From positions 69,381-133,380 of the IMG/VR virus record IMGVR_UViG_3300027863_001119: a stretch of 64,000 nucleotides of DNA, one strand, 5' to 3'. The DNA is from a virus. A model generated the notes under the pieces. That model ran no database searches, was not told the DNA's origin, and worked only from the letters and a program-made list of their open reading frames with translations. This document shows, one piece after another, positions 1-64,000 of the stretch. The first letter of the stretch is position 1. Every line of letters begins with the position of its first letter. A program made the position numbers and the translations under genes.

Positions 1-1
1 A

Positions 2-184
2 GCAGAGGCAAAACAAAAAAATAATATTAGTAAGTATGTTGATTTAAAAAAGAAATTAGATATTTGTTTTAAAATAAAAAGACCAATGCTAGTAACTGCA
101 TTAAATAAAATGTTTGAAAGTATTGCTAAAGGAGATTTAGATGTATGTAAAGACGGAAATATTAAATTGTATAATAATGAATAA
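2..184 (+). CDS. 3' end of a hypothetical protein, truncated by the window edge
   Basis: Open frame from base 2 (AEAKQKNNISKYVDLKKK...KLYNNE) to TAA at 182-184, just before the sigma gene. Confidence 0.6.
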   Translation, partial: AEAKQKNNISKYVDLKKKLDICFKIKRPMLVTALNKMFESIAKGDLDVCKDGNIKLYNNE

Positions 185-193
185 TAAATTTTT

Positions 194-835
194 ATGATAT
201 TTTCTCATACTCTCACACAGTATATAAAAGAATTAGGAGATCCTAAATATGAACCTCTTACTAAAGAAGAGGAGAAGGAGTTGTTAATACAATTTGCCTC
301 AGGTTCTTCTTATGCAAGAGAAAGATTAATAAATTGTCATTTACGTTTTGTGATTTATCTTTTGAGAGATTATAAAATTCCACCTCAGGTAGATGTAATG
401 GACTTAATTCAAGAAGGTAATTTAGGGTTAATAGATGGATTACAAAGATTCGACCCGTCTTATGAATGTAGAGTTTTTACTTATGCAAGACATTATATTT
501 TATGGTATATAGGAAGAGCTTTAGCATTTTACTCTAAAACAAGTCAATTTTATACTATACCAGAAAGTTTTGATTTTGATAATATTAAAAGTGAAGAAAG
601 TGAAGATATTACTGTTAAGACAAAAGCTTATAGAGATATAGTTAAGAGTATAGAGAAAGTGTTAACTGATAAGGAATTGTCTATCATAAAATTATATTTT
701 GGATTAGATCCACCTTATTTTAAGTCTTATACTTTGAAAGAAATAGGATTATTACTTCATTTAGATTCTGAAAAAGTACGTCAAATAAAGGAACAAGCTT
801 TAATAAAAATTAAGAAAAATTGTAGTTTTTATTAA
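194..835 (+). CDS. Phage sigma-70 family sigma factor (RpoD/RpoS-like, regions 1.2, 2 and 4)
   Basis: YIKELG..PLTKEEE (region 1.2), ARERLINCHLRFV and DLIQEGNLGLIDGLQRFDP (region 2), TLKEIG...SEKVRQIKEQAL (region 4 HTH). Confidence 0.92.
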   Translation: MIFSHTLTQYIKELGDPKYEPLTKEEEKELLIQFASGSSYARERLINCHLRFVIYLLRDYKIPPQVDVMDLIQEGNLGLIDGLQRFDPSYECRVFTYARHYILWYIGRALAFYSKTSQFYTIPESFDFDNIKSEESEDITVKTKAYRDIVKSIEKVLTDKELSIIKLYFGLDPPYFKSYTLKEIGLLLHLDSEKVRQIKEQALIKIKKNCSFY

Positions 836-854
836 AATTAATAAGGAGAAATTT

Positions 855-3554
855 ATGAAATTTGAAAGAGTATTTACAGCAGAAGGACTTCACCCTTTTA
901 ATACCGTTACATGGAAGAATTTTAATTCTTCTATTACAAATAAAGAAGGAAAGAAAATATTTGAACAACAAAATGTAGAGTTTCCTGAATTTTGGGATCA
1001 AACAAGTGTTGATATTGTTTGTGAAAAATATTTTGCAGGAAGTACTCCTAAAAATAGGGAATACTCTTTAAAACAATTAATAACAAGAGTAGTAGGGTGG
1101 TATTATGAAAAAGGACTTGCGGATAAATATTTTGACACTGAAGAAGATGCAGAAGTTTTTAAAGATGAGTTGACATATTTAATGCTTTATCAATATGCAG
1201 CATTTAACTCTCCTGTATATTTTAATGTAGGAGTGAGGAAAGACCCGCAAGTTTCTGCTTGTTTTATTTTATCTGCAGATGATACTATGGATTCTATATC
1301 AGATAATATGAAGATAGAAATGAGTATATTTAGAGGAGGTTCTGGAGCAGGATTAAATAGAAGCAAATTAAGATCTAGCAAAGAAAGAGTTTCTACAGGT
1401 GGAACTGCAATGGGTCCTTTAGTTCCTATAGAGATTTCCGACAAAATTGCGAAAGCTACTAAGAGTGGAGGAAAAACAAGAAGAAGTGCTTTAATGATGG
1501 AATTAGATATAGACCATGGCGATATAGAACAATTTATAGTACAGAAAGCACAAGTTGAAAAGGCTGCAAAGATTTTGATAAAGGAAGGATGGAGTGCAGA
1601 CTTTGATGATCCTAACGGAGTATATTCTTTGTTAGGGTTACAAAATTTTAATCAGTCAGTATCTATACCTGATTCTTTTATGCAATGCTTAATATCATCT
1701 CAACAATGGGCATTACTTGAAAGATATCCTACAAATTTGCCCGATATAGATAAGAAAAAACTTAAGACTATAACTACATTTCAAGGAGATTTTTTTGAAT
1801 ACGAAGGTAATTGGTATTTAGAGAAAAAAGATGAGTATATAAAGGTCATTAAGTGGGTAAAGGCGAGAGATTTATGGAATATGATTTGTGAAAGTGCATG
1901 GGAATGTGCAGATCCCGGGGTTCAATTTCGCACTCATATTAATAATTGGCACACTTGTAAAGCAGATGGAGAGATAACAGGGTCTAATCCTTGTTCCGAA
2001 TATTTCTTTTTAGAAGATACTAGTTGTAATTTAGCATCTTTAAACTTATTAAAGTTTTTAGAAGGAGATTCTTTTAATATAAGTAAGTTTAAGCAAGCTG
2101 TGAGAATATTTATAACCGCAATGGATATTTCCGTGCATAATGCATCTTATCCAACTAGACATATTAAAGAGAAGACAAAGTTATACAGAACTTTAGGATT
2201 AGGGTATACTAATTTAGGAGCTTTACTTTTATCTAAGACATTACCTTATGATAGTGAAGAAGGACGTAAGTATGCAGCTGCAATAACCGCTCTTCTTTTA
2301 TCTTTTGCATATAGTACATCTCAGGAATTAGCTTCTCAATTAGGACCTTTTGAAAAATATGAAACAAACAAAGAATATGTGTCTGAAGTTTTAGCAAAAC
2401 ACTTATCTTATATGGAGAAGTTAAAGAACGATTTATCTTTTTCTCAAATAAATGAAGACATAAAAACAGAGATAAATTATATTATTGAACAAGCTATTCA
2501 GAATTTTCCTTCTAATCATTCACCAGTTCGCAATGCACAGGTAGTTGTTATTGCACCAACTGGTACTATTAGTTTTATGATGGGAGCAGAAACAACTGGT
2601 ATAGAACCTGTTTTAGGTTTGACTTATTATAAGAAAATGGTAGGAGGAGGGTTCATTGAATTAACTGTTCCTTCAGTAAAGAAAGCTTTACTTAAATTAG
2701 GTTATACAGATAGAGAAATAAATGTTATTTTTAAATCATTAAAAAATGATCCAGAATCTCTCTTTTCTTTATTAGATGCAAAACACCTACCATTATTACA
2801 AACTTCTTTTTCTTCTCTACCGCAATTAACTTTATCTCCAAGCGCACACGTTGAGATGATGGCAGCTGTTCAACCTTTTATCAGCGGTGGTATATCTAAA
2901 ACAGTAAATCTTCCTTACAATGCTACTAAGGAAGACATTGACAAAATATTTATGACAGCATGGAGATTAGGATTAAAAAGCATTTCTGTTTATAGAGATG
3001 GATGTAAAGGAAGTCAACCGTTATCTTTAGACAAAAGTGAAAAATTATTGAGTAATGGAAGACCTAAACCAATTAGAAGAGTTTTACCAGATGATAGACC
3101 GGGATATAATCATAAGTTTAGGATAGGTAATCAGAAAGGATTTTTACAATTCGGATTTTATCCAGATACTCATAAGTTAGGAGAAATGTATGCAGAAATA
3201 AGCAAAGGAGGTAGTACTCTAAATGGATTGGTTAATACGATTGCTATTTTAGTAAGTATTATGTTACAGTATGGAGTTCCTCCTGAAGAAATTATTGATG
3301 CATTTGAAAATTTACAATTTGAACCAAGTGGATTTACAAGTAATCCTAATATTCCAGTTGCTTCTTCTATTCCAGATTATATAGCAAAGTATATGAGACA
3401 TTTATTGTCATTTCATTCTCATAATTTAGGTTCTGAAAAGAAAAAAGAAGAGTATCAAACAGGAGAAACTTGTCCTAATTGTGGAAATTTAATGGTAAGA
3501 ACAGGTACTTGTTATACTTGTACTCATTGTGGTAGTACAGGTGGGTGTGGTTGA
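855..3554 (+). CDS. nrdJ: Class II (adenosylcobalamin-dependent) ribonucleotide reductase with C-terminal TSCPD-like and Zn-ribbon domains
   Basis: FNSPVYFNVG, QVSACFI, SNPCSEY (thiyl Cys), CNLASLN, APTGTIS, ISKTVN, YRDGCK; C-terminal CPNCG..CYTCTHCG. Confidence 0.95.
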   Translation: MKFERVFTAEGLHPFNTVTWKNFNSSITNKEGKKIFEQQNVEFPEFWDQTSVDIVCEKYFAGSTPKNREYSLKQLITRVVGWYYEKGLADKYFDTEEDAEVFKDELTYLMLYQYAAFNSPVYFNVGVRKDPQVSACFILSADDTMDSISDNMKIEMSIFRGGSGAGLNRSKLRSSKERVSTGGTAMGPLVPIEISDKIAKATKSGGKTRRSALMMELDIDHGDIEQFIVQKAQVEKAAKILIKEGWSADFDDPNGVYSLLGLQNFNQSVSIPDSFMQCLISSQQWALLERYPTNLPDIDKKKLKTITTFQGDFFEYEGNWYLEKKDEYIKVIKWVKARDLWNMICESAWECADPGVQFRTHINNWHTCKADGEITGSNPCSEYFFLEDTSCNLASLNLLKFLEGDSFNISKFKQAVRIFITAMDISVHNASYPTRHIKEKTKLYRTLGLGYTNLGALLLSKTLPYDSEEGRKYAAAITALLLSFAYSTSQELASQLGPFEKYETNKEYVSEVLAKHLSYMEKLKNDLSFSQINEDIKTEINYIIEQAIQNFPSNHSPVRNAQVVVIAPTGTISFMMGAETTGIEPVLGLTYYKKMVGGGFIELTVPSVKKALLKLGYTDREINVIFKSLKNDPESLFSLLDAKHLPLLQTSFSSLPQLTLSPSAHVEMMAAVQPFISGGISKTVNLPYNATKEDIDKIFMTAWRLGLKSISVYRDGCKGSQPLSLDKSEKLLSNGRPKPIRRVLPDDRPGYNHKFRIGNQKGFLQFGFYPDTHKLGEMYAEISKGGSTLNGLVNTIAILVSIMLQYGVPPEEIIDAFENLQFEPSGFTSNPNIPVASSIPDYIAKYMRHLLSFHSHNLGSEKKKEEYQTGETCPNCGNLMVRTGTCYTCTHCGSTGGCG

Positions 3555-4248
3555 TAACAACAAAAAAAGAGGTATAGATATGCAATATCTCTCAATTAAT
3601 GACTTAAAAATACCTTTTCTTGTTGCACGAAGAGGAAGAGGCAGTAATGAAGTTATTTCTAAAGTATGTATTAATTACGAAAATGATGTTAGTTTATTTG
3701 ATATAATAAAAGTAATGACTGATTATCAGAAAAAAGTGATCAACAAAGATTTGTTATTAGATATAATTGAAGATTTGAAGAAGTTGGGATCTCTTAAGTT
3801 TTTAGAAATTTTATTTTTCCTTCCTGTAGATAGAGTTTCTGTTTATTTAAAGGAGTCTTTAAGTTATCTTTTAGAGTGTGGTTATAAATTTGAAAAAGAT
3901 AATGATGAATTGATTATGATAATCAAATGTCCAGTTCCGGTAGATTATCTTTTTCCTTTTTTAGGAGAAGTTTATTTGGAAGTAAACAATCCTAGTTTAA
4001 ATTTTTATTTTGAAGATTTACTTGATTTATTACAGAGATACGGAAGTGTTATTATTTATCCTATGGTTTCTTTTGAGGATTTACCTCGACTTTCTACATC
4101 TTTTGAATCTAGAGTTACTTTAGATGAATTTTTGAGAATTATGAAAAGTATTTTTACTAAGAGAAAGTTGTGTGAAAATGGAAAGATTTGCGTTAAATTT
4201 AGAGATATGTATGGTTTATATACTGTTGAAAAAGGTATAGTATGGTAA
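3529..4248 (+). CDS. Degenerate GTP cyclohydrolase IB (FolE2)-like T-fold protein lacking catalytic motifs; probable start ATG 3580
   Basis: Colinear similarity by eye to the FolE2 at 9850 (e.g. FYFEDLLDLLQRYGSVIIYPMVSFED vs LYIEDLIKSIEAQASAPTFPLLKRAD), but no CPC, HNQR or ESIH. Confidence 0.6.
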   Translation: MVVQVGVVDNNKKRGIDMQYLSINDLKIPFLVARRGRGSNEVISKVCINYENDVSLFDIIKVMTDYQKKVINKDLLLDIIEDLKKLGSLKFLEILFFLPVDRVSVYLKESLSYLLECGYKFEKDNDELIMIIKCPVPVDYLFPFLGEVYLEVNNPSLNFYFEDLLDLLQRYGSVIIYPMVSFEDLPRLSTSFESRVTLDEFLRIMKSIFTKRKLCENGKICVKFRDMYGLYTVEKGIVW

Positions 4249-4253
4249 TAATG

Positions 4254-4264
4254 TTGTATTATAT
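4254..4264 (+). promoter_or_regulatory. Candidate phage promoter element TTGTATTATAT (copy 1)
   Basis: Exact 11-mer also at 11531, 35255 and 44461; the four copies I noticed are all intergenic, about 20-40 nt before a start codon. Confidence 0.5.
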
Positions 4265-4287
4265 GAATAAAAAAAGAAGGGATATAT

Positions 4288-5037
4288 ATGGAAAAAGAAA
4301 TAGGAATATCAGAGTTTTACACATGTATTCAAGGAGAAGGAAAATATACAGGAGTCCCTCATATTTTAGTTCGTATGGTAGGATGTCCTATGAGATGTGT
4401 TTTTGGAAGTTCTATTTGTGATAGCTGGTATACTAGTTGGGCTCCTGAACCTTTTCGTGTTGTAGAGAGTACACTTATAAACTTTTATAAAAAAAATTCT
4501 CATATAAAGCATACTATGATAACAGGAGGAGAACCTACTTCAAATCCAACTTTGTTAAATAGGTTGGTAAATATTGCGAAAGATTTTGGTCATTTTGTTA
4601 CTATAGAGACAGCCGGTATTGCTTTTGTAAAAACAAAAGCAGATTTTATTTCTTTATCTCCTAAATTATCAAGTACTACTCCTAAAGTTGGAGGTCTTTA
4701 CAAAGCAGGAGATAAAGTTATCAAAGTTCCTCAAGCTTGGGTTACTCGTCATAAATCATTAAGGAATAATTATGATATTATGTTACAACTTATTTCTTAT
4801 TATGATTATCAATTTAAGCCAGTAGTATCTAACTTTGAGAAGGATATTGAAGAAATTGAAGAAATGGTAAAACAACTAAAAATTCCAAACTGTAAGGTAT
4901 ATTTGATGCCTGCAGGAGCTACGAGAGAGGAATTAGATAAGATTAGAGTTCCTTTAATAGAGTATTGTATTAAAAAAGGATATAATTATACTGATAGAAT
5001 TCACATTGTTGCTTATGACAATAAAAGAGGAGTTTAG
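4288..5037 (+). CDS. queE: 7-carboxy-7-deazaguanine synthase (radical SAM)
   Basis: EFYTCIQGEGKYTGVP, GCPMRCVFGSSICDS (CX3CX6C variant), ITGGEP, IET, SLSPK, LMP, DRIH. Confidence 0.92.
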   Translation: MEKEIGISEFYTCIQGEGKYTGVPHILVRMVGCPMRCVFGSSICDSWYTSWAPEPFRVVESTLINFYKKNSHIKHTMITGGEPTSNPTLLNRLVNIAKDFGHFVTIETAGIAFVKTKADFISLSPKLSSTTPKVGGLYKAGDKVIKVPQAWVTRHKSLRNNYDIMLQLISYYDYQFKPVVSNFEKDIEEIEEMVKQLKIPNCKVYLMPAGATREELDKIRVPLIEYCIKKGYNYTDRIHIVAYDNKRGV

Positions 5038-5040
5038 TTT

Positions 5041-5361
5041 ATGTTAGATAAAGAAAGAGTTGTTTATGAGATATTAGAAGAGTTAAGAAGAAGATATAAT
5101 TCACCTGTATTACGTAAAAACTTAAGATTAGATGTCAATTTTCTTCGAGAAGTATTAGAAATTGTAGAAAATTCTGGATATGATATATTACCTGCGAAAA
5201 GTTATCCTACAGAAGGATTTTCTGCAACTGCTATTGATGATTTTTATCAAGAAATAGCTCAATGGGTTCAAACAGATAGAGATTATTATATACCAGCAGA
5301 ACAGATTATAAGAAACCTAATTTATAAAGGATGGGTTATTATACCCCCAAGAGGTTTGTAG
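5041..5361 (+). CDS. Hypothetical protein
   Basis: 106-aa ORF packed tightly between queE and the helicase. Confidence 0.7.
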   Translation: MLDKERVVYEILEELRRRYNSPVLRKNLRLDVNFLREVLEIVENSGYDILPAKSYPTEGFSATAIDDFYQEIAQWVQTDRDYYIPAEQIIRNLIYKGWVIIPPRGL

Positions 5362-6834
5362 ATGATGGGAAAAGTAGTTATTAATTTTTCTTTTGTTTGG
5401 TGTAAAATTATTTCTGCTCCCTCCGCGGTGTATAATCTTTTATATGATACTCTAAAGTATAGACCAGAAGGATATTATTTTTCTCCGAAGTACCAAAATG
5501 GTATATGGGATGGATATTGTAGATTGTATAAACATGCTTCTAAGAAATTCAGAACAGGATTATTACCAAGAGTAGTAGATATACTTAAGAGTAATAATTA
5601 TGAGATAGAGATATTAAATTTTCCAAATCATGCAATATCGGAGATTTCAAAAGTTGATTTTAAAGATGCAAATGATAATGTTGTTACTTTAAGACACTAT
5701 CAACAAGAGGCAACTTTGACTGCTATAAGAAAAAGATTTGGTATAATTCAAGCTCCTCCGAGAAGTGGTAAAACTTTGATTGCGGTTTCTATTATTTATC
5801 ATTTTAATCAATTTCCCGTAGTTTTCTTAGTGCGCAGCAGAGATTTAGCGTATCAAACTTTAAGGGTGTTTGAGAAGAATTTTAAAGATAAACAAATAGG
5901 TTTTATTTGTGATGGTGAATGTAAGATAGGAGATATTAATGTAGTTACAGTTCAAAGTGCTTATTCTGCTTATAATAAGAAATATAAAGAAAAAGGATTA
6001 TACGAAGAAAAAGAAGTAGTTGATAAAGAAGGAGTAAGAAATTTATTAATAAAAACAAAAACCTTATTTTTAGATGAAGTTCATCATTTACAATCTTCCA
6101 CTACAGGATTTATTTATGATAGGTGTATAAATACAGTTATGAAAATAGGGTTGTCAGCTACTCCTTTTTCAGATAAACCTGACTCTATCTTAGTAGAAGA
6201 GAGAACTGGTCCTGTTATATACAAAATTACTTATTCTTCTTTGATCGAAGAAGGATATTTAATGACTCCCTACATATATATGTATAAACTTCCTTCTATT
6301 AAGGTTGATGGTAATTATAGAGCTGTTTATACAAAAGCTGTAATACAGAATCCATTTTTAACTCATTTAGTACGTAATTTAGCGAAACAACTAAACGCTC
6401 TTGGAAAATCAGTTGTAGTTCAAACTGAATTTATTCAACATACTAAAGATTTAGCAAAATTCTTAGAATGTGAGTATTTAGTAGGCAGTGATAGTACAGA
6501 GAAGAGACAAGATGTATTAAAGAGATTACAAAATAAAGAAATTTTACTTTTAGTGTCTACATTATTTGAAGAAGGTTTAGATGTTCCAAGTTTAGATTAT
6601 ACTATCAATATGGTTGGAGGGTTAAGCAATATAGCAACTTTTCAACGTATGAGATCTATAACCAAACATGAATCAAAAACAACAGTAGGAATTATAGATT
6701 TTATACATCAATGTAAATATCTATCTCAACATTCTCAAAAGAGATTATCTTTATATAAGTCAGAACCTGCTTTTGTAGTAGAGATTAGAGATGTTAGTAA
6801 TTTAACTTTAGAGGATATAGAAAATGAAGATTAA
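5362..6834 (+). CDS. SF2 DNA helicase (UvsW/Rad25-like)
   Basis: LRHYQ Q-motif, APPRSGKT Walker A, DEVH, GLSATP, EGLDVP. Confidence 0.9.
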   Translation: MMGKVVINFSFVWCKIISAPSAVYNLLYDTLKYRPEGYYFSPKYQNGIWDGYCRLYKHASKKFRTGLLPRVVDILKSNNYEIEILNFPNHAISEISKVDFKDANDNVVTLRHYQQEATLTAIRKRFGIIQAPPRSGKTLIAVSIIYHFNQFPVVFLVRSRDLAYQTLRVFEKNFKDKQIGFICDGECKIGDINVVTVQSAYSAYNKKYKEKGLYEEKEVVDKEGVRNLLIKTKTLFLDEVHHLQSSTTGFIYDRCINTVMKIGLSATPFSDKPDSILVEERTGPVIYKITYSSLIEEGYLMTPYIYMYKLPSIKVDGNYRAVYTKAVIQNPFLTHLVRNLAKQLNALGKSVVVQTEFIQHTKDLAKFLECEYLVGSDSTEKRQDVLKRLQNKEILLLVSTLFEEGLDVPSLDYTINMVGGLSNIATFQRMRSITKHESKTTVGIIDFIHQCKYLSQHSQKRLSLYKSEPAFVVEIRDVSNLTLEDIENED

Positions 6835-7222
6835 GTTAACAAATACTAAAGATATAGATAAATGGTCTAATAGAGATATTTTAATTTATTTTTTAGTTAA
6901 GTATAAGGAGTTTGTTTCTAAAGAGTTTAGTGTGCCAGAAGATGCTTGGGTTGGTATGATGTCGAGGATAAAAGGATTTAGAGAAAAGATGAATTTAACT
7001 TCTCTTCAATACAAAGAATTTATTGATGATGTATTTTCTATTTTTTTTACTCAAAAGGATTACGTTCCTTCTTTTGGGGCAATAGTAAGTGAAAAAGTAT
7101 ATTATAATATTAAGTTTTTAAAAACTTCAAAATTAACATCTTGCAAATCATTTACAAACGATGATTTTGAAAAACTTAAACAAGAACTTTATAGTAAGGA
7201 AATTTTTAGAAAACTATTATGA
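6824..7222 (+). CDS. Hypothetical protein, possibly replication-initiation associated
   Basis: ORF overlapping the helicase end and directly before the DnaC-like loader. Function inferred from position only. Confidence 0.6.
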   Translation: MKIKLTNTKDIDKWSNRDILIYFLVKYKEFVSKEFSVPEDAWVGMMSRIKGFREKMNLTSLQYKEFIDDVFSIFFTQKDYVPSFGAIVSEKVYYNIKFLKTSKLTSCKSFTNDDFEKLKQELYSKEIFRKLL

Positions 7223-7228
7223 GAAATA

Positions 7229-7996
7229 TTGTTTATGAAAAGTTTCTTAATACCCCCAGAGAAAGTTGAAAGTATTAAAAATTCTGTTATTGGAAAGTTT
7301 TGTAAAGGAAAGTGTTTAGGGAGAGGTGCATATTTAACAACGAATGGTATATTTATGGATTGTGAGTGTGTAGAAGAGTTTAGAAGACAGATAAAATTAC
7401 TTTCTGCTAATATACCTCAAAAGTATTGGGATTTTGACCTTCGAAATTTAACAAAAGAATTTATAAGTAATAATAAAGAAGCGTTAAAGATAATAAAAAA
7501 TTATGTAGATAAGATAAAGATTATGGTAGATGAAGGTGTAGGGTTGTATATACAAGGAGCACATGGTTTAGCCAAAACAGCACTTAGTTATTATATTTTG
7601 AAAGAAGCTATGAAACAAGACATTATATGTTATGCTATTAGTATGTCTCGACTTACAGGACTATTTTATGACATAAATATAGAAGAGAATAAAGAGTTAA
7701 TTGAATGGATTAAGAATGATGTAAAATTGTTAGTTATAGAAGAAATTGAAAAAGATTATAATATTGATAAGTCTACTACTTTTTTGGGTTCAATGGTAAA
7801 TGATTTTTTTAGAAGTATTTATGATACAAAAAAATCATTGATTGTTAATTCTAATTTTTCTAAAAAAGTATTGAAGGAAAGTAGGGTTCACGCAGATAAC
7901 GTAGTTGATAGATTTGAGGAATTAGTAGATGTTATTTTAGTTGGTAATTCTTATCGTAAACAGTATGAAAACCTTCGAAAGATAATAGAATTGTAA
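7229..7996 (+). CDS. DnaC/IstB-like AAA+ helicase loader
   Basis: N-terminal C-x3-C...CEC Zn motif, ANIPQKYW, GLYIQGAHGLAKT (variant Walker A), LLVIEEI (variant Walker B), DRF, GNSYR. Confidence 0.8.
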   Translation: MFMKSFLIPPEKVESIKNSVIGKFCKGKCLGRGAYLTTNGIFMDCECVEEFRRQIKLLSANIPQKYWDFDLRNLTKEFISNNKEALKIIKNYVDKIKIMVDEGVGLYIQGAHGLAKTALSYYILKEAMKQDIICYAISMSRLTGLFYDINIEENKELIEWIKNDVKLLVIEEIEKDYNIDKSTTFLGSMVNDFFRSIYDTKKSLIVNSNFSKKVLKESRVHADNVVDRFEELVDVILVGNSYRKQYENLRKIIEL

Positions 7997-7997
7997 T

Positions 7998-9329
7998 ATG
8001 ATAAAATTTAAAGATCCTCAAGTCGAAAAGTTAGTATTAGCTGCCTTCTTAAAAGGCCCAGAATTTTGGAAAGAGATTCCAGAAAGCTGGTTTGAGGAAG
8101 AACTACACAGAAGATGTTATAAAGAATTTAAAAAAATTCTAAGACCTCCTTACTCTACTTTTCCTACTCCTGATATAATTATTGATAAGACAAATGATCC
8201 GGACGTAAAAATTTTAGTTTTAGAATTAAAAGAAATTAATATTACTTTGCAAGAACTGAATGTTAGAATTCAAGATTTATTTGATATGTTTTGTTCACGC
8301 AAGTTATTTGATGTAGCATCAAAGTTACCAGAGGAATTACAATCAAAGAATCCAAGGGAAATTGTAAGAGAGAAAATATCTGTTTTATCTGAATTAGTAA
8401 ATCCTTTTGGTATAAAAGAAAGTAATAGAGAATTTATTTATGATTCTGCCGTAGAAAGATGGGAGTATTATAAAGGAGTAGAATCCAAAACTATTGAAAG
8501 TACAGCAATACCTTTTCATATAAACGACTTAGATTATTATACTAATGGAGGTTTAAGAAAAACTCATATGATGTTAATTGTTGCAGGAACTGGAGAATTT
8601 AAAACCCTTACTAAATTGTCTATTGCATATAATTATGCTTTTATAGAGAAAAAAGATACAATGGTACTTACACTTGAAGTTCCTGGTTCTGGAGACCAAA
8701 GAGATTATCAAAGAATGATTGATGCGAGACATTCTTTATTAGAGTTTAAGGATATAGTTTCTGGTAAATTGAATGTAAATAGAGGTATTTATAGAGAGAA
8801 GTTAATAGATATTGTTGAAAACAAATATCCTCTTTACATTGTAGATATTCCAGATAAAGCTACTTCTGGAGATGTTATTAAAGAGATAGAGTTATATTTT
8901 GCTAAAACAGGAAAGTATCCAGATGCAGTTATAATTGATTATTTGAATGAAATGGAGCCTTTAGGAAGTTATAGTAGTAGTTCCGAAAAGTTTAAGTTGC
9001 TTGCGTCAGAACTTAGAGTTATAGCTCGTACATATGGAACTCGTTTAATTACAAGTATGCAATTGAATAGAGAAGGGAAAAAGATTAAGGAAGGAGAGAA
9101 AAGAGATTTAGAGAATATTTCAGAATCTCATTATGTTACTAATCCTTTTCATGTTATTGTTTTTTTACATCAGGATCCAAATGGAATTGATGCTGCTACA
9201 AATCAATTACATTGGACGATAAGAAAAAATAGATATGGTCAAAAGAATGTTACTTTTACTACATTTGCAAATCCTGCATTTTGTTACGTAGGGGATAGAA
9301 AAATAATATATCCAGGGTATGAACAATAA
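7998..9329 (+). CDS. dnaB: DnaB-like replicative helicase
   Basis: LDYYTNGGL, AGTGEFKT, LTLE, IIDYL, QLNREG, KNRYG. Confidence 0.88.
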   Translation: MIKFKDPQVEKLVLAAFLKGPEFWKEIPESWFEEELHRRCYKEFKKILRPPYSTFPTPDIIIDKTNDPDVKILVLELKEINITLQELNVRIQDLFDMFCSRKLFDVASKLPEELQSKNPREIVREKISVLSELVNPFGIKESNREFIYDSAVERWEYYKGVESKTIESTAIPFHINDLDYYTNGGLRKTHMMLIVAGTGEFKTLTKLSIAYNYAFIEKKDTMVLTLEVPGSGDQRDYQRMIDARHSLLEFKDIVSGKLNVNRGIYREKLIDIVENKYPLYIVDIPDKATSGDVIKEIELYFAKTGKYPDAVIIDYLNEMEPLGSYSSSSEKFKLLASELRVIARTYGTRLITSMQLNREGKKIKEGEKRDLENISESHYVTNPFHVIVFLHQDPNGIDAATNQLHWTIRKNRYGQKNVTFTTFANPAFCYVGDRKIIYPGYEQ

Positions 9330-9343
9330 AGCAAAAAAAATGT

Positions 9344-9835
9344 ATGAGTATTAATATTGATATAATCAATATATTAAACAAGTATAATATAAGTTATAGA
9401 GAAAATTCTTACTCTGATGAAATAGATATTTTATGTCCTTTTCATGATGACCATCATTTTGGTAATGCTAAGATTAATAAAAAAACTGGTTTGTTTAATT
9501 GTTTTTCTTGTGGAAAAGGAGGAGGTATAGTTAGGTTTGTGGCGTTATTGGAAGGAATAACTGATAGAGAAGCTTTTTTATTGTTGAAAGGAAATAATAA
9601 TTATGACTTAAATACTTTACAAAAGAAAATAGATTTTTATAAAAGAGAACAAGTAAAAAAAGATAATAGAAATCTTTCTCAAAGAATTCTATACAAGATT
9701 TTAAATAATTTACCAATTGTACCAATAGATTCTACAAACTATTGGTTGTATATATGTAATTGTATTTTATCATATAATTTTAGTGAAGAAGAATTATTAC
9801 AAATTTATAATGAATTTTTACATCAAAAAAAATAA
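9344..9835 (+). CDS. Stand-alone CHC2 zinc-finger (primase N-terminal) protein
   Basis: CPFHDD...FNCFSCGKGG..FVALLEGIT; no TOPRIM domain. Confidence 0.85.
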   Translation: MSINIDIINILNKYNISYRENSYSDEIDILCPFHDDHHFGNAKINKKTGLFNCFSCGKGGGIVRFVALLEGITDREAFLLLKGNNNYDLNTLQKKIDFYKREQVKKDNRNLSQRILYKILNNLPIVPIDSTNYWLYICNCILSYNFSEEELLQIYNEFLHQKK

Positions 9836-9849
9836 AAAGGAGAAGTGAT

Positions 9850-10776
9850 ATGTCTAACTCAATAGAAGAATTAACAAAAACTTTACCAGATGTTCAAAAT
9901 TCTCAAGATCCTCGAGGCATAGGATTAGAAAGAGTAGGGCTTACTAATATAAAGTTTCCTATTATTATTTTAAGAAAAGATGGGTCTCAAGTTAATGCCT
10001 CTGCTAAAGTAAAATTATTTGCTTCTTTACCCGAAAGTGCTAAAGGACATAATTTGAGTAGATTTATGGAAGTTTTAGTGTTTTTTAAGGATAATCATTC
10101 TTCAATTTTAAACTTTCAAATTTTAGAAGATATATTAGTAGATATGCAAAGACGGTTAGGAAGTAAAGATGTTTATGCAAGATTTGAATTTGATTATTAC
10201 ATAAATAAAAAAGCTCCTGTTTCTAAAAAAATTGCTCCGATGTCTTATTTGTGTGCAATGACTGGTATAAAAAAGAATGGAAATACTTATTTTCTTTTAG
10301 AAGTTAATGTAGTTGCTGCATCTGTTTGTCCTTGTAGTAAAGAAATGAGTTTATTACAAAATGATTATATAATAAATGAAATTTCCGCGGAGTGTAAGTG
10401 TTCTAAAGATATAGAATTTTATAAAGATATAGGAAGATTTGTAGGTTTAGGAGCTCATAATCAACGTTCATTAATTAAAATAGAGATTCAAGTTGATAAA
10501 GATGATAGTTTATATATAGAAGATTTGATAAAATCTATAGAAGCTCAAGCTTCTGCTCCTACTTTTCCACTTTTAAAAAGAGCTGATGAAAGATGGGTTA
10601 CTGAGAAAGGTTATAAAAATCCTAAATTTTCTGAAGATATTGCAAGGGATTTACAAATTATGTTACAAAACAATCCAAAAGTGTTAGCGTGGTCTTTGAA
10701 AGTTGAGAATGAAGAATCAATACATCCTTTTAATGTACTTTCTTCTAGTAAATCAGTTAATTGGATATTTTATTAA
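9850..10776 (+). CDS. folE2: GTP cyclohydrolase IB
   Basis: LPDVQ, VG, KGHNLSRF, CPCSKE, AHNQRS, LLKRADE, NPKFSED, EESIH. Confidence 0.93.
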   Translation: MSNSIEELTKTLPDVQNSQDPRGIGLERVGLTNIKFPIIILRKDGSQVNASAKVKLFASLPESAKGHNLSRFMEVLVFFKDNHSSILNFQILEDILVDMQRRLGSKDVYARFEFDYYINKKAPVSKKIAPMSYLCAMTGIKKNGNTYFLLEVNVVAASVCPCSKEMSLLQNDYIINEISAECKCSKDIEFYKDIGRFVGLGAHNQRSLIKIEIQVDKDDSLYIEDLIKSIEAQASAPTFPLLKRADERWVTEKGYKNPKFSEDIARDLQIMLQNNPKVLAWSLKVENEESIHPFNVLSSSKSVNWIFY

Positions 10777-10878
10777 CAATTTAAAAAAAAATAAAAAAAA
10801 AATAAAAAAAAGATTTGGATTATTTCATTTTGTTTATTATATTTTAGTTAACATTTTTTTAAAAGTTAGGAGAAAAAA

Positions 10879-11520
10879 ATGGATATCCAATCATTACAAA
10901 AAATTATTGATGATATTACATATTCAATATGTTCCCCCATCACTTCTCTGGAAGAAAGATTTAAAATCTTCGAGGAACAAAAAATCCTTCCTTATTACAT
11001 AAGAGGAAAGAACAAAGGAAAGATAAGGGAATTTTATAATGTGGACGATAGGGGATTCGAAAAGCTGTGGGGGTTTATTTTCCCTTATATTTTTAAGTCT
11101 TGTATTAGAAGTAGAAGTTATAATGAAAGTATTGATGTTGAAGACCTTATAAGTGAAGTCAGATTTTCGACTTATAGGTCCTTACAGTATTACGGACCTA
11201 TGTACAATAATCAAACCTTTTCAAAGAGGTTGGGATTAATTGTTAATAATATCCTAACTAATGAACATAGGAGGATTAGCAAAAATAACGTTATTGAAAT
11301 ACAATATTACGATAGAGAAGAATTTGATATTATTTTGGACTCAAATCACGGATGTGAGAAAGAAGGAGACGATGTTGATTTTTGGTGTAGCGTGCCAAAT
11401 GATATAAGACCGTATGTTGAAAAGATTGTTTTTGAAGGGGTAGAGTGGGAGGAAGTAAAAAAAGAAATGGATGAGGAAAAAATAGAAATTTTAATTAAAT
11501 TTGTGAAGTCATTGAAATAA
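10879..11520 (+). CDS. Divergent sigma-factor-like protein (region 2-like)
   Basis: DVEDLISE....YRSLQYY.....FSKRLGLIVNNILTNEHRR resembles sigma region 2. Confidence 0.5.
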   Translation: MDIQSLQKIIDDITYSICSPITSLEERFKIFEEQKILPYYIRGKNKGKIREFYNVDDRGFEKLWGFIFPYIFKSCIRSRSYNESIDVEDLISEVRFSTYRSLQYYGPMYNNQTFSKRLGLIVNNILTNEHRRISKNNVIEIQYYDREEFDIILDSNHGCEKEGDDVDFWCSVPNDIRPYVEKIVFEGVEWEEVKKEMDEEKIEILIKFVKSLK

Positions 11521-11530
11521 TTAGTTGATT

Positions 11531-11541
11531 TTGTATTATAT
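11531..11541 (+). promoter_or_regulatory. Candidate phage promoter element TTGTATTATAT (copy 2), heading the modification operon
   Basis: Exact repeat of the 4254 element, 35 nt upstream of ATG 11577. Confidence 0.5.
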
Positions 11542-11576
11542 TTGTATATAAATAATAAGTAATAGGGTAAAAAAAA

Positions 11577-12434
11577 ATGAATCTTTTTAATTCTAGGAAT
11601 TTTTATAATTCTATTTCCAAATCCCGTAATGTTACTACTTCTTTAGTAGGGGATGAAAAAGAAATTATTCCACCAAATGAATGGGATTTGGGTCCGGATT
11701 CTCCTTTATTGCATCCAGTAAAAGAACATTTTTATCATCCACATCCTGAAAGGGCTTTTCAATTTGTTTTAGATAATTTTAAACCTCTTCACGATATAGT
11801 TCTTTTTACAAATTGTACTGCAAAAAAACCTTATTCTACGACTCATACTTATAAAAAGATAATTGGCGCTACTAAACCTTATGATGATATTTATGATTTA
11901 GTAACCATTTCTTCTATTGGAGTTATACCAACCCAATATGAAAAGTATTATCCTTTTGCTCATTATGCGTGGGATGATAATCATAGAACTCCAGAAGAAA
12001 TAAAAAAAGTTTTTTATCAAGTAATCGGGGATAGAGTAAAAAAGTTTTTAGAAAAGTTTGATTATAAGTATGTAATCGGAGTATTTAGAGTTACGAGTAA
12101 AGGTAAAAAAGCTCTTAAGTATGCTTGTGATCAGTTGAATAAGCCTTTAATAGAAATACCAAGTGAGATTACTTTTGAGAAAATTAAGGATAATTTAATG
12201 AAAATGAATGTTTTTCAATTACTTAATAGTGAAACTTTAGGGGAATTAAATGATGTTTTATCTAAGTTAAGTAAAGGAGTTCATGTAGATGCAAGAAAAT
12301 CTTGGACACCAGAACAAGTAAAGGATGCTATAAGAAAAAGACAAAAAGAAATAAAAGAATTGAAGAAACAACTTATGGCAGAGGGAAAAACTAAGGAAGA
12401 AATTTATGAAATGTTATATGGAGGGAATAAATAA
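11577..12434 (+). CDS. Archaeosine synthase ArcS-like (DUF5591) protein without a PUA domain
   Basis: FTNCTAKKPYS..TH and SSIGVIPTQYEKYYPFAHY match the ArcS core motifs PCSxxKPYSxSxSH and SPLGVVPxELExxYPxAHY. Confidence 0.8.
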   Translation: MNLFNSRNFYNSISKSRNVTTSLVGDEKEIIPPNEWDLGPDSPLLHPVKEHFYHPHPERAFQFVLDNFKPLHDIVLFTNCTAKKPYSTTHTYKKIIGATKPYDDIYDLVTISSIGVIPTQYEKYYPFAHYAWDDNHRTPEEIKKVFYQVIGDRVKKFLEKFDYKYVIGVFRVTSKGKKALKYACDQLNKPLIEIPSEITFEKIKDNLMKMNVFQLLNSETLGELNDVLSKLSKGVHVDARKSWTPEQVKDAIRKRQKEIKELKKQLMAEGKTKEEIYEMLYGGNK

Positions 12435-13561
12435 TGGAAATAACAAGTAGTTATATATATGATTTTGATATTGTTTTTAAGAAATATAAAGAACCTGGAG
12501 TATTATTAGATATTAATAACAAAGAATACTTTGACGCACATTCTTTTTCATGTTCTACTTCTTTGTGGATCCCTACTTTATCTAAAGTAATAGGAGAACA
12601 GTATAATGCACTTCCAACTGCTTATGAGTTTAATAGTGAATTGAGAAAGATGCTGACCTCAAAGTTAGAGGATCTTGTATCGAATAATTATTTTATATCT
12701 TATACCGCGAGTGGTACCGATTCTGTTATTAGTGCTATTCATTTTGCAAAGTTATATACTCAAAAAAAATATGTAATAATGTTTGATGGTCAATACCATG
12801 GAAAATTTGGTTCTCTTTCAGGAAGAAGAGAAGTTATTTTGCAACACACTTTTTATGATTCAAGTATAATATTATATGATTCTATTCACAACAAAGATTT
12901 TTCTTTTGAAAATTTTGAACATTTTTTAAGTCTTTTTCGAGGGGATGTTGCTGCTATTATTGTAGAACCTTGTGCGATTGCAAATTCAGGAGGAGTTTTC
13001 TTAAAGCAAGATGTTTTTAAGAAGTTGTTTGATGTTGCTAAATCTATGGATATATTATTAATTGTAGATGAAGTACAATCAGGATTTTGGAGAACGGGAA
13101 ATGTTTTTTCATATCAAGGATATTTTGGAATAGATCCTGACGTTATTGTTTTTGGAAAAAGTATAGGAGGAGGTCTTCCTCTTTATGGAGTTTTTTATAA
13201 ATCTAATTTATTTGATAATTTCTCTTTGAAAAGAGGATTTTATAGTAGTACTTTTGCATTTAATTTGATTGCAGCGCGTGCTGCTCTTCATATATTAGAA
13301 AACATATCATCTTATAAAAGTATTTATGATTATATAGAATGTAAAGGTAAAATATTTGATGAATTTTTTTCTGATATGAAAGATTATAACAGAAAAGGAA
13401 TGTTAATTTCTTTTTATTTAGACAGACTTAGCACTAAAGAGTTTTTAGAAAAAGGTGTATTATTAAGAAAAATTAAAAATAGAATATTATTAACTCCTCC
13501 TTTATTTACTTCTTTTGATGTTATAAAAGAGATGTGTAATAGAATTAAGGAAATAATATGA
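12434..13561 (+). CDS. Class III PLP-dependent aminotransferase
   Basis: SGTDSV, YHG, AIIVEP, LIVDEVQSGFWRTG, PDVIVFGKSIGGGLP (PLP Lys), STF. TAATG overlap with the ArcS-like gene. Confidence 0.92.
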   Translation: MEITSSYIYDFDIVFKKYKEPGVLLDINNKEYFDAHSFSCSTSLWIPTLSKVIGEQYNALPTAYEFNSELRKMLTSKLEDLVSNNYFISYTASGTDSVISAIHFAKLYTQKKYVIMFDGQYHGKFGSLSGRREVILQHTFYDSSIILYDSIHNKDFSFENFEHFLSLFRGDVAAIIVEPCAIANSGGVFLKQDVFKKLFDVAKSMDILLIVDEVQSGFWRTGNVFSYQGYFGIDPDVIVFGKSIGGGLPLYGVFYKSNLFDNFSLKRGFYSSTFAFNLIAARAALHILENISSYKSIYDYIECKGKIFDEFFSDMKDYNRKGMLISFYLDRLSTKEFLEKGVLLRKIKNRILLTPPLFTSFDVIKEMCNRIKEII

Positions 13562-14127
13562 AAGACTATCATTTTCATTATGATCCACGCTATCATAATC
13601 AATATGATTATTATATTAATAATGTAATAACAGACGGCATTATGGTGATACATAAAAATCAAATGAGGTTAAATGATTTTGTAAGAGGATTAGAAGAATT
13701 TAGAGGTAAGATTAATATAGGGATAGAGTTAAGCTCAAATTCAAATTATAATAAAATGGAACGGGATATTAAAGAATTAGAAGAGAAAAATTATAAAATA
13801 ATTTTATCTTTACATACTTATAAAGATTCTTTACATTATTTAGAAGTATTAAAGAGTATCTATCCATTACTTACAAGAGTACATCATTTAGGTCATCCTT
13901 TTCATAAAGAGACAATACCTCTTTCTGATTTTGTGATTGAAGACTTTATTTCATTTTGTTTAGCACAAAATGTTTTAGTTGAATTGAATGAAAGATATTT
14001 AAGAAAACATTTGGTTAATTTTTATAAAGAAGTTAAAGAAAGATTAAACTTTTTGTATTCTACAGATGCACATATTCCAAACAAAATAGGTGTGTATAAC
14101 AAAATGAAGCAATATTTTCTTTTATAA
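13558..14127 (+). CDS. PHP-family phosphoesterase (HisK/YcdX-like)
   Basis: DYHFH, GIE, SLH, GHP, ELN, STDAH. ATGA overlap with the aminotransferase. Confidence 0.8.
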   Translation: MKDYHFHYDPRYHNQYDYYINNVITDGIMVIHKNQMRLNDFVRGLEEFRGKINIGIELSSNSNYNKMERDIKELEEKNYKIILSLHTYKDSLHYLEVLKSIYPLLTRVHHLGHPFHKETIPLSDFVIEDFISFCLAQNVLVELNERYLRKHLVNFYKEVKERLNFLYSTDAHIPNKIGVYNKMKQYFLL

Positions 14128-14166
14128 TTGTATTTTATTTATAGAAAAAATGAAAAGGGGATAAAT

Positions 14167-14748
14167 ATGTTTAATCAAAAATTGTTAGTATTATTTACTG
14201 GTACTAATAGTACTGGAAAAACAACTCTTTTAAAAAAAGTGAAGAAAGAGTTAGATTCTATGAGAATTTCTACGTTTGTAATTAGTGAGTTTGTAAGAGA
14301 TCTTATTAGAAAAAAAGTCATTGATGATAAAATTGATGTAGAAAGTAATGAGTATAATCAAATTGTAATTACTTCTCAATTAATGAATTTGTTTTGGAAA
14401 GGAATTAATAGTGAAAGTTGTGTTGTATTATCAGAAAGAACTCCTATTTGTACAACAGCTTATACATTATCAATTAAGAGTTCTTCTTTTTTAAAGTCTT
14501 TAAATATTGAGTTTATTAAAAATTTGTTTAATACACCAGGAATAAAAATACTTTTGTTTTATTTCCCTCCGATTATTCCTTATGTACAAGATGATATAAG
14601 AAAAGAAAAAGGAAGACTTTTAGTGGATAAAAAAATAAGAAAGATACTAAAAGATTTTAATATTCCTTTTATAGAAGTAAAAACAACGGATATAAAGGAA
14701 AGAGTTAATTTAATAATTAGTCATATTAAAGAAAATCAAGTTCAATAA
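14167..14748 (+). CDS. P-loop nucleotide/nucleoside kinase (AAA_28/NadR/dNMP-kinase-like)
   Basis: FTGTNSTGKTT, SEFVR, SERTPIC, DDIR. ATG 14167 follows a purine-rich RBS (ORF track starts at 14128). Confidence 0.75.
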   Translation: MFNQKLLVLFTGTNSTGKTTLLKKVKKELDSMRISTFVISEFVRDLIRKKVIDDKIDVESNEYNQIVITSQLMNLFWKGINSESCVVLSERTPICTTAYTLSIKSSSFLKSLNIEFIKNLFNTPGIKILLFYFPPIIPYVQDDIRKEKGRLLVDKKIRKILKDFNIPFIEVKTTDIKERVNLIISHIKENQVQ

Positions 14749-14767
14749 TTATTTTTTCTCCTAACTT

Positions 14768-14798
14768 AATAAGAGGAGGACAATGTCTTCCTCTTATT
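14768..14798 (+). promoter_or_regulatory. Inverted repeat/hairpin upstream of queC
   Basis: AATAAGAGGAGGACA-A-TGTCTTCCTCTTATT: 15-nt arms with one G-U pair. Confidence 0.6.
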
Positions 14799-14826
14799 GT
14801 AATAAATTAATAAAAGGGAGGTTTTT

Positions 14827-15543
14827 ATGAAAAAAGCGGTTGTAATACTTAGCGGAGGGTTAGATTCTAGTACGTGTCTATTTATTGCAAAAAAAGAAGG
14901 ACACGAATTATATGCTCTAACCTTTTTATATGGGCAAAGACATTCTAAGGAAATTGAATGTGCTAAGAGGGTGGCAGAAATTGCAGGAGTAAAAGAACAT
15001 CGAATAATAAACTTACCAACTCCAAAAGGAAGTGCATTAACTGATAGTATTGAAGTTCCACAAGGAAGATCGCTAGAAGAAATTTGTAAAGAAATTCCAG
15101 TTACTTATGTTCCCGCTAGAAATACATTATTTATTGCTTATGCATTACAATATGCAGAAGAAATAGACGCGGATGCTATATTTACTGGAGTTACTGCAGT
15201 AGATGCAAGCGGATATCCAGATACTCGACCAGAGTATATACAAGCGTGGCAAAATTTAATAAATAATGCTACTAAAAAAACTACAACTGGAGGAACTATA
15301 AAATTAAGAACTCCTTTACTTCACTTATATAAGTCTGAAATTATTGAGATAGGAAATATTTTGAAAGTGCCTTATGAATATACTTGGAGCTGTTATAAAG
15401 GAGAAGAAGAACCATGCTTAGAATGTGATACTTGTAAGTTGAGAATAAAAGGGTTTATAGAAGCAGGTGTAAGAGATCCATTAGTTAATGAAGATAAATG
15501 GAAAGAAGTTTTAGAAAAATGGGAGCAAAACAAAAGTATTTAA
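14827..15543 (+). CDS. queC: 7-cyano-7-deazaguanine synthase
   Basis: SGGLDS, YGQRH, TYVPARN, GYPD, TWSCY, CLECDTC. Confidence 0.97.
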   Translation: MKKAVVILSGGLDSSTCLFIAKKEGHELYALTFLYGQRHSKEIECAKRVAEIAGVKEHRIINLPTPKGSALTDSIEVPQGRSLEEICKEIPVTYVPARNTLFIAYALQYAEEIDADAIFTGVTAVDASGYPDTRPEYIQAWQNLINNATKKTTTGGTIKLRTPLLHLYKSEIIEIGNILKVPYEYTWSCYKGEEEPCLECDTCKLRIKGFIEAGVRDPLVNEDKWKEVLEKWEQNKSI

Positions 15544-15591
15544 AATAGGAATGATTTTTTAATAAAAGAAGTTGTTTAACAAAAAAAAAGT

Positions 15592-16203
15592 GTGAGAGTA
15601 ATGGTAATAAAAATTAAAAGTGATTATGTTGACTATTTAAAAACTGCTACGGAAAAAGATTTTGCTATTGTGGATCCTCCTTGGGATTATAAAGATAAAG
15701 AAAATCCTGCTATTTCTAATAATCTCACTTATTCAAGATGGGATAATGTTCAAGGGTTAAATACCTTATTTAGTCTTTTAAATACAAAATATTTATTTTT
15801 GTGGTGTACTAATTCAATGATAGAAGAAGTTTTTAAGACAAATTTTAATAACTATGTTTATAAAACTATTATAACTTGGGTAAAAGAAACTCCTCATAAA
15901 AAATTACATTATGGATTAGGCAATACATATAGAAATTGTACTGAACAATTATTAGTTTTTTCTAATAAGAAAGAAAAACCTCTTCGTTCATCTCTTAGAA
16001 ATTGTTATATAGATATAGGGTGGTTTAAAGAAGTATCTTTGTCAAGGACACAGAAACCAAAGGATTTTGAAGTATGTTTAATTAAAGATTTAGTTACTAA
16101 AGGATTAAAACAAGGTGTTTATCTTTTTTCTGGTCCTAATGTAGATGTATTTAACAGTATTGAAAATTTAGAATTGGAGTGTGTAGATATATGTGTGGAA
16201 TAA
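15592..16203 (+). CDS. MT-A70-family amino-methyltransferase (probably N6-adenine)
   Basis: VDPPW, LFLWCTN, ITWVK, GLGNTYRNCTEQLL, KP. Confidence 0.85.
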   Translation: MRVMVIKIKSDYVDYLKTATEKDFAIVDPPWDYKDKENPAISNNLTYSRWDNVQGLNTLFSLLNTKYLFLWCTNSMIEEVFKTNFNNYVYKTIITWVKETPHKKLHYGLGNTYRNCTEQLLVFSNKKEKPLRSSLRNCYIDIGWFKEVSLSRTQKPKDFEVCLIKDLVTKGLKQGVYLFSGPNVDVFNSIENLELECVDICVE

Positions 16204-16853
16204 CAGGATGTATAGTTAATAATAATCCTTCTTTTGCTACAGAAGTTTATTTTAAATTACTTAAAGCTTCAGATATCAGAGGTCAAGATGGAACTGGATT
16301 GACCTTGCTTAGAAATAAAAAGTTTTATACTTATAAGTGGCCTATACGAGCAAGGGATATATCTTTTGATTTGGCTTTAGAGAAAGGAGATAAAATTATT
16401 GGTCAAAATCGTTATGCAATTTTCGGTCTTGATTTTTCTAATAATCAACCTATAACATTTGATAATCTTTCTTTAGTACATAATGGGGTTTTGTATAATT
16501 ATGAGAAGCAAAAGAAATTATTCGAAGAAAAATATAATATTTATCAAGATACACAGGTTGATACTGAATTGATTGTAAGACTTTTACATTTGTTTTTATC
16601 TCAAAAGATAAAACAAAAAGACGCTATCAAGGATGTTCTTTCTGTTATTGACGGAGAAGCCGCTTGTATTTGTTTAGATTGCTTTAATTCTTCTTTATAT
16701 GCATTTATGAAAAACAAGATATTGTATAGAGGGGAAGACGAGTATGGAAATGTTTATTTTTTTTCTACTTTGTATATTAAAAATAAAGTTTCAGAAATTT
16801 CTAAAAATATTATAGAATTTAAAGATTGCGAGGTGTTTGTATGGAACAATTAA
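16191..16853 (+). CDS. Class II (Ntn) glutamine amidotransferase, stand-alone
   Basis: MCGITG with N-terminal Cys at ATG 16191, RGQDGTG, NRYA, NQP, HNG, DTE. Confidence 0.88.
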   Translation: MCGITGCIVNNNPSFATEVYFKLLKASDIRGQDGTGLTLLRNKKFYTYKWPIRARDISFDLALEKGDKIIGQNRYAIFGLDFSNNQPITFDNLSLVHNGVLYNYEKQKKLFEEKYNIYQDTQVDTELIVRLLHLFLSQKIKQKDAIKDVLSVIDGEAACICLDCFNSSLYAFMKNKILYRGEDEYGNVYFFSTLYIKNKVSEISKNIIEFKDCEVFVWNN

Positions 16854-17176
16854 TTATTATATTAATTCTCTTTTTATTTATGACTTTCCTATTGAATTCT
16901 CAACGTTGGTATAATTCTTATCTAAAAGAAAAGGATAAAAAAAGAAAGGATCTTGAAATATATGTTATGAATTTAAAAGAAAGACAAATGTTTGAGATGG
17001 AAAAACAAGGATTTGTTACGTTTGTAAGATTTTTGTTTTTACTTTCTCTTTTCCCTTCTTTTATAAAAAATTTAGTACGATCTTTAATAATAGAAATAAA
17101 ATTTGTTAAAAATTCTATGGATATAGAAAGTAATAAACTATCTAAGTATTTAGAATCTTTAAAGAGAGATAATTAA
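16826..17176 (+). CDS. Small membrane protein
   Basis: Hydrophobic LIIILILFLFMTFLL and a second hydrophobic stretch. Confidence 0.6.
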   Translation: MRGVCMEQLIIILILFLFMTFLLNSQRWYNSYLKEKDKKRKDLEIYVMNLKERQMFEMEKQGFVTFVRFLFLLSLFPSFIKNLVRSLIIEIKFVKNSMDIESNKLSKYLESLKRDN

Positions 17177-17191
17177 ACTACAGGAGGAAAA

Positions 17192-18007
17192 ATGCAGCAT
17201 TGTATTATTTGTCCAACTTCTTATTTAGAAGATTTTGCAACAAAATCTAAGTACCATCTTATTTTACCACATGTGTTACAGTCGGATTCAAAATATTATG
17301 AATTTTATAGAAAGCGTATACGTGAAAAAGATTTTGTCATTTTAGATAATTCTATTTTTGAATTAGGAACAAGTTTTGATGCAAATGCTTTATTGGATAT
17401 TGCAGAAGATTTACAAGTTTCTGTAGTAGTTGCCCCAGAAGCATGGGAAGACGCAGCAGAAACGAAAAAGATGGTGTTAGACTTTATTGAATTACATTCA
17501 TCTAGAAATTGTAATATTCCAATATTAGCAATGGCTCAAGGAAAAAATGTAGATGAAATTATAGGGTCTTTTTTCTTTTGGAACAACCATTCTAAAATAT
17601 CTTATATTGGACTTCCTTTTTCTCTTGATTTTGAGATTGAAGGAGTATCTGATAATATAAAGAGTCAAACTTTAAAAAGAGTTTTAAACAGGTGGTATTT
17701 AGTAGATCGTATAAATAGATATATAAGAGCATCTTCACAAAAGATTGTTAAACCAACACATTTAATGGGACTAAGCGATGCTGTAGAGTTACAAAGATAT
17801 AAAGGAGATTCTTATTATTGGATTCATTCTAATGATTCTTCTTCTGCATATATTCATGGTAAGCATTGTATTAAGTATACTGATAGAGGTCTTCCTTGCG
17901 AAAAGATTTTAGAAAAAGTAAACTTTTCTGATTCTACTGTTTTAAACACAGAACAATATAATTGTATAGTTTATAATATTGAAAAAATTTTAAGTTGGGT
18001 TAAATAA
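17192..18007 (+). CDS. dpdA: Divergent TGT-fold deazaguanine transglycosylase (DpdA-like)
   Basis: VILDNSIFELG (TGT DSG-equivalent), MAQG, HLMG, SNDSSS, plus its location in the que cluster. Confidence 0.7.
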   Translation: MQHCIICPTSYLEDFATKSKYHLILPHVLQSDSKYYEFYRKRIREKDFVILDNSIFELGTSFDANALLDIAEDLQVSVVVAPEAWEDAAETKKMVLDFIELHSSRNCNIPILAMAQGKNVDEIIGSFFFWNNHSKISYIGLPFSLDFEIEGVSDNIKSQTLKRVLNRWYLVDRINRYIRASSQKIVKPTHLMGLSDAVELQRYKGDSYYWIHSNDSSSAYIHGKHCIKYTDRGLPCEKILEKVNFSDSTVLNTEQYNCIVYNIEKILSWVK

Positions 18008-18012
18008 AAGTT

Positions 18013-20616
18013 ATGTATGATTTGAATTGTCAAAAATGTGAATTATATAAAAATAGGACACAAGTAGTTCCTTCAGTAATTGTTGAAGGTTCGGAGATAT
18101 TCTTTATAGGAGAAGCTCCTGGAGTAGAAGAAGACAAGAAAGGCATTCCTTTTGTAGGAGATGCTGGAAATTTATTAAATGCGTGCTTAAGAGAGGTAGG
18201 TATTGATAGAGAGAAAGTTTCTATAGGAAATATTTGTGCATGTAGACCTCCAGATAATAGAGTTCCATTACCGAAAGAGGTTGAAAGCTGTTTTGAATTT
18301 TTAGAACAAGATATTTTAAGTTTAAAACCAAAAGTTATTGTTACTTTAGGTAATACTCCTCTTAAAAAGTTTTTAAAAGGAGTAGGGGGTATAACAAGAG
18401 TACATGGTAAGATATTTGATTGTGAAGAATATAATTGTAAGATTATCCCATTATTTCATCCTGCTTATATACTTAGAAATCCTCAAGAAAGAACTAAATT
18501 TACTAATGATTTAAGAACTGTAAAAGATTTTTTGCAAGGTAAAATTAAAATAGAAAATGAATCTCCTGTTGATTATAAAGTTGTTACGAATTTAGCACAA
18601 TTTGATTGGTTAGTTTCTCAATTACACGAAAATGATTTGTGGGCTTTCGATATTGAGACCACTGGTTTAGATTTTATGAAAGATGAGATTTTTATACTTA
18701 CATTTTCTTGGATGGAGAATACCGGAGTACTAATTGATTTAAGAATTTTAACACAAAAAATAGATAAAGATTATATTTTTGATAAGTTGAAAGAAGTTTT
18801 TGAAAATAATTCTAAAAAGATTGCACATAATGGATCTTTTGATATTGAATTTCTTTTATCTCGAGGTATTATAGTTAATAATTATTATTGTGATACTATT
18901 TTGATGGATCACTTACTCGATGAAAATAGTCCACATGGTTTGGAAGTTCTTTCAGAAAAGTACACAGATTTAGGAAGATATGATATTCCTCTTAATCAAT
19001 ATAAGTTACAAAATAAAATATCTAATTATTCTGATATTCCAGGAGAAATTTTGTATCTATATGCTCTTAAAGATGTTGATTGTACTTTAAGATCTTATAA
19101 CAAAATGTTACCTGAGATATATGAACAAAAACTTGATTTTGTATTGTTTGAGATAATGATGCCTATGCAGAGAATTTTGATTCAAACTGAATTTTGCGGG
19201 GTTAGTATAGATATTGATTATTTAAATAAAACTATTGAGAAGTATGAAAAGAAAATGGAAGAGTATTTACAAAAAATTTATGAAGTACCTCAGGTAAAAC
19301 AATTTGAATTAGAAAAGACTAATGAAAAAATAAAAGAACTATATGAAAAATGGGAAAGTTCTGCTTTTTTACAAAAAAGATTTCCTAATTTTGAAGATTA
19401 TTTAGAGTTTAAGAAAGAGGAAACAAGATTTGTTTTTAACATTAATTCTCCTAAACAATTAAAAGAACTTCTTATAGAGAAGATGAAGTTACCTATAATA
19501 AAAACTACTGTTAAGAATAATCCTAGTTTAGATGACGAAGTATTATTAGAGTATTCTAAAGCTAATAAGTTTTGCGAATACTTAGCAAAATATCGTACTT
19601 TGTCTCATCTTAAAAGTACTTTTCTTGATGGTATTAAGAAAAGATTAGTAGGAGATAAAGTTCATACAGATTATTTATTGTTTGGGACAGTTACTGGTAG
19701 ACCGAGTTCTAGAAATCCTAATTTAAATAACATTCCGCGTACTGGAACTGCAGAGGATATTAAAGATATTTTTTGTGCGGATCGTTATGAGGATGGAACG
19801 TCAGATTGGTTAGTAGAAGTAGACCAAGGTCAAGCAGAATTTAGAATATGGATTAATTACAGTAAAGATCCACAAGCTTTAAGAGATTTACAAAATGGAA
19901 TAGATATTCATAAATTAATGGCAGCTGCTGCTTATAAAAAAGTGCCTATACCTAATAGAGATATTTCATACGAAGAATTTTTAGAAATTACGAAAGATGT
20001 TACAAAAGCAGAAAGACAAGATACGAAGTTGATAATATTTGGAATAATGTATGGGAGAGGTGCGAAGAGTGTATCAGAACAATTAGGAGTTTCTCCTTCA
20101 TTAGCTCAACGTATTATTGATACTTTTTTTAATCGATATAAAGTAGCAAAGAAATGGCTTGCAGTAACCACCGCTTTAGCAAAGAGAGATGGATATGTTG
20201 TTAATTTATTTGGAAGAAGGAGGAGACTTTTAAATATAAATAGTTCGAATCAAGGTCTAAGAGCAGAAGCAGAAAGACAATCAATAAATAGCCCTATACA
20301 GAGTGCTGCTTCTGATTTAACATTTTTGTCTTGCGTAAAAGTATTTAGAGAGATAAGAAAAAGAAGCTTGAGATCAAGACTTGTCTTAACTGTATATGAT
20401 TCTTTAGTATTTAATGTTCCAGATGATGAATTAGAATTCGTTTCTAAACTTTTGTATAATAAAATGTTGAATCCCGAAGTTTCTGATTTAATTGTTCCTT
20501 TATCTCCAGAAATTAAAATAGGAAAATCTTGGGGGTCTTTAGTTGAGGTAGATTTAACTAAAGATTGGAGCATTATTAGAGAAATGTTAAGAGAAAAGTT
20601 TGAATTTCATAAATAA
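18013..20616 (+). CDS. polA: Family A DNA polymerase with N-terminal family-4 uracil-DNA glycosylase domain and 3'-5' exonuclease
   Basis: UDG: CQKC, GEAPG, PFVG, CRPPDNR, HPAYILR. Exonuclease: DIETTG, HNGSFD, YALKD. Polymerase: TGRPSS.NPNL, DQGQAE, R...K...FG..YG, NSPIQS. Confidence 0.95.
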   Translation: MYDLNCQKCELYKNRTQVVPSVIVEGSEIFFIGEAPGVEEDKKGIPFVGDAGNLLNACLREVGIDREKVSIGNICACRPPDNRVPLPKEVESCFEFLEQDILSLKPKVIVTLGNTPLKKFLKGVGGITRVHGKIFDCEEYNCKIIPLFHPAYILRNPQERTKFTNDLRTVKDFLQGKIKIENESPVDYKVVTNLAQFDWLVSQLHENDLWAFDIETTGLDFMKDEIFILTFSWMENTGVLIDLRILTQKIDKDYIFDKLKEVFENNSKKIAHNGSFDIEFLLSRGIIVNNYYCDTILMDHLLDENSPHGLEVLSEKYTDLGRYDIPLNQYKLQNKISNYSDIPGEILYLYALKDVDCTLRSYNKMLPEIYEQKLDFVLFEIMMPMQRILIQTEFCGVSIDIDYLNKTIEKYEKKMEEYLQKIYEVPQVKQFELEKTNEKIKELYEKWESSAFLQKRFPNFEDYLEFKKEETRFVFNINSPKQLKELLIEKMKLPIIKTTVKNNPSLDDEVLLEYSKANKFCEYLAKYRTLSHLKSTFLDGIKKRLVGDKVHTDYLLFGTVTGRPSSRNPNLNNIPRTGTAEDIKDIFCADRYEDGTSDWLVEVDQGQAEFRIWINYSKDPQALRDLQNGIDIHKLMAAAAYKKVPIPNRDISYEEFLEITKDVTKAERQDTKLIIFGIMYGRGAKSVSEQLGVSPSLAQRIIDTFFNRYKVAKKWLAVTTALAKRDGYVVNLFGRRRRLLNINSSNQGLRAEAERQSINSPIQSAASDLTFLSCVKVFREIRKRSLRSRLVLTVYDSLVFNVPDDELEFVSKLLYNKMLNPEVSDLIVPLSPEIKIGKSWGSLVEVDLTKDWSIIREMLREKFEFHK

Positions 20617-20644
20617 CTTATTTTTATTAATAAATTAAAGGAGA

Positions 20645-21154
20645 ATGACTATGGGAAAAATAACAGTAGGAGAAAGGAAGAACATTTTACAGAAAGATGT
20701 TAAGCCTTCTCAGACAGAGTTAAAAAATGATGCTTTTTTAGAGGAAAAAGCCAAAGCAACTAACTCAGATTTAGATGATATTTATTTAGATGATGAAGTT
20801 ATAGATGATGAAGTTATAGATGAAGATGATGTAGATAATTATTTAGACGATGATGATGAAGATGTAGAAGAAATGGAAGAGTATAAAAATCAATTTTCTA
20901 ATACTACAACAACTGAATTTGAAAGTAAGATAGAGGTTCCGTCCTCGAGCAGTTTTTCTTTATCCATTGAGGAGCTTAAAGAGTTTATTTTTAATACTGC
21001 TGGGTCTTTTTATGCTACTTATGTTTCTCATTTTCATCCTTCTCAATTAGCTAAAGGAGGAGATTCTATTAGAAGAGATGCAGCTAAAGAGATTATTGCT
21101 TTTTCTAAAATTCTTTTAGAAGAATTATCTAAAGAAATGAGAAACAAAAAATAA
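20645..21154 (+). CDS. Hypothetical protein with a long acidic tract
   Basis: DDIYLDDEVIDDEVIDEDDVDNYLDDDDEDVEE; GGAG RBS. Confidence 0.75.
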   Translation: MTMGKITVGERKNILQKDVKPSQTELKNDAFLEEKAKATNSDLDDIYLDDEVIDDEVIDEDDVDNYLDDDDEDVEEMEEYKNQFSNTTTTEFESKIEVPSSSSFSLSIEELKEFIFNTAGSFYATYVSHFHPSQLAKGGDSIRRDAAKEIIAFSKILLEELSKEMRNKK

Positions 21155-21196
21155 TAGTTTGTTTAGTTTTTAATAAATTAAGGAGAAATCTTTGTT

Positions 21197-22834
21197 ATGA
21201 AACAAAGAAATATTGTTTATGAAGATGCTCTAATTAAGTTGAAAAAAGGTGTAGATTATTTAGCAAATATTGTAAAATGTACTTTAGGACCTAAAGGCAA
21301 TAATGTAATTATAGAAAGACCCGGATTATCTCCCTTGATTACTAAAGATGGGGTTACTGTTGCAAAAGAAGTGTTTGTTAAAGATGGAATTGAAAATTTA
21401 GGAGCTCAGATCGTTAAAGAAGCTGCATTAAAAACTAATGAAATAGCAGGAGATGGAACTACAACCGCAACAGTATTGTCCCATTCTTTGATTACTTATG
21501 GTATTAAGAATATAGTAGCTGGTGCGAATCCTATAGATTTGAAAAGAGGTATGGATATTGGAGTAAAGATGGTAGTGAGTCGTTTGCAAGAAATTTCTCG
21601 AAAAATAGAAAGTAGAGAAGACTTAATTAATGTTGCTAGTATATCCGCAAACAATGATTATGAGATAGGAGAAATTATTACAGATGCTATTGAAAAAGCG
21701 GGAGAAGATGGAGTTGTAATTGTAGAAGAGAGTAAAGGACCTCAAACTATCATAGATGTTGCGGAGGGAATGCAGTTTGATCGAGGATATAAATCAATAG
21801 GATTTATTAATAAAAAAGATAGTATGGAAGTAGAATTAAAAAATTGTTATATATTGATATATAATGATATTCTTAATAATATGTACTTAAAACAAATAAT
21901 GGAAGAGGTGTATCATAAAGGAAATTCTTCTTTATTAGTAATTGCAAATGATTTTAGTGATGACATACTCAAATTATTATTGTTGAATAGTGTTAAAGGG
22001 GTTTTGAATTGTTGTGCAGTATTATCTCCTGGATATGGAGACAGAAGAACAGACTTGCTTAATGATATCGCTGTTTTTACTGGAGGGACTGTGTTTGGAG
22101 ATGTTGTTCCTATAACTCAAGCTACTACTTCTATTTTAGGGAAAGCAGAAAAAGTTGTTGTTAGTAAAGATAGAACTATTATTTTCGGAGGAAAAGGAGA
22201 TCCAAAAAAGATTCAAGAAACTATTGAACAAATAAAGACACAAATTAATAACACGGAAATAGAATATGATAAACAAAAATTAAGAGAGAGATTAGGTAAG
22301 TTAACAGGAGGCATTGTTGTATTAAGAGTAGGTGCATTTACAGAAACTGAATTAAAAGAAAAGAAAATGCGGATAGAAGATGCATTACATGCAACGTCCG
22401 CGGCATTAGAAGAAGGTATTGTCGCAGGAGGCGGGGTAGCTTTGTTAAGAGCAAGAGAAGTTTTGAAAGATTTAAGTGACGTAAAGTTTGTTAAAGGAAG
22501 CATTGAGGATCAAAAAATAGGGATAAATATTTTGTATAATTCTTTAGAGATTCCTTTTCTAAGTATATGTGAGAATGCAGGATTAAAAGGAGATGCGATT
22601 TTAAAAGAAGTTTTAGACTCTAAAAATATAAATTTTGGGTATGATGTTTTGAATAATACTTTTGGGGATTTATTTGAAATAGGAGTGATTGATCCTGTAA
22701 AAGTAACAAGACTTTCTTTAGAAAACGCAGTTTCTGTTGCGGGTATGTTTTTGACTACTAAAGGTATTATATCTTTATCAGACGAAGAGAAAGATTATAT
22801 TGATAGACTTTTTACTCAGTCAGCGCAATCTTGA
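21197..22834 (+). CDS. groEL: GroEL-like chaperonin
   Basis: TLGPKG, ITKDGVTVA, AGDGTTTAT, EGMQFDRGY, PGYGDRR, EDALHAT, GGGVAL, GVIDP. Confidence 0.96.
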   Translation: MKQRNIVYEDALIKLKKGVDYLANIVKCTLGPKGNNVIIERPGLSPLITKDGVTVAKEVFVKDGIENLGAQIVKEAALKTNEIAGDGTTTATVLSHSLITYGIKNIVAGANPIDLKRGMDIGVKMVVSRLQEISRKIESREDLINVASISANNDYEIGEIITDAIEKAGEDGVVIVEESKGPQTIIDVAEGMQFDRGYKSIGFINKKDSMEVELKNCYILIYNDILNNMYLKQIMEEVYHKGNSSLLVIANDFSDDILKLLLLNSVKGVLNCCAVLSPGYGDRRTDLLNDIAVFTGGTVFGDVVPITQATTSILGKAEKVVVSKDRTIIFGGKGDPKKIQETIEQIKTQINNTEIEYDKQKLRERLGKLTGGIVVLRVGAFTETELKEKKMRIEDALHATSAALEEGIVAGGGVALLRAREVLKDLSDVKFVKGSIEDQKIGINILYNSLEIPFLSICENAGLKGDAILKEVLDSKNINFGYDVLNNTFGDLFEIGVIDPVKVTRLSLENAVSVAGMFLTTKGIISLSDEEKDYIDRLFTQSAQS

Positions 22835-22855
22835 TTTTATATTCAGAGACATACT

Positions 22856-23656
22856 ATGAATTTGGATGCTTTATTTAAACATTATAAAGATGCTGTTTTA
22901 TCTTTGAATCATTTAGCGAATTTTTATAGGAAGTCTCTCTTTCACAGTCAAAAAGGATTAGATTATTGTAGTAAAAGGGGAATTGATAGTAATATGATTG
23001 ATAAATTTTTGATTGGTTATGATCCTGGAATTGTATACAATAAGAACTTTTTTGAGACTTATCAAATAGATCCAATTCTTTTAGAAAGAATAGGAGTTTT
23101 GAAAAAAAATAATGATAATGTTTATCATAGTTTTTTTTCTCATCATTTAATTTTTCCTATTTTTGATTTAAAGGGAAATGTAATAGCAATATGTGGTAGA
23201 ACATTAGATAATTCTTTACCAAAATATCGTATGACTAAAACTTCTGAAATTTTTCAAAAATCTTTATCTTTATATGGTTTATATCAGTCTTTAAATTCTA
23301 TTATCAAATACAGAACCGTATTTGTTGTAGAGGGCAATGTAGATGTAATTTCTTGTTATAAAGCAGGTATTCATATTGTAGTGTCTCCTTTTGGAACGTC
23401 TTTTATGTATACTCATTTTTTATTGTTGAAAACTTTTGCAGATTACTTTATTTTTTGTTTTGATAATGATGATGCAGGAAGAAAAGCCAAACAAAAAGTT
23501 ATAGAAATGTCCAAACGTTTAGATAATATTAAATTAGGTTTTCTAGATTTAGAGGGGGCAAAAGATCCCGATGAGTTTATTTATGCACATTCATCCCACC
23601 CTCAAATGTTGATAAATAGTATCAAAGATATGAGAGATCAAATGAGCTTATCGTAG
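22856..23656 (+). CDS. dnaG: DnaG primase catalytic core (RPD + TOPRIM) lacking the Zn finger
   Basis: LIFPI....G.VIAICGR, PKY, LYGL, VVEGNVDV, FDNDDAG, KDPDE. Confidence 0.9.
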   Translation: MNLDALFKHYKDAVLSLNHLANFYRKSLFHSQKGLDYCSKRGIDSNMIDKFLIGYDPGIVYNKNFFETYQIDPILLERIGVLKKNNDNVYHSFFSHHLIFPIFDLKGNVIAICGRTLDNSLPKYRMTKTSEIFQKSLSLYGLYQSLNSIIKYRTVFVVEGNVDVISCYKAGIHIVVSPFGTSFMYTHFLLLKTFADYFIFCFDNDDAGRKAKQKVIEMSKRLDNIKLGFLDLEGAKDPDEFIYAHSSHPQMLINSIKDMRDQMSLS

Positions 23657-23753
23657 TTTATTTGTTTTATGTTGTTAAAATTTAAGGATTAAAGTTGATG
23701 AAAAAAATTAAATTTTATATAGAAGGAAAGTTAGTAATTAGCGAGGTGATTTA

Positions 23754-24599
23754 ATGATTTTAAAAAAGCAAAGAAATCTTAAAAAAGAAGATTTTTACTA
23801 CGATATAGTTGAGATTCCTATAATTGTTTCTTTTCAAGAAAAGATACAAGAATGTTTAGGAAATATACTTGTAAGAAAGAATTCTTTATTAGAAAACCCA
23901 ACAGCAGATGTTTTAACTATAGTATCTTCAAATTATAAAGTAATTCTTCACAAAGATTTTGTTGAAACTGTGGAGAATACTCTTTTTAAAGAGGGATTAA
24001 AATATGAAGTTTATGATATAAATGAAGGGGGTAAAAATAATAATAGGTTATTTATTAATTATATACTTCCTTCATATAAGTTTAGTATTAGGAATGATAC
24101 ATGGGTTCCTTTTGTGCAAGGTTATAATTGTTATGATAAATTTATGTCATATGGATTAGGGATAGGATTATATAATTTGAATTATGAAAGTGCTTTTTTA
24201 ATATCTGGTAATGTTTTAACTTATAAGAAGAAGCATGTAAAAAGAAGTGGAGTTAATTTAGAGTTTGATATGATAAAAGTATCTGAGTGGATCTCGAGTA
24301 TTGGGAAAGTAAGAAGAGCGTTAGGTTTATTATATGAGTCTTCTCTAAATACACAAGAAGATGTTGTTTTTTTGATAAAAGGTGTATTAGGAAATAGGAA
24401 ACATTTTAATATTTTTCAGTCGAATCATATCTTTGAGCGGTTTGTAGTTGAATATGGGTTTACGTATTATTCTCTTTTGTTATCTTTGATGTATTATGTG
24501 ACACATGCATATTTTTTTATTTTAAAAAAGAGGAGTTATGATGAATCTAGAAACAAACAATTATTATTGTATAATAAATTTATAAAAGATAAGGTTTAG
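23754..24599 (+). CDS. DUF932-like hypothetical protein
   Basis: VSSNYKVILH...NCYD...GIGLY pattern resembles phage DUF932 proteins. Confidence 0.5.
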   Translation: MILKKQRNLKKEDFYYDIVEIPIIVSFQEKIQECLGNILVRKNSLLENPTADVLTIVSSNYKVILHKDFVETVENTLFKEGLKYEVYDINEGGKNNNRLFINYILPSYKFSIRNDTWVPFVQGYNCYDKFMSYGLGIGLYNLNYESAFLISGNVLTYKKKHVKRSGVNLEFDMIKVSEWISSIGKVRRALGLLYESSLNTQEDVVFLIKGVLGNRKHFNIFQSNHIFERFVVEYGFTYYSLLLSLMYYVTHAYFFILKKRSYDESRNKQLLLYNKFIKDKV

Positions 24600-24604
24600 T
24601 ACAA

Positions 24605-24940
24605 ATGGATGTATATTATATAAAAGTTGGTAAAAGATATAAACCCGCAGGATTAAGTATACCCGATTTGTTTGAAGGTATTTGGTATGTTTCTTTTCAA
24701 GGAAATTCTAAAAGAGTCCAAAACGTAGTTGCGTATAGTAAAGATGTTCCGATTATTGATATTAGTAAAGAAATTACAAAAATTGAACTTGTTGAGATAA
24801 TTTATAGTTATATAGTAAAAATTTTTACTAGTTGTTCTTCTATTTGCTCTTCTACTTTACACGATTTTGCAGAAGAAATAGCAGAAGAAATTTTAAAAAA
24901 GGTAACTAAGAAAAAACATAATAAAGAGGTAAAATTATGA
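24605..24940 (+). CDS. Hypothetical protein
   Basis: 111-aa ORF overlapping the recA start (ATGA). Confidence 0.7.
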
Positions 24941-25995
24941 CAGATGTAAACAGAATAAAAATTTTGAATGATACTATTGCTTCTATTGAAAAAATGTTTG
25001 GGAAAGGTTCCATAATGAGGTTAGGAGAATCAAAAATAGAAAAAATTGAATCAATTTCTACTGGATGTATTTCTCTTGATTATGCTTTAGGAGTAGGAGG
25101 CATTCCAAGAGGTAGAATTATTGAAATTTTTGGTCCTCAAAGTGGAGGTAAAACAACAATAAGCTTACATATTTTAGCAGAGTGTCAAAAATCAGGAGGG
25201 GTGGCTGCTTTTATAGATGCGGAACATTCTTTAAGTGTAGATTATGCAAAATCTATTGGAGTAAATGTTGATAGTTTATTACTATCCCAACCAGATTATG
25301 GAGAACAAGCTCTCGAAATTGTAGAAGCTTTGATTAGATCAGGCGCAATTGACGCAATTGTTGTAGATAGCGTTGCAGCGTTGACTCCAAAAGACGAATT
25401 AGAAGGAAATATGGGTGATTTACAAGTCGCATTACAAGCACGATTAATGTCTCAAGCTTTAAGAAAACTAGTTGCTTTGACTTCTAAGAGTAAAGCTTGT
25501 TTAATATTTATTAATCAACTTAGAGATAATATTGGACAAATGTGGGGTAATGCAGAAGTTACTCCTGGAGGTAATGCGCTTAAGTTTTATTCTTCTATAA
25601 GAATTGATGTTAGAAGAATTTCTAGTATTAAACAAGGAGATTCAGTATTAGGTAATAAAACAAGAATTAAAATTGTTAAGAATAAAGTAGCTCCTCCTTT
25701 TAAAGAGATTACTGTAGATATTATTTTCGGTAAAGGTATAGATTATATACAAGATATTATTGATTTATCTATTTCTTATGATTTAATAAAAAAGATAGGA
25801 GGAGGGTGGTATATTTTTAAAGATAAAAAAGTACAAGGTAGTTCTTTTAAGAAGTATTTAGAAGAAAATCCTCAAGACTTAGATCAATTAAAATCTGAAT
25901 TAATTAATAAGATAGAATCTTCCAGAATTCCTAAAAAAGATGCAATTGAAGTTTCAGAAGATCATCAGAAGGAGGTAAATGATGTCGAAGATTAA
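24937..25995 (+). CDS. recA: RecA recombinase
   Basis: [55 protein letters not shown]. Confidence 0.98.
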
Positions 25996-26572
25996 ACTAT
26001 CAGAGAATTTTGTAAAGGAAATTAATTATCCTATTAAAGAATATGAAGAAGATCTTGTCTTTTTAATAAAAGAAATACAAGAAAGACAGAGTATGATTTA
26101 TAAAGTTCCATATGAAGAACTAGACGAGATTAACGTGGTTTTAGATTCAGTTCCAGAAGAAAGTATTGATAAGTTTAATGAGAAGTACTCTTATATTCAA
26201 GCTTGTTATAATAGAGTATCTTATATTTTAATGCAAGTAAAGAAAGAAATGAAGATATGGAATTACTTTAGAAATAGAGTTAATACATTGTATAGAAAAG
26301 CGAAAAATTTATTATTAGTTAATAATCCAGATATTAAAAATTTGAGGAATAAAGAATTACAAGAAGCAGCAATACAATCAGAACTAAGCGCATTAGTAGA
26401 CTTAGTAGAAGGTTTAGACTCGATTATGGAAGATTTAAAGTTTGATTCTGATATTGTAACTCTTAAATTAGATACATTAGATAAAGCAAATTTGAATCTT
26501 AATAGACAACAAAAAATTGTAGAAAATGAAATTATGTTAGGTATGATTCCCGGAGTACGACAAAAAGAATAA
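25979..26572 (+). CDS. Helical hypothetical protein (possible recombination mediator)
   Basis: Coiled-coil-like ORF overlapping recA. Function inferred from position only. Confidence 0.55.
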
Positions 26573-26677
26573 GACAAATTTGTATAATATATTTTAAATA
26601 ATTTTTTAGAAATCAAAATAAACGCTATTTTGATTATATAATTAAAAAAATCAATTAACAAAAAAAGGAGATATAAT

Positions 26678-27241
26678 ATGGCAATTATCAAAATTAAAGA
26701 AGGTTATGAAATAAAACCAGAGGGATTGTACGTACTTAGAGTTAACAAAATAGATGTGCGTACATCAGAAAGAGGTGTTACTGCAGGAAGTCAATTTTTA
26801 GTTTGGGAGGATATTATAGTAGAATCTCCCGACCATCCAGAGTTAGTTGGAGATACTTTTACTCATTCTACTCCTGCAGGGTGTTCTCCTAAGTCAAAAT
26901 ATTATAAGGTATTTCAATCTGTAGGGATGTCTATTCCTGAAGGACAAAAGGAAATTGAATTTGATACAGATGAATTAATAGGGAAAGAATTTGTTGCAGA
27001 TGTTATAGTTGTTAAAGTAAACGACCAAGAAAGAAATGATTTTAAAAATGTATGGAGTATAGAAGAATTTCAAGAACAACAAAGAAAAGCTACACAAATC
27101 TTTAATAAGAAATTAGGAGGTGTTTCTAAAGAAACATGGGGTAGAATAAGTGCACAATCTTCTCCTAATTCAACGACTTCTGATAATAAGGATACGAAAC
27201 CTTCTTCAGATAAAAAATCAGTATTTAATTTTCCAGTATAA
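26678..27241 (+). CDS. Probable single-stranded DNA-binding protein (DUF669-like)
   Basis: PEGLY.L.V, FDTDELIGKEF, low-complexity tail ending FNFPV; strong RBS. Confidence 0.6.
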   Translation: MAIIKIKEGYEIKPEGLYVLRVNKIDVRTSERGVTAGSQFLVWEDIIVESPDHPELVGDTFTHSTPAGCSPKSKYYKVFQSVGMSIPEGQKEIEFDTDELIGKEFVADVIVVKVNDQERNDFKNVWSIEEFQEQQRKATQIFNKKLGGVSKETWGRISAQSSPNSTTSDNKDTKPSSDKKSVFNFPV

Positions 27242-27253
27242 TTATTTTAGATT

Positions 27254-27772
27254 ATGAAAAAAGGTAAAGGGAAATTAAAAGGGTCTTCTTTCGAAAGAAG
27301 AATCTCAAAAATATTTGATATGTGGTGGAACGTTCCACCACATACTTTTTGGAGAAGTGTTAATAGTGGTGGAAATTGGGAGCCAGGAGATATTGTCCCG
27401 AGAGATCGTTCTATAAATTTTCCCTTTATAGTAGAATGTAAGTTTTATAAGCAATGGGATTTTCTAAAATTCTTTAAAAATTACAAAAAGAGTTTGATTT
27501 ATAGTTGGTGGAGTCAAATTACCGAAACTAAAATGAAATTTGATAAAGAAAATATCAAAAAGAGATTATTAATTATTAAGTTTAATAATTATCCTGTGTT
27601 ATGTGTGTATGCGTTAGAAGATTTCCCAAATTATGATAAGTTTTCTATAGTGATACCTTCTTTTTATTTAGAGAATGGTTTTAATGATTCTTTATGTATT
27701 ACTCTGTTAGAGGACTTTATAAAATTTTATAATCCTAAGGAATTTTTAAATACAAAAATAAAGGAGAAATAA
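27254..27772 (+). CDS. PD-(D/E)xK Holliday-junction-resolvase-like nuclease
   Basis: KGSSFER, SGG, GDI, VECK. Confidence 0.78.
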   Translation: MKKGKGKLKGSSFERRISKIFDMWWNVPPHTFWRSVNSGGNWEPGDIVPRDRSINFPFIVECKFYKQWDFLKFFKNYKKSLIYSWWSQITETKMKFDKENIKKRLLIIKFNNYPVLCVYALEDFPNYDKFSIVIPSFYLENGFNDSLCITLLEDFIKFYNPKEFLNTKIKEK

Positions 27773-27773
27773 A

Positions 27774-28415
27774 ATGCCTTTTCTTGTGTTTGATATAGAA
27801 ACTTTTCCTATAACTCATGATAAAAAGTTAGAAACTCTTGTTAGATATAAAGTAAGAAATGTTCCAGAAGAAGAAAAGGAAGAAAAGATAAAGTCTTATT
27901 GTTTTCATGAACCTCAATACTCTCGAGTTATATGTATTTCTTATTTAATTTCTATAGATGGAGAAAATATTGCATATAAAGATACTTTTTTTTCAAGAGA
28001 AGATGAGGAATCTCTTATAAGGAATTTTATTAGTGTAGTAGAAGATTTTGAAAATACCTATAGAGGAGTATATGTAACTTATAATGGAATTGATTTTGAT
28101 GTCCCATATTTGTTATACAAATGTGCTTTATATAATATAAATCCTCCTCAAAGGTTTTGTAATTTAATAAGATTTCGTAATAATCCTCACTACGATGTAA
28201 TGCAGGTTATGACTAATTGGGGTAAGTTTAAGATTTCTTTACAAGAGATGTGTTATTCTTTTGGAGTAATTGATCCTAAAGAAATAAAAGAAGATGGAGA
28301 AAGCACTTTAGATTTTATGTTGAGAGCTACTGATGAAGAAATTATTTTGTATAACACAAGAGATGTAGATTCTTTGTTTTCTTTGTATAAACAAATAAGT
28401 AAGATATTTCAGTAA
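27774..28415 (+). CDS. DEDDy 3'-5' exonuclease (PolB exo2-like)
   Basis: FDIET, YNGIDFDVPYL, HYD, YNTRDV. Confidence 0.85.
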   Translation: MPFLVFDIETFPITHDKKLETLVRYKVRNVPEEEKEEKIKSYCFHEPQYSRVICISYLISIDGENIAYKDTFFSREDEESLIRNFISVVEDFENTYRGVYVTYNGIDFDVPYLLYKCALYNINPPQRFCNLIRFRNNPHYDVMQVMTNWGKFKISLQEMCYSFGVIDPKEIKEDGESTLDFMLRATDEEIILYNTRDVDSLFSLYKQISKIFQ

Positions 28416-28424
28416 ATTAGTGAG

Positions 28425-28958
28425 GTGTTTATGTTTACTTTAATACTTGTAATATTTGGAATATGGATATATTTAAGATACTTAGGGCCTATAATTGTTT
28501 TTTTTCAAAAAGTAGATCCTTTAGCAAAGAAACCAACGAAGTCTTATGGAAGAGCTGCGTGTTGGGATGTTTATTCTGTTGAAAGTGTAACAATTCCAAC
28601 TGAACAATGGAGACAAGTGAGATTAGGAATTAAGATTGCACCTGCGTTTCATTTTTATATTCCTTTCTTATCATTAACAATCACTCCTTTTGGTAATGTT
28701 GCATATAAAATTCACACACGCTCAGGGTTAGCTTTTAGAAAAGGTTTGAGAAATCATTTAGGTATAATTGATAATGACTATAGAGAGGAACTTACCGTAA
28801 TTATATATAATCATGGCAAATATCCTTTTACCGTTAAGAAAGGAGATAAAATTGCTCAAATAGAGTTCTTTAGAGTTCCTACTGTTATCTTTTTTCATAA
28901 AAAGAAACTTTCCAATTCTGCACGGAGTACTAAAGGATTTGGGAGTTCTGGAAGATAA
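28425..28958 (+). CDS. dut: Trimeric dUTPase with a hydrophobic N-terminus
   Basis: RSGLA, GIIDNDYR, GDKIAQ, RSTKGFGSSG. Confidence 0.9.
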   Translation: MFMFTLILVIFGIWIYLRYLGPIIVFFQKVDPLAKKPTKSYGRAACWDVYSVESVTIPTEQWRQVRLGIKIAPAFHFYIPFLSLTITPFGNVAYKIHTRSGLAFRKGLRNHLGIIDNDYREELTVIIYNHGKYPFTVKKGDKIAQIEFFRVPTVIFFHKKKLSNSARSTKGFGSSGR

Positions 28959-28978
28959 TATAAAAAAAGGAGGTTATT

Positions 28979-30031
28979 ATGTATTACAGTGTTATTTCTT
29001 TTGCACCTGAACCAGTTTTATATACTTTTGATAATGTTCAAGATGCTATCATAGGATTATCTAATATTAATATAATTCCTCAAACTTGTACTTTAAAAGA
29101 TATTACTTTAAAGGAAACCGGAGAGTTAGAAATAGCTGGAAGATCTTGTAATATAACTAAAAAAGGGTTTGAAGACTTTTTAAAAGTTTTAGGTATACCA
29201 GTTATTTATGCAAAGAAAGTTCCTTATGATGTGTTGATATATGATATTAGATCAATACAACAACTTAATAGTGGTATGGAAGTAACTGTTTTATGGAGAA
29301 ATGATGTTAGTGTATCTACAATTATTAAAAAGAAATATTCAGAAATTTCATATTCTTCTATTTTGGATACTTTTGCTTCAAAACCAATTAAAAGGATACA
29401 AGCAAGCGAAGATTTAATGAAGATAAGTTTTATTTTTAAAGAATTATCAATTCCAGATCAAAATTCAATGTTTGTAGGTGAGTTTTTATATGCTTCTTTA
29501 ACTTCTAAAAAACCTCTTCAAATATGCGCAGGGTTATATAAAATAGATTGTGAAAATTCATTTATAATGCCTCTTTTAGGAAAAGTGGTTGCAAATTATT
29601 TAAAACCTGCAGATATAAGATTGTTAAGATTTTTTGATACTTTCGAATGTTATGACAGTGCAATTGTTAGTGTAGTTTTTGATAAGTTTTCTAAGAAGAA
29701 AGATTCTTATTTAACACAAGTAGATGTTGTAGATATTTGGAAAAAGACAAGTTCAATATTTTCAAAGACAGATGCAGATCTCTTATTTGGTTTTGACGAG
29801 AATACTCGTAATTATATGATTAATAATGTTAATGCTTATAAGACTCAATATAAAAAAGCTGCTCTTCTTGGGCAAGAATTACCTCTTTCTCCAATAACAC
29901 CATTTACTTATTATGAGATAGCAAATAAAATTACAACTGTTGCGCATAGACTTTATAATATTTGGGATCAAACTAACGCAGAGTTGTTAGGAGGGAGTAT
30001 TTTACAAAAAATGATTTTTTCAAAGAATTAA
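28979..30031 (+). CDS. DUF932-like hypothetical protein
   Basis: LGIPVIYAKK, KKYSEI, GLYKIDCENS resemble DUF932-type motifs. Confidence 0.5.
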   Translation: MYYSVISFAPEPVLYTFDNVQDAIIGLSNINIIPQTCTLKDITLKETGELEIAGRSCNITKKGFEDFLKVLGIPVIYAKKVPYDVLIYDIRSIQQLNSGMEVTVLWRNDVSVSTIIKKKYSEISYSSILDTFASKPIKRIQASEDLMKISFIFKELSIPDQNSMFVGEFLYASLTSKKPLQICAGLYKIDCENSFIMPLLGKVVANYLKPADIRLLRFFDTFECYDSAIVSVVFDKFSKKKDSYLTQVDVVDIWKKTSSIFSKTDADLLFGFDENTRNYMINNVNAYKTQYKKAALLGQELPLSPITPFTYYEIANKITTVAHRLYNIWDQTNAELLGGSILQKMIFSKN

Positions 30032-30113
30032 GAAATAAATAATTTATAAGTGTGAGATTGTGTATATTATTATATTAAATATAATAAATAGTAAAAACAA
30101 AGTATAAGAAGAT

Positions 30114-31358
30114 ATGATTAAGTCATTACATATAAAAAACTTTCAATCTCATAAAGATACTTTTGTTGAATTTGACCCAAATGTTACTGCAATTATTGGA
30201 TTAAATAACCATGGAAAGAGTGCTATTCTCAAGGCTTTAAGAAAGATAGTTAGAAATTTACCATTAGGAGATTCTTTTATAAGAGAACTACCAGAAGATT
30301 CTAAACTTTGTAGTATTGTTGTTAAATCTTTTATAGAAAATTTAGGAGAAACTACTGTATTTCGTGTTATAGAAAGAAATGGAGAAAACTCTTATAAGGT
30401 ATTACTTCCTTCAAAAGAAGAATATTTTTTTAATAAGTTTTCTAAGACGGGAATTCCAGACGAGGTAGTTCATTCTTTAGGCGTATCTCCTCCCATCCTA
30501 TTAGACGATAATTTAGAAATAGATTTAAATTTTCACGTTCAAAAAGATGAAGACTTTTTGATAAGAGGGAAAGGACTTGCTTCTATTAGAAATAAAATAA
30601 TAAGTAAGATTACTGGAATAGATATTGTACAAAAAGCATTTCAGGTTGTAAAAACGAAAGAGAAAAAGATAGAATCCGAAATTTCTACTCTTAAAAAAAG
30701 GAAGGAAGATTTAGATAAAAAATTACTTAATTATGAAGACCTTGATAGTATTTTGATAGAAATGGATTCTATAAAGAATCAAGTTATTGAATATCGAAAT
30801 AAAGAAGATTTTTTGAATTATCTTAACAAGAGTTTAAATGATTTAAATTTATTAATTACTAAAGCAGTTTCTGTTAAACGAATAGTAGATTTAATTGTTA
30901 TACCTTTTGATATAAGTGTTTTACATAATAAAACTTTTATTTTAACTCTTTTAAGAAAACTTAGTTCTATTAGTTACAATTTAAGTTCGACCAACCTTGT
31001 TTTATCTGTATTAGATACTACGAAAACTCTTAATACAGATCATTTAAGTTTTCTTTTTTACAAGAAAAACCTTTTAGAAAAACAATTAAAGTTGTTTAAC
31101 AGAATACAATCTTTACATCTTATTTACTCATTGGATTTTACTTCTTTAAAATCATCTTTAGATAGAGTAGAAACAATTTATAAAAATATTTCTTTCTTAA
31201 AAGAGAAGAAAAAACATTTTGATTATTTGTTTAATAATATTGAAGAAAAAGAAAAACAGATAGAAGATATTAAAGTGTTAATAGAAAAAGAGGTACAATG
31301 TTTACAAAAAATAAAAGAAGAACTAAAAATTTGTCCTATTTGTAATAGACCATTTTGA
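30114..31358 (+). CDS. sbcC: SbcC/Rad50 ATPase N-terminal half, ending at the Zn hook
   Basis: IKNFQSH, GLNNHGKS Walker A, Q-loop, coiled coil, terminal CPIC. Confidence 0.88.
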   Translation: MIKSLHIKNFQSHKDTFVEFDPNVTAIIGLNNHGKSAILKALRKIVRNLPLGDSFIRELPEDSKLCSIVVKSFIENLGETTVFRVIERNGENSYKVLLPSKEEYFFNKFSKTGIPDEVVHSLGVSPPILLDDNLEIDLNFHVQKDEDFLIRGKGLASIRNKIISKITGIDIVQKAFQVVKTKEKKIESEISTLKKRKEDLDKKLLNYEDLDSILIEMDSIKNQVIEYRNKEDFLNYLNKSLNDLNLLITKAVSVKRIVDLIVIPFDISVLHNKTFILTLLRKLSSISYNLSSTNLVLSVLDTTKTLNTDHLSFLFYKKNLLEKQLKLFNRIQSLHLIYSLDFTSLKSSLDRVETIYKNISFLKEKKKHFDYLFNNIEEKEKQIEDIKVLIEKEVQCLQKIKEELKICPICNRPF

Positions 31359-31381
31359 GTAACTAAACATAGGAAAACATT

Positions 31382-32329
31382 ATGAGGATAGGATATTTAA
31401 CAGATATACATATGAGGTTAGAAACTCCTGAAGGAAGAACTGATAATTTTAGAAATTCTCTTCTTTTAAAATTAGAAGAATGTGGAGATATTTTCAATAA
31501 AGAAAATTGTGATATTGTTTTATGTGGCGGGGATTGGACAGATAGACCAGATGTTTCTTATAGCGCTTTTAATGATTTAGCTAAAGTGTTAAAGTCTTGG
31601 AATTTACCTATTATAGGAATAATAGGAAGTCATGATTATTATGGATATGAGTTAAAAAGTTTAAGAAGAACTGCAGTAGGAGCTTTAGTTATATCTGGTA
31701 TAATAGATTTAGTAGGGATTGGTGATCAACAGTTTGTAGAGGTGAAAGATAAAAAAAATCAAAAAGACATTATTATTTGTGGGACTCCTCATACTTATTA
31801 TTTAGATTTTAATCCTGAAAATTATTACAAGCCTTTATATAAGAATGGTTCTATTCAAATTCAATTAACTCATGGTTCTTTATTAGAGTCTCCTGCTCCT
31901 TTTGAACACGTCTTGATAGAAAATGTTAAGACAGAATCTCATATAGTATTAGGTGCTCATTATCATCCGGGGTTTAAGAAAGTTCATAATATTAAGGGTA
32001 CTTTTTTTGCACATCCTGGCTCTATTGCAAGACTTGATAATACTGGTGTCAGAAGAATTCCTAAAGTATTGATAATAGATATTGAGGACAAAATTAATTT
32101 TAATTTTGTAGAATTAAAAAGTGCTTTAGAACATCCCTTTAAAGATAAAATAATAAAAGAAGAAATTCCGGAAATTTCAGTTGATAGAGTGTTAGAGCTT
32201 ATACAAGATGTCAAGGTAGGTATTGTTGATGTTAAACAGAGATTATATCAAATTTGTAAAGAATTAGATTATTCTGATGACATTATAGAAGAAGCTTTTA
32301 ATTTAATAGAACAAGTAGAAAAACAATAA
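31382..32329 (+). CDS. sbcD: SbcD/Mre11-like metallophosphoesterase nuclease
   Basis: TDIH, GGD, GSHD, LTHG, GAHYH, PGS. Confidence 0.9.
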   Translation: MRIGYLTDIHMRLETPEGRTDNFRNSLLLKLEECGDIFNKENCDIVLCGGDWTDRPDVSYSAFNDLAKVLKSWNLPIIGIIGSHDYYGYELKSLRRTAVGALVISGIIDLVGIGDQQFVEVKDKKNQKDIIICGTPHTYYLDFNPENYYKPLYKNGSIQIQLTHGSLLESPAPFEHVLIENVKTESHIVLGAHYHPGFKKVHNIKGTFFAHPGSIARLDNTGVRRIPKVLIIDIEDKINFNFVELKSALEHPFKDKIIKEEIPEISVDRVLELIQDVKVGIVDVKQRLYQICKELDYSDDIIEEAFNLIEQVEKQ

Positions 32330-32348
32330 TTAAGAGGAGGACTAAAAA

Positions 32349-32957
32349 ATGTATGAAATTTCTAAAGAATTTGAATTTGATTACGGCCACAGAGTGTGGA
32401 CACAAGATTTGAATAAAGATTTTAGTCTAACATCTACAAATGCTTGTAGACATTTACATGGACATAGAGGTAAGATAGTTGTTAGTTTGAAAGGTAGTAA
32501 TTTAGGAGAAGACGGAATGTTAACGGACTTTAATAATCTTAATATATTTAAAAAGTGGGTAAATGATTATCTTGATCATAAGTTTCTTTTTCATTTACAA
32601 GATCCTCTATTCAAAGCTGAACTTGAAATGTTAAAAAATCTTTTAGGAATTTTTGACAGTTCTGTTTATGATTATTTAGAATCAAAAGGAGAGGGTTATT
32701 ATGTAATAAAGCAAACGATTTTAGAAATGATTAAGTCTAAAGCAGAAGAAGATTCTTTTTATTTATGTTTATTAGATAAATGGAAAGGATTAACTATTTT
32801 AGACTTTGTACCAACTTCAGAAAATTTGTCGAAGTGGGTATTTGATATAGTAACAGAAATGTTAAAACCTTTATTAAAAGACTCTGGAGTTAAAGTTAGT
32901 AAGATAGATTTTTATGAAACTCCAAAGTCAAAGTCTACTTTTGAGAGGAACTTATGA
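32349..32957 (+). CDS. queD: 6-carboxy-5,6,7,8-tetrahydropterin synthase
   Basis: FDYGHR, CRHLHGH, DF, LDH, PTSENL, ETP. Confidence 0.92.
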   Translation: MYEISKEFEFDYGHRVWTQDLNKDFSLTSTNACRHLHGHRGKIVVSLKGSNLGEDGMLTDFNNLNIFKKWVNDYLDHKFLFHLQDPLFKAELEMLKNLLGIFDSSVYDYLESKGEGYYVIKQTILEMIKSKAEEDSFYLCLLDKWKGLTILDFVPTSENLSKWVFDIVTEMLKPLLKDSGVKVSKIDFYETPKSKSTFERNL

Positions 32958-33196
32958 AAGTAATTTTAAAACAGAATAACGTAAAAATTTTATCACATTC
33001 TTTAAATTTAGTTTTTTATTGTAAAGAATGTGGAGCGGAGTTTCAGTCTGATGAGTATCAAGTTGTAGATGACACAATACAAGATGTATGTCCTACTTGC
33101 AAGTCTTTATGTATAATAAATATGAAAGAAGAAGTTGATTTTTTATTAAAAAAACTTATGTTAAAGGAAGATGAAAATAAAGCTTTATTCTATTGA
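32954..33196 (+). CDS. Small Zn-ribbon protein
   Basis: CKECG...CPTC. Confidence 0.7.
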   Translation: MKVILKQNNVKILSHSLNLVFYCKECGAEFQSDEYQVVDDTIQDVCPTCKSLCIINMKEEVDFLLKKLMLKEDENKALFY

Positions 33197-33422
33197 TAAT
33201 TTTTATGTTAGTCCAGTTAAAGATAATTATTTAGCTATTTTAAAAAGAATTGACAATTTGTTAGAATTTTTTAATTCTAAAGTTGAAACTTTACAAGGTA
33301 TGAGAAAGAAGATATTGTTAAATAAATATTATACTAGTATTGATGTTTTTGAGATAGATTCTTTAGAAGAATTGAAAAATTGGGATAAGAAAGATTGGAC
33401 TGAGAAAGATTTTCCATTTTAA
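33171..33422 (+). CDS. Hypothetical protein
   Basis: ORF in a tightly packed operon. Confidence 0.6.
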   Translation: MKIKLYSIDNFYVSPVKDNYLAILKRIDNLLEFFNSKVETLQGMRKKILLNKYYTSIDVFEIDSLEELKNWDKKDWTEKDFPF

Positions 33423-33443
33423 AAAAAAAGAAGGAGTAATATT

Positions 33444-33719
33444 ATGGGAAAAAATGATGATATCTTAAAAAAGATCGAAGAAATTAATAAAAAAGTGAAG
33501 GATTTAGAAACAAAAAAAATTAGAGCAGAACAAGAGTTGAAGTTTCTTCAGGATCAATATAATGAAACAATCGAAGAGTTAAGAAAAAATGGTATTGATG
33601 ATGTGCAAAACATACCTGATATGATTATAAGTTTAGAAAAAGAAATTGATGATATGATTAGTAATATAGAGTCTCAAATTTTGCAAATAGAACAAAAGTT
33701 ACAATCTATTTCTGATTAA
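33444..33719 (+). CDS. Coiled-coil protein (possible middle segment of the split SbcC)
   Basis: Continuous heptad pattern; lies between the two SbcC halves. Confidence 0.65.
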   Translation: MGKNDDILKKIEEINKKVKDLETKKIRAEQELKFLQDQYNETIEELRKNGIDDVQNIPDMIISLEKEIDDMISNIESQILQIEQKLQSISD

Positions 33720-33729
33720 AAGAAAGATA

Positions 33730-34053
33730 TTGACTATGGCTAAATCAAAATTAAAAAAGAATAGTAATAACTTACCGTTATTTGATCAGCCTTTGAAGAA
33801 AAAGGCTCCTTCTCTTTATATAGAAGAAGGTAAATATTATTATACTAGAGGTGGATGGATTGCAAAGGTTGTTTATGTTAATGATAAAGATGATATATGT
33901 TATGCAGTACATAATCCTAAGACACCTTTTGAAGTTGGTCCTGTATTACATATGTTAAGCACGGGATTTGCAGCTCCTCTATTTAGTATAGTAGAACCCC
34001 CTGCTTATACAGGACATCCAGCAGATTTAATAAAGGAGGCAGAAGTGCAATGA
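33730..34053 (+). CDS. Hypothetical protein
   Basis: GKYYYTRGG..AKV pattern typical of small phage proteins. Confidence 0.65.
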   Translation: MTMAKSKLKKNSNNLPLFDQPLKKKAPSLYIEEGKYYYTRGGWIAKVVYVNDKDDICYAVHNPKTPFEVGPVLHMLSTGFAAPLFSIVEPPAYTGHPADLIKEAEVQ

Positions 34054-34739
34054 CTATTGATGAAAAGGTTTTATCTTTAAATAATAAGATTTACAGATTA
34101 GTAGGGATAAGGGATTCTTTAAAAAAAGATTTAAAAAGTGTTCTTGATGATATAAGTGAAAAAGAAAAAGATCTTTCTATACTTTCTAAAGTTAAGAGGT
34201 TATTTGAAGTTTTTATAAAAGGCATGGAAGTTCAATCAAAAAAATATATTGAACCAATAGTTACAGAAGCGCTACATTTTATCTTTAATCAAAATTTATA
34301 TTTTCATATAGTGTTTGTTAATAGAAGGAATCAGATTGAGGTAGATTTTGTAGTTCTTCCTAATCTTGAAAAAGAAACTTTGTACCAAGAATATTTAAAA
34401 GATTTTGAAAACTATAAAGAAGAGATTGAAGAAATGTTAAGTAATTATAGTGATATTGCTTTTTTATATGGAGGAGCTGTTAGTGAAGTATTAGGATTAA
34501 TATTAAGATTTTTATTTGCGGAATTACTAAAAATAGAAGGACCTATCATATTAGATGAACCTACATCTTCAGTTCATGAAGAGTATGCAAATAGAGTTGG
34601 AATTTTTATAAAGTCATTAAGCGAAAGATTTAATAGACAAGTAATTTTTGTAACCCACAGTCAAGCTCTTGCATCTTCTGCTAATAAAGTATATGAAGTT
34701 ATAAAAGATAATGATGTAAGTACAATAAAGGAGTTATAA
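34050..34739 (+). CDS. SbcC/Rad50 ATPase C-terminal half
   Basis: Coiled coil, degenerate signature YGGA, ILDEP Walker B, VTH H-loop. Confidence 0.85.
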   Translation: MTIDEKVLSLNNKIYRLVGIRDSLKKDLKSVLDDISEKEKDLSILSKVKRLFEVFIKGMEVQSKKYIEPIVTEALHFIFNQNLYFHIVFVNRRNQIEVDFVVLPNLEKETLYQEYLKDFENYKEEIEEMLSNYSDIAFLYGGAVSEVLGLILRFLFAELLKIEGPIILDEPTSSVHEEYANRVGIFIKSLSERFNRQVIFVTHSQALASSANKVYEVIKDNDVSTIKEL

Positions 34740-34747
34740 TATTAGTT

Positions 34748-35239
34748 ATGTATGATGTAGAGTTAGAAGTATTCAAAGACAACATTATTAAAGCTCCAAT
34801 ACATTGTCCTTATAAATATAAGTTTTCTAAAGGAGAAGGAGAGTTCTACGAAGAAATTTTTGTAGTAAATTCTTCTATTTGTGTTCTTTGTAGACTTTGT
34901 AATTTTAAATCTAAGCTTTCTATAGATATTAAGGAAAAAGAGTTTGTTAAGTACTTAACTTATCAAAATGAAGAAGTTTATGATTCTATACTTAGACAAA
35001 GTTCTTATTTGAGAAAGAATAATAGAATACCTTTGATTATATTAATAAGTCCTGTTGTATTTGATTGTATGATAAATTTTGTATATAGAGATTACTCCCA
35101 AGAAGATAGAAATGCTATAAAGTCTTACTTCTTTACAAAAGAAAAACCCATTTGTTACATACTTGGATGTCCTGTATACCTTTCTCCTAAACTTACCAAG
35201 TCTTCCATTATGGTAGTAGGCGAAATTGAATGGAAGTAA
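34748..35239 (+). CDS. Hypothetical protein
   Basis: 163-aa ORF with a Cys cluster. Confidence 0.65.
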   Translation: MYDVELEVFKDNIIKAPIHCPYKYKFSKGEGEFYEEIFVVNSSICVLCRLCNFKSKLSIDIKEKEFVKYLTYQNEEVYDSILRQSSYLRKNNRIPLIILISPVVFDCMINFVYRDYSQEDRNAIKSYFFTKEKPICYILGCPVYLSPKLTKSSIMVVGEIEWK

Positions 35240-35254
35240 TTTAGCTTATTTTTT

Positions 35255-35265
35255 TTGTATTATAT
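35255..35265 (+). promoter_or_regulatory. Candidate phage promoter element TTGTATTATAT (copy 3)
   Basis: Exact intergenic repeat upstream of the transglycosylase gene. Confidence 0.5.
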
Positions 35266-35303
35266 ATATGTATTAAAGGTATAAAGAAAAAGAAGGAGAA
35301 TAT

Positions 35304-35999
35304 GTGATGAAGTTTTTAAGTGTAAAATATTTAAAGATTATAATATTTTTATTACTCCTTTTTTTAGGAGTGTTTTTAATAGTTAATTACTATTCAACTC
35401 ATTTTTTATCTAAATCTGTTTCTACAAAAAACAACAAGAATTTAGATGTTTCTTATGAAATGATGTTTGTAGAAGATGATTTACATACTTATGGATATTC
35501 TAGTCGTTTTATAAAAATTGTCAAAGATGCAATTACATCTGCTTCTAAAGAATTTGATATTCCTATTGGATTATTACACGCAATTTTTCGTATAGAATCT
35601 GATTATCATTTTAATATTACTCATCCTACTGTAACTGTTATGGTAAAAGGTAAACCTGTTGTAACTAATGCAATTGGATTAGGCGGAATTATTTGGGAAT
35701 TTTGGGGGGATAGTTTAATTTCTAAAGGTATTGCAGAAAATAAAATGGATTTATATTTGCCCGATGTTAATATAAGAGCATCTGCTTATGTTTTACGCGT
35801 TTTAATTAATCAAGAGTTATCTAAAAGTGGGAGAAAGAATTTTATGTTAAGTTCTGTTATAACACGATATTATGGAGAGTATTCTCAAATGTATATGTTA
35901 AAAATGGAGAAAGTAACTTCTGATTTGTGGATGAAGCGTATTACAAAAGAGATCGTTAAGAAAGAAACAAATCTTTTTAATAAAAATACTATATATTAA
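35304..35999 (+). CDS. Membrane-anchored lytic transglycosylase (SLT-like)
   Basis: N-terminal TM helix; AIFRIES (catalytic Glu), AIGLG, NI..SAYVL, Y.G. Confidence 0.72.
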   Translation: MMKFLSVKYLKIIIFLLLLFLGVFLIVNYYSTHFLSKSVSTKNNKNLDVSYEMMFVEDDLHTYGYSSRFIKIVKDAITSASKEFDIPIGLLHAIFRIESDYHFNITHPTVTVMVKGKPVVTNAIGLGGIIWEFWGDSLISKGIAENKMDLYLPDVNIRASAYVLRVLINQELSKSGRKNFMLSSVITRYYGEYSQMYMLKMEKVTSDLWMKRITKEIVKKETNLFNKNTIY

Positions 36000-36016
36000 T
36001 TATAAGGAGGAAAACT

Positions 36017-36175
36017 ATGAATTCTTTTAAGGATATTTTAAAGATCGATAAAAAAAATATTATTACTAAAGTGGCGTTGTCTTCTTCTGATGAAAGAAAT
36101 ATTGACCATAGAAGACAAGTAATGCCTTTTTATAAAGTTCTTCTTCGAAAGAAGAGGAGAGTGAGAGATAATTAA
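36017..36175 (+). CDS. Small basic protein (52 aa, absent from the ORF track)
   Basis: AAGGAGG RBS then MNSFKDILKIDKKNIITKVALSSS...RKKRRVRDN. Confidence 0.65.
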   Translation: MNSFKDILKIDKKNIITKVALSSSDERNIDHRRQVMPFYKVLLRKKRRVRDN

Positions 36176-36229
36176 AAATTTTATAGTTTTTTATGAAGTT
36201 ATTACTATATATTTTAAGGATGAAAGATT

Positions 36230-36415
36230 ATGTTGGAAAAGACGTTTAATATATCAATAGATTCAAAGAACCAACAATATGTTGAGTGTCCTTTATGTAA
36301 AAATTTGGTGTTGATTGAAAATTTTAATTCTAAAGAAAATAAGTGTATTCAATGTATAAATAAAGATAAAGGTACAAGAAATGATAACAAGAAGACCTCC
36401 AATTCAGAACGCTAA
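36230..36415 (+). CDS. Small Zn-finger protein
   Basis: CPLC...CIQC. Confidence 0.55.
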   Translation: MLEKTFNISIDSKNQQYVECPLCKNLVLIENFNSKENKCIQCINKDKGTRNDNKKTSNSER

Positions 36416-39224
36416 TAAAATATCTCGAAATACTATGTCCATTTTGTCTTCTGTAAGAAGAACTTTACAAGAAATGTCTAATAATTCGTCTTCTACAAAC
36501 TTATCAAATTACGATAATTCTGATTTTGGTAAGATTAAATTTTCTAGCGCCTTACTAAAGAATTTTATACCAATTGGTATGGGTTTATACAAACAAGCTA
36601 CAGATGATGATGATTATGGAAAAATTTGGATAAAAAAGACTATAGTGGATGAAAAAACTGGTACAGCAGAAGATTGGTTAGTGGTTTATACTACAGAAGA
36701 AGATGAGATTATTAGACAAGTTGCTAATGAAAAATTTCAAGAAATATTTGGTTCTAAAATAACAAAGAGTGCTCATAAGCTTAAGAAAAAATCGATGGAT
36801 TTTTCTGTATATGAAAAATACCCAGAATATAGAAAATACTTTACAGAATTGTTACGTTTATTGAATTTTCCTTATTCATATAGTGAACAAACTCTTTTAG
36901 ATAAAGGAGTAGATTTTTTAATGAAAAAGTTTCCAGATTTGGATCCAGTTGAGGCTAATAAAATTTTTAATATTTGGATAGGGGAGTTTAATCCTTTTGA
37001 TGATGAATTAGTTACTGCTTCAAATATTGATCCTAAAAATATACCTATTGCTCCAGGGATTAAGTCAAAAGACTTAAAATTAAACGAAACTGGAGGTGGA
37101 GGTGGCGGTACTGTAACAATTGAGTTTACAGATCCGCAACACGCATTAGATTTTTATCAGAAGAAGGTGACTCCACAAAATGGGCAAGAAGAAGCTCCAA
37201 AGGAGGAGGGGGGAGCTCCACCTTCTCAATTAGAACCAACTCAACAAACGCCTCCTCCTTTTTTACAGCAACAAGTGCAAAAACCACAAGTTCAACAACA
37301 AAAGGCTTCTAAAAAATTATCTAGTGATAATGATGTTGCAGAAGATATGTATGGACAACTATTGTTTGAAGGGGATAGAGTAAAAGATTCTTACGGAAGA
37401 ATAGGAATTATTACAAAAATAGTTGATAGAGATGTGGTTTATGTTAAGTGGGGGGAATCTGCAGAAGAACAACAAATGGATACTAAACCTCTTCCGATAT
37501 CTACATCTTCTTTAGTTAAGTGGTCTAATTTAAAGCCAACTGTATTTGAATTTACAGATGGAGTTAAAGGGATTAAGGTATATAAACATACTTCTTCTAA
37601 TGTCAATATTCCAAGAGGAGATACATGGAAAATAGCTTTGAGTAATTTATCTTCTAACACTCCATCTTTTATAGATGGGTATTTTATTAATGAGGATGGA
37701 GCAAAGGTGTCAATTCGCTTAAGTAGCAAGATTAAAGTCGGAGAAATGCTCGAGAGGCCAGATACTCACGATTTAGTAAGATTTGCAGGATGGATTGATA
37801 AAATATCAGACAAAAATAAAAGTAATACTTTAGATGAATTTACAAATGAATTATCGAAAAAGCAAAGAAGAAATAAATCAAAGGCAGGAGCCGATATGGC
37901 GCTTTATTTAGACGATGAGCAATACAAAAGAGGAATGGATGTTAGAGATGATGAAAAGTTGAACAGTCTTGCAGAAGTTTTTGCGAGTAGTATAGGTTCT
38001 GACAATTATTATGATGTAGATAATGAGTTTAAAGTATTTGTAGACTCTTTTGAATTAAGTCCAGAAGAAGCAAGTTATATAGCTGGTTATTTAGAATCTG
38101 TATATAATCTTTATCAAATAAAAGATGTTTTTTTATCAAAATTTTCAAGCGCAAATTCTTCATTAGATATACATATTGATGCAGACGAAGAATTAATAGA
38201 CAATTTTTTAGAAAAAGTCTTAGAAGAATTTAAAGAGACACCAGATGAAACAGATCGTCTTGAAGGAGGACTTGCAGATGATATTCCAGACGAAGCTTTT
38301 GATGAAGACAGTTTAGAAGAAGGTATTGAAGTGGAAAAAGAACATACAGATGATGAAGAAATTGCAAAAGAAATTGCAAAAGATCATTTGATAGAAGATG
38401 AAGATTATTATGATAAACTTAAGAAAATGGAAGAAGATGATTCAAAAGAAGATGATTCAAAAGAAGATGATTTAGACAAAAAATCTTCAATAGTTTTAAA
38501 GAAAAACAAGTGGTATGTAGTTAGTGAAAAAGGGAAGAATTTAGGAGGTCCTTATGATACAAAAGAAGAGGCAAGTAAACGACTAAAACAAGTAGAATAT
38601 TTTAAACATAAAAAGGAAAAGAAATCTTCTATGAATAAAGAATCAGATCATTATTTAGATCCTAACTTTGGTTTATGGGTTGCAAGTTTTAGTAGATATT
38701 TGCCCGATAATCTTTTAAAGCAGTATAGAAAAATTTTATCTGAGTTTTTACCAGAGAACAAAGAATATATAAAAATTGTAAGAGATGTAGGTAAGTTAGA
38801 TCTTTATACTAAGAAAAAACTAGAAGAAAAGTTATATGATTTGATAGAAGGGGATGAAAGATTGAAAGATTTATTAAAAGTTGCAGGAGATGTAGCAGAT
38901 AGTGTTTCTCCAATGTCTTGGGTAAAAAATAGAAATTCGGATCAAACAAAAGTTCCATCTGCATTACCGCCGAATCCTCCCAATCCTAACTTAGAGAATG
39001 CTATAGATGATGTTATTTATGATAGTGAGAAAGCGAAAGATGAGAAAGGAATATTTCAAATTGTTACAAATCCTGATGAAAAAGAAGTAGTTGTAAAATT
39101 TATAGATGAAGGAGATAAATTAGATAATTTTTTAAAGCAGAAGAACAAACAAAATCCTTTACAGAGTGATTTTCAATCTCAAAATAAGTCATTTGAAGAC
39201 TTAAATAGTCCAGTTCAGTTTTAA
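36381..39224 (+). CDS. Large mosaic virion (probable internal head) protein with a DUF5661-like module
   Basis: Modules separated by low-complexity linkers: GGLAD...GIEVEKEHTDD..IAKEIAKDHL.ED.DYY and KWYVVSEKGKNLGGPYDTKEEA.KRLKQVEYFKH. Confidence 0.7.
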   Translation: MITRRPPIQNANKISRNTMSILSSVRRTLQEMSNNSSSTNLSNYDNSDFGKIKFSSALLKNFIPIGMGLYKQATDDDDYGKIWIKKTIVDEKTGTAEDWLVVYTTEEDEIIRQVANEKFQEIFGSKITKSAHKLKKKSMDFSVYEKYPEYRKYFTELLRLLNFPYSYSEQTLLDKGVDFLMKKFPDLDPVEANKIFNIWIGEFNPFDDELVTASNIDPKNIPIAPGIKSKDLKLNETGGGGGGTVTIEFTDPQHALDFYQKKVTPQNGQEEAPKEEGGAPPSQLEPTQQTPPPFLQQQVQKPQVQQQKASKKLSSDNDVAEDMYGQLLFEGDRVKDSYGRIGIITKIVDRDVVYVKWGESAEEQQMDTKPLPISTSSLVKWSNLKPTVFEFTDGVKGIKVYKHTSSNVNIPRGDTWKIALSNLSSNTPSFIDGYFINEDGAKVSIRLSSKIKVGEMLERPDTHDLVRFAGWIDKISDKNKSNTLDEFTNELSKKQRRNKSKAGADMALYLDDEQYKRGMDVRDDEKLNSLAEVFASSIGSDNYYDVDNEFKVFVDSFELSPEEASYIAGYLESVYNLYQIKDVFLSKFSSANSSLDIHIDADEELIDNFLEKVLEEFKETPDETDRLEGGLADDIPDEAFDEDSLEEGIEVEKEHTDDEEIAKEIAKDHLIEDEDYYDKLKKMEEDDSKEDDSKEDDLDKKSSIVLKKNKWYVVSEKGKNLGGPYDTKEEASKRLKQVEYFKHKKEKKSSMNKESDHYLDPNFGLWVASFSRYLPDNLLKQYRKILSEFLPENKEYIKIVRDVGKLDLYTKKKLEEKLYDLIEGDERLKDLLKVAGDVADSVSPMSWVKNRNSDQTKVPSALPPNPPNPNLENAIDDVIYDSEKAKDEKGIFQIVTNPDEKEVVVKFIDEGDKLDNFLKQKNKQNPLQSDFQSQNKSFEDLNSPVQF

Positions 39225-39242
39225 ACAGAAAGAAAAACTATA

Positions 39243-39467
39243 ATGAATGAGTTTAATAAATACTATAATTATTTAGATAGAGTATTAGTAAAATCAAAAT
39301 TTAAAATTGATATTTTTAAGAAAGGTGCAGATATTTTATTGAGGAAGTTTCCCGAAATTGTTTTTAGAAGAGACGCTTCTAAAATATTGATTAATTGGAT
39401 TGTAGATACGGATCCTTATAATAGATTACAAGAAACTCAGTTACAATTAGATTTAGAGTTTTTTTAG
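39243..39467 (+). CDS. Small protein paralogous to an internal module of the 36381 protein
   Basis: KGADILLRKFPEI...ASKILINWIVDTDPY vs KGVDFLMKKFPDL...ANKIFNIWIGEFNPF. Confidence 0.7.
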   Translation: MNEFNKYYNYLDRVLVKSKFKIDIFKKGADILLRKFPEIVFRRDASKILINWIVDTDPYNRLQETQLQLDLEFF

Positions 39468-39501
39468 TTTAGATGAATTTTGTTTTAATAACAAATAACA
39501 C

Positions 39502-41013
39502 TTGTTTATGAATCAACCAGTTCAACAAAACTTAAGTCCTAAAGTATTTCAACAAGGAGAGTTTGTGGTTAATCCTGCTGACGGGAAAGAGTATCAAGTG
39601 TATCAACACGTTCCTGGAAAAGGGGTTACTTTAATTGATCCTGCAACTCAACAACAAGTAATGGTAAGTGAACAAAATAGTGTTAATCTTAAACCTTCTA
39701 TAAAAACTTCATCTCATTTTTCTGTAGAGAAGATTGCAGAAGAAATATTAGAAAAATTACTTAACGAAAAATTGCCAAAAGTGAGTCTTTCATTTAGAGA
39801 AGTAAATAAAGAGGTAAAAAATATGAGAAAAGACTGGAATACAAAAAGAAGTTGGTTAAATATGAGAAAGCAGTTGAAAACATTTTCTCAAATGAGTGAG
39901 GATGAAATTGCAACAATTCCTACTTATCTTAAAGAGTCGCGACAAGATAGAGCAATAAAAGAATTAGGATTTAATAAAGAGGCGGAGTATTCTCCATATA
40001 AAGGAGATCTTATTAAAGAAGTAGGAAGAGATAGAAAAACTGGAATACCAATGAGGGGAGGAGATGATATTGAAGTAGGATTAACAGAGTTTCCTAAGGA
40101 TGTAGACAAGTCTAAAAATCCGAAAGGATACGGAGAGTTAACAATGGAAGAAATGGACAGAAAGTTTGAAGAAGAACGACCTCATTTTAAGAACGAACAA
40201 TATTTACCAGATTATACAAAGAAGAGAGAAGAATCTACTACTTATTTATCAAGATCAGAAAAGAATAAGAAGATAAAGGATTTAAGGAAAGATTTTCCAG
40301 AACAAAGGTATGCATCTTCAATCGAGATTGCTCTAGATCAAATTATTGGAGGTTTTAGTAAATCTGCGCAAGATAGTGACATAGAAGAATTACCTATACA
40401 ATATAAAGAAGTTAAAAAAGCTCCAAAATTAGAAGAGTATGTAGAACCAGAAGTATTAAAAGAAGCAGATCCTAATGTAAAAACAGCTATTGACTTATTT
40501 AAAGATACTCAGAGTAAAATTGAGCAAATACAACAAGAGATAAAAAAGAAAACAGAACCTTTACAACAAGCTATTATAGACGCTACGAAAGAATTAAATG
40601 AAGAACTTGTTAAAAATGTTTCTTTGTTAAAATCTTGTTTGGATATGATTTATCAAGAATTAAAGAAAACTCAAGATAAAGTCGCTGTTTTAGAGGATGA
40701 TGTATATGCTCTTGTAGAAAGAGAAAAAGCAGTTGCCCCATCCGCAACGTTAGCACAAATTTTGAAAAAAGCTCAAGAGATTAATCCTAAAATTGTAGAA
40801 GAAATTAATAAAATAAAGGCTCTTATAGAAGGAGAAAATACTAAGTTAGTGTTAGAAAGATTTTTATATAAGTATCCAGTTTCAGAAGTACAAAAGAAAA
40901 AAATTTCTACCTCTGCTGATGATAGTGTATATGAAGATAAAATGCTTTTTGATATTTTGAAAGAGACTATAGACATTGTAGAGAAATTAAAAGATATTAA
41001 TTCTAAGATTTAA
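39502..41013 (+). CDS. Hypothetical virion-associated protein, coiled-coil C-terminus
   Basis: Long ORF in the head module. Confidence 0.7.
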   Translation: MFMNQPVQQNLSPKVFQQGEFVVNPADGKEYQVYQHVPGKGVTLIDPATQQQVMVSEQNSVNLKPSIKTSSHFSVEKIAEEILEKLLNEKLPKVSLSFREVNKEVKNMRKDWNTKRSWLNMRKQLKTFSQMSEDEIATIPTYLKESRQDRAIKELGFNKEAEYSPYKGDLIKEVGRDRKTGIPMRGGDDIEVGLTEFPKDVDKSKNPKGYGELTMEEMDRKFEEERPHFKNEQYLPDYTKKREESTTYLSRSEKNKKIKDLRKDFPEQRYASSIEIALDQIIGGFSKSAQDSDIEELPIQYKEVKKAPKLEEYVEPEVLKEADPNVKTAIDLFKDTQSKIEQIQQEIKKKTEPLQQAIIDATKELNEELVKNVSLLKSCLDMIYQELKKTQDKVAVLEDDVYALVEREKAVAPSATLAQILKKAQEINPKIVEEINKIKALIEGENTKLVLERFLYKYPVSEVQKKKISTSADDSVYEDKMLFDILKETIDIVEKLKDINSKI

Positions 41014-41036
41014 ATAAAAAAAATGGGGTTTAAGAG

Positions 41037-42587
41037 ATGACAAGAATAATTCCAACGATTAATAGCAATGTAAAAAAAGAACTTCCTGAATGGGTTGATA
41101 TCAAGGAAGTAATAGAAGTTAGTAATAAAGAAAAACAGATTGTTGACAAAATGGTAAAAACTTCTTCTACGGAAGTAGTTACTACAAAATTATTTTGTAC
41201 AGATTGTAATAAGGTAATTTCTTTAGGAAATCAAAAACTTCAAAAACAGAAAAATTTAGCAAGTAAAGCTAATAAAGAATTTATACCTACTTGTCCAGAT
41301 TGTGGTACAGAATTAGTTTCATATGATAAAGTCTTGAAAGTTCCTTCTAAAACAAGTACTAGAGAAATTTTGCAAACTAAAAATGTAGATCTTCTTAGAA
41401 AAGATGCAAATGCTAAAGGTACTTATAATACATTTCTTGACAGAAGAGTAGTATATAATGTTTCCGAAAAATTAGCTGATTTTGCGAAAAATAAAGGAAT
41501 GACTCAGTGTATTGCAAGATATAAAAGAGGAGAATATTCCAAAGAAGCAGGGAATGATTTATCTACTTTGAACAACTTAGAATTTGAGTTAGAGTGGAAA
41601 TATGGAAAAGGATTGAAAGCAAGAGCTACTGCAATAGTTGGAATTACTCCAGAAGGCAAGATAATTTATCCAAAAGTATTTAAAGTTTCGTCTGGAGTAG
41701 AGTATCCTTTTGAAGAAACTTATGTTAAAAAACTTGAAAAGGAACCTTATTTATTTGAAAGACAACCTTCTTTAAAGAAGTCGGATATTGGAGAAGTAAG
41801 ACCTAAAGACCCATCTCGCTTTAGAGTTGGTAGTCTTAATTCTGAAGAAACTCAAATTTTTAAGTTTTCTGGGGATTATACAAAATTAATGCTTTCGAAA
41901 GGTCAAATCTCTCCTGAGGTAGTACAACAATTAAAATCTATAGATCCATCTTCTACTAAGAAGTATTTGGATTGGATGGTTAAGATGTACATAAAAAATC
42001 CTAATTTAGATTTAGAAGAATTACGTAATTATATAGAAGAATTTTTCATAATTTCTAATAGAAATATTTCCGAGGTTAAGGATATTAATAGATTTGAGTC
42101 ATATGATGATTTTAAGAATTACATGGAAGAACAAAGGAATCGTAAGTTTGTTACTGTAAAAGAATTAGAAAATGATTATGATGTTATTGCAGATAATGAC
42201 AAAGTACTTATAGTTGTTCCTTATACACATGAAGCATCTAGAAAGTTAGGATTTAGATACTTTGTAAATCCTAAACGAGGGGAGTGTTCTTGGTGTACTA
42301 CTCATGGCAACTCCGGTTTTTGGAATAATTATAGAGTGCGTTTAAGAAATACTTTATACTATGTTCATATTAAAGATCCTAAAGTTTTAGATCAATTAAA
42401 ACAACTCCTAATTGAAAAAAATCTTTTTAGATCTTCTAAGGGTACACGTGGACTAAGATATGACCTATCAAATTTTGCAGTTGTTGTAGACCCTCGAGGG
42501 GAGACTCAAATATACGATAACTCAGACAGTTTATTAGATGATCAGGCGAAAAACATTGTTATTGATTTTGTTCATAGTTTAATATAA
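41037..42587 (+). CDS. Multi-domain hypothetical protein with a Zn ribbon and a C-terminal WCT-motif domain
   Basis: CTDC...CPDCG; DPSSTKKYLDW; SWCT. Coupled to terminase (TAATG). Confidence 0.7.
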   Translation: MTRIIPTINSNVKKELPEWVDIKEVIEVSNKEKQIVDKMVKTSSTEVVTTKLFCTDCNKVISLGNQKLQKQKNLASKANKEFIPTCPDCGTELVSYDKVLKVPSKTSTREILQTKNVDLLRKDANAKGTYNTFLDRRVVYNVSEKLADFAKNKGMTQCIARYKRGEYSKEAGNDLSTLNNLEFELEWKYGKGLKARATAIVGITPEGKIIYPKVFKVSSGVEYPFEETYVKKLEKEPYLFERQPSLKKSDIGEVRPKDPSRFRVGSLNSEETQIFKFSGDYTKLMLSKGQISPEVVQQLKSIDPSSTKKYLDWMVKMYIKNPNLDLEELRNYIEEFFIISNRNISEVKDINRFESYDDFKNYMEEQRNRKFVTVKELENDYDVIADNDKVLIVVPYTHEASRKLGFRYFVNPKRGECSWCTTHGNSGFWNNYRVRLRNTLYYVHIKDPKVLDQLKQLLIEKNLFRSSKGTRGLRYDLSNFAVVVDPRGETQIYDNSDSLLDDQAKNIVIDFVHSLI

Positions 42588-44458
42588 TGAGTGAATTATT
42601 GTTTCAAACATATTCTAATGAAATTATTACTAAAGTTGTAAAAGATTATGTTCCTAAAAAACAAGTAGATGCTCTAACTTTTCTTACTTCTTCAGAGTAC
42701 CAAAACGAAGATCTAATTCCCGTACAAAGAGTAATTATTAAGACTTTTTATAATTTATGGGAAATTTACCCCCCCGATAAAGAAGAACAAAAAATTTTAG
42801 ATATTTTAAAAAATGAGTGGAGAATAAATATAGATTTACATCGAAAAACACCTATAAAGTTTTTAGTTTTAGTTTTAGGAAGAAGATCTACAAAATCTAC
42901 TACAATTTCTTTTATTGCAACTTATGAAGCATATAGTTTGATTTGCAAAGGGAATCCTCAAGAGTATTATGGTATTAGAGATAGACACACAATAACTATA
43001 ATGCACGTTGCCGCCGCAGGATCCCAAGCAGAAGATGTTTTTGCTTTGACTAAGAATAATATAAGAAAGAATTCATTTTTTGAACCATATATAGATTTTG
43101 ATAAAGATAGTACTACAGAATTAAGATTATTTACTCCTTATGATTTGAGGCTTAATGATGAAATAAAATATAAGAATAGTTTAATAAAGAGAGGATCTGG
43201 AATACAAAGAGCGTCCTTATTACCGGGTAGTATTATGATCGAGTCTGTTACTACGTCTGCTGCTACTCATAGAGGTAAATCAATAAAAACTTTAATGTTA
43301 TCAGAGTTCGCACATTTTGAAAGACCAAAATTACGTAATGTAGAAGATTCTATTTTATTTGAGAATCCTAAGACAGATTATGCTATATGGAAGGCTTTTG
43401 TACCCTCTACCAAAGATTTTAAAGAAGATGGTAAAGTGTTAATAGAATCTTCTCCCAGAGACAAAGGAGGGGAGTTTTATAATCAATATTGTATTGCGGG
43501 AGGGATGGAACAAGAGAATTTTGAAAGTGTCATTCCTGATCCTTCTTATGCACTTATTCAACTATCAACATGGCAAGCTCGTTTTGAAACATTTACTTTT
43601 AGTGATTTTGTAGATGACTTTAGAAAAGACCCTATAGGAGCTCAAATGGAATACGGGGCACACTTTGGAAATCCTGCAGGGTCTAGTATTCAAGAACAAT
43701 GGATAGAAAATGCAATTCAAAAGTCTATAACTATCGTACGTAGTAATCCTAAAAGACTAAAATATGTAATATCTGTAGACCCTGGTGGTAAGTCTAAACA
43801 AAAAACATCTGATACTTATGCAATTGCATGGGGACATGTTGAAGGAGTTTTAAACGAAGATGTGACAGAAGAAAAGAACTTGATATATTATATTGATGGG
43901 TTAAAAGGATTTGATTCTACGACAAGATATGAAGGAGGTCAATATATTAGGCATTCTGTTGATCCTAATGATGTAATAAATTTTATTTTAAATTTAGTAG
44001 ATGATTTAGGAGGGAAAAATTTTATACATGAAATTGTTTATGACCAATTTGATTCTACTTCTCCGGTTGCAATTTTACAAAGCTTAGGACTTCCTGCTAT
44101 TGAAACTACTTTTACTGCTGGTTACAAAGCAGATATGTATGGAGATTTTTTAGAAAAACTAGCATTAGGACAGGTTAGGATTTATGGTATTGATGAAGAG
44201 GGGTGGGTAGAGAGATGGAAGTTGGAACTCAAGTATTTACAACGAGTTATTCAAGGAAACAAAACATTTTACCATCATCCTTCTACAGGACCTGTTCAGC
44301 ATGATGATTTTGCAGATGTTACTGCTAATTTAGTTCATAGATTATGTCTTATTTCTACTCCTACTCACGAGAGTATTCGCCAATTAAGACATTATGGAGT
44401 AAGACCGTTTCAATTAAAAAAATTACCTAAACCTTTAATGGCGAAGAGAATTCATTAG
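42587..44458 (+). CDS. terL: Terminase large subunit
   Basis: VLGRRSTKST Walker A, RG...LSEFAHF Walker B region, SSP coupling motif, ISVDPG, YDQF, HDDFAD nuclease motifs. Confidence 0.88.
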   Translation: MSELLFQTYSNEIITKVVKDYVPKKQVDALTFLTSSEYQNEDLIPVQRVIIKTFYNLWEIYPPDKEEQKILDILKNEWRINIDLHRKTPIKFLVLVLGRRSTKSTTISFIATYEAYSLICKGNPQEYYGIRDRHTITIMHVAAAGSQAEDVFALTKNNIRKNSFFEPYIDFDKDSTTELRLFTPYDLRLNDEIKYKNSLIKRGSGIQRASLLPGSIMIESVTTSAATHRGKSIKTLMLSEFAHFERPKLRNVEDSILFENPKTDYAIWKAFVPSTKDFKEDGKVLIESSPRDKGGEFYNQYCIAGGMEQENFESVIPDPSYALIQLSTWQARFETFTFSDFVDDFRKDPIGAQMEYGAHFGNPAGSSIQEQWIENAIQKSITIVRSNPKRLKYVISVDPGGKSKQKTSDTYAIAWGHVEGVLNEDVTEEKNLIYYIDGLKGFDSTTRYEGGQYIRHSVDPNDVINFILNLVDDLGGKNFIHEIVYDQFDSTSPVAILQSLGLPAIETTFTAGYKADMYGDFLEKLALGQVRIYGIDEEGWVERWKLELKYLQRVIQGNKTFYHHPSTGPVQHDDFADVTANLVHRLCLISTPTHESIRQLRHYGVRPFQLKKLPKPLMAKRIH

Positions 44459-44460
44459 TT

Positions 44461-44471
44461 TTGTATTATAT
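44461..44471 (+). promoter_or_regulatory. Candidate phage promoter element TTGTATTATAT (copy 4)
   Basis: Exact intergenic repeat. Confidence 0.5.
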
Positions 44472-44494
44472 ATAAAAAAAATAAGGAAAAACTT

Positions 44495-44770
44495 ATGGAA
44501 CAGGAAGAAAATTTATTAAGTGAAATTTTAAGATCTGCAGGAATAGGGTTAGCAATTTATACTTATGTGCCGTTAATTATATACCTTATTTATATTCTTT
44601 CTGAATTAAATCTTTCACTTTTTGGTATAATTTTACTTGTTTCGAACAAAGTTTTTTCAAAGTATGTTGATACTGGTAAATTTCTTTATTTAATGTTAAC
44701 TATAATATCTATACCAGTGTATATTGCATTAATAGTTCGTATTGTACGTATATTTATTTCTATTTTTTGA
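44495..44770 (+). CDS. Small multi-pass membrane protein
   Basis: Two to three hydrophobic segments. Confidence 0.65.
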   Translation: MEQEENLLSEILRSAGIGLAIYTYVPLIIYLIYILSELNLSLFGIILLVSNKVFSKYVDTGKFLYLMLTIISIPVYIALIVRIVRIFISIF

Positions 44771-44805
44771 AAAAAAAATCGAAAAGAAAGAAAGGAGAAT
44801 AACGT

Positions 44806-45099
44806 ATGTTAACCTCTCAAGATTTAGCTGCTTTAGAAAAAGCAACTGCCAATAAATTACAGGTTGTAATTAATTATACGAAGAAGACTACTGGAGAAGC
44901 AGTTACTCACGTGTGTGGCATTTATGAGATTGGGTATAATAAAGCAGGAGAACCCTGTGTATGGGGATGGGATGTAAATTCAAACGATAATATCAGGCAG
45001 TTCTTAATTTCTAATATAGATTCTATTCAGATTTTAGATGTTCCATTTTATCCTCCACATCCGTGGCCAATAAAGATAAATGGTCAAATTATTGGATAA
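44806..45099 (+). CDS. WYL/SH3-like small protein
   Basis: INYTKKTTGE...IYEI...WGWD....IRQFLISNI. Confidence 0.6.
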   Translation: MLTSQDLAALEKATANKLQVVINYTKKTTGEAVTHVCGIYEIGYNKAGEPCVWGWDVNSNDNIRQFLISNIDSIQILDVPFYPPHPWPIKINGQIIG

Positions 45100-45128
45100 A
45101 ATATCCTATATATTAATATGAGGTAATT

Positions 45129-45686
45129 ATGAAAATTGGAATTTTAAAACCAGACGGTGAAGTAATTACTTTTGAATCAGATTTTTGGGAGTTTTCTCAA
45201 AATAAGTTTAAAGATTACGATGTTGTTTTGCTTTTCTTTTCGAAAGAAAAAGACGAAAAAACTCAGAATGAATTTTCAGCTCAAAATGAGAAGACTCAAA
45301 CTATAGAGGACGAAGAGATCAAAAATGTAGAAAATGAGAAAGCGCAAAAACCTTCTAAGCAAGGTATAATTTCTCTAGAAGAAAAAGAAATAACGGAGGA
45401 TTTGTATAGTGTTGTAACTCCAGAAACTGTAGAATCTCTTCGAAATACTTATAGAGTTGTTTTTGACAATAGTTCTAATGTTAATGAAATGGAAGAATAT
45501 GTTGTATCTACAAATAGTTATCAAATTTCACGTCCTGGGAGCATTGATAACTCCGTTAGAGATTTAGTTGAAAAAGAGAGTAAGATTATTAGAGAAGGAA
45601 TGAAGATAAGAATACTTAAACCTCCTATGATAGTAGTTAAAGAAGACTCATTTTATATAACAGAAGTTTTAGGGTTATTTAAATAA
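45129..45686 (+). CDS. Hypothetical protein
   Basis: ORF with GAGG RBS. Confidence 0.7.
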   Translation: MKIGILKPDGEVITFESDFWEFSQNKFKDYDVVLLFFSKEKDEKTQNEFSAQNEKTQTIEDEEIKNVENEKAQKPSKQGIISLEEKEITEDLYSVVTPETVESLRNTYRVVFDNSSNVNEMEEYVVSTNSYQISRPGSIDNSVRDLVEKESKIIREGMKIRILKPPMIVVKEDSFYITEVLGLFK

Positions 45687-45694
45687 TTTAAATA

Positions 45695-45994
45695 ATGAAG
45701 AGAACTGCAGATTTATATAATGAAGATCTTTATACAATTGTTAGGAAAGATCTGGATGTTAGAATGGGGATCTTTCCCGAAGATCAAGACTTATCTCCAA
45801 CTCATGTAATTCTTTGGAACTCAATAATGTCAATTCCTTTTTCATTAGTTAATAAAGATAATAAGATATTGCAAGTAAGAGTTTCTTTTAAAGATGTACG
45901 TAAAAATTTGATTAACTTAGGTGGAGGTGCATATGGATTAGAGTATATACCTAATTTTTGCATATTAAAAGAGGTAACGTATGCAGAAGACTAA
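45695..45994 (+). CDS. Hypothetical protein
   Basis: ORF in operon. Confidence 0.65.
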   Translation: MKRTADLYNEDLYTIVRKDLDVRMGIFPEDQDLSPTHVILWNSIMSIPFSLVNKDNKILQVRVSFKDVRKNLINLGGGAYGLEYIPNFCILKEVTYAED

Positions 45995-46754
45995 TATTGT
46001 ACTTATAACAATTTGCTCATTGTTGTTAGTGAGTTTTATAATATTTTATAATAAGTATCAAAAAGTTACTAAAGAGTTGAGCTCTTTTTCTTTAATCATG
46101 TCTCAAAATACTCAATATTATAGTAATATTTTGTCTCAAAAAGAAGATTCTATACAAGTACTTATTGGACAAGTTAAAAATCTTAATTTAAAAACTCAAA
46201 GTATTGAGGGTAAATATTTGACCCAAGCTTTTTATTTGAAATTGTTGTTTGATAGTTTACATGCAAGTCAATACACAACTCCAATTAAAGACAGTACATA
46301 TATAGAAGTACCTTTTTCTGGTAAACAATCTATTGTAAAATATAGTGGATTTACTCGTTATTTTTTTGATACTGATAAGAGTATGTATCAAATATCTTTT
46401 GTATTTGATCCTATTTTTGTTAAATCTGAGTTGTATAGAGATAAAGATAATATGTGGAAAATTTTTACAAAATCACTTACTCCCGGAGTAAAAATAAATG
46501 TTGATTATTCTATTGATTCTGCTTTTTATGTTCAAAATCAACTTTCTGAAGTTCTTGTAAAGGAGCCAATCTTGAAGTTAAGAGCATATGTACAAACTTT
46601 ATCGAGCTTTAATAACTACAACTCTCAATTTTCTTTAGGAATGGAGGGGTATTATAGAAATTTTTATTTAGGATATGATTTTGTTCAAAGAAATGTTTAT
46701 GCTGGAATTTATTATGACTTTAATATTTTATATCAATATAAAAAAGAGAGGTAA
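45981..46754 (+). CDS. Membrane-anchored coiled-coil protein with beta-rich C-terminus (spanin-like candidate)
   Basis: N-terminal TM helix, coiled coil, amphipathic aromatic beta strands at the C-terminus. Confidence 0.5.
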   Translation: MQKTNIVLITICSLLLVSFIIFYNKYQKVTKELSSFSLIMSQNTQYYSNILSQKEDSIQVLIGQVKNLNLKTQSIEGKYLTQAFYLKLLFDSLHASQYTTPIKDSTYIEVPFSGKQSIVKYSGFTRYFFDTDKSMYQISFVFDPIFVKSELYRDKDNMWKIFTKSLTPGVKINVDYSIDSAFYVQNQLSEVLVKEPILKLRAYVQTLSSFNNYNSQFSLGMEGYYRNFYLGYDFVQRNVYAGIYYDFNILYQYKKER

Positions 46755-46756
46755 TT

Positions 46757-47044
46757 ATGGAAATTACTGGTAATGTAAATAAAGTATATTTGGATGATAT
46801 TAAGTTTGTTGATTTGAGTTATAAAGAGTCTTTATGTGTTGAAAGTTTAAAACCTTTTGAACAAGGAGAAGAAGTAATAGTTGTTGCTACTGGAATTTTT
46901 AAGAATAATTCTATAGAACTTAACGACGGTGTTTTTTTTGTAAAAAAAGAATTTATAGAAGATTTTGTTTTGAGGTTCAAACAGTCCTTAGAAGACTCAA
47001 CTTTACAATCTTCACTTGATCAAAAAGAGGGTAATTCTCAATGA
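46757..47044 (+). CDS. Hypothetical protein
   Basis: ORF with GAGG RBS. Confidence 0.65.
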   Translation: MEITGNVNKVYLDDIKFVDLSYKESLCVESLKPFEQGEEVIVVATGIFKNNSIELNDGVFFVKKEFIEDFVLRFKQSLEDSTLQSSLDQKEGNSQ

Positions 47045-47715
47045 ATTCAAAACTTGCTTGGAATAAAGTGACAGAAAATAGTGGTAAGTATGATCATTAT
47101 AAATTAAACAATTTGATTGCTTATGAAAAAAGATCAAAAGTTTTTAATAAAGACTATAGTATTTTTTGGTCTGGAAAAAGAGCACAAGAATCAAGATTTG
47201 AGACCTTAATAAAGATTGGAGACTTAAATAACAAAACAATTTTAGATGTAGGGTGCGGATGGGGAAGTTTCTTTTCTTTTTTGAAAGAAAAAAATATTAA
47301 CGTAAAGAAGTACCACGGAGTAGATATTAATGAAGAGGTTATAAAAAAAGCAAAAAATTTGTTTAATTTAGTTAAGAACGTTACTTTTGAAAAAAGAGAT
47401 ATTTTAATAGATCCATTACCTTCTCATTCTTTTGATTATGTTTTTGCGAGTGGTATTTTTGCATTTGATGGGGATGATTGGGAGGATTATGTTAGAGATA
47501 TGTTAAAAGAAATGTATCGTATTTGTACTTCTGGAGTAGGTGTTAACTTTTTAAAAAAGAATAATCATTATAATTATCCTACTTTAAGATATAATAATCC
47601 AAATGATGTTTATGAACTTGTTAAAAAAGAAATAACTTATAAAGTTGTTTTGAAAGACAATTATGCTATAGATGATTTTACTTTATTTTTGTATAAGTTT
47701 AAGGAGGATGAATGA
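47041..47715 (+). CDS. Class I SAM-dependent methyltransferase
   Basis: ILDVGCGWG, YHGVDI, FDYVFASGIF. Confidence 0.88.
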   Translation: MNSKLAWNKVTENSGKYDHYKLNNLIAYEKRSKVFNKDYSIFWSGKRAQESRFETLIKIGDLNNKTILDVGCGWGSFFSFLKEKNINVKKYHGVDINEEVIKKAKNLFNLVKNVTFEKRDILIDPLPSHSFDYVFASGIFAFDGDDWEDYVRDMLKEMYRICTSGVGVNFLKKNNHYNYPTLRYNNPNDVYELVKKEITYKVVLKDNYAIDDFTLFLYKFKEDE

Positions 47716-47969
47716 AGGATTTAAGATTTAATATAGTTGCTACAAGAAAAAGGTCTTATAAAGATATCTTTTTTGATTATGATAAAGAACGAGGACAACA
47801 GTTAAATATAAACGAGCCGGGGGAAGGAGAAGGAACTGCTTTGGATTCTTTAGACTTTAAGCAACCTTGGAATACTGATATGTTAAATCGTCCTTTTATA
47901 GATAAAAAAGATAAAGAAGAAGAGTCTTTAGATTCTACTAAAAGAGATGGGTTATCTTTATGGATATAA
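47712..47969 (+). CDS. Small acidic hypothetical protein
   Basis: AGGAGG RBS; ATGA overlap. Confidence 0.65.
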   Translation: MKDLRFNIVATRKRSYKDIFFDYDKERGQQLNINEPGEGEGTALDSLDFKQPWNTDMLNRPFIDKKDKEEESLDSTKRDGLSLWI

Positions 47970-48406
47970 TGAGTAAACTAAAATTTTCTTCACCAGAAAC
48001 ATATACTGATAAAAGTGATGTGGATCAACCATTTTACAAAGATCTTGTTATGTTTCATTGGGAGGATAAAGATTTACCTTTTCCAAAAGATGAGTATATA
48101 GGAGAAGACACTCAGGAGTATAAAAAAGATCCAAAAGTTTATCAAGAGTTAGATAGTTTGCCTCAACAAGCTTACACAGGTGTTACTTCTTCTAAATTGT
48201 GTTGGAGTAGTTTAGATAAAGAATCAGAAGAGTTTTATGATATTTCTCCGCTAAACGAATTGAATTTATATCCAAGTAAACAAAAAGATAATGAAGATTA
48301 TAAAAAAAGAAATACAAAAAATGATGAAGAAATGATTTTTGAGAAAGGATTACACCAAAATGTTGAAAGAGATGAATCTTTAAGAAGTGAAGTTCCATAT
48401 AAATAA
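47960..48406 (+). CDS. Acidic hypothetical protein
   Basis: ORF in operon. Confidence 0.65.
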   Translation: MDIMSKLKFSSPETYTDKSDVDQPFYKDLVMFHWEDKDLPFPKDEYIGEDTQEYKKDPKVYQELDSLPQQAYTGVTSSKLCWSSLDKESEEFYDISPLNELNLYPSKQKDNEDYKKRNTKNDEEMIFEKGLHQNVERDESLRSEVPYK

Positions 48407-48417
48407 AGGAGTAACGC

Positions 48418-49710
48418 ATGACACCACCGTTAGTATGTCCTTATTGTAATAATACTTCCTTCGTAAAACGGGGGTTTTCTGTTAATAAAAAACAAAGATA
48501 TTTTTGTAAAGTATGTGGAAAAACTTTTTCTATTAATGAAACTGACTTTCATCCGCCTTCTAGAAAATACTTAAAAGAGCTTGTTTCCGCTAATAAAGAT
48601 GTTGCGGAAATTACTTCTACTGTTAATGAGAGAGTTTTAAATGAACAAGATTTAATAAGAGTTTGTAACATCGACACAAGTATATGGGAAATAGAAAGAT
48701 GGGTTTGTAATAAGTGGGAAGTGGGTGTAAAAACTCCTAAAGATGGAGTTGAGATAAAACCTTTATATCAAGTAAAAGCATGGTTGCGACGAAAAAAAGA
48801 GGAAATACTTTTAAAAAATATTAAAGAAGAAATTAAAGACGAGATTAAAAAATTTTCTCCAAAATATCCAAAGATTTTTTATAAAAAACACAAAGAAAAG
48901 TATTTGCTTGAAATTGATATGCCTGATTTACATTTTGGAAAACTTGCGTGGAATGAAGAGAGTGGAGAAGATTATGATATCAAAATTGCAGAAGAAGTTG
49001 CTCTCGATTCATTAAGTTCTTTGATTAATCAAAGTTCCGTTTATACTATTGATAGAATACTATTTCCAGTAGGTAATGATTATTTTAATGTAAACAATAA
49101 ATTTAATACTACTGTTCATAATACTCTTCAACAAGAAGACACAAGATATCAAAAAACCTTTAAAAAAGGAAGGTTATTAGCTATAAGAATGATTGATATG
49201 TTATCTACAATTGCACCAGTAGACGTTGTTATAGTTCCTGGAAATCATGATGAAGAAAGAACTTTTTATTTAGGAGATTCTTTAGAATGTTGGTATCATA
49301 ACAATCCTAATGTAACAGTAGATAATAGAGCAGTGAAAAGGAAATATTACTTGTATGGCAAGAATTTGATAGGATTTACTCATGGATATTATGAAGATTT
49401 AAAAAAGTTGCCTTTGTTAATGTCTTTAGAACAACCCGAATGGTGGGCTATTACTAAGTTTAGAGAGTGGCAAACTGGAGATAAACATCATAAGAAAGAA
49501 ATTTTTACATATTTAAGAGAGGACGAATCTCAAGGTGTTATGGTAAGAGTATTACGAGCATTATCTGCTACTGATACTTGGCATTACGATAAAGGTTTTG
49601 TAGGAGCACAAAGAGCGGCAGAGGCTTTTGTAAGGCATTTTGAAAATGGATTAATTGCACAATTTTTATCAGTGGTGTCTTGTGAGAAATACACTACTAA
49701 AAAAGATTGA
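48418..49710 (+). CDS. Calcineurin-like metallophosphoesterase with N-terminal Zn ribbon
   Basis: CPYC...CKVC; DLHFGK, GND, PGNHD, THG, GDKHH. Confidence 0.82.
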   Translation: MTPPLVCPYCNNTSFVKRGFSVNKKQRYFCKVCGKTFSINETDFHPPSRKYLKELVSANKDVAEITSTVNERVLNEQDLIRVCNIDTSIWEIERWVCNKWEVGVKTPKDGVEIKPLYQVKAWLRRKKEEILLKNIKEEIKDEIKKFSPKYPKIFYKKHKEKYLLEIDMPDLHFGKLAWNEESGEDYDIKIAEEVALDSLSSLINQSSVYTIDRILFPVGNDYFNVNNKFNTTVHNTLQQEDTRYQKTFKKGRLLAIRMIDMLSTIAPVDVVIVPGNHDEERTFYLGDSLECWYHNNPNVTVDNRAVKRKYYLYGKNLIGFTHGYYEDLKKLPLLMSLEQPEWWAITKFREWQTGDKHHKKEIFTYLREDESQGVMVRVLRALSATDTWHYDKGFVGAQRAAEAFVRHFENGLIAQFLSVVSCEKYTTKKD

Positions 49711-49880
49711 GGAAATATTAAAAGTTTTAAATATTGATAGTATAGATAATTCTATAAAAAATGCTCTTTATTATATTCTTTATTCTGTATATGTATTAGG
49801 GTTTTCTAAATCTAAAAATTTTGATAGTAAAACTGATTAATATTTCTAAATATTAAATATAAGAAAAAAAGAGTTAACGT

Positions 49881-51776
49881 ATGGCATTTATTATCAAAGG
49901 AACAGAAGAAAATTTTAGAAGTGCATTGAGTCAAAGAAATTCTTCTATTACTTCTTTTTCTTTACCCAAACCATTAAAAGTTGCAGGGAATACTGATAAG
50001 ATTAAGAATTATGCTTTAATGCAAAAAGTAGGTTTTTTAGATACTTCTCGTACAGCACCTCTTTTTAATGATCCACGCTATACAAGCTCTACTTTAGCAA
50101 TTCCTACAGATGAAAGAAGCTTACATGGTTTATATAGGTTCTTTTCAGAAACAGATCCGATAGTTGGGGCATCTTTAAAAATTTTAACGGAATTACCTCT
50201 TTCGAGTCTTCGATTAGGTATATGTGAAGATAGTGGAGTTCAACAACATTATGAAGAAATGTGGGATAGAATAAACGCTTATAAGTTAATAACTGACTTA
50301 GTTATGGAGTATTATGAAATCGGTACTGTAGTATTATTTGGTGCATATAATGAAATTGATTATATGTGGGATCAGTTTGCTATTTTAAATCCTGATTATG
50401 TAAAAATTGAAAGTACGTGGATAAATGAAAACCCTTTAGTTAAGTTAATACCAGATGAAGCATTAAAAAGAATTGTTCAAACACAATCTCCACAGTTTTT
50501 ATATAAACAAATTCCCGAAGAAGTAAAGAAATATGTTTTTTTGAATAGAGAGATCCCATTAGATCCAAACAATACTTTTATTCTTACTCATGCGAAGAGA
50601 CCATATGAAACTAAAGGAAGGTCTATAATAAAAAGAATTTTAAAAGTTTTAATGTTAGAAGATAGACTTAATCAAGCTAATTTTGCATTAGCAACTCGAC
50701 ACGCAGTTCCTTTTACCGTTGCACATGTAGGAGATCCAAATCTTAATTGGTTACCTGATGAATCAGATTTAGAGGAAGTAAGAGATGCAATTGCAGCATT
50801 TGAATTAGACCCTAATTTTACTTATATAACACACCCTGGTTTTAGAATTGAATATTATGGTTCAAATGGTAGAGCTTTACCAGTAGGACCAGAGCTTGAC
50901 AGAATTTATAGATTAAAGTTCATAGGCTTAGGAGTTCACGAACAATTACTTGCAGGTCAAGGAGGATCTTATGGACAAGCTTATATTTCTTTAGAAGTAC
51001 AAAGACAAAGATTTCTTAATTTACAATTAAAGTTAGAGTATTTATTTCATAATGGTATATTTAAGCCTATTGCTGATATGTGTGGTTTTTATAGAGTCAA
51101 ACAAGTTTTTGCAGGATACGGAGGTGTAAAGAAAGTTAAGTATGGTAAAGAAGACAATTTTCTTAAAGAGATAAGAAAAGCTTTTAGTTATAAAGAGGAT
51201 TATAATAATCCTGATTTTAAAGAATTTTTGCTAAAGAAAACTGCAGAATATAATAAGAATAATCAGAGATATTCAAAAGAATATGTATTTCCAAAACTTG
51301 ATTTTGGTGCATTAAACGCATCTTATGATGAAAATATGAAAAATTACGTAAGGTGGATGTACGAAGAATTTCCTGAGTTGGTTGATTCTGGATTAATAGC
51401 AAGATTAGCCAAATTAGATAGGGATGATCAATTAAAAGCAAAAATTAATGATATTAAAAGAATGAAAGCGTTTTATCAAGAACTTCAGAAAGAGGGGTTA
51501 TTAGATTTTTATTTATCTAAAAATAAAGGTAAAGGAGGAGGGATGAATTTTGACGAAGTTAATTTCGGAGGGGGAGACTTGGTAGGATTGACAGGAGAAG
51601 AACCACCTATTCCTGCAGGAACAGAAGGTCCTCCAGAAACAGCAGAAGGTACAGAACCACCACCTGCTCCCGAAGGAATCGCAGAGAGTATGGAAGAACC
51701 TATTAAAAGATTAGTTTTTTCAGACGATATGACTTTAATTAAAGAAAATAAAGTATTAAAAAAGAAAAAAATATAA
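49881..51776 (+). CDS. Portal protein
   Basis: F..TDPIV, EYY..G, LNPDYV, GRSII...L.L.D.L; Gly/Pro/acidic tail; position between terminase and protease. Confidence 0.8.
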   Translation: MAFIIKGTEENFRSALSQRNSSITSFSLPKPLKVAGNTDKIKNYALMQKVGFLDTSRTAPLFNDPRYTSSTLAIPTDERSLHGLYRFFSETDPIVGASLKILTELPLSSLRLGICEDSGVQQHYEEMWDRINAYKLITDLVMEYYEIGTVVLFGAYNEIDYMWDQFAILNPDYVKIESTWINENPLVKLIPDEALKRIVQTQSPQFLYKQIPEEVKKYVFLNREIPLDPNNTFILTHAKRPYETKGRSIIKRILKVLMLEDRLNQANFALATRHAVPFTVAHVGDPNLNWLPDESDLEEVRDAIAAFELDPNFTYITHPGFRIEYYGSNGRALPVGPELDRIYRLKFIGLGVHEQLLAGQGGSYGQAYISLEVQRQRFLNLQLKLEYLFHNGIFKPIADMCGFYRVKQVFAGYGGVKKVKYGKEDNFLKEIRKAFSYKEDYNNPDFKEFLLKKTAEYNKNNQRYSKEYVFPKLDFGALNASYDENMKNYVRWMYEEFPELVDSGLIARLAKLDRDDQLKAKINDIKRMKAFYQELQKEGLLDFYLSKNKGKGGGMNFDEVNFGGGDLVGLTGEEPPIPAGTEGPPETAEGTEPPPAPEGIAESMEEPIKRLVFSDDMTLIKENKVLKKKKI

Positions 51777-51791
51777 AAAAGAGAGGTAGAT

Positions 51792-53285
51792 ATGAAATCA
51801 ATTAACAAGGTTTCAAAAAAGAAAAATGGATATCAAATAAATGAGTCCTCAATACTTGTAGATGGGGAGTCTCTTGAAAATATTTTAAAAGAGGCCGGCG
51901 TTAAAGACACTCCTCAATGGTTTAATTGCTTAAACAAGGTTGGGGTAAATTTCTTTAAAGACAATTATTTAGATTTTTTAAAAGAGGATTTATCAGAAAA
52001 CGCTAAAAAAATTAAAATAAGTTGGAAAGAAGCTCTCATAAAAAATATCGAAAGTGAACCTGCAGAAGAGCCTCCCGAAACTATTACTATTGATCCAGAT
52101 GAAGAACCAGTAGAAATACCAACAAAAGAAGTTCCACAAACTCCTGAAAAGGTTAATCCATTTAAAAAACCAAATATTAAGCCCGGTACTGAACCTCAAC
52201 CTAAAGCTAACGTAAAAGAAGCACTTAAAAAAAAAGCCGCACTAAAGATTCATCCTCATATAGCAGAAAAGATCGATAAAAATGATACTCCATATCATTC
52301 TATACCTTCTATACCAAGTGGAACATTTTTAAAAGATATAGCGTCTTCAAGATTTCAATACTTACTAAAATTATTAGAAAGATATTCTCATATAAGAGTT
52401 CGTACTGTTTCTGATATTGCACAAGGGATGATGATCTTATTACAAGATATACAACAAACAGAATCAGAATATATTCCAGCTTTAGAAGATTTAGCTATAT
52501 CTATTGTAAAAGACCTATATGGGATAGAAGATGAAATAGAGTTTGATGCAAAAATTGAAAGGGTTGTAAATAATGATAGTACAGGAAGTAAAATCAAGAA
52601 CCTAAGCTCTCCGGAAGTTGACGTAGAAGAACAATTAACAACTAATATAGATCTTAGTTTAGAATCTGCTAAAAGAAGATTTATAAATGGATTAATACAA
52701 GGAGCTGCTATAAATAGTTTACATGCATTTCATCTTGTAAAAAGAATGTTAGATCATATAGATCCTTCATTAATAGATAAATATGCGTTGTTTTCAATAT
52801 TTACAGAATTAGGTTATTGGGTAGCCCCGCCGTTAGTATTGCCACCTAATAGCGAAGTTGAGGGTGGTATTCCTGCTCCTGTTGGTGGTATGGTAAGAGT
52901 TGATCTTTCTGGAGAAGTACCAAAAATAATTGCAAGAGCTGTGAATTTTCCTATTTTAGTACAAGAGTTAGTAAAAGGAGTAATGGAGTTAATATCAATG
53001 CATGGATTACCAGAAGATGAGAAATTAAGAAATGAGGTGCTTTCTCAAGCAGATTCTTTAGAAGATGAATCTTGGGATATTAGGTTTGGACCTGAAATTT
53101 GGAAAAAAATCTTAACATTAATAGATGGAGAAATTAATAATAGAGCTCTTTCGATTCTCTATTATAAGCTTGTTCAAATGCCATCTCCTGAATTTCACGA
53201 TTTTATTAATAGGTTGTTGAAAAATGATAAAAACGCAATAGAAAGTTTAAACAATATGTATAGAGAATCTTTACAACAAATTTAA
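51792..53285 (+). CDS. Hypothetical virion-associated protein
   Basis: Pro/Glu linker followed by a helical domain (KRRFINGLIQG, IARAVNFPILVQELVKG). Confidence 0.7.
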   Translation: MKSINKVSKKKNGYQINESSILVDGESLENILKEAGVKDTPQWFNCLNKVGVNFFKDNYLDFLKEDLSENAKKIKISWKEALIKNIESEPAEEPPETITIDPDEEPVEIPTKEVPQTPEKVNPFKKPNIKPGTEPQPKANVKEALKKKAALKIHPHIAEKIDKNDTPYHSIPSIPSGTFLKDIASSRFQYLLKLLERYSHIRVRTVSDIAQGMMILLQDIQQTESEYIPALEDLAISIVKDLYGIEDEIEFDAKIERVVNNDSTGSKIKNLSSPEVDVEEQLTTNIDLSLESAKRRFINGLIQGAAINSLHAFHLVKRMLDHIDPSLIDKYALFSIFTELGYWVAPPLVLPPNSEVEGGIPAPVGGMVRVDLSGEVPKIIARAVNFPILVQELVKGVMELISMHGLPEDEKLRNEVLSQADSLEDESWDIRFGPEIWKKILTLIDGEINNRALSILYYKLVQMPSPEFHDFINRLLKNDKNAIESLNNMYRESLQQI

Positions 53286-53297
53286 AAAGGTGAAAAA

Positions 53298-54323
53298 ATG
53301 TTAGTAAAAAGATCTTTTTTACAAATGGTTTTTCCTTCGAATGATTTATCTAAAATAGCTGTGAAGGAAAAGAGGGTCGTTCCTCTAAATACAAAAGATT
53401 ATAGGTATTTAAGGTTTAGAGCAATTGGGAACTTAGAGGTTGATAAACCAAAAGGAGGGTTTAATTCTAATTGGGACGGATTTCCTTATAAGTATTTTGA
53501 AGATGATGAACCAGGTTATGGATACAAGTCATTCATAGGGAAAAGAGCTCATTATGAACATAATAGTAAATTAGGTGACAAAGGCGCAATTGGAGAATTA
53601 ATAGATGCGTATCTTAATCGTTTTATTTACCCTGATGGTGTTGGTAGATGGAGTGATTTAGACGGAAAGGATAATGCAGAAAAGAGACTTAAGATTCTTA
53701 GTATTCCAAATCAGAAAGATGGTTCTATAGAAGTATTAATGAAGATAGATACAACATTATTAGGAAAGAAGATTTTGGAACCAGAAGTAGAAAGAGCGTT
53801 AGAACGCATTATAAAAATGATTGATACAGGACAAAAACTATTTTGTTCTATGGGAACGAACGTAGAGTATAGCATATGTAGTGTTTGTGGTAACAAAGCT
53901 AGGTTTGCATCAGACTATTGTGATCATATGAAACCAATTCGTAAAGGTGCTATAACAGTTGTATCTGCTAATAATATAAGAGATTTGTTAGATAAAGACT
54001 TATTAAGACCTGAGTGGTTAAAACATGTAGTTGTATCCAAAAAAGATGTTGATGAAGTGTTAAATGGGATTTCTAATAAAGGGGTTGCAGTAAGAAATGG
54101 AGAAATAAATCATAAACTTTCATTTTTTGAACTTTCTATTGTTAAGTCTCCAGCATATGAAGTAGCTAAAGCTTTAGAGAAAATAAGTTCTCAAAATGAT
54201 ATGGAATATAAAGATTATTTGAGATATGTAAGGAATATGATAGGGGATGATGTTTTATTAGATATTTATTCTTTATTACAAGAAGAAGGTATTGTAAGTA
54301 AAGGATGTGAAGTGAAATGGTAA
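53298..54323 (+). CDS. Prohead (capsid maturation) protease
   Basis: N.NWDGF, SFIGK..HYEH, CSMG..VEYSICSVCG...CDH, FFELSIV..PA; position before scaffold and capsid. Confidence 0.75.
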   Translation: MLVKRSFLQMVFPSNDLSKIAVKEKRVVPLNTKDYRYLRFRAIGNLEVDKPKGGFNSNWDGFPYKYFEDDEPGYGYKSFIGKRAHYEHNSKLGDKGAIGELIDAYLNRFIYPDGVGRWSDLDGKDNAEKRLKILSIPNQKDGSIEVLMKIDTTLLGKKILEPEVERALERIIKMIDTGQKLFCSMGTNVEYSICSVCGNKARFASDYCDHMKPIRKGAITVVSANNIRDLLDKDLLRPEWLKHVVVSKKDVDEVLNGISNKGVAVRNGEINHKLSFFELSIVKSPAYEVAKALEKISSQNDMEYKDYLRYVRNMIGDDVLLDIYSLLQEEGIVSKGCEVKW

Positions 54324-54760
54324 TGGACAAAGGAAAATTTTATTTATAAAACACCTTTTGTATAAAGTAAAAAGAAGAATTTATGTTAAGTAAATTAAGT
54401 TTTAACAACATGCTTATTCTTTATAAACTTAATGAGGTTGAAAGAAACAGAGAATTTCATTACTTCTCTAACAAGAAATCACCGACGGTGACTTAGATTT
54501 AAATATATAAGAAAAGGTTTAAACTTATATTACACATCTTTATTAAAACTTCTAGTGTTTTTTATAACAAATCTTTCTTTTGACAAATCTTTTTTTTTAA
54601 CAGTATTTAGAAAAAAAAATTATATTTACAAAAACTTTTTATTTTATTACTTTAGTTAAGAGATTAGAAAATTTAAGTTTTTTGTATATCTTATTTTAGT
54701 TACTAACTATTAATTGTTAGATTTATAAAAGTTTGCAAACAAAAAAAAAGGAGCTTAAAA

Positions 54761-56500
54761 ATGATGACAACAAGTAAAATTAAAGAAAGTCTTATTGATA
54801 TGATAAAAGACTTGAAGCTTTCGAAGAAGGCAGCTGAGGAGTTTTTAGAAGACCTCGAAGAGATAAAGCCAAAAGATATTAAGCTCGATAACGAAATGGA
54901 AACAGAACCAACTGAGAAAAAAGTTTTAGAAAAATCTAAATTTAAATTAGAAGAACCTGAAGAAGAACCAGAAGAAGAACTTGAAGAAGAACCAGAAGAA
55001 GAAGTAAAAATCGAAACTACAGAAGATGCTAAAAAAGTTTTAGACGAAGCTAAAGAAGATATTCAAGATGTTATAGAAAATCTCGATTCTTTAGTTAATC
55101 AAGCAGAAGAAGAAGTTGAAAAGGTTTCTTATAAACGTATTAGTAATAAGTTTGCTTCTAATGTTAAGAATTTAAGTTCTGCTGCATATAATGCTATATT
55201 AGAAGCAAATAGTGCATTAAAACATTGGGCATTTATTAAGAAGAGAGTTAAAAAAGATTCTGTAGATGAAGATGAAATTACTCATCCAGAGTTAAAACAA
55301 GTTGCTAATACTCTTAAGCAAATGACGCTACTTGATAAAATTTTAGCAAAAGCAGGATATGTTAAAAAGAGTTCTCTTGAGAGAGAAGGAACTGCAGTTC
55401 CACCGACAGGAGCTAAATTTACAGGAGATAAATGGCCTGAAGGAAAAAATCCTGCAGAAATAGAATTAAGACATTGGCAAGCAGGTGCAAAAGAATTTGA
55501 CAAAGATAAAGAAAAAGAAGATAAGATGCAGAACCCAGCATCTGATCCTAGATTGAAAGATGAAGGAAATCCACACGATGAAAAACCTTTTGTAAATGCA
55601 TCTTATAATCCAGTTGGTCAATATTATGATATTTATGATTCTAGAGAAGGGAGAGCAATTAGATATACTTTTGCAAATGCACCAGATCATTTAGGAGCAA
55701 AAGATGAAAAAGGTCTGAGAAACTTTGCAAGTAAAGCATATGCTAATTTAATTTGTGAAGCAGTTATAGAAGATGGATTAGAAGCTGTAAGAAAAGAAGT
55801 TAATGGACAATATCTTAATCCTACCCTTTCTAAAGAAGCTGCTAATTCTAATGGTGTAAAAAAATATTATGAAGATGCATATGGAGATAAAGAATATGCA
55901 TCACAATTGACAAAGAAAAGAAAAGTAGAAAAAGAAAATATAGATTATAAACCAGAAAAGAATTCTGTTACTGAAGGAGAAGAGTTTGGAAAAGCTAAAG
56001 ATGGTACAGGAAAAATTAGTTCTACTAGAGAAGAGTTATTAGCAAAAGCAAGAAGAGGTGTTGAATTAGCAAGGTTAGCAGCTGCTGGCGGATTAATCGA
56101 ATGGAATAAGGAAGCAGTTAAGAAATATGCTAAAGAAATAATGAGTAAGAGCGAAGAAACTATTGAATTTACAGAAAAGATGTTAAATGAATTACCATTA
56201 GTAAATGAAGCTGCATTAAAAGAAGCTACTATACCAGATGCAGATTCTGGAATAGTTGGAAATACATTATCTGGAGTGAGAGATCCTAACGCTAAATCAA
56301 AAACAGAAGGGATTGACAAAAGCTTAGAATCAGATGCAGAAATTACAAAATCTGCAAGTTTTGTACCTCAAGTGGCTATAAGTACACCATCTAGTTTACA
56401 ATTATCTGATATGTTTACTACGGTAGAGAAAAAGTTAAAGAATAAAGGAGTTGATCCTTCTCAAGTAAGATTAAGAGTTGCAAGATATAAAAAATCGTGA
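54761..56500 (+). CDS. Probable capsid scaffold/core protein
   Basis: Highly charged helical protein between protease and decoration/capsid genes. Confidence 0.6.
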   Translation: MMTTSKIKESLIDMIKDLKLSKKAAEEFLEDLEEIKPKDIKLDNEMETEPTEKKVLEKSKFKLEEPEEEPEEELEEEPEEEVKIETTEDAKKVLDEAKEDIQDVIENLDSLVNQAEEEVEKVSYKRISNKFASNVKNLSSAAYNAILEANSALKHWAFIKKRVKKDSVDEDEITHPELKQVANTLKQMTLLDKILAKAGYVKKSSLEREGTAVPPTGAKFTGDKWPEGKNPAEIELRHWQAGAKEFDKDKEKEDKMQNPASDPRLKDEGNPHDEKPFVNASYNPVGQYYDIYDSREGRAIRYTFANAPDHLGAKDEKGLRNFASKAYANLICEAVIEDGLEAVRKEVNGQYLNPTLSKEAANSNGVKKYYEDAYGDKEYASQLTKKRKVEKENIDYKPEKNSVTEGEEFGKAKDGTGKISSTREELLAKARRGVELARLAAAGGLIEWNKEAVKKYAKEIMSKSEETIEFTEKMLNELPLVNEAALKEATIPDADSGIVGNTLSGVRDPNAKSKTEGIDKSLESDAEITKSASFVPQVAISTPSSLQLSDMFTTVEKKLKNKGVDPSQVRLRVARYKKS

Positions 56501-56546
56501 TTAAGTCGTTTTATTGTAAAAAAATTAAAAAAAGGAGTTAAATAAT

Positions 56547-56990
56547 ATGTCTAAAGTAATAATCTATCACGCATTTGCTAAAGATACTTTCCCTGTATCC
56601 ACTACCGTATTAAATAGTGGATGGATGCCAGGACAACTAGGAACACTTAATAGCGCTGGGACTTCTATTAAGATTGCATCTACAGATGAAACAATGTTCT
56701 TATTAGCAGATAGTCCTAGTGAACTTAATTCTCCTCCTACAGGGTCTTTAGTTACTTGTATTTATGGGGCTGGTACTAAAGTTATTATTGATCATAGTCA
56801 AGAAGTTCAAACAAATTCAAGTAATAGAGCATATGAGTCTGATGTTGAAAATGCTTTGCCAGGTCAAAGTTTGTATGTTAGTGGGAATGGCAAGTTTACA
56901 ACTGTTGTAACAGGATCGGTTTATGGTAAAGTTTTCCAAGTTCCATCTGCTACTAACAACTATGGACTTGGAGTAATTTTAAGATTTTAG
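56547..56990 (+). CDS. Probable capsid decoration/stabilising protein
   Basis: Small Gly/Ser/Thr-rich beta protein directly before the major capsid gene. Confidence 0.65.
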   Translation: MSKVIIYHAFAKDTFPVSTTVLNSGWMPGQLGTLNSAGTSIKIASTDETMFLLADSPSELNSPPTGSLVTCIYGAGTKVIIDHSQEVQTNSSNRAYESDVENALPGQSLYVSGNGKFTTVVTGSVYGKVFQVPSATNNYGLGVILRF

Positions 56991-57004
56991 CAGTTGTTTT
57001 TAAG

Positions 57005-57096
57005 AAGGGCCATTACCAATGGCCCTTAGATTTAAAGTTTTGAAAATTTTTATTATAAGGCATTGCCTTATAATTCTTACGAATTAAAAAATTCGT
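57005..57096 (+). promoter_or_regulatory. Three consecutive inverted repeats in the capsid-gene leader
   Basis: AAGGGCCATT-ACC-AATGGCCCTT (57005-57027), ATTATAAGGCA-T-TGCCTTATAAT (57052-57074), ACGAATT-AAAA-AATTCGT (57079-57096). Confidence 0.7.
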
Positions 57097-57123
57097 TCAA
57101 CAAAAAAAAGGAGTAAGTAAAAA

Positions 57124-58044
57124 ATGAACACAAAACCAAAAAAAGGATTCGCCATTAAAGAGGCAGGAACTACAGTAGATCCATATCAGAATTATTCTGA
57201 TTCTGTTCTGAATAATGACGAAATATGGAATGCGTTGTTAACTGAAGCAGGACGTCAAGCTATAGGAGCTCAAATGGCAGTTCCTATTCGTACTCAATTG
57301 GATTATGTAGGTACAGCTCGTAAGTTTTTTGAAATAGACGTTCTTGCTCAAGGACAAATTGCAAGATACGATAAAGATATTAACGTTCCCGCATACGTTG
57401 TATCAAAAAGAGGAAAAGTTGATGAATGGACAGTTGAAGGTGAATATGTAGAACCTAATACCTGGGAGATATTTGCTCCTGCTTCAATTAGGTTAAAAGA
57501 AATACAAGAAAGACGTTTTAATATTCTTGATCGTACTCAAGAAAAGATAAGAATCGCTATACAAGAGCAAGAAGACGAACAGTTTTTACATTTACTAAAT
57601 ACTGTTACTCAAAATAATACTAATAATAATCCAATTACTACTTCTACAACAGGATGCGATAAATATTTCCTCAATAATTTATCTAGTATAGTTATGGATC
57701 ATGATTTACCTTGTTATGGATTCTTAATGAGATTTGCATCTTTCAAAGACATTAGAGGATGGGATAATACAGATTTAGATCCTGTAACTATGAGAGAGAT
57801 TTTGGAAACTGGTCTTTATGGAACTATTTGGGGTATTGATATAATTGTATCCCGTAAGGTGCCTAAAGGTACTGTTTACGCAATTGCAGAACCAAGATTT
57901 TTTGGTGTATTACCAATTCGTACAGAGGTAATTTTAATGCCAAATGATATTCCTGCAGAAGCAAAAATAGGGTATGTAGGATACGAAAATTTAGGTATGG
58001 CAATCGTAAATGCAAACGGAGTTTCGGTAGGAAGCCATAATTAA
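57124..58044 (+). CDS. Major capsid protein (HK97 fold, compact encapsulin-like type)
   Basis: GRQAIGAQMA.PIR..LDY....RK, G.IARYDKD, IQEQED, TGLYG.IWG.DIIVS..VP.GTVY, GYVGYE.LG; strong RBS and downstream terminator. Confidence 0.85.
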   Translation: MNTKPKKGFAIKEAGTTVDPYQNYSDSVLNNDEIWNALLTEAGRQAIGAQMAVPIRTQLDYVGTARKFFEIDVLAQGQIARYDKDINVPAYVVSKRGKVDEWTVEGEYVEPNTWEIFAPASIRLKEIQERRFNILDRTQEKIRIAIQEQEDEQFLHLLNTVTQNNTNNNPITTSTTGCDKYFLNNLSSIVMDHDLPCYGFLMRFASFKDIRGWDNTDLDPVTMREILETGLYGTIWGIDIIVSRKVPKGTVYAIAEPRFFGVLPIRTEVILMPNDIPAEAKIGYVGYENLGMAIVNANGVSVGSHN

Positions 58045-58071
58045 TATTAATTCGGCCATTTTAAACTCCTG

Positions 58072-58115
58072 AAAGGTGTATAGCATTTACAAATGTTATA
58101 CACCTTTGTTTTTTA
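58072..58115 (+). terminator. Rho-independent terminator after the capsid gene
   Basis: AAAGGTGTATAGCATTT-AC-AAATGTTATACACCTTT followed by a T-run. Confidence 0.85.
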
Positions 58116-58194
58116 TATTGGAAAAATAAATTTATTACAAAGCTTTCGCAGATAGTATTTATTTTGTATTAATTAGTATAAAGGAGTTGTCGAT

Positions 58195-58407
58195 ATGCTT
58201 TGTTATAAAGATAAAACATTTTGTAAGCATTATGATTGCGATCTTTTCAAAAAATGTGATAGAAGTCTTACAGAAAAAGTGATTAAAGATGCACAAAGTT
58301 GGTGGGGAGGGGACAATCCTCCTATATCAGTATTTGAGAATAAGCCAGAATGTTTTGTTTGTAAATCTTGTATAAAAAGTGAATGTCAAAATTTAGAAAA
58401 GAATTAA
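58195..58407 (+). CDS. Small Cys-rich protein
   Basis: MLCYKDKTFC...C....CDR...CF; AGGAG RBS. Confidence 0.7.
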   Translation: MLCYKDKTFCKHYDCDLFKKCDRSLTEKVIKDAQSWWGGDNPPISVFENKPECFVCKSCIKSECQNLEKN

Positions 58408-58579
58408 TATTATACTCCTTTGTTAAAATTCTTTCTTCCTATCTCTAAAAAATTAGATAAAGTTTTAAAAATTTTGAGCAAAGTTTTGTAAAAAAAAAAT
58501 CAAAATTAGATGTAAAAAGATTTAAAAAATCCTATATATTATATAAGTAATAATATTAATATAGGAGTTAATAAATAAG

Positions 58580-59269
58580 ATGTTAGATTGGAAAAAAGTA
58601 TTGGCAGAATCTTATAATAGAACGAAGAAAGACATTGAGATTCCAAAACCAGATTTTTACAAAACTCTCAATAAAACAACTCTTCCAAATAATGCAACTT
58701 TTACAGGAGATAAGATTCCTAAAAGCGGAGATCCTTCACAAGTAGAGCTTAATGCATGGCATCTTCAAAACAAAGAGTTTAGCAATGATAAAGCAAAAGA
58801 AGACAAAGACTCTTACAGAGGTAGTCCTTTGACATCAGGTAATGCAAGAAAAGAAAATGTAGAAAATCAAATAAAAAAGAAGTTCTCATGGATAGAGGTT
58901 TTGTCTAATATTAGTATTGAAAAAAAGCCTGATGGTAATGTGAAAGTTTTAGTAGAGGAAAATACAACACCTTCTACAGAACCTTCTCAGGTTCAAACTC
59001 CTCAACAAGAATCTCAACACAATCAAGAAATACAATCAAAAGAAAAATCTTCGAGTAATCAAGTAAATTCTTGGGTAATTAAGAAAAATTCTAACTTTTC
59101 ATTAGTTGGAAAAGAATGTAAAGATTATTGCGGGATTGGTATTTATGAAAATAATAAAGAAATAGAATTTTATAAAGTTGCCAAAAACGGACATAGTTTC
59201 GAAGAAATAATACCTCAAGGTAAATGGGAGACAAGGTTTGATGAGTTAGTTGGAGAACTATCTAAATAA
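58580..59269 (+). CDS. Hypothetical head-associated protein sharing a motif with the scaffold
   Basis: FTGDK.P...P..EL..W....KEF..DK.KEDK also occurs in the 54761 protein. Confidence 0.7.
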   Translation: MLDWKKVLAESYNRTKKDIEIPKPDFYKTLNKTTLPNNATFTGDKIPKSGDPSQVELNAWHLQNKEFSNDKAKEDKDSYRGSPLTSGNARKENVENQIKKKFSWIEVLSNISIEKKPDGNVKVLVEENTTPSTEPSQVQTPQQESQHNQEIQSKEKSSSNQVNSWVIKKNSNFSLVGKECKDYCGIGIYENNKEIEFYKVAKNGHSFEEIIPQGKWETRFDELVGELSK

Positions 59270-59283
59270 CAAGGGTCAAAAAA

Positions 59284-59862
59284 ATGGCATTATCTCAAGC
59301 ACAACAATATTTTGTAGACCTTTTAAGATCTCATTTATCAATGAGGGAAGTAAATGCAAAAGGTTCTAGTTATAAACTCTCCGCTGTGTTAGGAGATGAA
59401 GAACTGTGGGAAGATTTTAGATTAGGTTTAAACTATTTTAATACAACTCCTCCAGTTTTAACAACTTTTTCATCAGAAGATTTATATCAAGTTTCAAAAG
59501 CTACTATTAGTGAAGGCGGGGATCCCAATGCTCCTGAAAGAGAAGATATACAATCTATTTTAATAACTCCTGTTATTATGTGTGCCTTATTTTTTACAGG
59601 AATGAGATTACAATGGTTTGAAGCTGGAAAACATTTTCGCTATAGTGACAATGGTATTAGCATTGAAAGAGCAAAACAACAAGATTATGCTAATATTGTG
59701 AATGGAGATATTTTAGCATACCTTAACAATCAACTTTTAGCAATAAAGAAAGCTTTAGGATTTAAGCTACTTAAGTCGAAAGGTTTATGGTCTGGAATGA
59801 TATCAATGCCAAGAAGTTTAACTAGAGGATTAAGAGGAACAAGAATAGGATTTGGGGGATAA
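59284..59862 (+). CDS. Probable head-tail adaptor/neck protein
   Basis: L..FN.TPP, F.YSDNGISI; position after the capsid gene. Confidence 0.6.
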   Translation: MALSQAQQYFVDLLRSHLSMREVNAKGSSYKLSAVLGDEELWEDFRLGLNYFNTTPPVLTTFSSEDLYQVSKATISEGGDPNAPEREDIQSILITPVIMCALFFTGMRLQWFEAGKHFRYSDNGISIERAKQQDYANIVNGDILAYLNNQLLAIKKALGFKLLKSKGLWSGMISMPRSLTRGLRGTRIGFGG

Positions 59863-59870
59863 TTATGCAG

Positions 59871-59923
59871 AGAACATTATACTTTTTTATAACAACACTA
59901 TAAAGTTAATAATGTTCTTTTTT
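59871..59923 (+). terminator. Possible terminator hairpin
   Basis: AGAACATTAT...ATAATGTTCT outer stem, ACTTT/AAAGT inner stem, then a T-run. Confidence 0.5.
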
Positions 59924-59948
59924 ATAAAATGAGAAAAAAGAAATAAAT

Positions 59949-60542
59949 TTGTTATATAAAAAGGTGTTTGAAATGTATAAAATTGATGTAAAAGAAGGGA
60001 CTTATACACTTAATTCCGGTAAAACTGTTACTCCTGATAATTTAGATGACTTAACAAAAGACGAAATTAAAGAGTTATTGGACACAGGAGTTTCTGCATG
60101 GGAGTTACTATTATTAAGAAAAAGTAATCACAATTTAGTAAATTCTATAAATGTAATTATGGAAAAAATACAAGAAAGAATAGAAAGTTTACACGAAGCA
60201 AATACAGAGATTTTAAAATCTCTGGAAAACATAAATAAAAAACTTATAATAACAACAAAAAATGGAATAAGTCAGGAGAGAAATATAGGAGAAGTAGTAG
60301 AGGAATTATGGGAAATACATAAAAAAGAAAGAAACGCAAAAAAACTTAGAGAGGTAATATTAACTTATAAGTACTATTTTACAATAGTATTTGTTTCGAT
60401 ATTTTTACTTTCATTTAAGTTTCATAACGAAATTAATAATTTTTTAAAGATTTTTGAGAATTATTTATTAGCAGGATTGTCTGCTGGTACAGCAGTTACC
60501 CTTATTCTTAGTATTATAAAGATGGTAATATCGAAAAAGTAG
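59949..60542 (+). CDS. Coiled-coil protein with two C-terminal TM helices (lysis-associated candidate); probable start ATG 59973
   Basis: Hydrophobic C-terminal segments; lies before the endolysin. Confidence 0.6.
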   Translation: MLYKKVFEMYKIDVKEGTYTLNSGKTVTPDNLDDLTKDEIKELLDTGVSAWELLLLRKSNHNLVNSINVIMEKIQERIESLHEANTEILKSLENINKKLIITTKNGISQERNIGEVVEELWEIHKKERNAKKLREVILTYKYYFTIVFVSIFLLSFKFHNEINNFLKIFENYLLAGLSAGTAVTLILSIIKMVISKK

Positions 60543-60557
60543 AAAGGAGGATACAAT

Positions 60558-60986
60558 ATGAGATCTTTTTATAAATGCAAATATTTCAAAATTCAGGAGT
60601 TAGTAGATAGAGTTACTTATGAAAAATTTGGGGAACAAGCCTGGATGTTTTTTGATGTTCGTTTATTAAAAACCTTAGATGGTATTAGAGAATATTTTAA
60701 TTCTCCTATAATTATTAATAATTGGCATTTAGGAGGTAATTTAGATTCAAGAGGTTTTAGGAGACCTGATGATAAAACCGGAGCATTATATTCTCAACAC
60801 AGATTCGGGAGAGCAGTAGATTTTACAGTTACAGGCAGAACTGCAGAAGAGGTAAGAAAAATAATAATTGATAATCAAAATATTTTTCCTTTTAACGAAA
60901 TAACTGCGATGGAACTAGATGTTAGTTGGGTACATATAGATTTTAGAAATATAAACTCTGATGTTATATATTTATTTAAAGGATAA
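60558..60986 (+). CDS. Endolysin, peptidase M15 family
   Basis: GFR, SQHRFGRAVDF, WVHID Zn-binding motifs. Confidence 0.88.
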   Translation: MRSFYKCKYFKIQELVDRVTYEKFGEQAWMFFDVRLLKTLDGIREYFNSPIIINNWHLGGNLDSRGFRRPDDKTGALYSQHRFGRAVDFTVTGRTAEEVRKIIIDNQNIFPFNEITAMELDVSWVHIDFRNINSDVIYLFKG

Positions 60987-61007
60987 TTTTTTACATGGAG
61001 GTTAAAA

Positions 61008-61265
61008 ATGGAAGAAGTTGAAAAAAAAGAAGTTAAAAAAGTAGGTTTTTTTGAAGAAAGTGCGGGAGTTAAGTCATCTACACGCTTGTTTAGTTTTTTA
61101 TTATTATTATTTATGTTTGGATTTGATATTCTAATTGCTTCATACCAAGAGTTTAAAATTGACCCTTACTTTATTGTATTTAATTTTGTTTTGTTAATAG
61201 GAGTCTTTATACCAAAGTATTTACATAAGTTAGCAGAAATAGGAAGTCCGTTTTTTAAGAAATAA
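61008..61265 (+). CDS. Probable holin (two TM helices)
   Basis: KSSTRL followed by two hydrophobic helices; adjacent to the endolysin. Confidence 0.65.
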   Translation: MEEVEKKEVKKVGFFEESAGVKSSTRLFSFLLLLFMFGFDILIASYQEFKIDPYFIVFNFVLLIGVFIPKYLHKLAEIGSPFFKK

Positions 61266-61279
61266 GAAAGAGGTATAAG

Positions 61280-61642
61280 ATGGATGTACCTTTAATTATA
61301 GATAATGCAGCTTATCAAGATATTGTAATAAGAGAAGGGAATTCTCACGTTACATTATTAGAATTTTGGGATACAGAAAATAATCCTATTGACTTAACAG
61401 GCTATGATTTTAAGATTTATCTTTACAAGCGTAGTAGACAACAAGAACCAGATATAACATTTGAAGGAAATGATTTTTATATTGTGCCAACGAGTGGTAG
61501 TATATTATGGAAAATAGAAGGAGAAAAAACCAAAGGCAAAGAAGGGGTTTATATGTATCATGGAGATTTAATAGATACGTCTACTTTTGAATCTTTAACT
61601 TGTTTATATGGAAAGTTTACAATAATTGACAAAAATATATAA
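61280..61642 (+). CDS. BppU-like/Ig-fold tail-fibre or baseplate accessory protein
   Basis: DIVIREG, PIDLTGY, G.Y.Y...L, G.FTI. Confidence 0.55.
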   Translation: MDVPLIIDNAAYQDIVIREGNSHVTLLEFWDTENNPIDLTGYDFKIYLYKRSRQQEPDITFEGNDFYIVPTSGSILWKIEGEKTKGKEGVYMYHGDLIDTSTFESLTCLYGKFTIIDKNI

Positions 61643-61651
61643 GAAGAAAGT

Positions 61652-63706
61652 ATGCCATTTTTACTGCCGAGAGTAATAAAAATAGTTATTAACCCTACTT
61701 TAAAAGCTTTAGGAACTGCAGAGCTTACGGAGCTTCGTACTCAAATTATTAATGAAATTCAAAACAGAATTAATGCAGATAATAATCTACAAAACCAAAT
61801 TACTTTAGTTTCAGGTTCTCTTGTAACTGAAATTCAAGACAGAATTAATACTGATAATAATCTACAAAACCAAATTACTTTAGTTAGCGGATCATTAACT
61901 ACTGAAATTCAAAATAGAACTAATGTTGATAATAATTTACAAAACCAAATTACTTTAGTTTCAGGTTCATTAACTACTGAAATTCAAAATAGAATTAGTG
62001 AGGATAATAATCTACAAAACCAAATTACTTTAGTTTCAGGTTCTCTTGTAACTGAAATTCAAGACAGAATTAATACTGATAATAATCTACAAAACCAAAT
62101 TACTTTAGTTAGTGGATCATTAACTACTGAAATTCAAAATAGAATTAGTGAGGATAATAATCTACAAAACCAAATTACTTTAGTTTCAGGTTCATTAACT
62201 ACTGAAATTCAAGACAGAATTAATACTGATAATAATCTACAAAACCAAATTACTTTAGTTAGTGGATCATTAACTACTGAAATTCAAAATAGAATTAGTG
62301 AGGATAATAATCTACAAAACCAAATTACTTTAGTTTCAGGTTCATTAACTACTGAAATTCAAGACAGAACTAATGTTGATAATAATTTACAAAACCAAAT
62401 TACTTTAGTTAGTGGATCATTAACTACTGAAATTCAAAACAGAATTAATGCTGATAATAATTTACAGAATCAAATAGATCAATTAGTTATAAGTGGTGGT
62501 ATAAGTACTGGTGAAAATTTAGGTAGTGGAGAAGGAATTTATATTGGTAATTCTGGTTCTATACTACAGTTTAAGACATTAAAAGGTTCTGGAAGTATAA
62601 ATGTAAGTACTGTTAATGATGAAGTTATAATTGATGGTCAGAATTTACAAAACCAAATTGCTTTAGTTTCAGGTTCCCTCGCAGATTTACTTTCCAATGC
62701 ATCTCCGGGCGATATACTTTATCGAGGGATTTCTACATGGCAAAAATTGCCAAAAGGAGTTGATGGACAAATATTGGTACTTGTAAGTGGATTGCCAAGT
62801 TGGGGAAATGTAAGTTGGGAAAATGCAAGCAAGTCTAAATCATTTAATCTTTTTAATTTAGGTAGTATAAGAAGTTGGACAATGTTGGCACCAACCCCTG
62901 GTACAATCTATTATGGCGGTGCATTAGTCTATACTGGAGGAGATTATATTTATGCATTGAGAGGAAGTGGTTCTGCAGATTTTTATCGTTATTCAATAAG
63001 TGGAAATAGTTGGACAACAATGGCATTAACACCAAACACCATTGGTGGTGGCGGTGCATTAGTCTATACTGGAGGAGATTATATTTATGCATTGAGAGGA
63101 AGTGGTTCTGCAGATTTTTATCGTTATTCAATTAGTGAAAATAGTTGGACAACAATGACAGCAACACCAAACACTATTGGCTACGGCAGTGCATTAGTTT
63201 ATACTGGAGGAGATTATATTTATGCATTGAGAGGATGGGGCTATACAAATTTCTACCGTTATTCAATAAGTGGAAATAGTTGGACAACAATGGCATTAAC
63301 ACCAAACACCATTGGTGGCGGTGGTTCATTAGTCTATACAGGTGAGGATTATATTTATGCATTGAGAGGAAGCGGTTCTGTAGATTTCTACCGTTATTCA
63401 ATAAGTGGAAATAGTTGGACAACAATGACATTAACACCAAACTCCATTGGAGGGGGTGGTTCATTAGTCTATACTGGGGGAGATTATATTTATGCATTGA
63501 GAGGATATGGTTTTACAGATTTTTATCGTTATTCAATAAGTGGGAATGGCTGGACAGTGATAGCATCAACCCCAGGAACAATTAACCATGGTGGTTCATT
63601 AGTCTATACTGGGGGAGATTATATTTATGCATTGAGAGGATATGGTTTTACAGATTTTTATCGTATAAATGGAAATATTTTTGATTGGCAACATTGGATG
63701 AGGTAA
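61652..63706 (+). CDS. Tail fibre/receptor-binding protein: coiled-coil repeats, shaft motifs and a six-bladed Kelch-like propeller
   Basis: 25-aa repeats, NLGSGEGIY..LQFKTL and GDILY..W.KL.KG.DGQIL shaft motifs, six 45-aa blades. Confidence 0.8.
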   Translation: MPFLLPRVIKIVINPTLKALGTAELTELRTQIINEIQNRINADNNLQNQITLVSGSLVTEIQDRINTDNNLQNQITLVSGSLTTEIQNRTNVDNNLQNQITLVSGSLTTEIQNRISEDNNLQNQITLVSGSLVTEIQDRINTDNNLQNQITLVSGSLTTEIQNRISEDNNLQNQITLVSGSLTTEIQDRINTDNNLQNQITLVSGSLTTEIQNRISEDNNLQNQITLVSGSLTTEIQDRTNVDNNLQNQITLVSGSLTTEIQNRINADNNLQNQIDQLVISGGISTGENLGSGEGIYIGNSGSILQFKTLKGSGSINVSTVNDEVIIDGQNLQNQIALVSGSLADLLSNASPGDILYRGISTWQKLPKGVDGQILVLVSGLPSWGNVSWENASKSKSFNLFNLGSIRSWTMLAPTPGTIYYGGALVYTGGDYIYALRGSGSADFYRYSISGNSWTTMALTPNTIGGGGALVYTGGDYIYALRGSGSADFYRYSISENSWTTMTATPNTIGYGSALVYTGGDYIYALRGWGYTNFYRYSISGNSWTTMALTPNTIGGGGSLVYTGEDYIYALRGSGSVDFYRYSISGNSWTTMTLTPNSIGGGGSLVYTGGDYIYALRGYGFTDFYRYSISGNGWTVIASTPGTINHGGSLVYTGGDYIYALRGYGFTDFYRINGNIFDWQHWMR
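61781..62480 (+). repeat. 75-bp tandem repeat, 9 full units plus a partial unit
   Basis: Units start at 61781, 61856, 61931, 62006, 62081, 62156, 62231, 62306, 62381 and 62456 (partial); they encode NNLQNQITLVSGSLxTEIQxRxxxD. Confidence 0.97.
62870..63665 (+). repeat. 135-bp tandem repeat, about 6 units (Kelch-like blades)
   Basis: The (G/T)CATTAGT(C/T)TATAC anchor recurs at 62921, 63056, 63191, 63326, 63461 and 63596. Confidence 0.97.
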
Positions 63707-63757
63707 ATTTTTCTCAAAATAATTGATATGAATTGTATAAAAAAATAATAAAAAAAA

Positions 63758-64000
63758 ATGAACGAAGAATATTCTATAATAAAAATAGTTATTAACCCTA
63801 ATTTAAGAGTTATAGGACTTAATGAGATTCGTGATGAAATTACTTTAGTTTCAGGTTCATTAACTACTGAAATTCAAAATAGAATTAGTGAGGATAATAA
63901 TCTACAAAACCAAATTACTTTAGTTTCAGGTTCATTAACTACTGAAATTCAAGACAGAATTAATACTGATAATAATCTACAAAACCAAATTACTTTAGTT
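63758..64000 (+). CDS. 5' part of a second, paralogous tail-fibre gene (runs off the window)
   Basis: MNEEYSIIKIVINPNLRVIG resembles VIKIVINPTLKALG of the 61652 gene; the same 75-bp repeat resumes at about 63839. Confidence 0.85.
   Translation, partial: MNEEYSIIKIVINPNLRVIGLNEIRDEITLVSGSLTTEIQNRISEDNNLQNQITLVSGSLTTEIQDRINTDNNLQNQITLV

Follow-up and report, generated by a model that had tools for sequence, protein, structure and literature searches.

A predicted T-fold relative of FolE2 that lacks the cyclohydrolase metal site and is encoded beside ribonucleotide reductase in a lineage of large phages

The window, the whole 64,000-nucleotide stretch of viral DNA analysed here (positions 69,381 to 133,380 of IMG/VR record IMGVR_UViG_3300027863_001119), encodes between nrdJ and queE a FolE2-like protein, FolE2L. 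Profile comparison and structure prediction confirm it as a genuine homologue of FolE2 (GTP cyclohydrolase IB). The explanation that we prefer, tentatively, is that FolE2L is a neofunctionalised, metal-independent T-fold paralogue of FolE2 and a core gene of the replication and nucleotide module of its lineage. Among the roles envisaged in the preliminary description of this DNA, the acquisition of a new activity is therefore the one favoured. The features discussed are collected in Table 1.

Table 1. Features of the FolE2L region of the window and conserved residues of the family
Feature	Position	Strand	Remarks
NrdJ, class II ribonucleotide reductase (RNR) with C-terminal TSCPD domain	855..3554	+	constant upstream RNR neighbour of the family
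In-frame extension from GTG 3529	3529..3579	+	overlaps the end of nrdJ; translation improbable, judging by the starts of homologues
Shine-Dalgarno-like AAGAGG	3567..3572	+	7 nt before ATG 3580; read from the sequence
FolE2L (FolE2-like) CDS	3580..4248	+	222 aa plus stop; predicted bimodular T-fold
QueE-like radical SAM enzyme (7-carboxy-7-deazaguanine synthase)	4288..5037	+	downstream neighbour in most, not all, relatives
orf106, conserved small protein	5041..5361	+	function unknown
Canonical phage FolE2	9850..10776	+	PF02649 E 3.9e-72; CPC, HNQR, KRADE and ESIH intact
Family-conserved residues of FolE2L			R18, G21, F79, R85, C100, P118, E145, D146, D149, P161, D209, Y211, Y214, W222

Gene model and extent of the family

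The reading frame between nrdJ and queE is intact, as had been described. Translation probably starts at ATG 3580 and not at GTG 3529, the start given in the list, since the aligned homologues begin at the ATG. No terminator-like site was found on the + strand between nrdJ and queE, promoter-like sites occur at chance level, and no RNA holder is listed for positions 3000-5200 of the window.

Relatives of FolE2L, collected at E≤1e-3, form 44 clusters at 50% identity. Most are 214-244 aa long, the exceptions being six fragments and three longer forms, and all members come from phage-like sequences. Related loci were searched for with a 12-sequence subset as query; the three closest FolE2L sequences, used as query, retrieved nothing from viral_contigs, and the member P0046 was not found in genome_contigs. 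The extensions of longer members (P0010, P0028, L022 and L025) were considered as possible relatives of orf106, and this was rejected with hmmsearch E values of at least 0.038. Fused forms of 428-2000 aa were looked for and none was found, which is weak evidence. A literature search found no description of the family.

One copy, L027, is frameshifted. In three pairs of FolE2L genes the dN/dS ratio is 0.10, 0.16 and 0.21, and E145, P161 and D209 are invariant in 51 distinct sequences. FolE2L is not decaying and is under purifying selection, which answers the question of neutral decay raised in the preliminary description.

Homology to FolE2 and predicted fold

FolE2L had previously been aligned by eye, end to end, with the FolE2 encoded at 9850. 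This alignment alone is not significant, because pairwise BLASTP between the two proteins is weak but collinear (E 0.039, 0.30 and 0.52) and the single FolE2L sequence matches no Pfam family at E≤1, PF02649 and PF14489 included. Other searches that started from one or a few sequences were similarly unproductive. The single sequence has no match in NCBIfam, a three-sequence profile against PDB sequences and a tblastn search of 50,697 phage records gave nothing useful, and the BFVD fold search yielded no match at E≤1e-3. The ESM Atlas query, which was not a structure search, returned unrelated hypothetical and GNAT clusters with a best score of 0.90, and PHROGs gave a weak match (E 0.0017) to phrog_19196, a family of unknown function.

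The relationship emerges at the level of the family. A profile of 40 members matches the FolE2 entries 2r5r (E 1.2e-10) and 3d2o (E 2.7e-6) among PDB sequences, whereas matches to PF02649 itself stay under the Pfam threshold, an E value of 1 or lower being reached by 12 of the 40 members, with 1.8e-5 as the best. Comparison of the family with four phage FolE2 proteins by hhalign gives a probability of 95.7% and an E value of 8.9e-9 over 191 columns, and reproduces three of the four blocks offered as examples in the by-eye alignment. The family profile recognises the phages' own FolE2 proteins weakly (E 3e-8 to 1e-3), with no match in G000.

The AF2 model of FolE2L has a pLDDT of 92.8 and a pTM of 0.87; an earlier model built from a three-sequence alignment (pLDDT 57.5) was set aside. 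The ten top Foldseek matches of the model are all FolE2, with TM scores of 0.73-0.79 and an identity to solved FolE2 structures of 8-12%. VIA-align superposes 220 of the 222 residues on 2r5r with a Z score of 20.9 and an rmsd of 3.0 Å; the next-best fold after FolE2 is the bimodular uricase, at Z 12.9. Two tandem beta-beta-alpha-alpha-beta-beta modules contributing to one 8-stranded sheet, the arrangement that defines a bimodular T-fold, are present in the model. The N-module spans approximately residues 1-108 (E4-16, E22-33, H39-47, H56-69, E72-86, E93-105) and the C-module approximately residues 110-222 (E110-122, E126-136, H144-154, H165-174, H181-194, E201-208, E215-221). Taken together, profile, hhalign, model and Foldseek uphold both the proposed end-to-end correspondence and the view of FolE2L as a paralogue of FolE2 that has the T-fold but not the metal site of the cyclohydrolase.

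Lost catalytic apparatus and conserved residues

According to PMC11573665, FolE2 holds its metal with a Cys and a His in the CPC...HNQR loop and with a Glu that the neighbouring subunit contributes from a (K/R)xDE motif, and the catalytic base Glu and a conserved His belong to the ESIH motif. The same source describes active sites that are built from three subunits, with the metal ligands supplied by two different ones. The CPC...HNQR loop is deleted in all aligned members of the FolE2L family and a short hairpin at about residues 122-126 stands in its place. The metal-ligand Glu, which belongs to the "PDE" motif, is not kept in the family, Leu168 occupying that position in the window protein, and the His of ESIH is absent. 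Hence the lack of CPC, HNQR and ESIH and the deletion of the loop, which had been noted for the window protein, extend through the alignments of the whole family. FolE2L is also about 80 residues shorter than FolE2 and is without its N-terminal LPDVQN segment and its KGxNxSRF motif. The whole bimodular T-fold appears to be kept; deprived of the metal site, of the N-terminal segment and of the KGxNxSRF-type motif, FolE2L is predicted to be incapable of opening the imidazole ring of GTP.

Some features are common to both proteins. These are the "ED" that opens the first C-module helix, a proline (P161) and a basic residue at the position of R85; the acid at position 183 matches the Glu of the invariant "SED" of FolE2, and C100 corresponds in the alignment to a Cys present in all four of the phage FolE2 proteins compared. 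Besides these, FolE2L has motifs of its own, namely PxRGKGHxEV, DRxSP, FEDLLDxVQK and DxYxxY...W. Next to the three invariant residues, R18 (45 of 51 sequences), C100 (47), D146 (48) and D149 (48) are near-invariant, and position 183 carries Glu in 28 sequences, Asp in 18 and a non-acidic residue in 5. E145, D146 and D149 stand where the first C-module helix starts, and D209-x-Y211 lies at the turn that bears the catalytic EESIH in FolE2. The offset from the shared helix and the end-to-end structural alignment place D209 at, or next to, the position of the ESIH Glu. Judged from secondary-structure position and alignment only, the conserved residues would line one pocket.

Gene neighbourhood

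FolE2L is preceded directly by an RNR gene in 16 of 17 informative loci; in the remaining one, L003, a single 149-aa ORF separates the two. The type of RNR varies and includes NrdJ with the TSCPD domain, a variant that carries RNR-II_ins_dom, and class III NrdD accompanied by NrdG. The slot that the RNR occupies resembles a swap site. At 14 of the 18 informative loci FolE2L has QueE as its next gene, and frequently the stop codon of FolE2L overlaps the start of QueE; a homologue of orf106 follows directly in three loci that lack QueE at this place (L017, L042 and L067). FolE2L belongs to a block for replication and nucleotide supply that has the order sigma factor, RNR, FolE2L, [QueE], orf106, UvsW, DnaB and primase, and all loci seen show it in this core position with RNR, UvsW, DnaB and primase. 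FolE2L is shown to be part of the genomic backbone of uncultured phages of 130-180 kb that form one lineage. Since gene order is rigid and every locus belongs to this single lineage, the adjacency to RNR may be inherited synteny devoid of functional meaning.

Such a core position, together with the loss of all known catalytic residues of FolE2, would suit an architectural protein, either a T-fold scaffold in a replication or dNTP-synthesis complex or a non-catalytic sponge or sensor of guanine nucleotides. However, the invariant E145 and D209 and the near-invariant D146, D149, C100, R18 and R85 resemble a catalytic or ligand site more than a scaffold. Charge character is not conserved either, the pI ranging from 4.9 to 9.3 in the family, and domain fusions above 428 aa were not found. 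We regard an architectural role as unlikely.

Relation to the deazaguanine pathway

The window encodes FolE2, QueD, QueE, QueC, an ArcS2-like DUF5591 protein, a GATase and a DpdA homologue, a set similar to that of the phage 7-deazaguanine DNA modification systems (FolE, QueD, QueE, QueC, DpdA, ArcS2) described in PMC10516641. The DpdA homologue (17192-18007) is related to a protein of Flavobacterium phage immuto annotated as DNA guanine transglycosylase DpdA, and has further matches among proteins without annotation in CP220-type phages of Campylobacter. No additional FolE2-like protein is mentioned for these systems in the available parts of Hutinet et al. 2019 and Cui/Hutinet et al. 2023, and phage immuto has no member of the FolE2L family. 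Substitution of a pathway enzyme by FolE2L was considered in three cases. It was rejected for DpdA in view of the homologue just described, and for QueD, because G000, G001 and G003 each have a PTPS/QueD gene; it is weakened for QueF, since G001 encodes a normal unimodular QueF alongside FolE2L.

All four virus records that carry a deazaguanine module (G000-G003) encode both FolE2 and FolE2L. Two further genomes, contig C67 of G004, 164.6 kb long, and G005, of 181.7 kb and with a CheckV completeness of 100%, are collinear with the genome studied here, with 68 and 72 ORFs, respectively, matched to G000, and they retain FolE2L. Neither has a match better than E 0.1 to QueE, FolE2, ArcS2, the aminotransferase, QueC, DpdA or QueD. 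Family searches likewise found nothing for QueC, FolE2 and QueD on C67 and nothing for QueC in G005, and the 2.4 Mb bin to which C67 belongs contains no PF02649 match at all, although this bin need not be the host. In the L017 fragment, QueE and FolE2 are absent from their syntenic places. Gene content shows that FolE2L is kept whether or not a phage carries the genes to make 7-deazaguanine DNA, which argues for a general role rather than a step of the deazaguanine pathway. The FolE2L copies of the deazaguanine-free genomes form a long separate branch in an unfinished tree with many open forks and two rows labelled by likeness only; these copies could have diverged in function.

These genomes bear on the proposal that FolE2L, catalytically dead, joins the FolE2 of phage or host as a subunit, or docks on QueE, and channels or regulates GTP-derived intermediates toward 7-deazaguanine. 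Its appeal lies in a fold shared with an enzyme whose active sites are made by three subunits (PMC11573665), in the alignment of C100 with the FolE2 Cys and in the joint presence of FolE2 and FolE2L in G000-G003; the frequent succession of FolE2L and QueE, with overlapping or close stop and start codons in several loci, would fit such a role in those phages. C67 and G005, the latter rated complete, however, keep FolE2L without FolE2, QueE, QueC, QueD, ArcS2 and DpdA, and the bin of C67 offers no FolE2 partner either. An identity of 8-12% to solved FolE2 makes conserved interfaces doubtful, and the FolE2L profile scores the phages' own FolE2 weakly. We consider the proposal quite unlikely. Neither the steering of GTP from folate to deazaguanine, put forward in the preliminary description, nor obligatory co-assembly with phage FolE2 finds support as a role of the whole family.

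A dominant-negative decoy that enters a T-fold oligomer of the host, for example host FolE2, and stops folate or queuosine synthesis while sparing GTP would need no phage deazaguanine module and would fit C67 and G005. With FolE2 metal ligands coming from two subunits, according to PMC11573665, a subunit devoid of ligands would poison neighbouring sites. Against this, FolE2L is very diverged from cellular FolE2 at the same 8-12% identity, and the polar residues that it conserves are peculiar to the family, unlike interface positions held in common with FolE2. In a phage that encodes a FolE2 of its own, this enzyme would be in danger of being poisoned too, and the bin containing C67, host or not, holds no FolE2. 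The decoy is, in our judgement, very unlikely.

Comparison with known T-fold enzymes

FolE2 (PF02649; 2r5r, 3d2o, 5k95 and 8g6c) has the same bimodular T-fold over the whole length of FolE2L, with homology at profile level. The relation of FolE2L to FolE2 follows the pattern of QueF and QueF-L to FolE (type IA), in which the metal residues are lost and the T-fold is kept; in PMC5699537, QueF is described as a close FolE relative that is devoid of the zinc residues of FolE and has a different activity. The best single-module match of the FolE2L N-module is the QueF-L structure 5jyx (Z 8.6), and 4f8b gives Z 6.6. The near-invariant C100 is a further QueF-like trait, but presumably, judging by the residue numbers of QueF-L, it is on a different strand from the QueF-L Cys. 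In contrast to QueF, FolE2L has no PF14489 match, the NADPH motif of QueF is not seen, and members of the family are present in phages that do not synthesise preQ0 as well.

Each FolE2L module also superposes on FolB (dihydroneopterin aldolase) or FolX (epimerase) with Z scores of 7.4-8.5. FolB and FolX work without metal by means of acid/base residues, and this is the kind of chemistry open to FolE2L. Unlike FolE2L, they are unimodular, have other conserved residues and show no sequence similarity to it. The FolE2L family does not depend on the phage 7-deazaguanine systems.

Proposed role and significance

On the preferred reading of FolE2L as a neofunctionalised paralogue, the protein would assemble into a barrel-shaped oligomer, by analogy with other T-fold proteins, and a guanine- or pterin-like small molecule may be bound in its inter-module pockets. 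The protein, which has a polar set of its own (E145/D146/D149, D209-x-Y211, C100, R18, R85 and the acid at position 183), would then act on this ligand, or sense it, by metal-free acid/base and possibly thiol chemistry. The most plausible setting for this role is the supply of nucleotides, next to the reductase. A more specific form of the idea is possible but doubtful: FolE2L would stand in the same relation to FolE2 as QueF does to FolE and would represent a new T-fold enzyme family, independent of metal, in which E145, D209 and C100 transform a guanine- or pterin-type metabolite for phage nucleotide supply next to RNR, an activity undescribed for any T-fold protein and universal in the 130-180 kb lineage.

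Metal-less T-fold relatives of GTP cyclohydrolases have concealed new chemistry before; QueF itself was first annotated as a cyclohydrolase. FolE2L is a matching case on the FolE2 branch, compact, strongly conserved and found in phage-like sequences only. The comparison also corrects a tempting mis-annotation of the gene as a second FolE2 or, given its place beside queE, as a deazaguanine helper, as comparative genomics shows its independence of that pathway. The ligand or reaction of FolE2L, if found, could reveal a new step in phage nucleotide metabolism.

The FolE2-like gene and its kinship to FolE2

The FolE2-like protein (FolE2L) is encoded in a phage window of ~28% GC in which every gene lies on the + strand. 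The window makes up the right-hand 64 kb of virus record G000 (133,380 bases). The preliminary description placed its reading frame at 3529-4248, for which the GTG start lies inside the 3' end of nrdJ. FolE2L homologues begin in the alignment at the position equivalent to ATG 3580, and AAGAGG is found 7 nt 5' of this ATG; both features point to ATG 3580 and, therefore, to a protein of 222 aa.

Features of the window around FolE2L and the deazaguanine genes
Feature	Position	Strand	Basis
Class II ribonucleotide reductase NrdJ with TSCPD domain, upstream of FolE2L	855-3554	+	
FolE2L CDS, 222 aa	3580-4248	+	homologue starts, AAGAGG
QueE-like radical SAM enzyme, downstream of FolE2L	4288-5037	+	Pfam and NCBIfam QueE models
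Canonical FolE2	9850-10776	+	PF02649, E 3.9e-72
ArcS2-like DUF5591 protein		+	
Class III aminotransferase		+	
QueC		+	
GATase		+	
Homologue of annotated phage DpdA	17192-18007	+	
QueD	32349-32957	+	

BLASTP comparison of FolE2L with the canonical FolE2 gives three collinear pieces with E values of 0.039-0.52. FolE2L alone has no match in Pfam or NCBIfam, nor does a 3-sequence profile, and a single sequence would not by itself be convincing evidence of FolE2 kinship. The family was gathered by an exhaustive phmmer search over 1.84 billion representatives, which yielded 44 proteins at E<=1e-3 (28 at E<=1e-10), mostly of 214-244 aa, plus six fragments and three longer forms. Once this family is used, the evidence for homology is strong. 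The profile of the 40-sequence family alignment matches FolE2 structures, 2r5r with E 1.2e-10 and 3d2o with E 2.7e-6, and hhalign aligns it with four phage FolE2 proteins over 191 columns (probability 95.7%, E 8.9e-9), recovering the first three of the blocks by which the preliminary description had matched the two proteins by eye. The AlphaFold2 model built with the family alignment has a pLDDT of 92.8 (57.5 with three sequences) and a pTM of 0.87. The top 10 Foldseek matches of this model are FolE2 chains only (E about 5e-9, TM 0.73-0.79), followed by bimodular uricases. VIA-align, which is independent of Foldseek, places 2r5r at Z 20.9 (rmsd 3.0 Å, 220 residues) among 48,161 chains, and the next fold after FolE2 at Z 12.9. 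The profile and structural checks proposed at the outset thus bear out the suspected relationship: FolE2L is a bimodular T-fold protein derived from FolE2 and lacks the cyclohydrolase site. Full-text literature searches on FolE2-like proteins and T-fold phage paralogues recovered no account of such a paralogue. An extra FolE2-like protein is not mentioned in the accessible text of the phage deazaguanine papers, whose supplements listing phage genes could bear on the point.

Residues lost and retained

In B. pseudomallei FolE2, the metal is held by Cys154 and His166 from one subunit together with Glu208 from its neighbour; Glu250 has been proposed as the base, and His253 is a further conserved residue (PMC11573665). 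The counterparts of these residues in phage FolE2 lie in the CPC, HNQR, KRADE and ESIH motifs. The loss of CPC, HNQR, ESIH and the loop, first noticed in the one protein, extends to the whole family: a short hairpin stands in place of the Cys...His segment, the position of the Glu ligand is not conserved, and the ESIH His is missing. The family further lacks the N-terminal LPDVQN segment and the KGxNxSRF motif, neither of which varies among the four phage FolE2 proteins. One alternative reading of such a protein is that it acts as a pure scaffold or binder.

Features common to FolE2L and FolE2 include the "ED" opening the first helix of the C-module (E145, D146), P161 and a basic residue at R85, and C100 aligns with a Cys that all four phage FolE2 proteins have. 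The acid at position 183 lies under the Glu of the invariant "SED" of FolE2, which we take to be the anchor of the guanine ring; this position is E in 28 and D in 18 of 51 distinct family sequences. Across the same 51 sequences, E145, P161 and D209 are invariant, followed by P118 (50), F79 and D146 (48 each), D149 (48, plus 3 E), C100 and Y211 (47 each), G21 (46), R18 and Y214 (45 each), R85 (45, plus 5 K) and W222 (43). D209-x-Y211 is located at the turn that holds EESIH in FolE2, a placement made by the shared-helix offset and end-to-end structural alignment rather than residue-level superposition.

FolE2L is under purifying selection and shows no neutral decay. Nei-Gojobori dN/dS is 0.10 for loci L020/L021 (230 codons), 0.16 for L002/L029 (227 codons) and 0.21 for L023/L027 (192 codons), with dS of 0.86-1.2, which is near saturation. 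Twenty of 21 copies are open; the copy on metagenome contig L027 (5900-6000) is disrupted close to its 5' end by a frameshift and small deletion and could be either pseudogenic or misassembled.

Gene order and neighbouring genes

The 21 FolE2L loci comprise the window, L001-L003, L017-L031, L042 and L067, with identical proteins encoded at L018 and L019. The genes follow one another as sigma factor, ribonucleotide reductase (RNR), FolE2L, QueE, orf106 (a small conserved protein), UvsW-like helicase, orf132, orf255, DnaB, primase Zn-ribbon and FolE2. An RNR lies immediately 5' of FolE2L in 16 of the 17 loci with upstream sequence; a 149-aa ORF intervenes in L003. The enzyme is NrdJ with TSCPD in the window, a form with RNR-II_ins_dom in L003 (7127-9301), a shorter PF02867 protein in L017 (27-1319), and class III NrdD with the NrdG activase in L042 (7481-9986). 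The slot between sigma factor and FolE2L behaves like an RNR swap site within an otherwise rigid gene order.

Sequence of 500 nt or more 3' of FolE2L is available at 18 loci, and a QueE-like gene comes next in 14 of them. An orf106 homologue takes this place in L017, L042 and L067, and a 182-aa ORF without Pfam match does so in L024. One of the 14 is L030 (1142-2647), where a 502-aa ORF has QueE as its last 210 residues and no Pfam match in its N-terminal ~290 aa. Weak Radical_SAM matches in 3 of the 40 aligned family members (best E 2.1e-4) may reflect gene calls running on into the adjoining queE.

We also note several features of the surrounding genes. The 882-aa UvsW-like helicase of L003 (12161-14809) carries an intein splicing domain (PF14890), and the helicase match is interrupted by ~1 kb in L018, L019, L027 and L031, a pattern that points to inteins or other insertions at one shared position. 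A glycosyltransferase and nucleotide-sugar enzyme cluster lies just 5' of the sigma factor in G000, the record containing the window (C1 57,000-69,200; L065, L066), L001 (561-6536), L002 (522-6437) and L042 (42-5842). All four clusters encode GDP-mannose 4,6-dehydratase-like enzymes and epimerases; those of L001, L002 and L042 also encode dTDP-sugar 3,5-epimerase and transketolase/E1-like TPP enzymes. The left half of G000 holds ~20 tandem paralogous ORFs with Receptor-L/LRR-like repeats (C1 about 13,000-28,000; L063, L064), 5' of the tail and baseplate genes and adjoining two beta-propeller proteins.

Within the deazaguanine block, an MT-A70-type methyltransferase (15592-16203) lies between QueC and GATase; L002 has a stronger match straight after QueE (11659-12258). 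The family A DNA polymerase (18013-20616) has an N-terminal PF03167 uracil-DNA glycosylase superfamily domain (E 1.5e-33) fused to exonuclease and polymerase domains. QueD/PTPS is ~200 aa long both in the window and on contig G004:C60 (L051, 1492-2109, minus strand); the 121 positions of the Pfam profile stretch from one end of the protein to the other, implying an insertion of ~80 residues. PF01702 (TGT) has no match in the four virus records with a deazaguanine module (G000-G003). One of these, G001, also encodes a unimodular QueF (L008, C1:39404-39616; PF14489 E 9e-28), G000 and G003 do not, and the related phages therefore probably end with different deazaguanine derivatives.

Relatives without deazaguanine genes

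L042 lies on G004:C67, a contig of 164,629 bases binned with an Omnitrophota MAG, and L067 in G005, a virus record of 181,733 bases rated 100% complete. Both are collinear with G000 as a whole, with 68 (C67) and 72 (G005) G000 ORFs matched (tblastn E<=1e-8, ORFs >=80 aa), and both have sigma factor, RNR, FolE2L, orf106 and UvsW in that order. Searches of the two with the window's QueE, FolE2, ArcS2, aminotransferase, QueC, DpdA and QueD and with type I FolE gave nothing better than E 0.1; family searches for QueC, FolE2 and PTPS in C67, and for QueC in G005, were empty. A QueD-QueE-FolE (type I) cluster is present on G004:C60, a separate phage-like contig; C60 and C67 each have their own GroEL.

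One rival reading, close to that of the preliminary description, is that FolE2L could help or regulate FolE2 or QueE. The retention of FolE2L in C67 and G005 shows, on evidence from one lineage, that the family is independent of deazaguanine synthesis and of phage FolE2; the copies in these two genomes form a long separate branch in the tree and may differ in function. As a further alternative, FolE2L could be a decoy against a host T-fold enzyme.

Proposed role

FolE2L is a conserved core gene of this phage lineage; no cultured relative was found among phage records, and Flavobacterium phage immuto, which is only distantly related, lacks a family member. The precedent is QueF, which is related to FolE but lacks its zinc residues (PMC5699537). 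We propose that FolE2L would form a T-fold oligomer and bind a purine- or pterin-like ligand through its new acidic and thiol set, and that, within the block for replication and nucleotide supply, it may serve as an enzyme that needs no metal or as a sensor.
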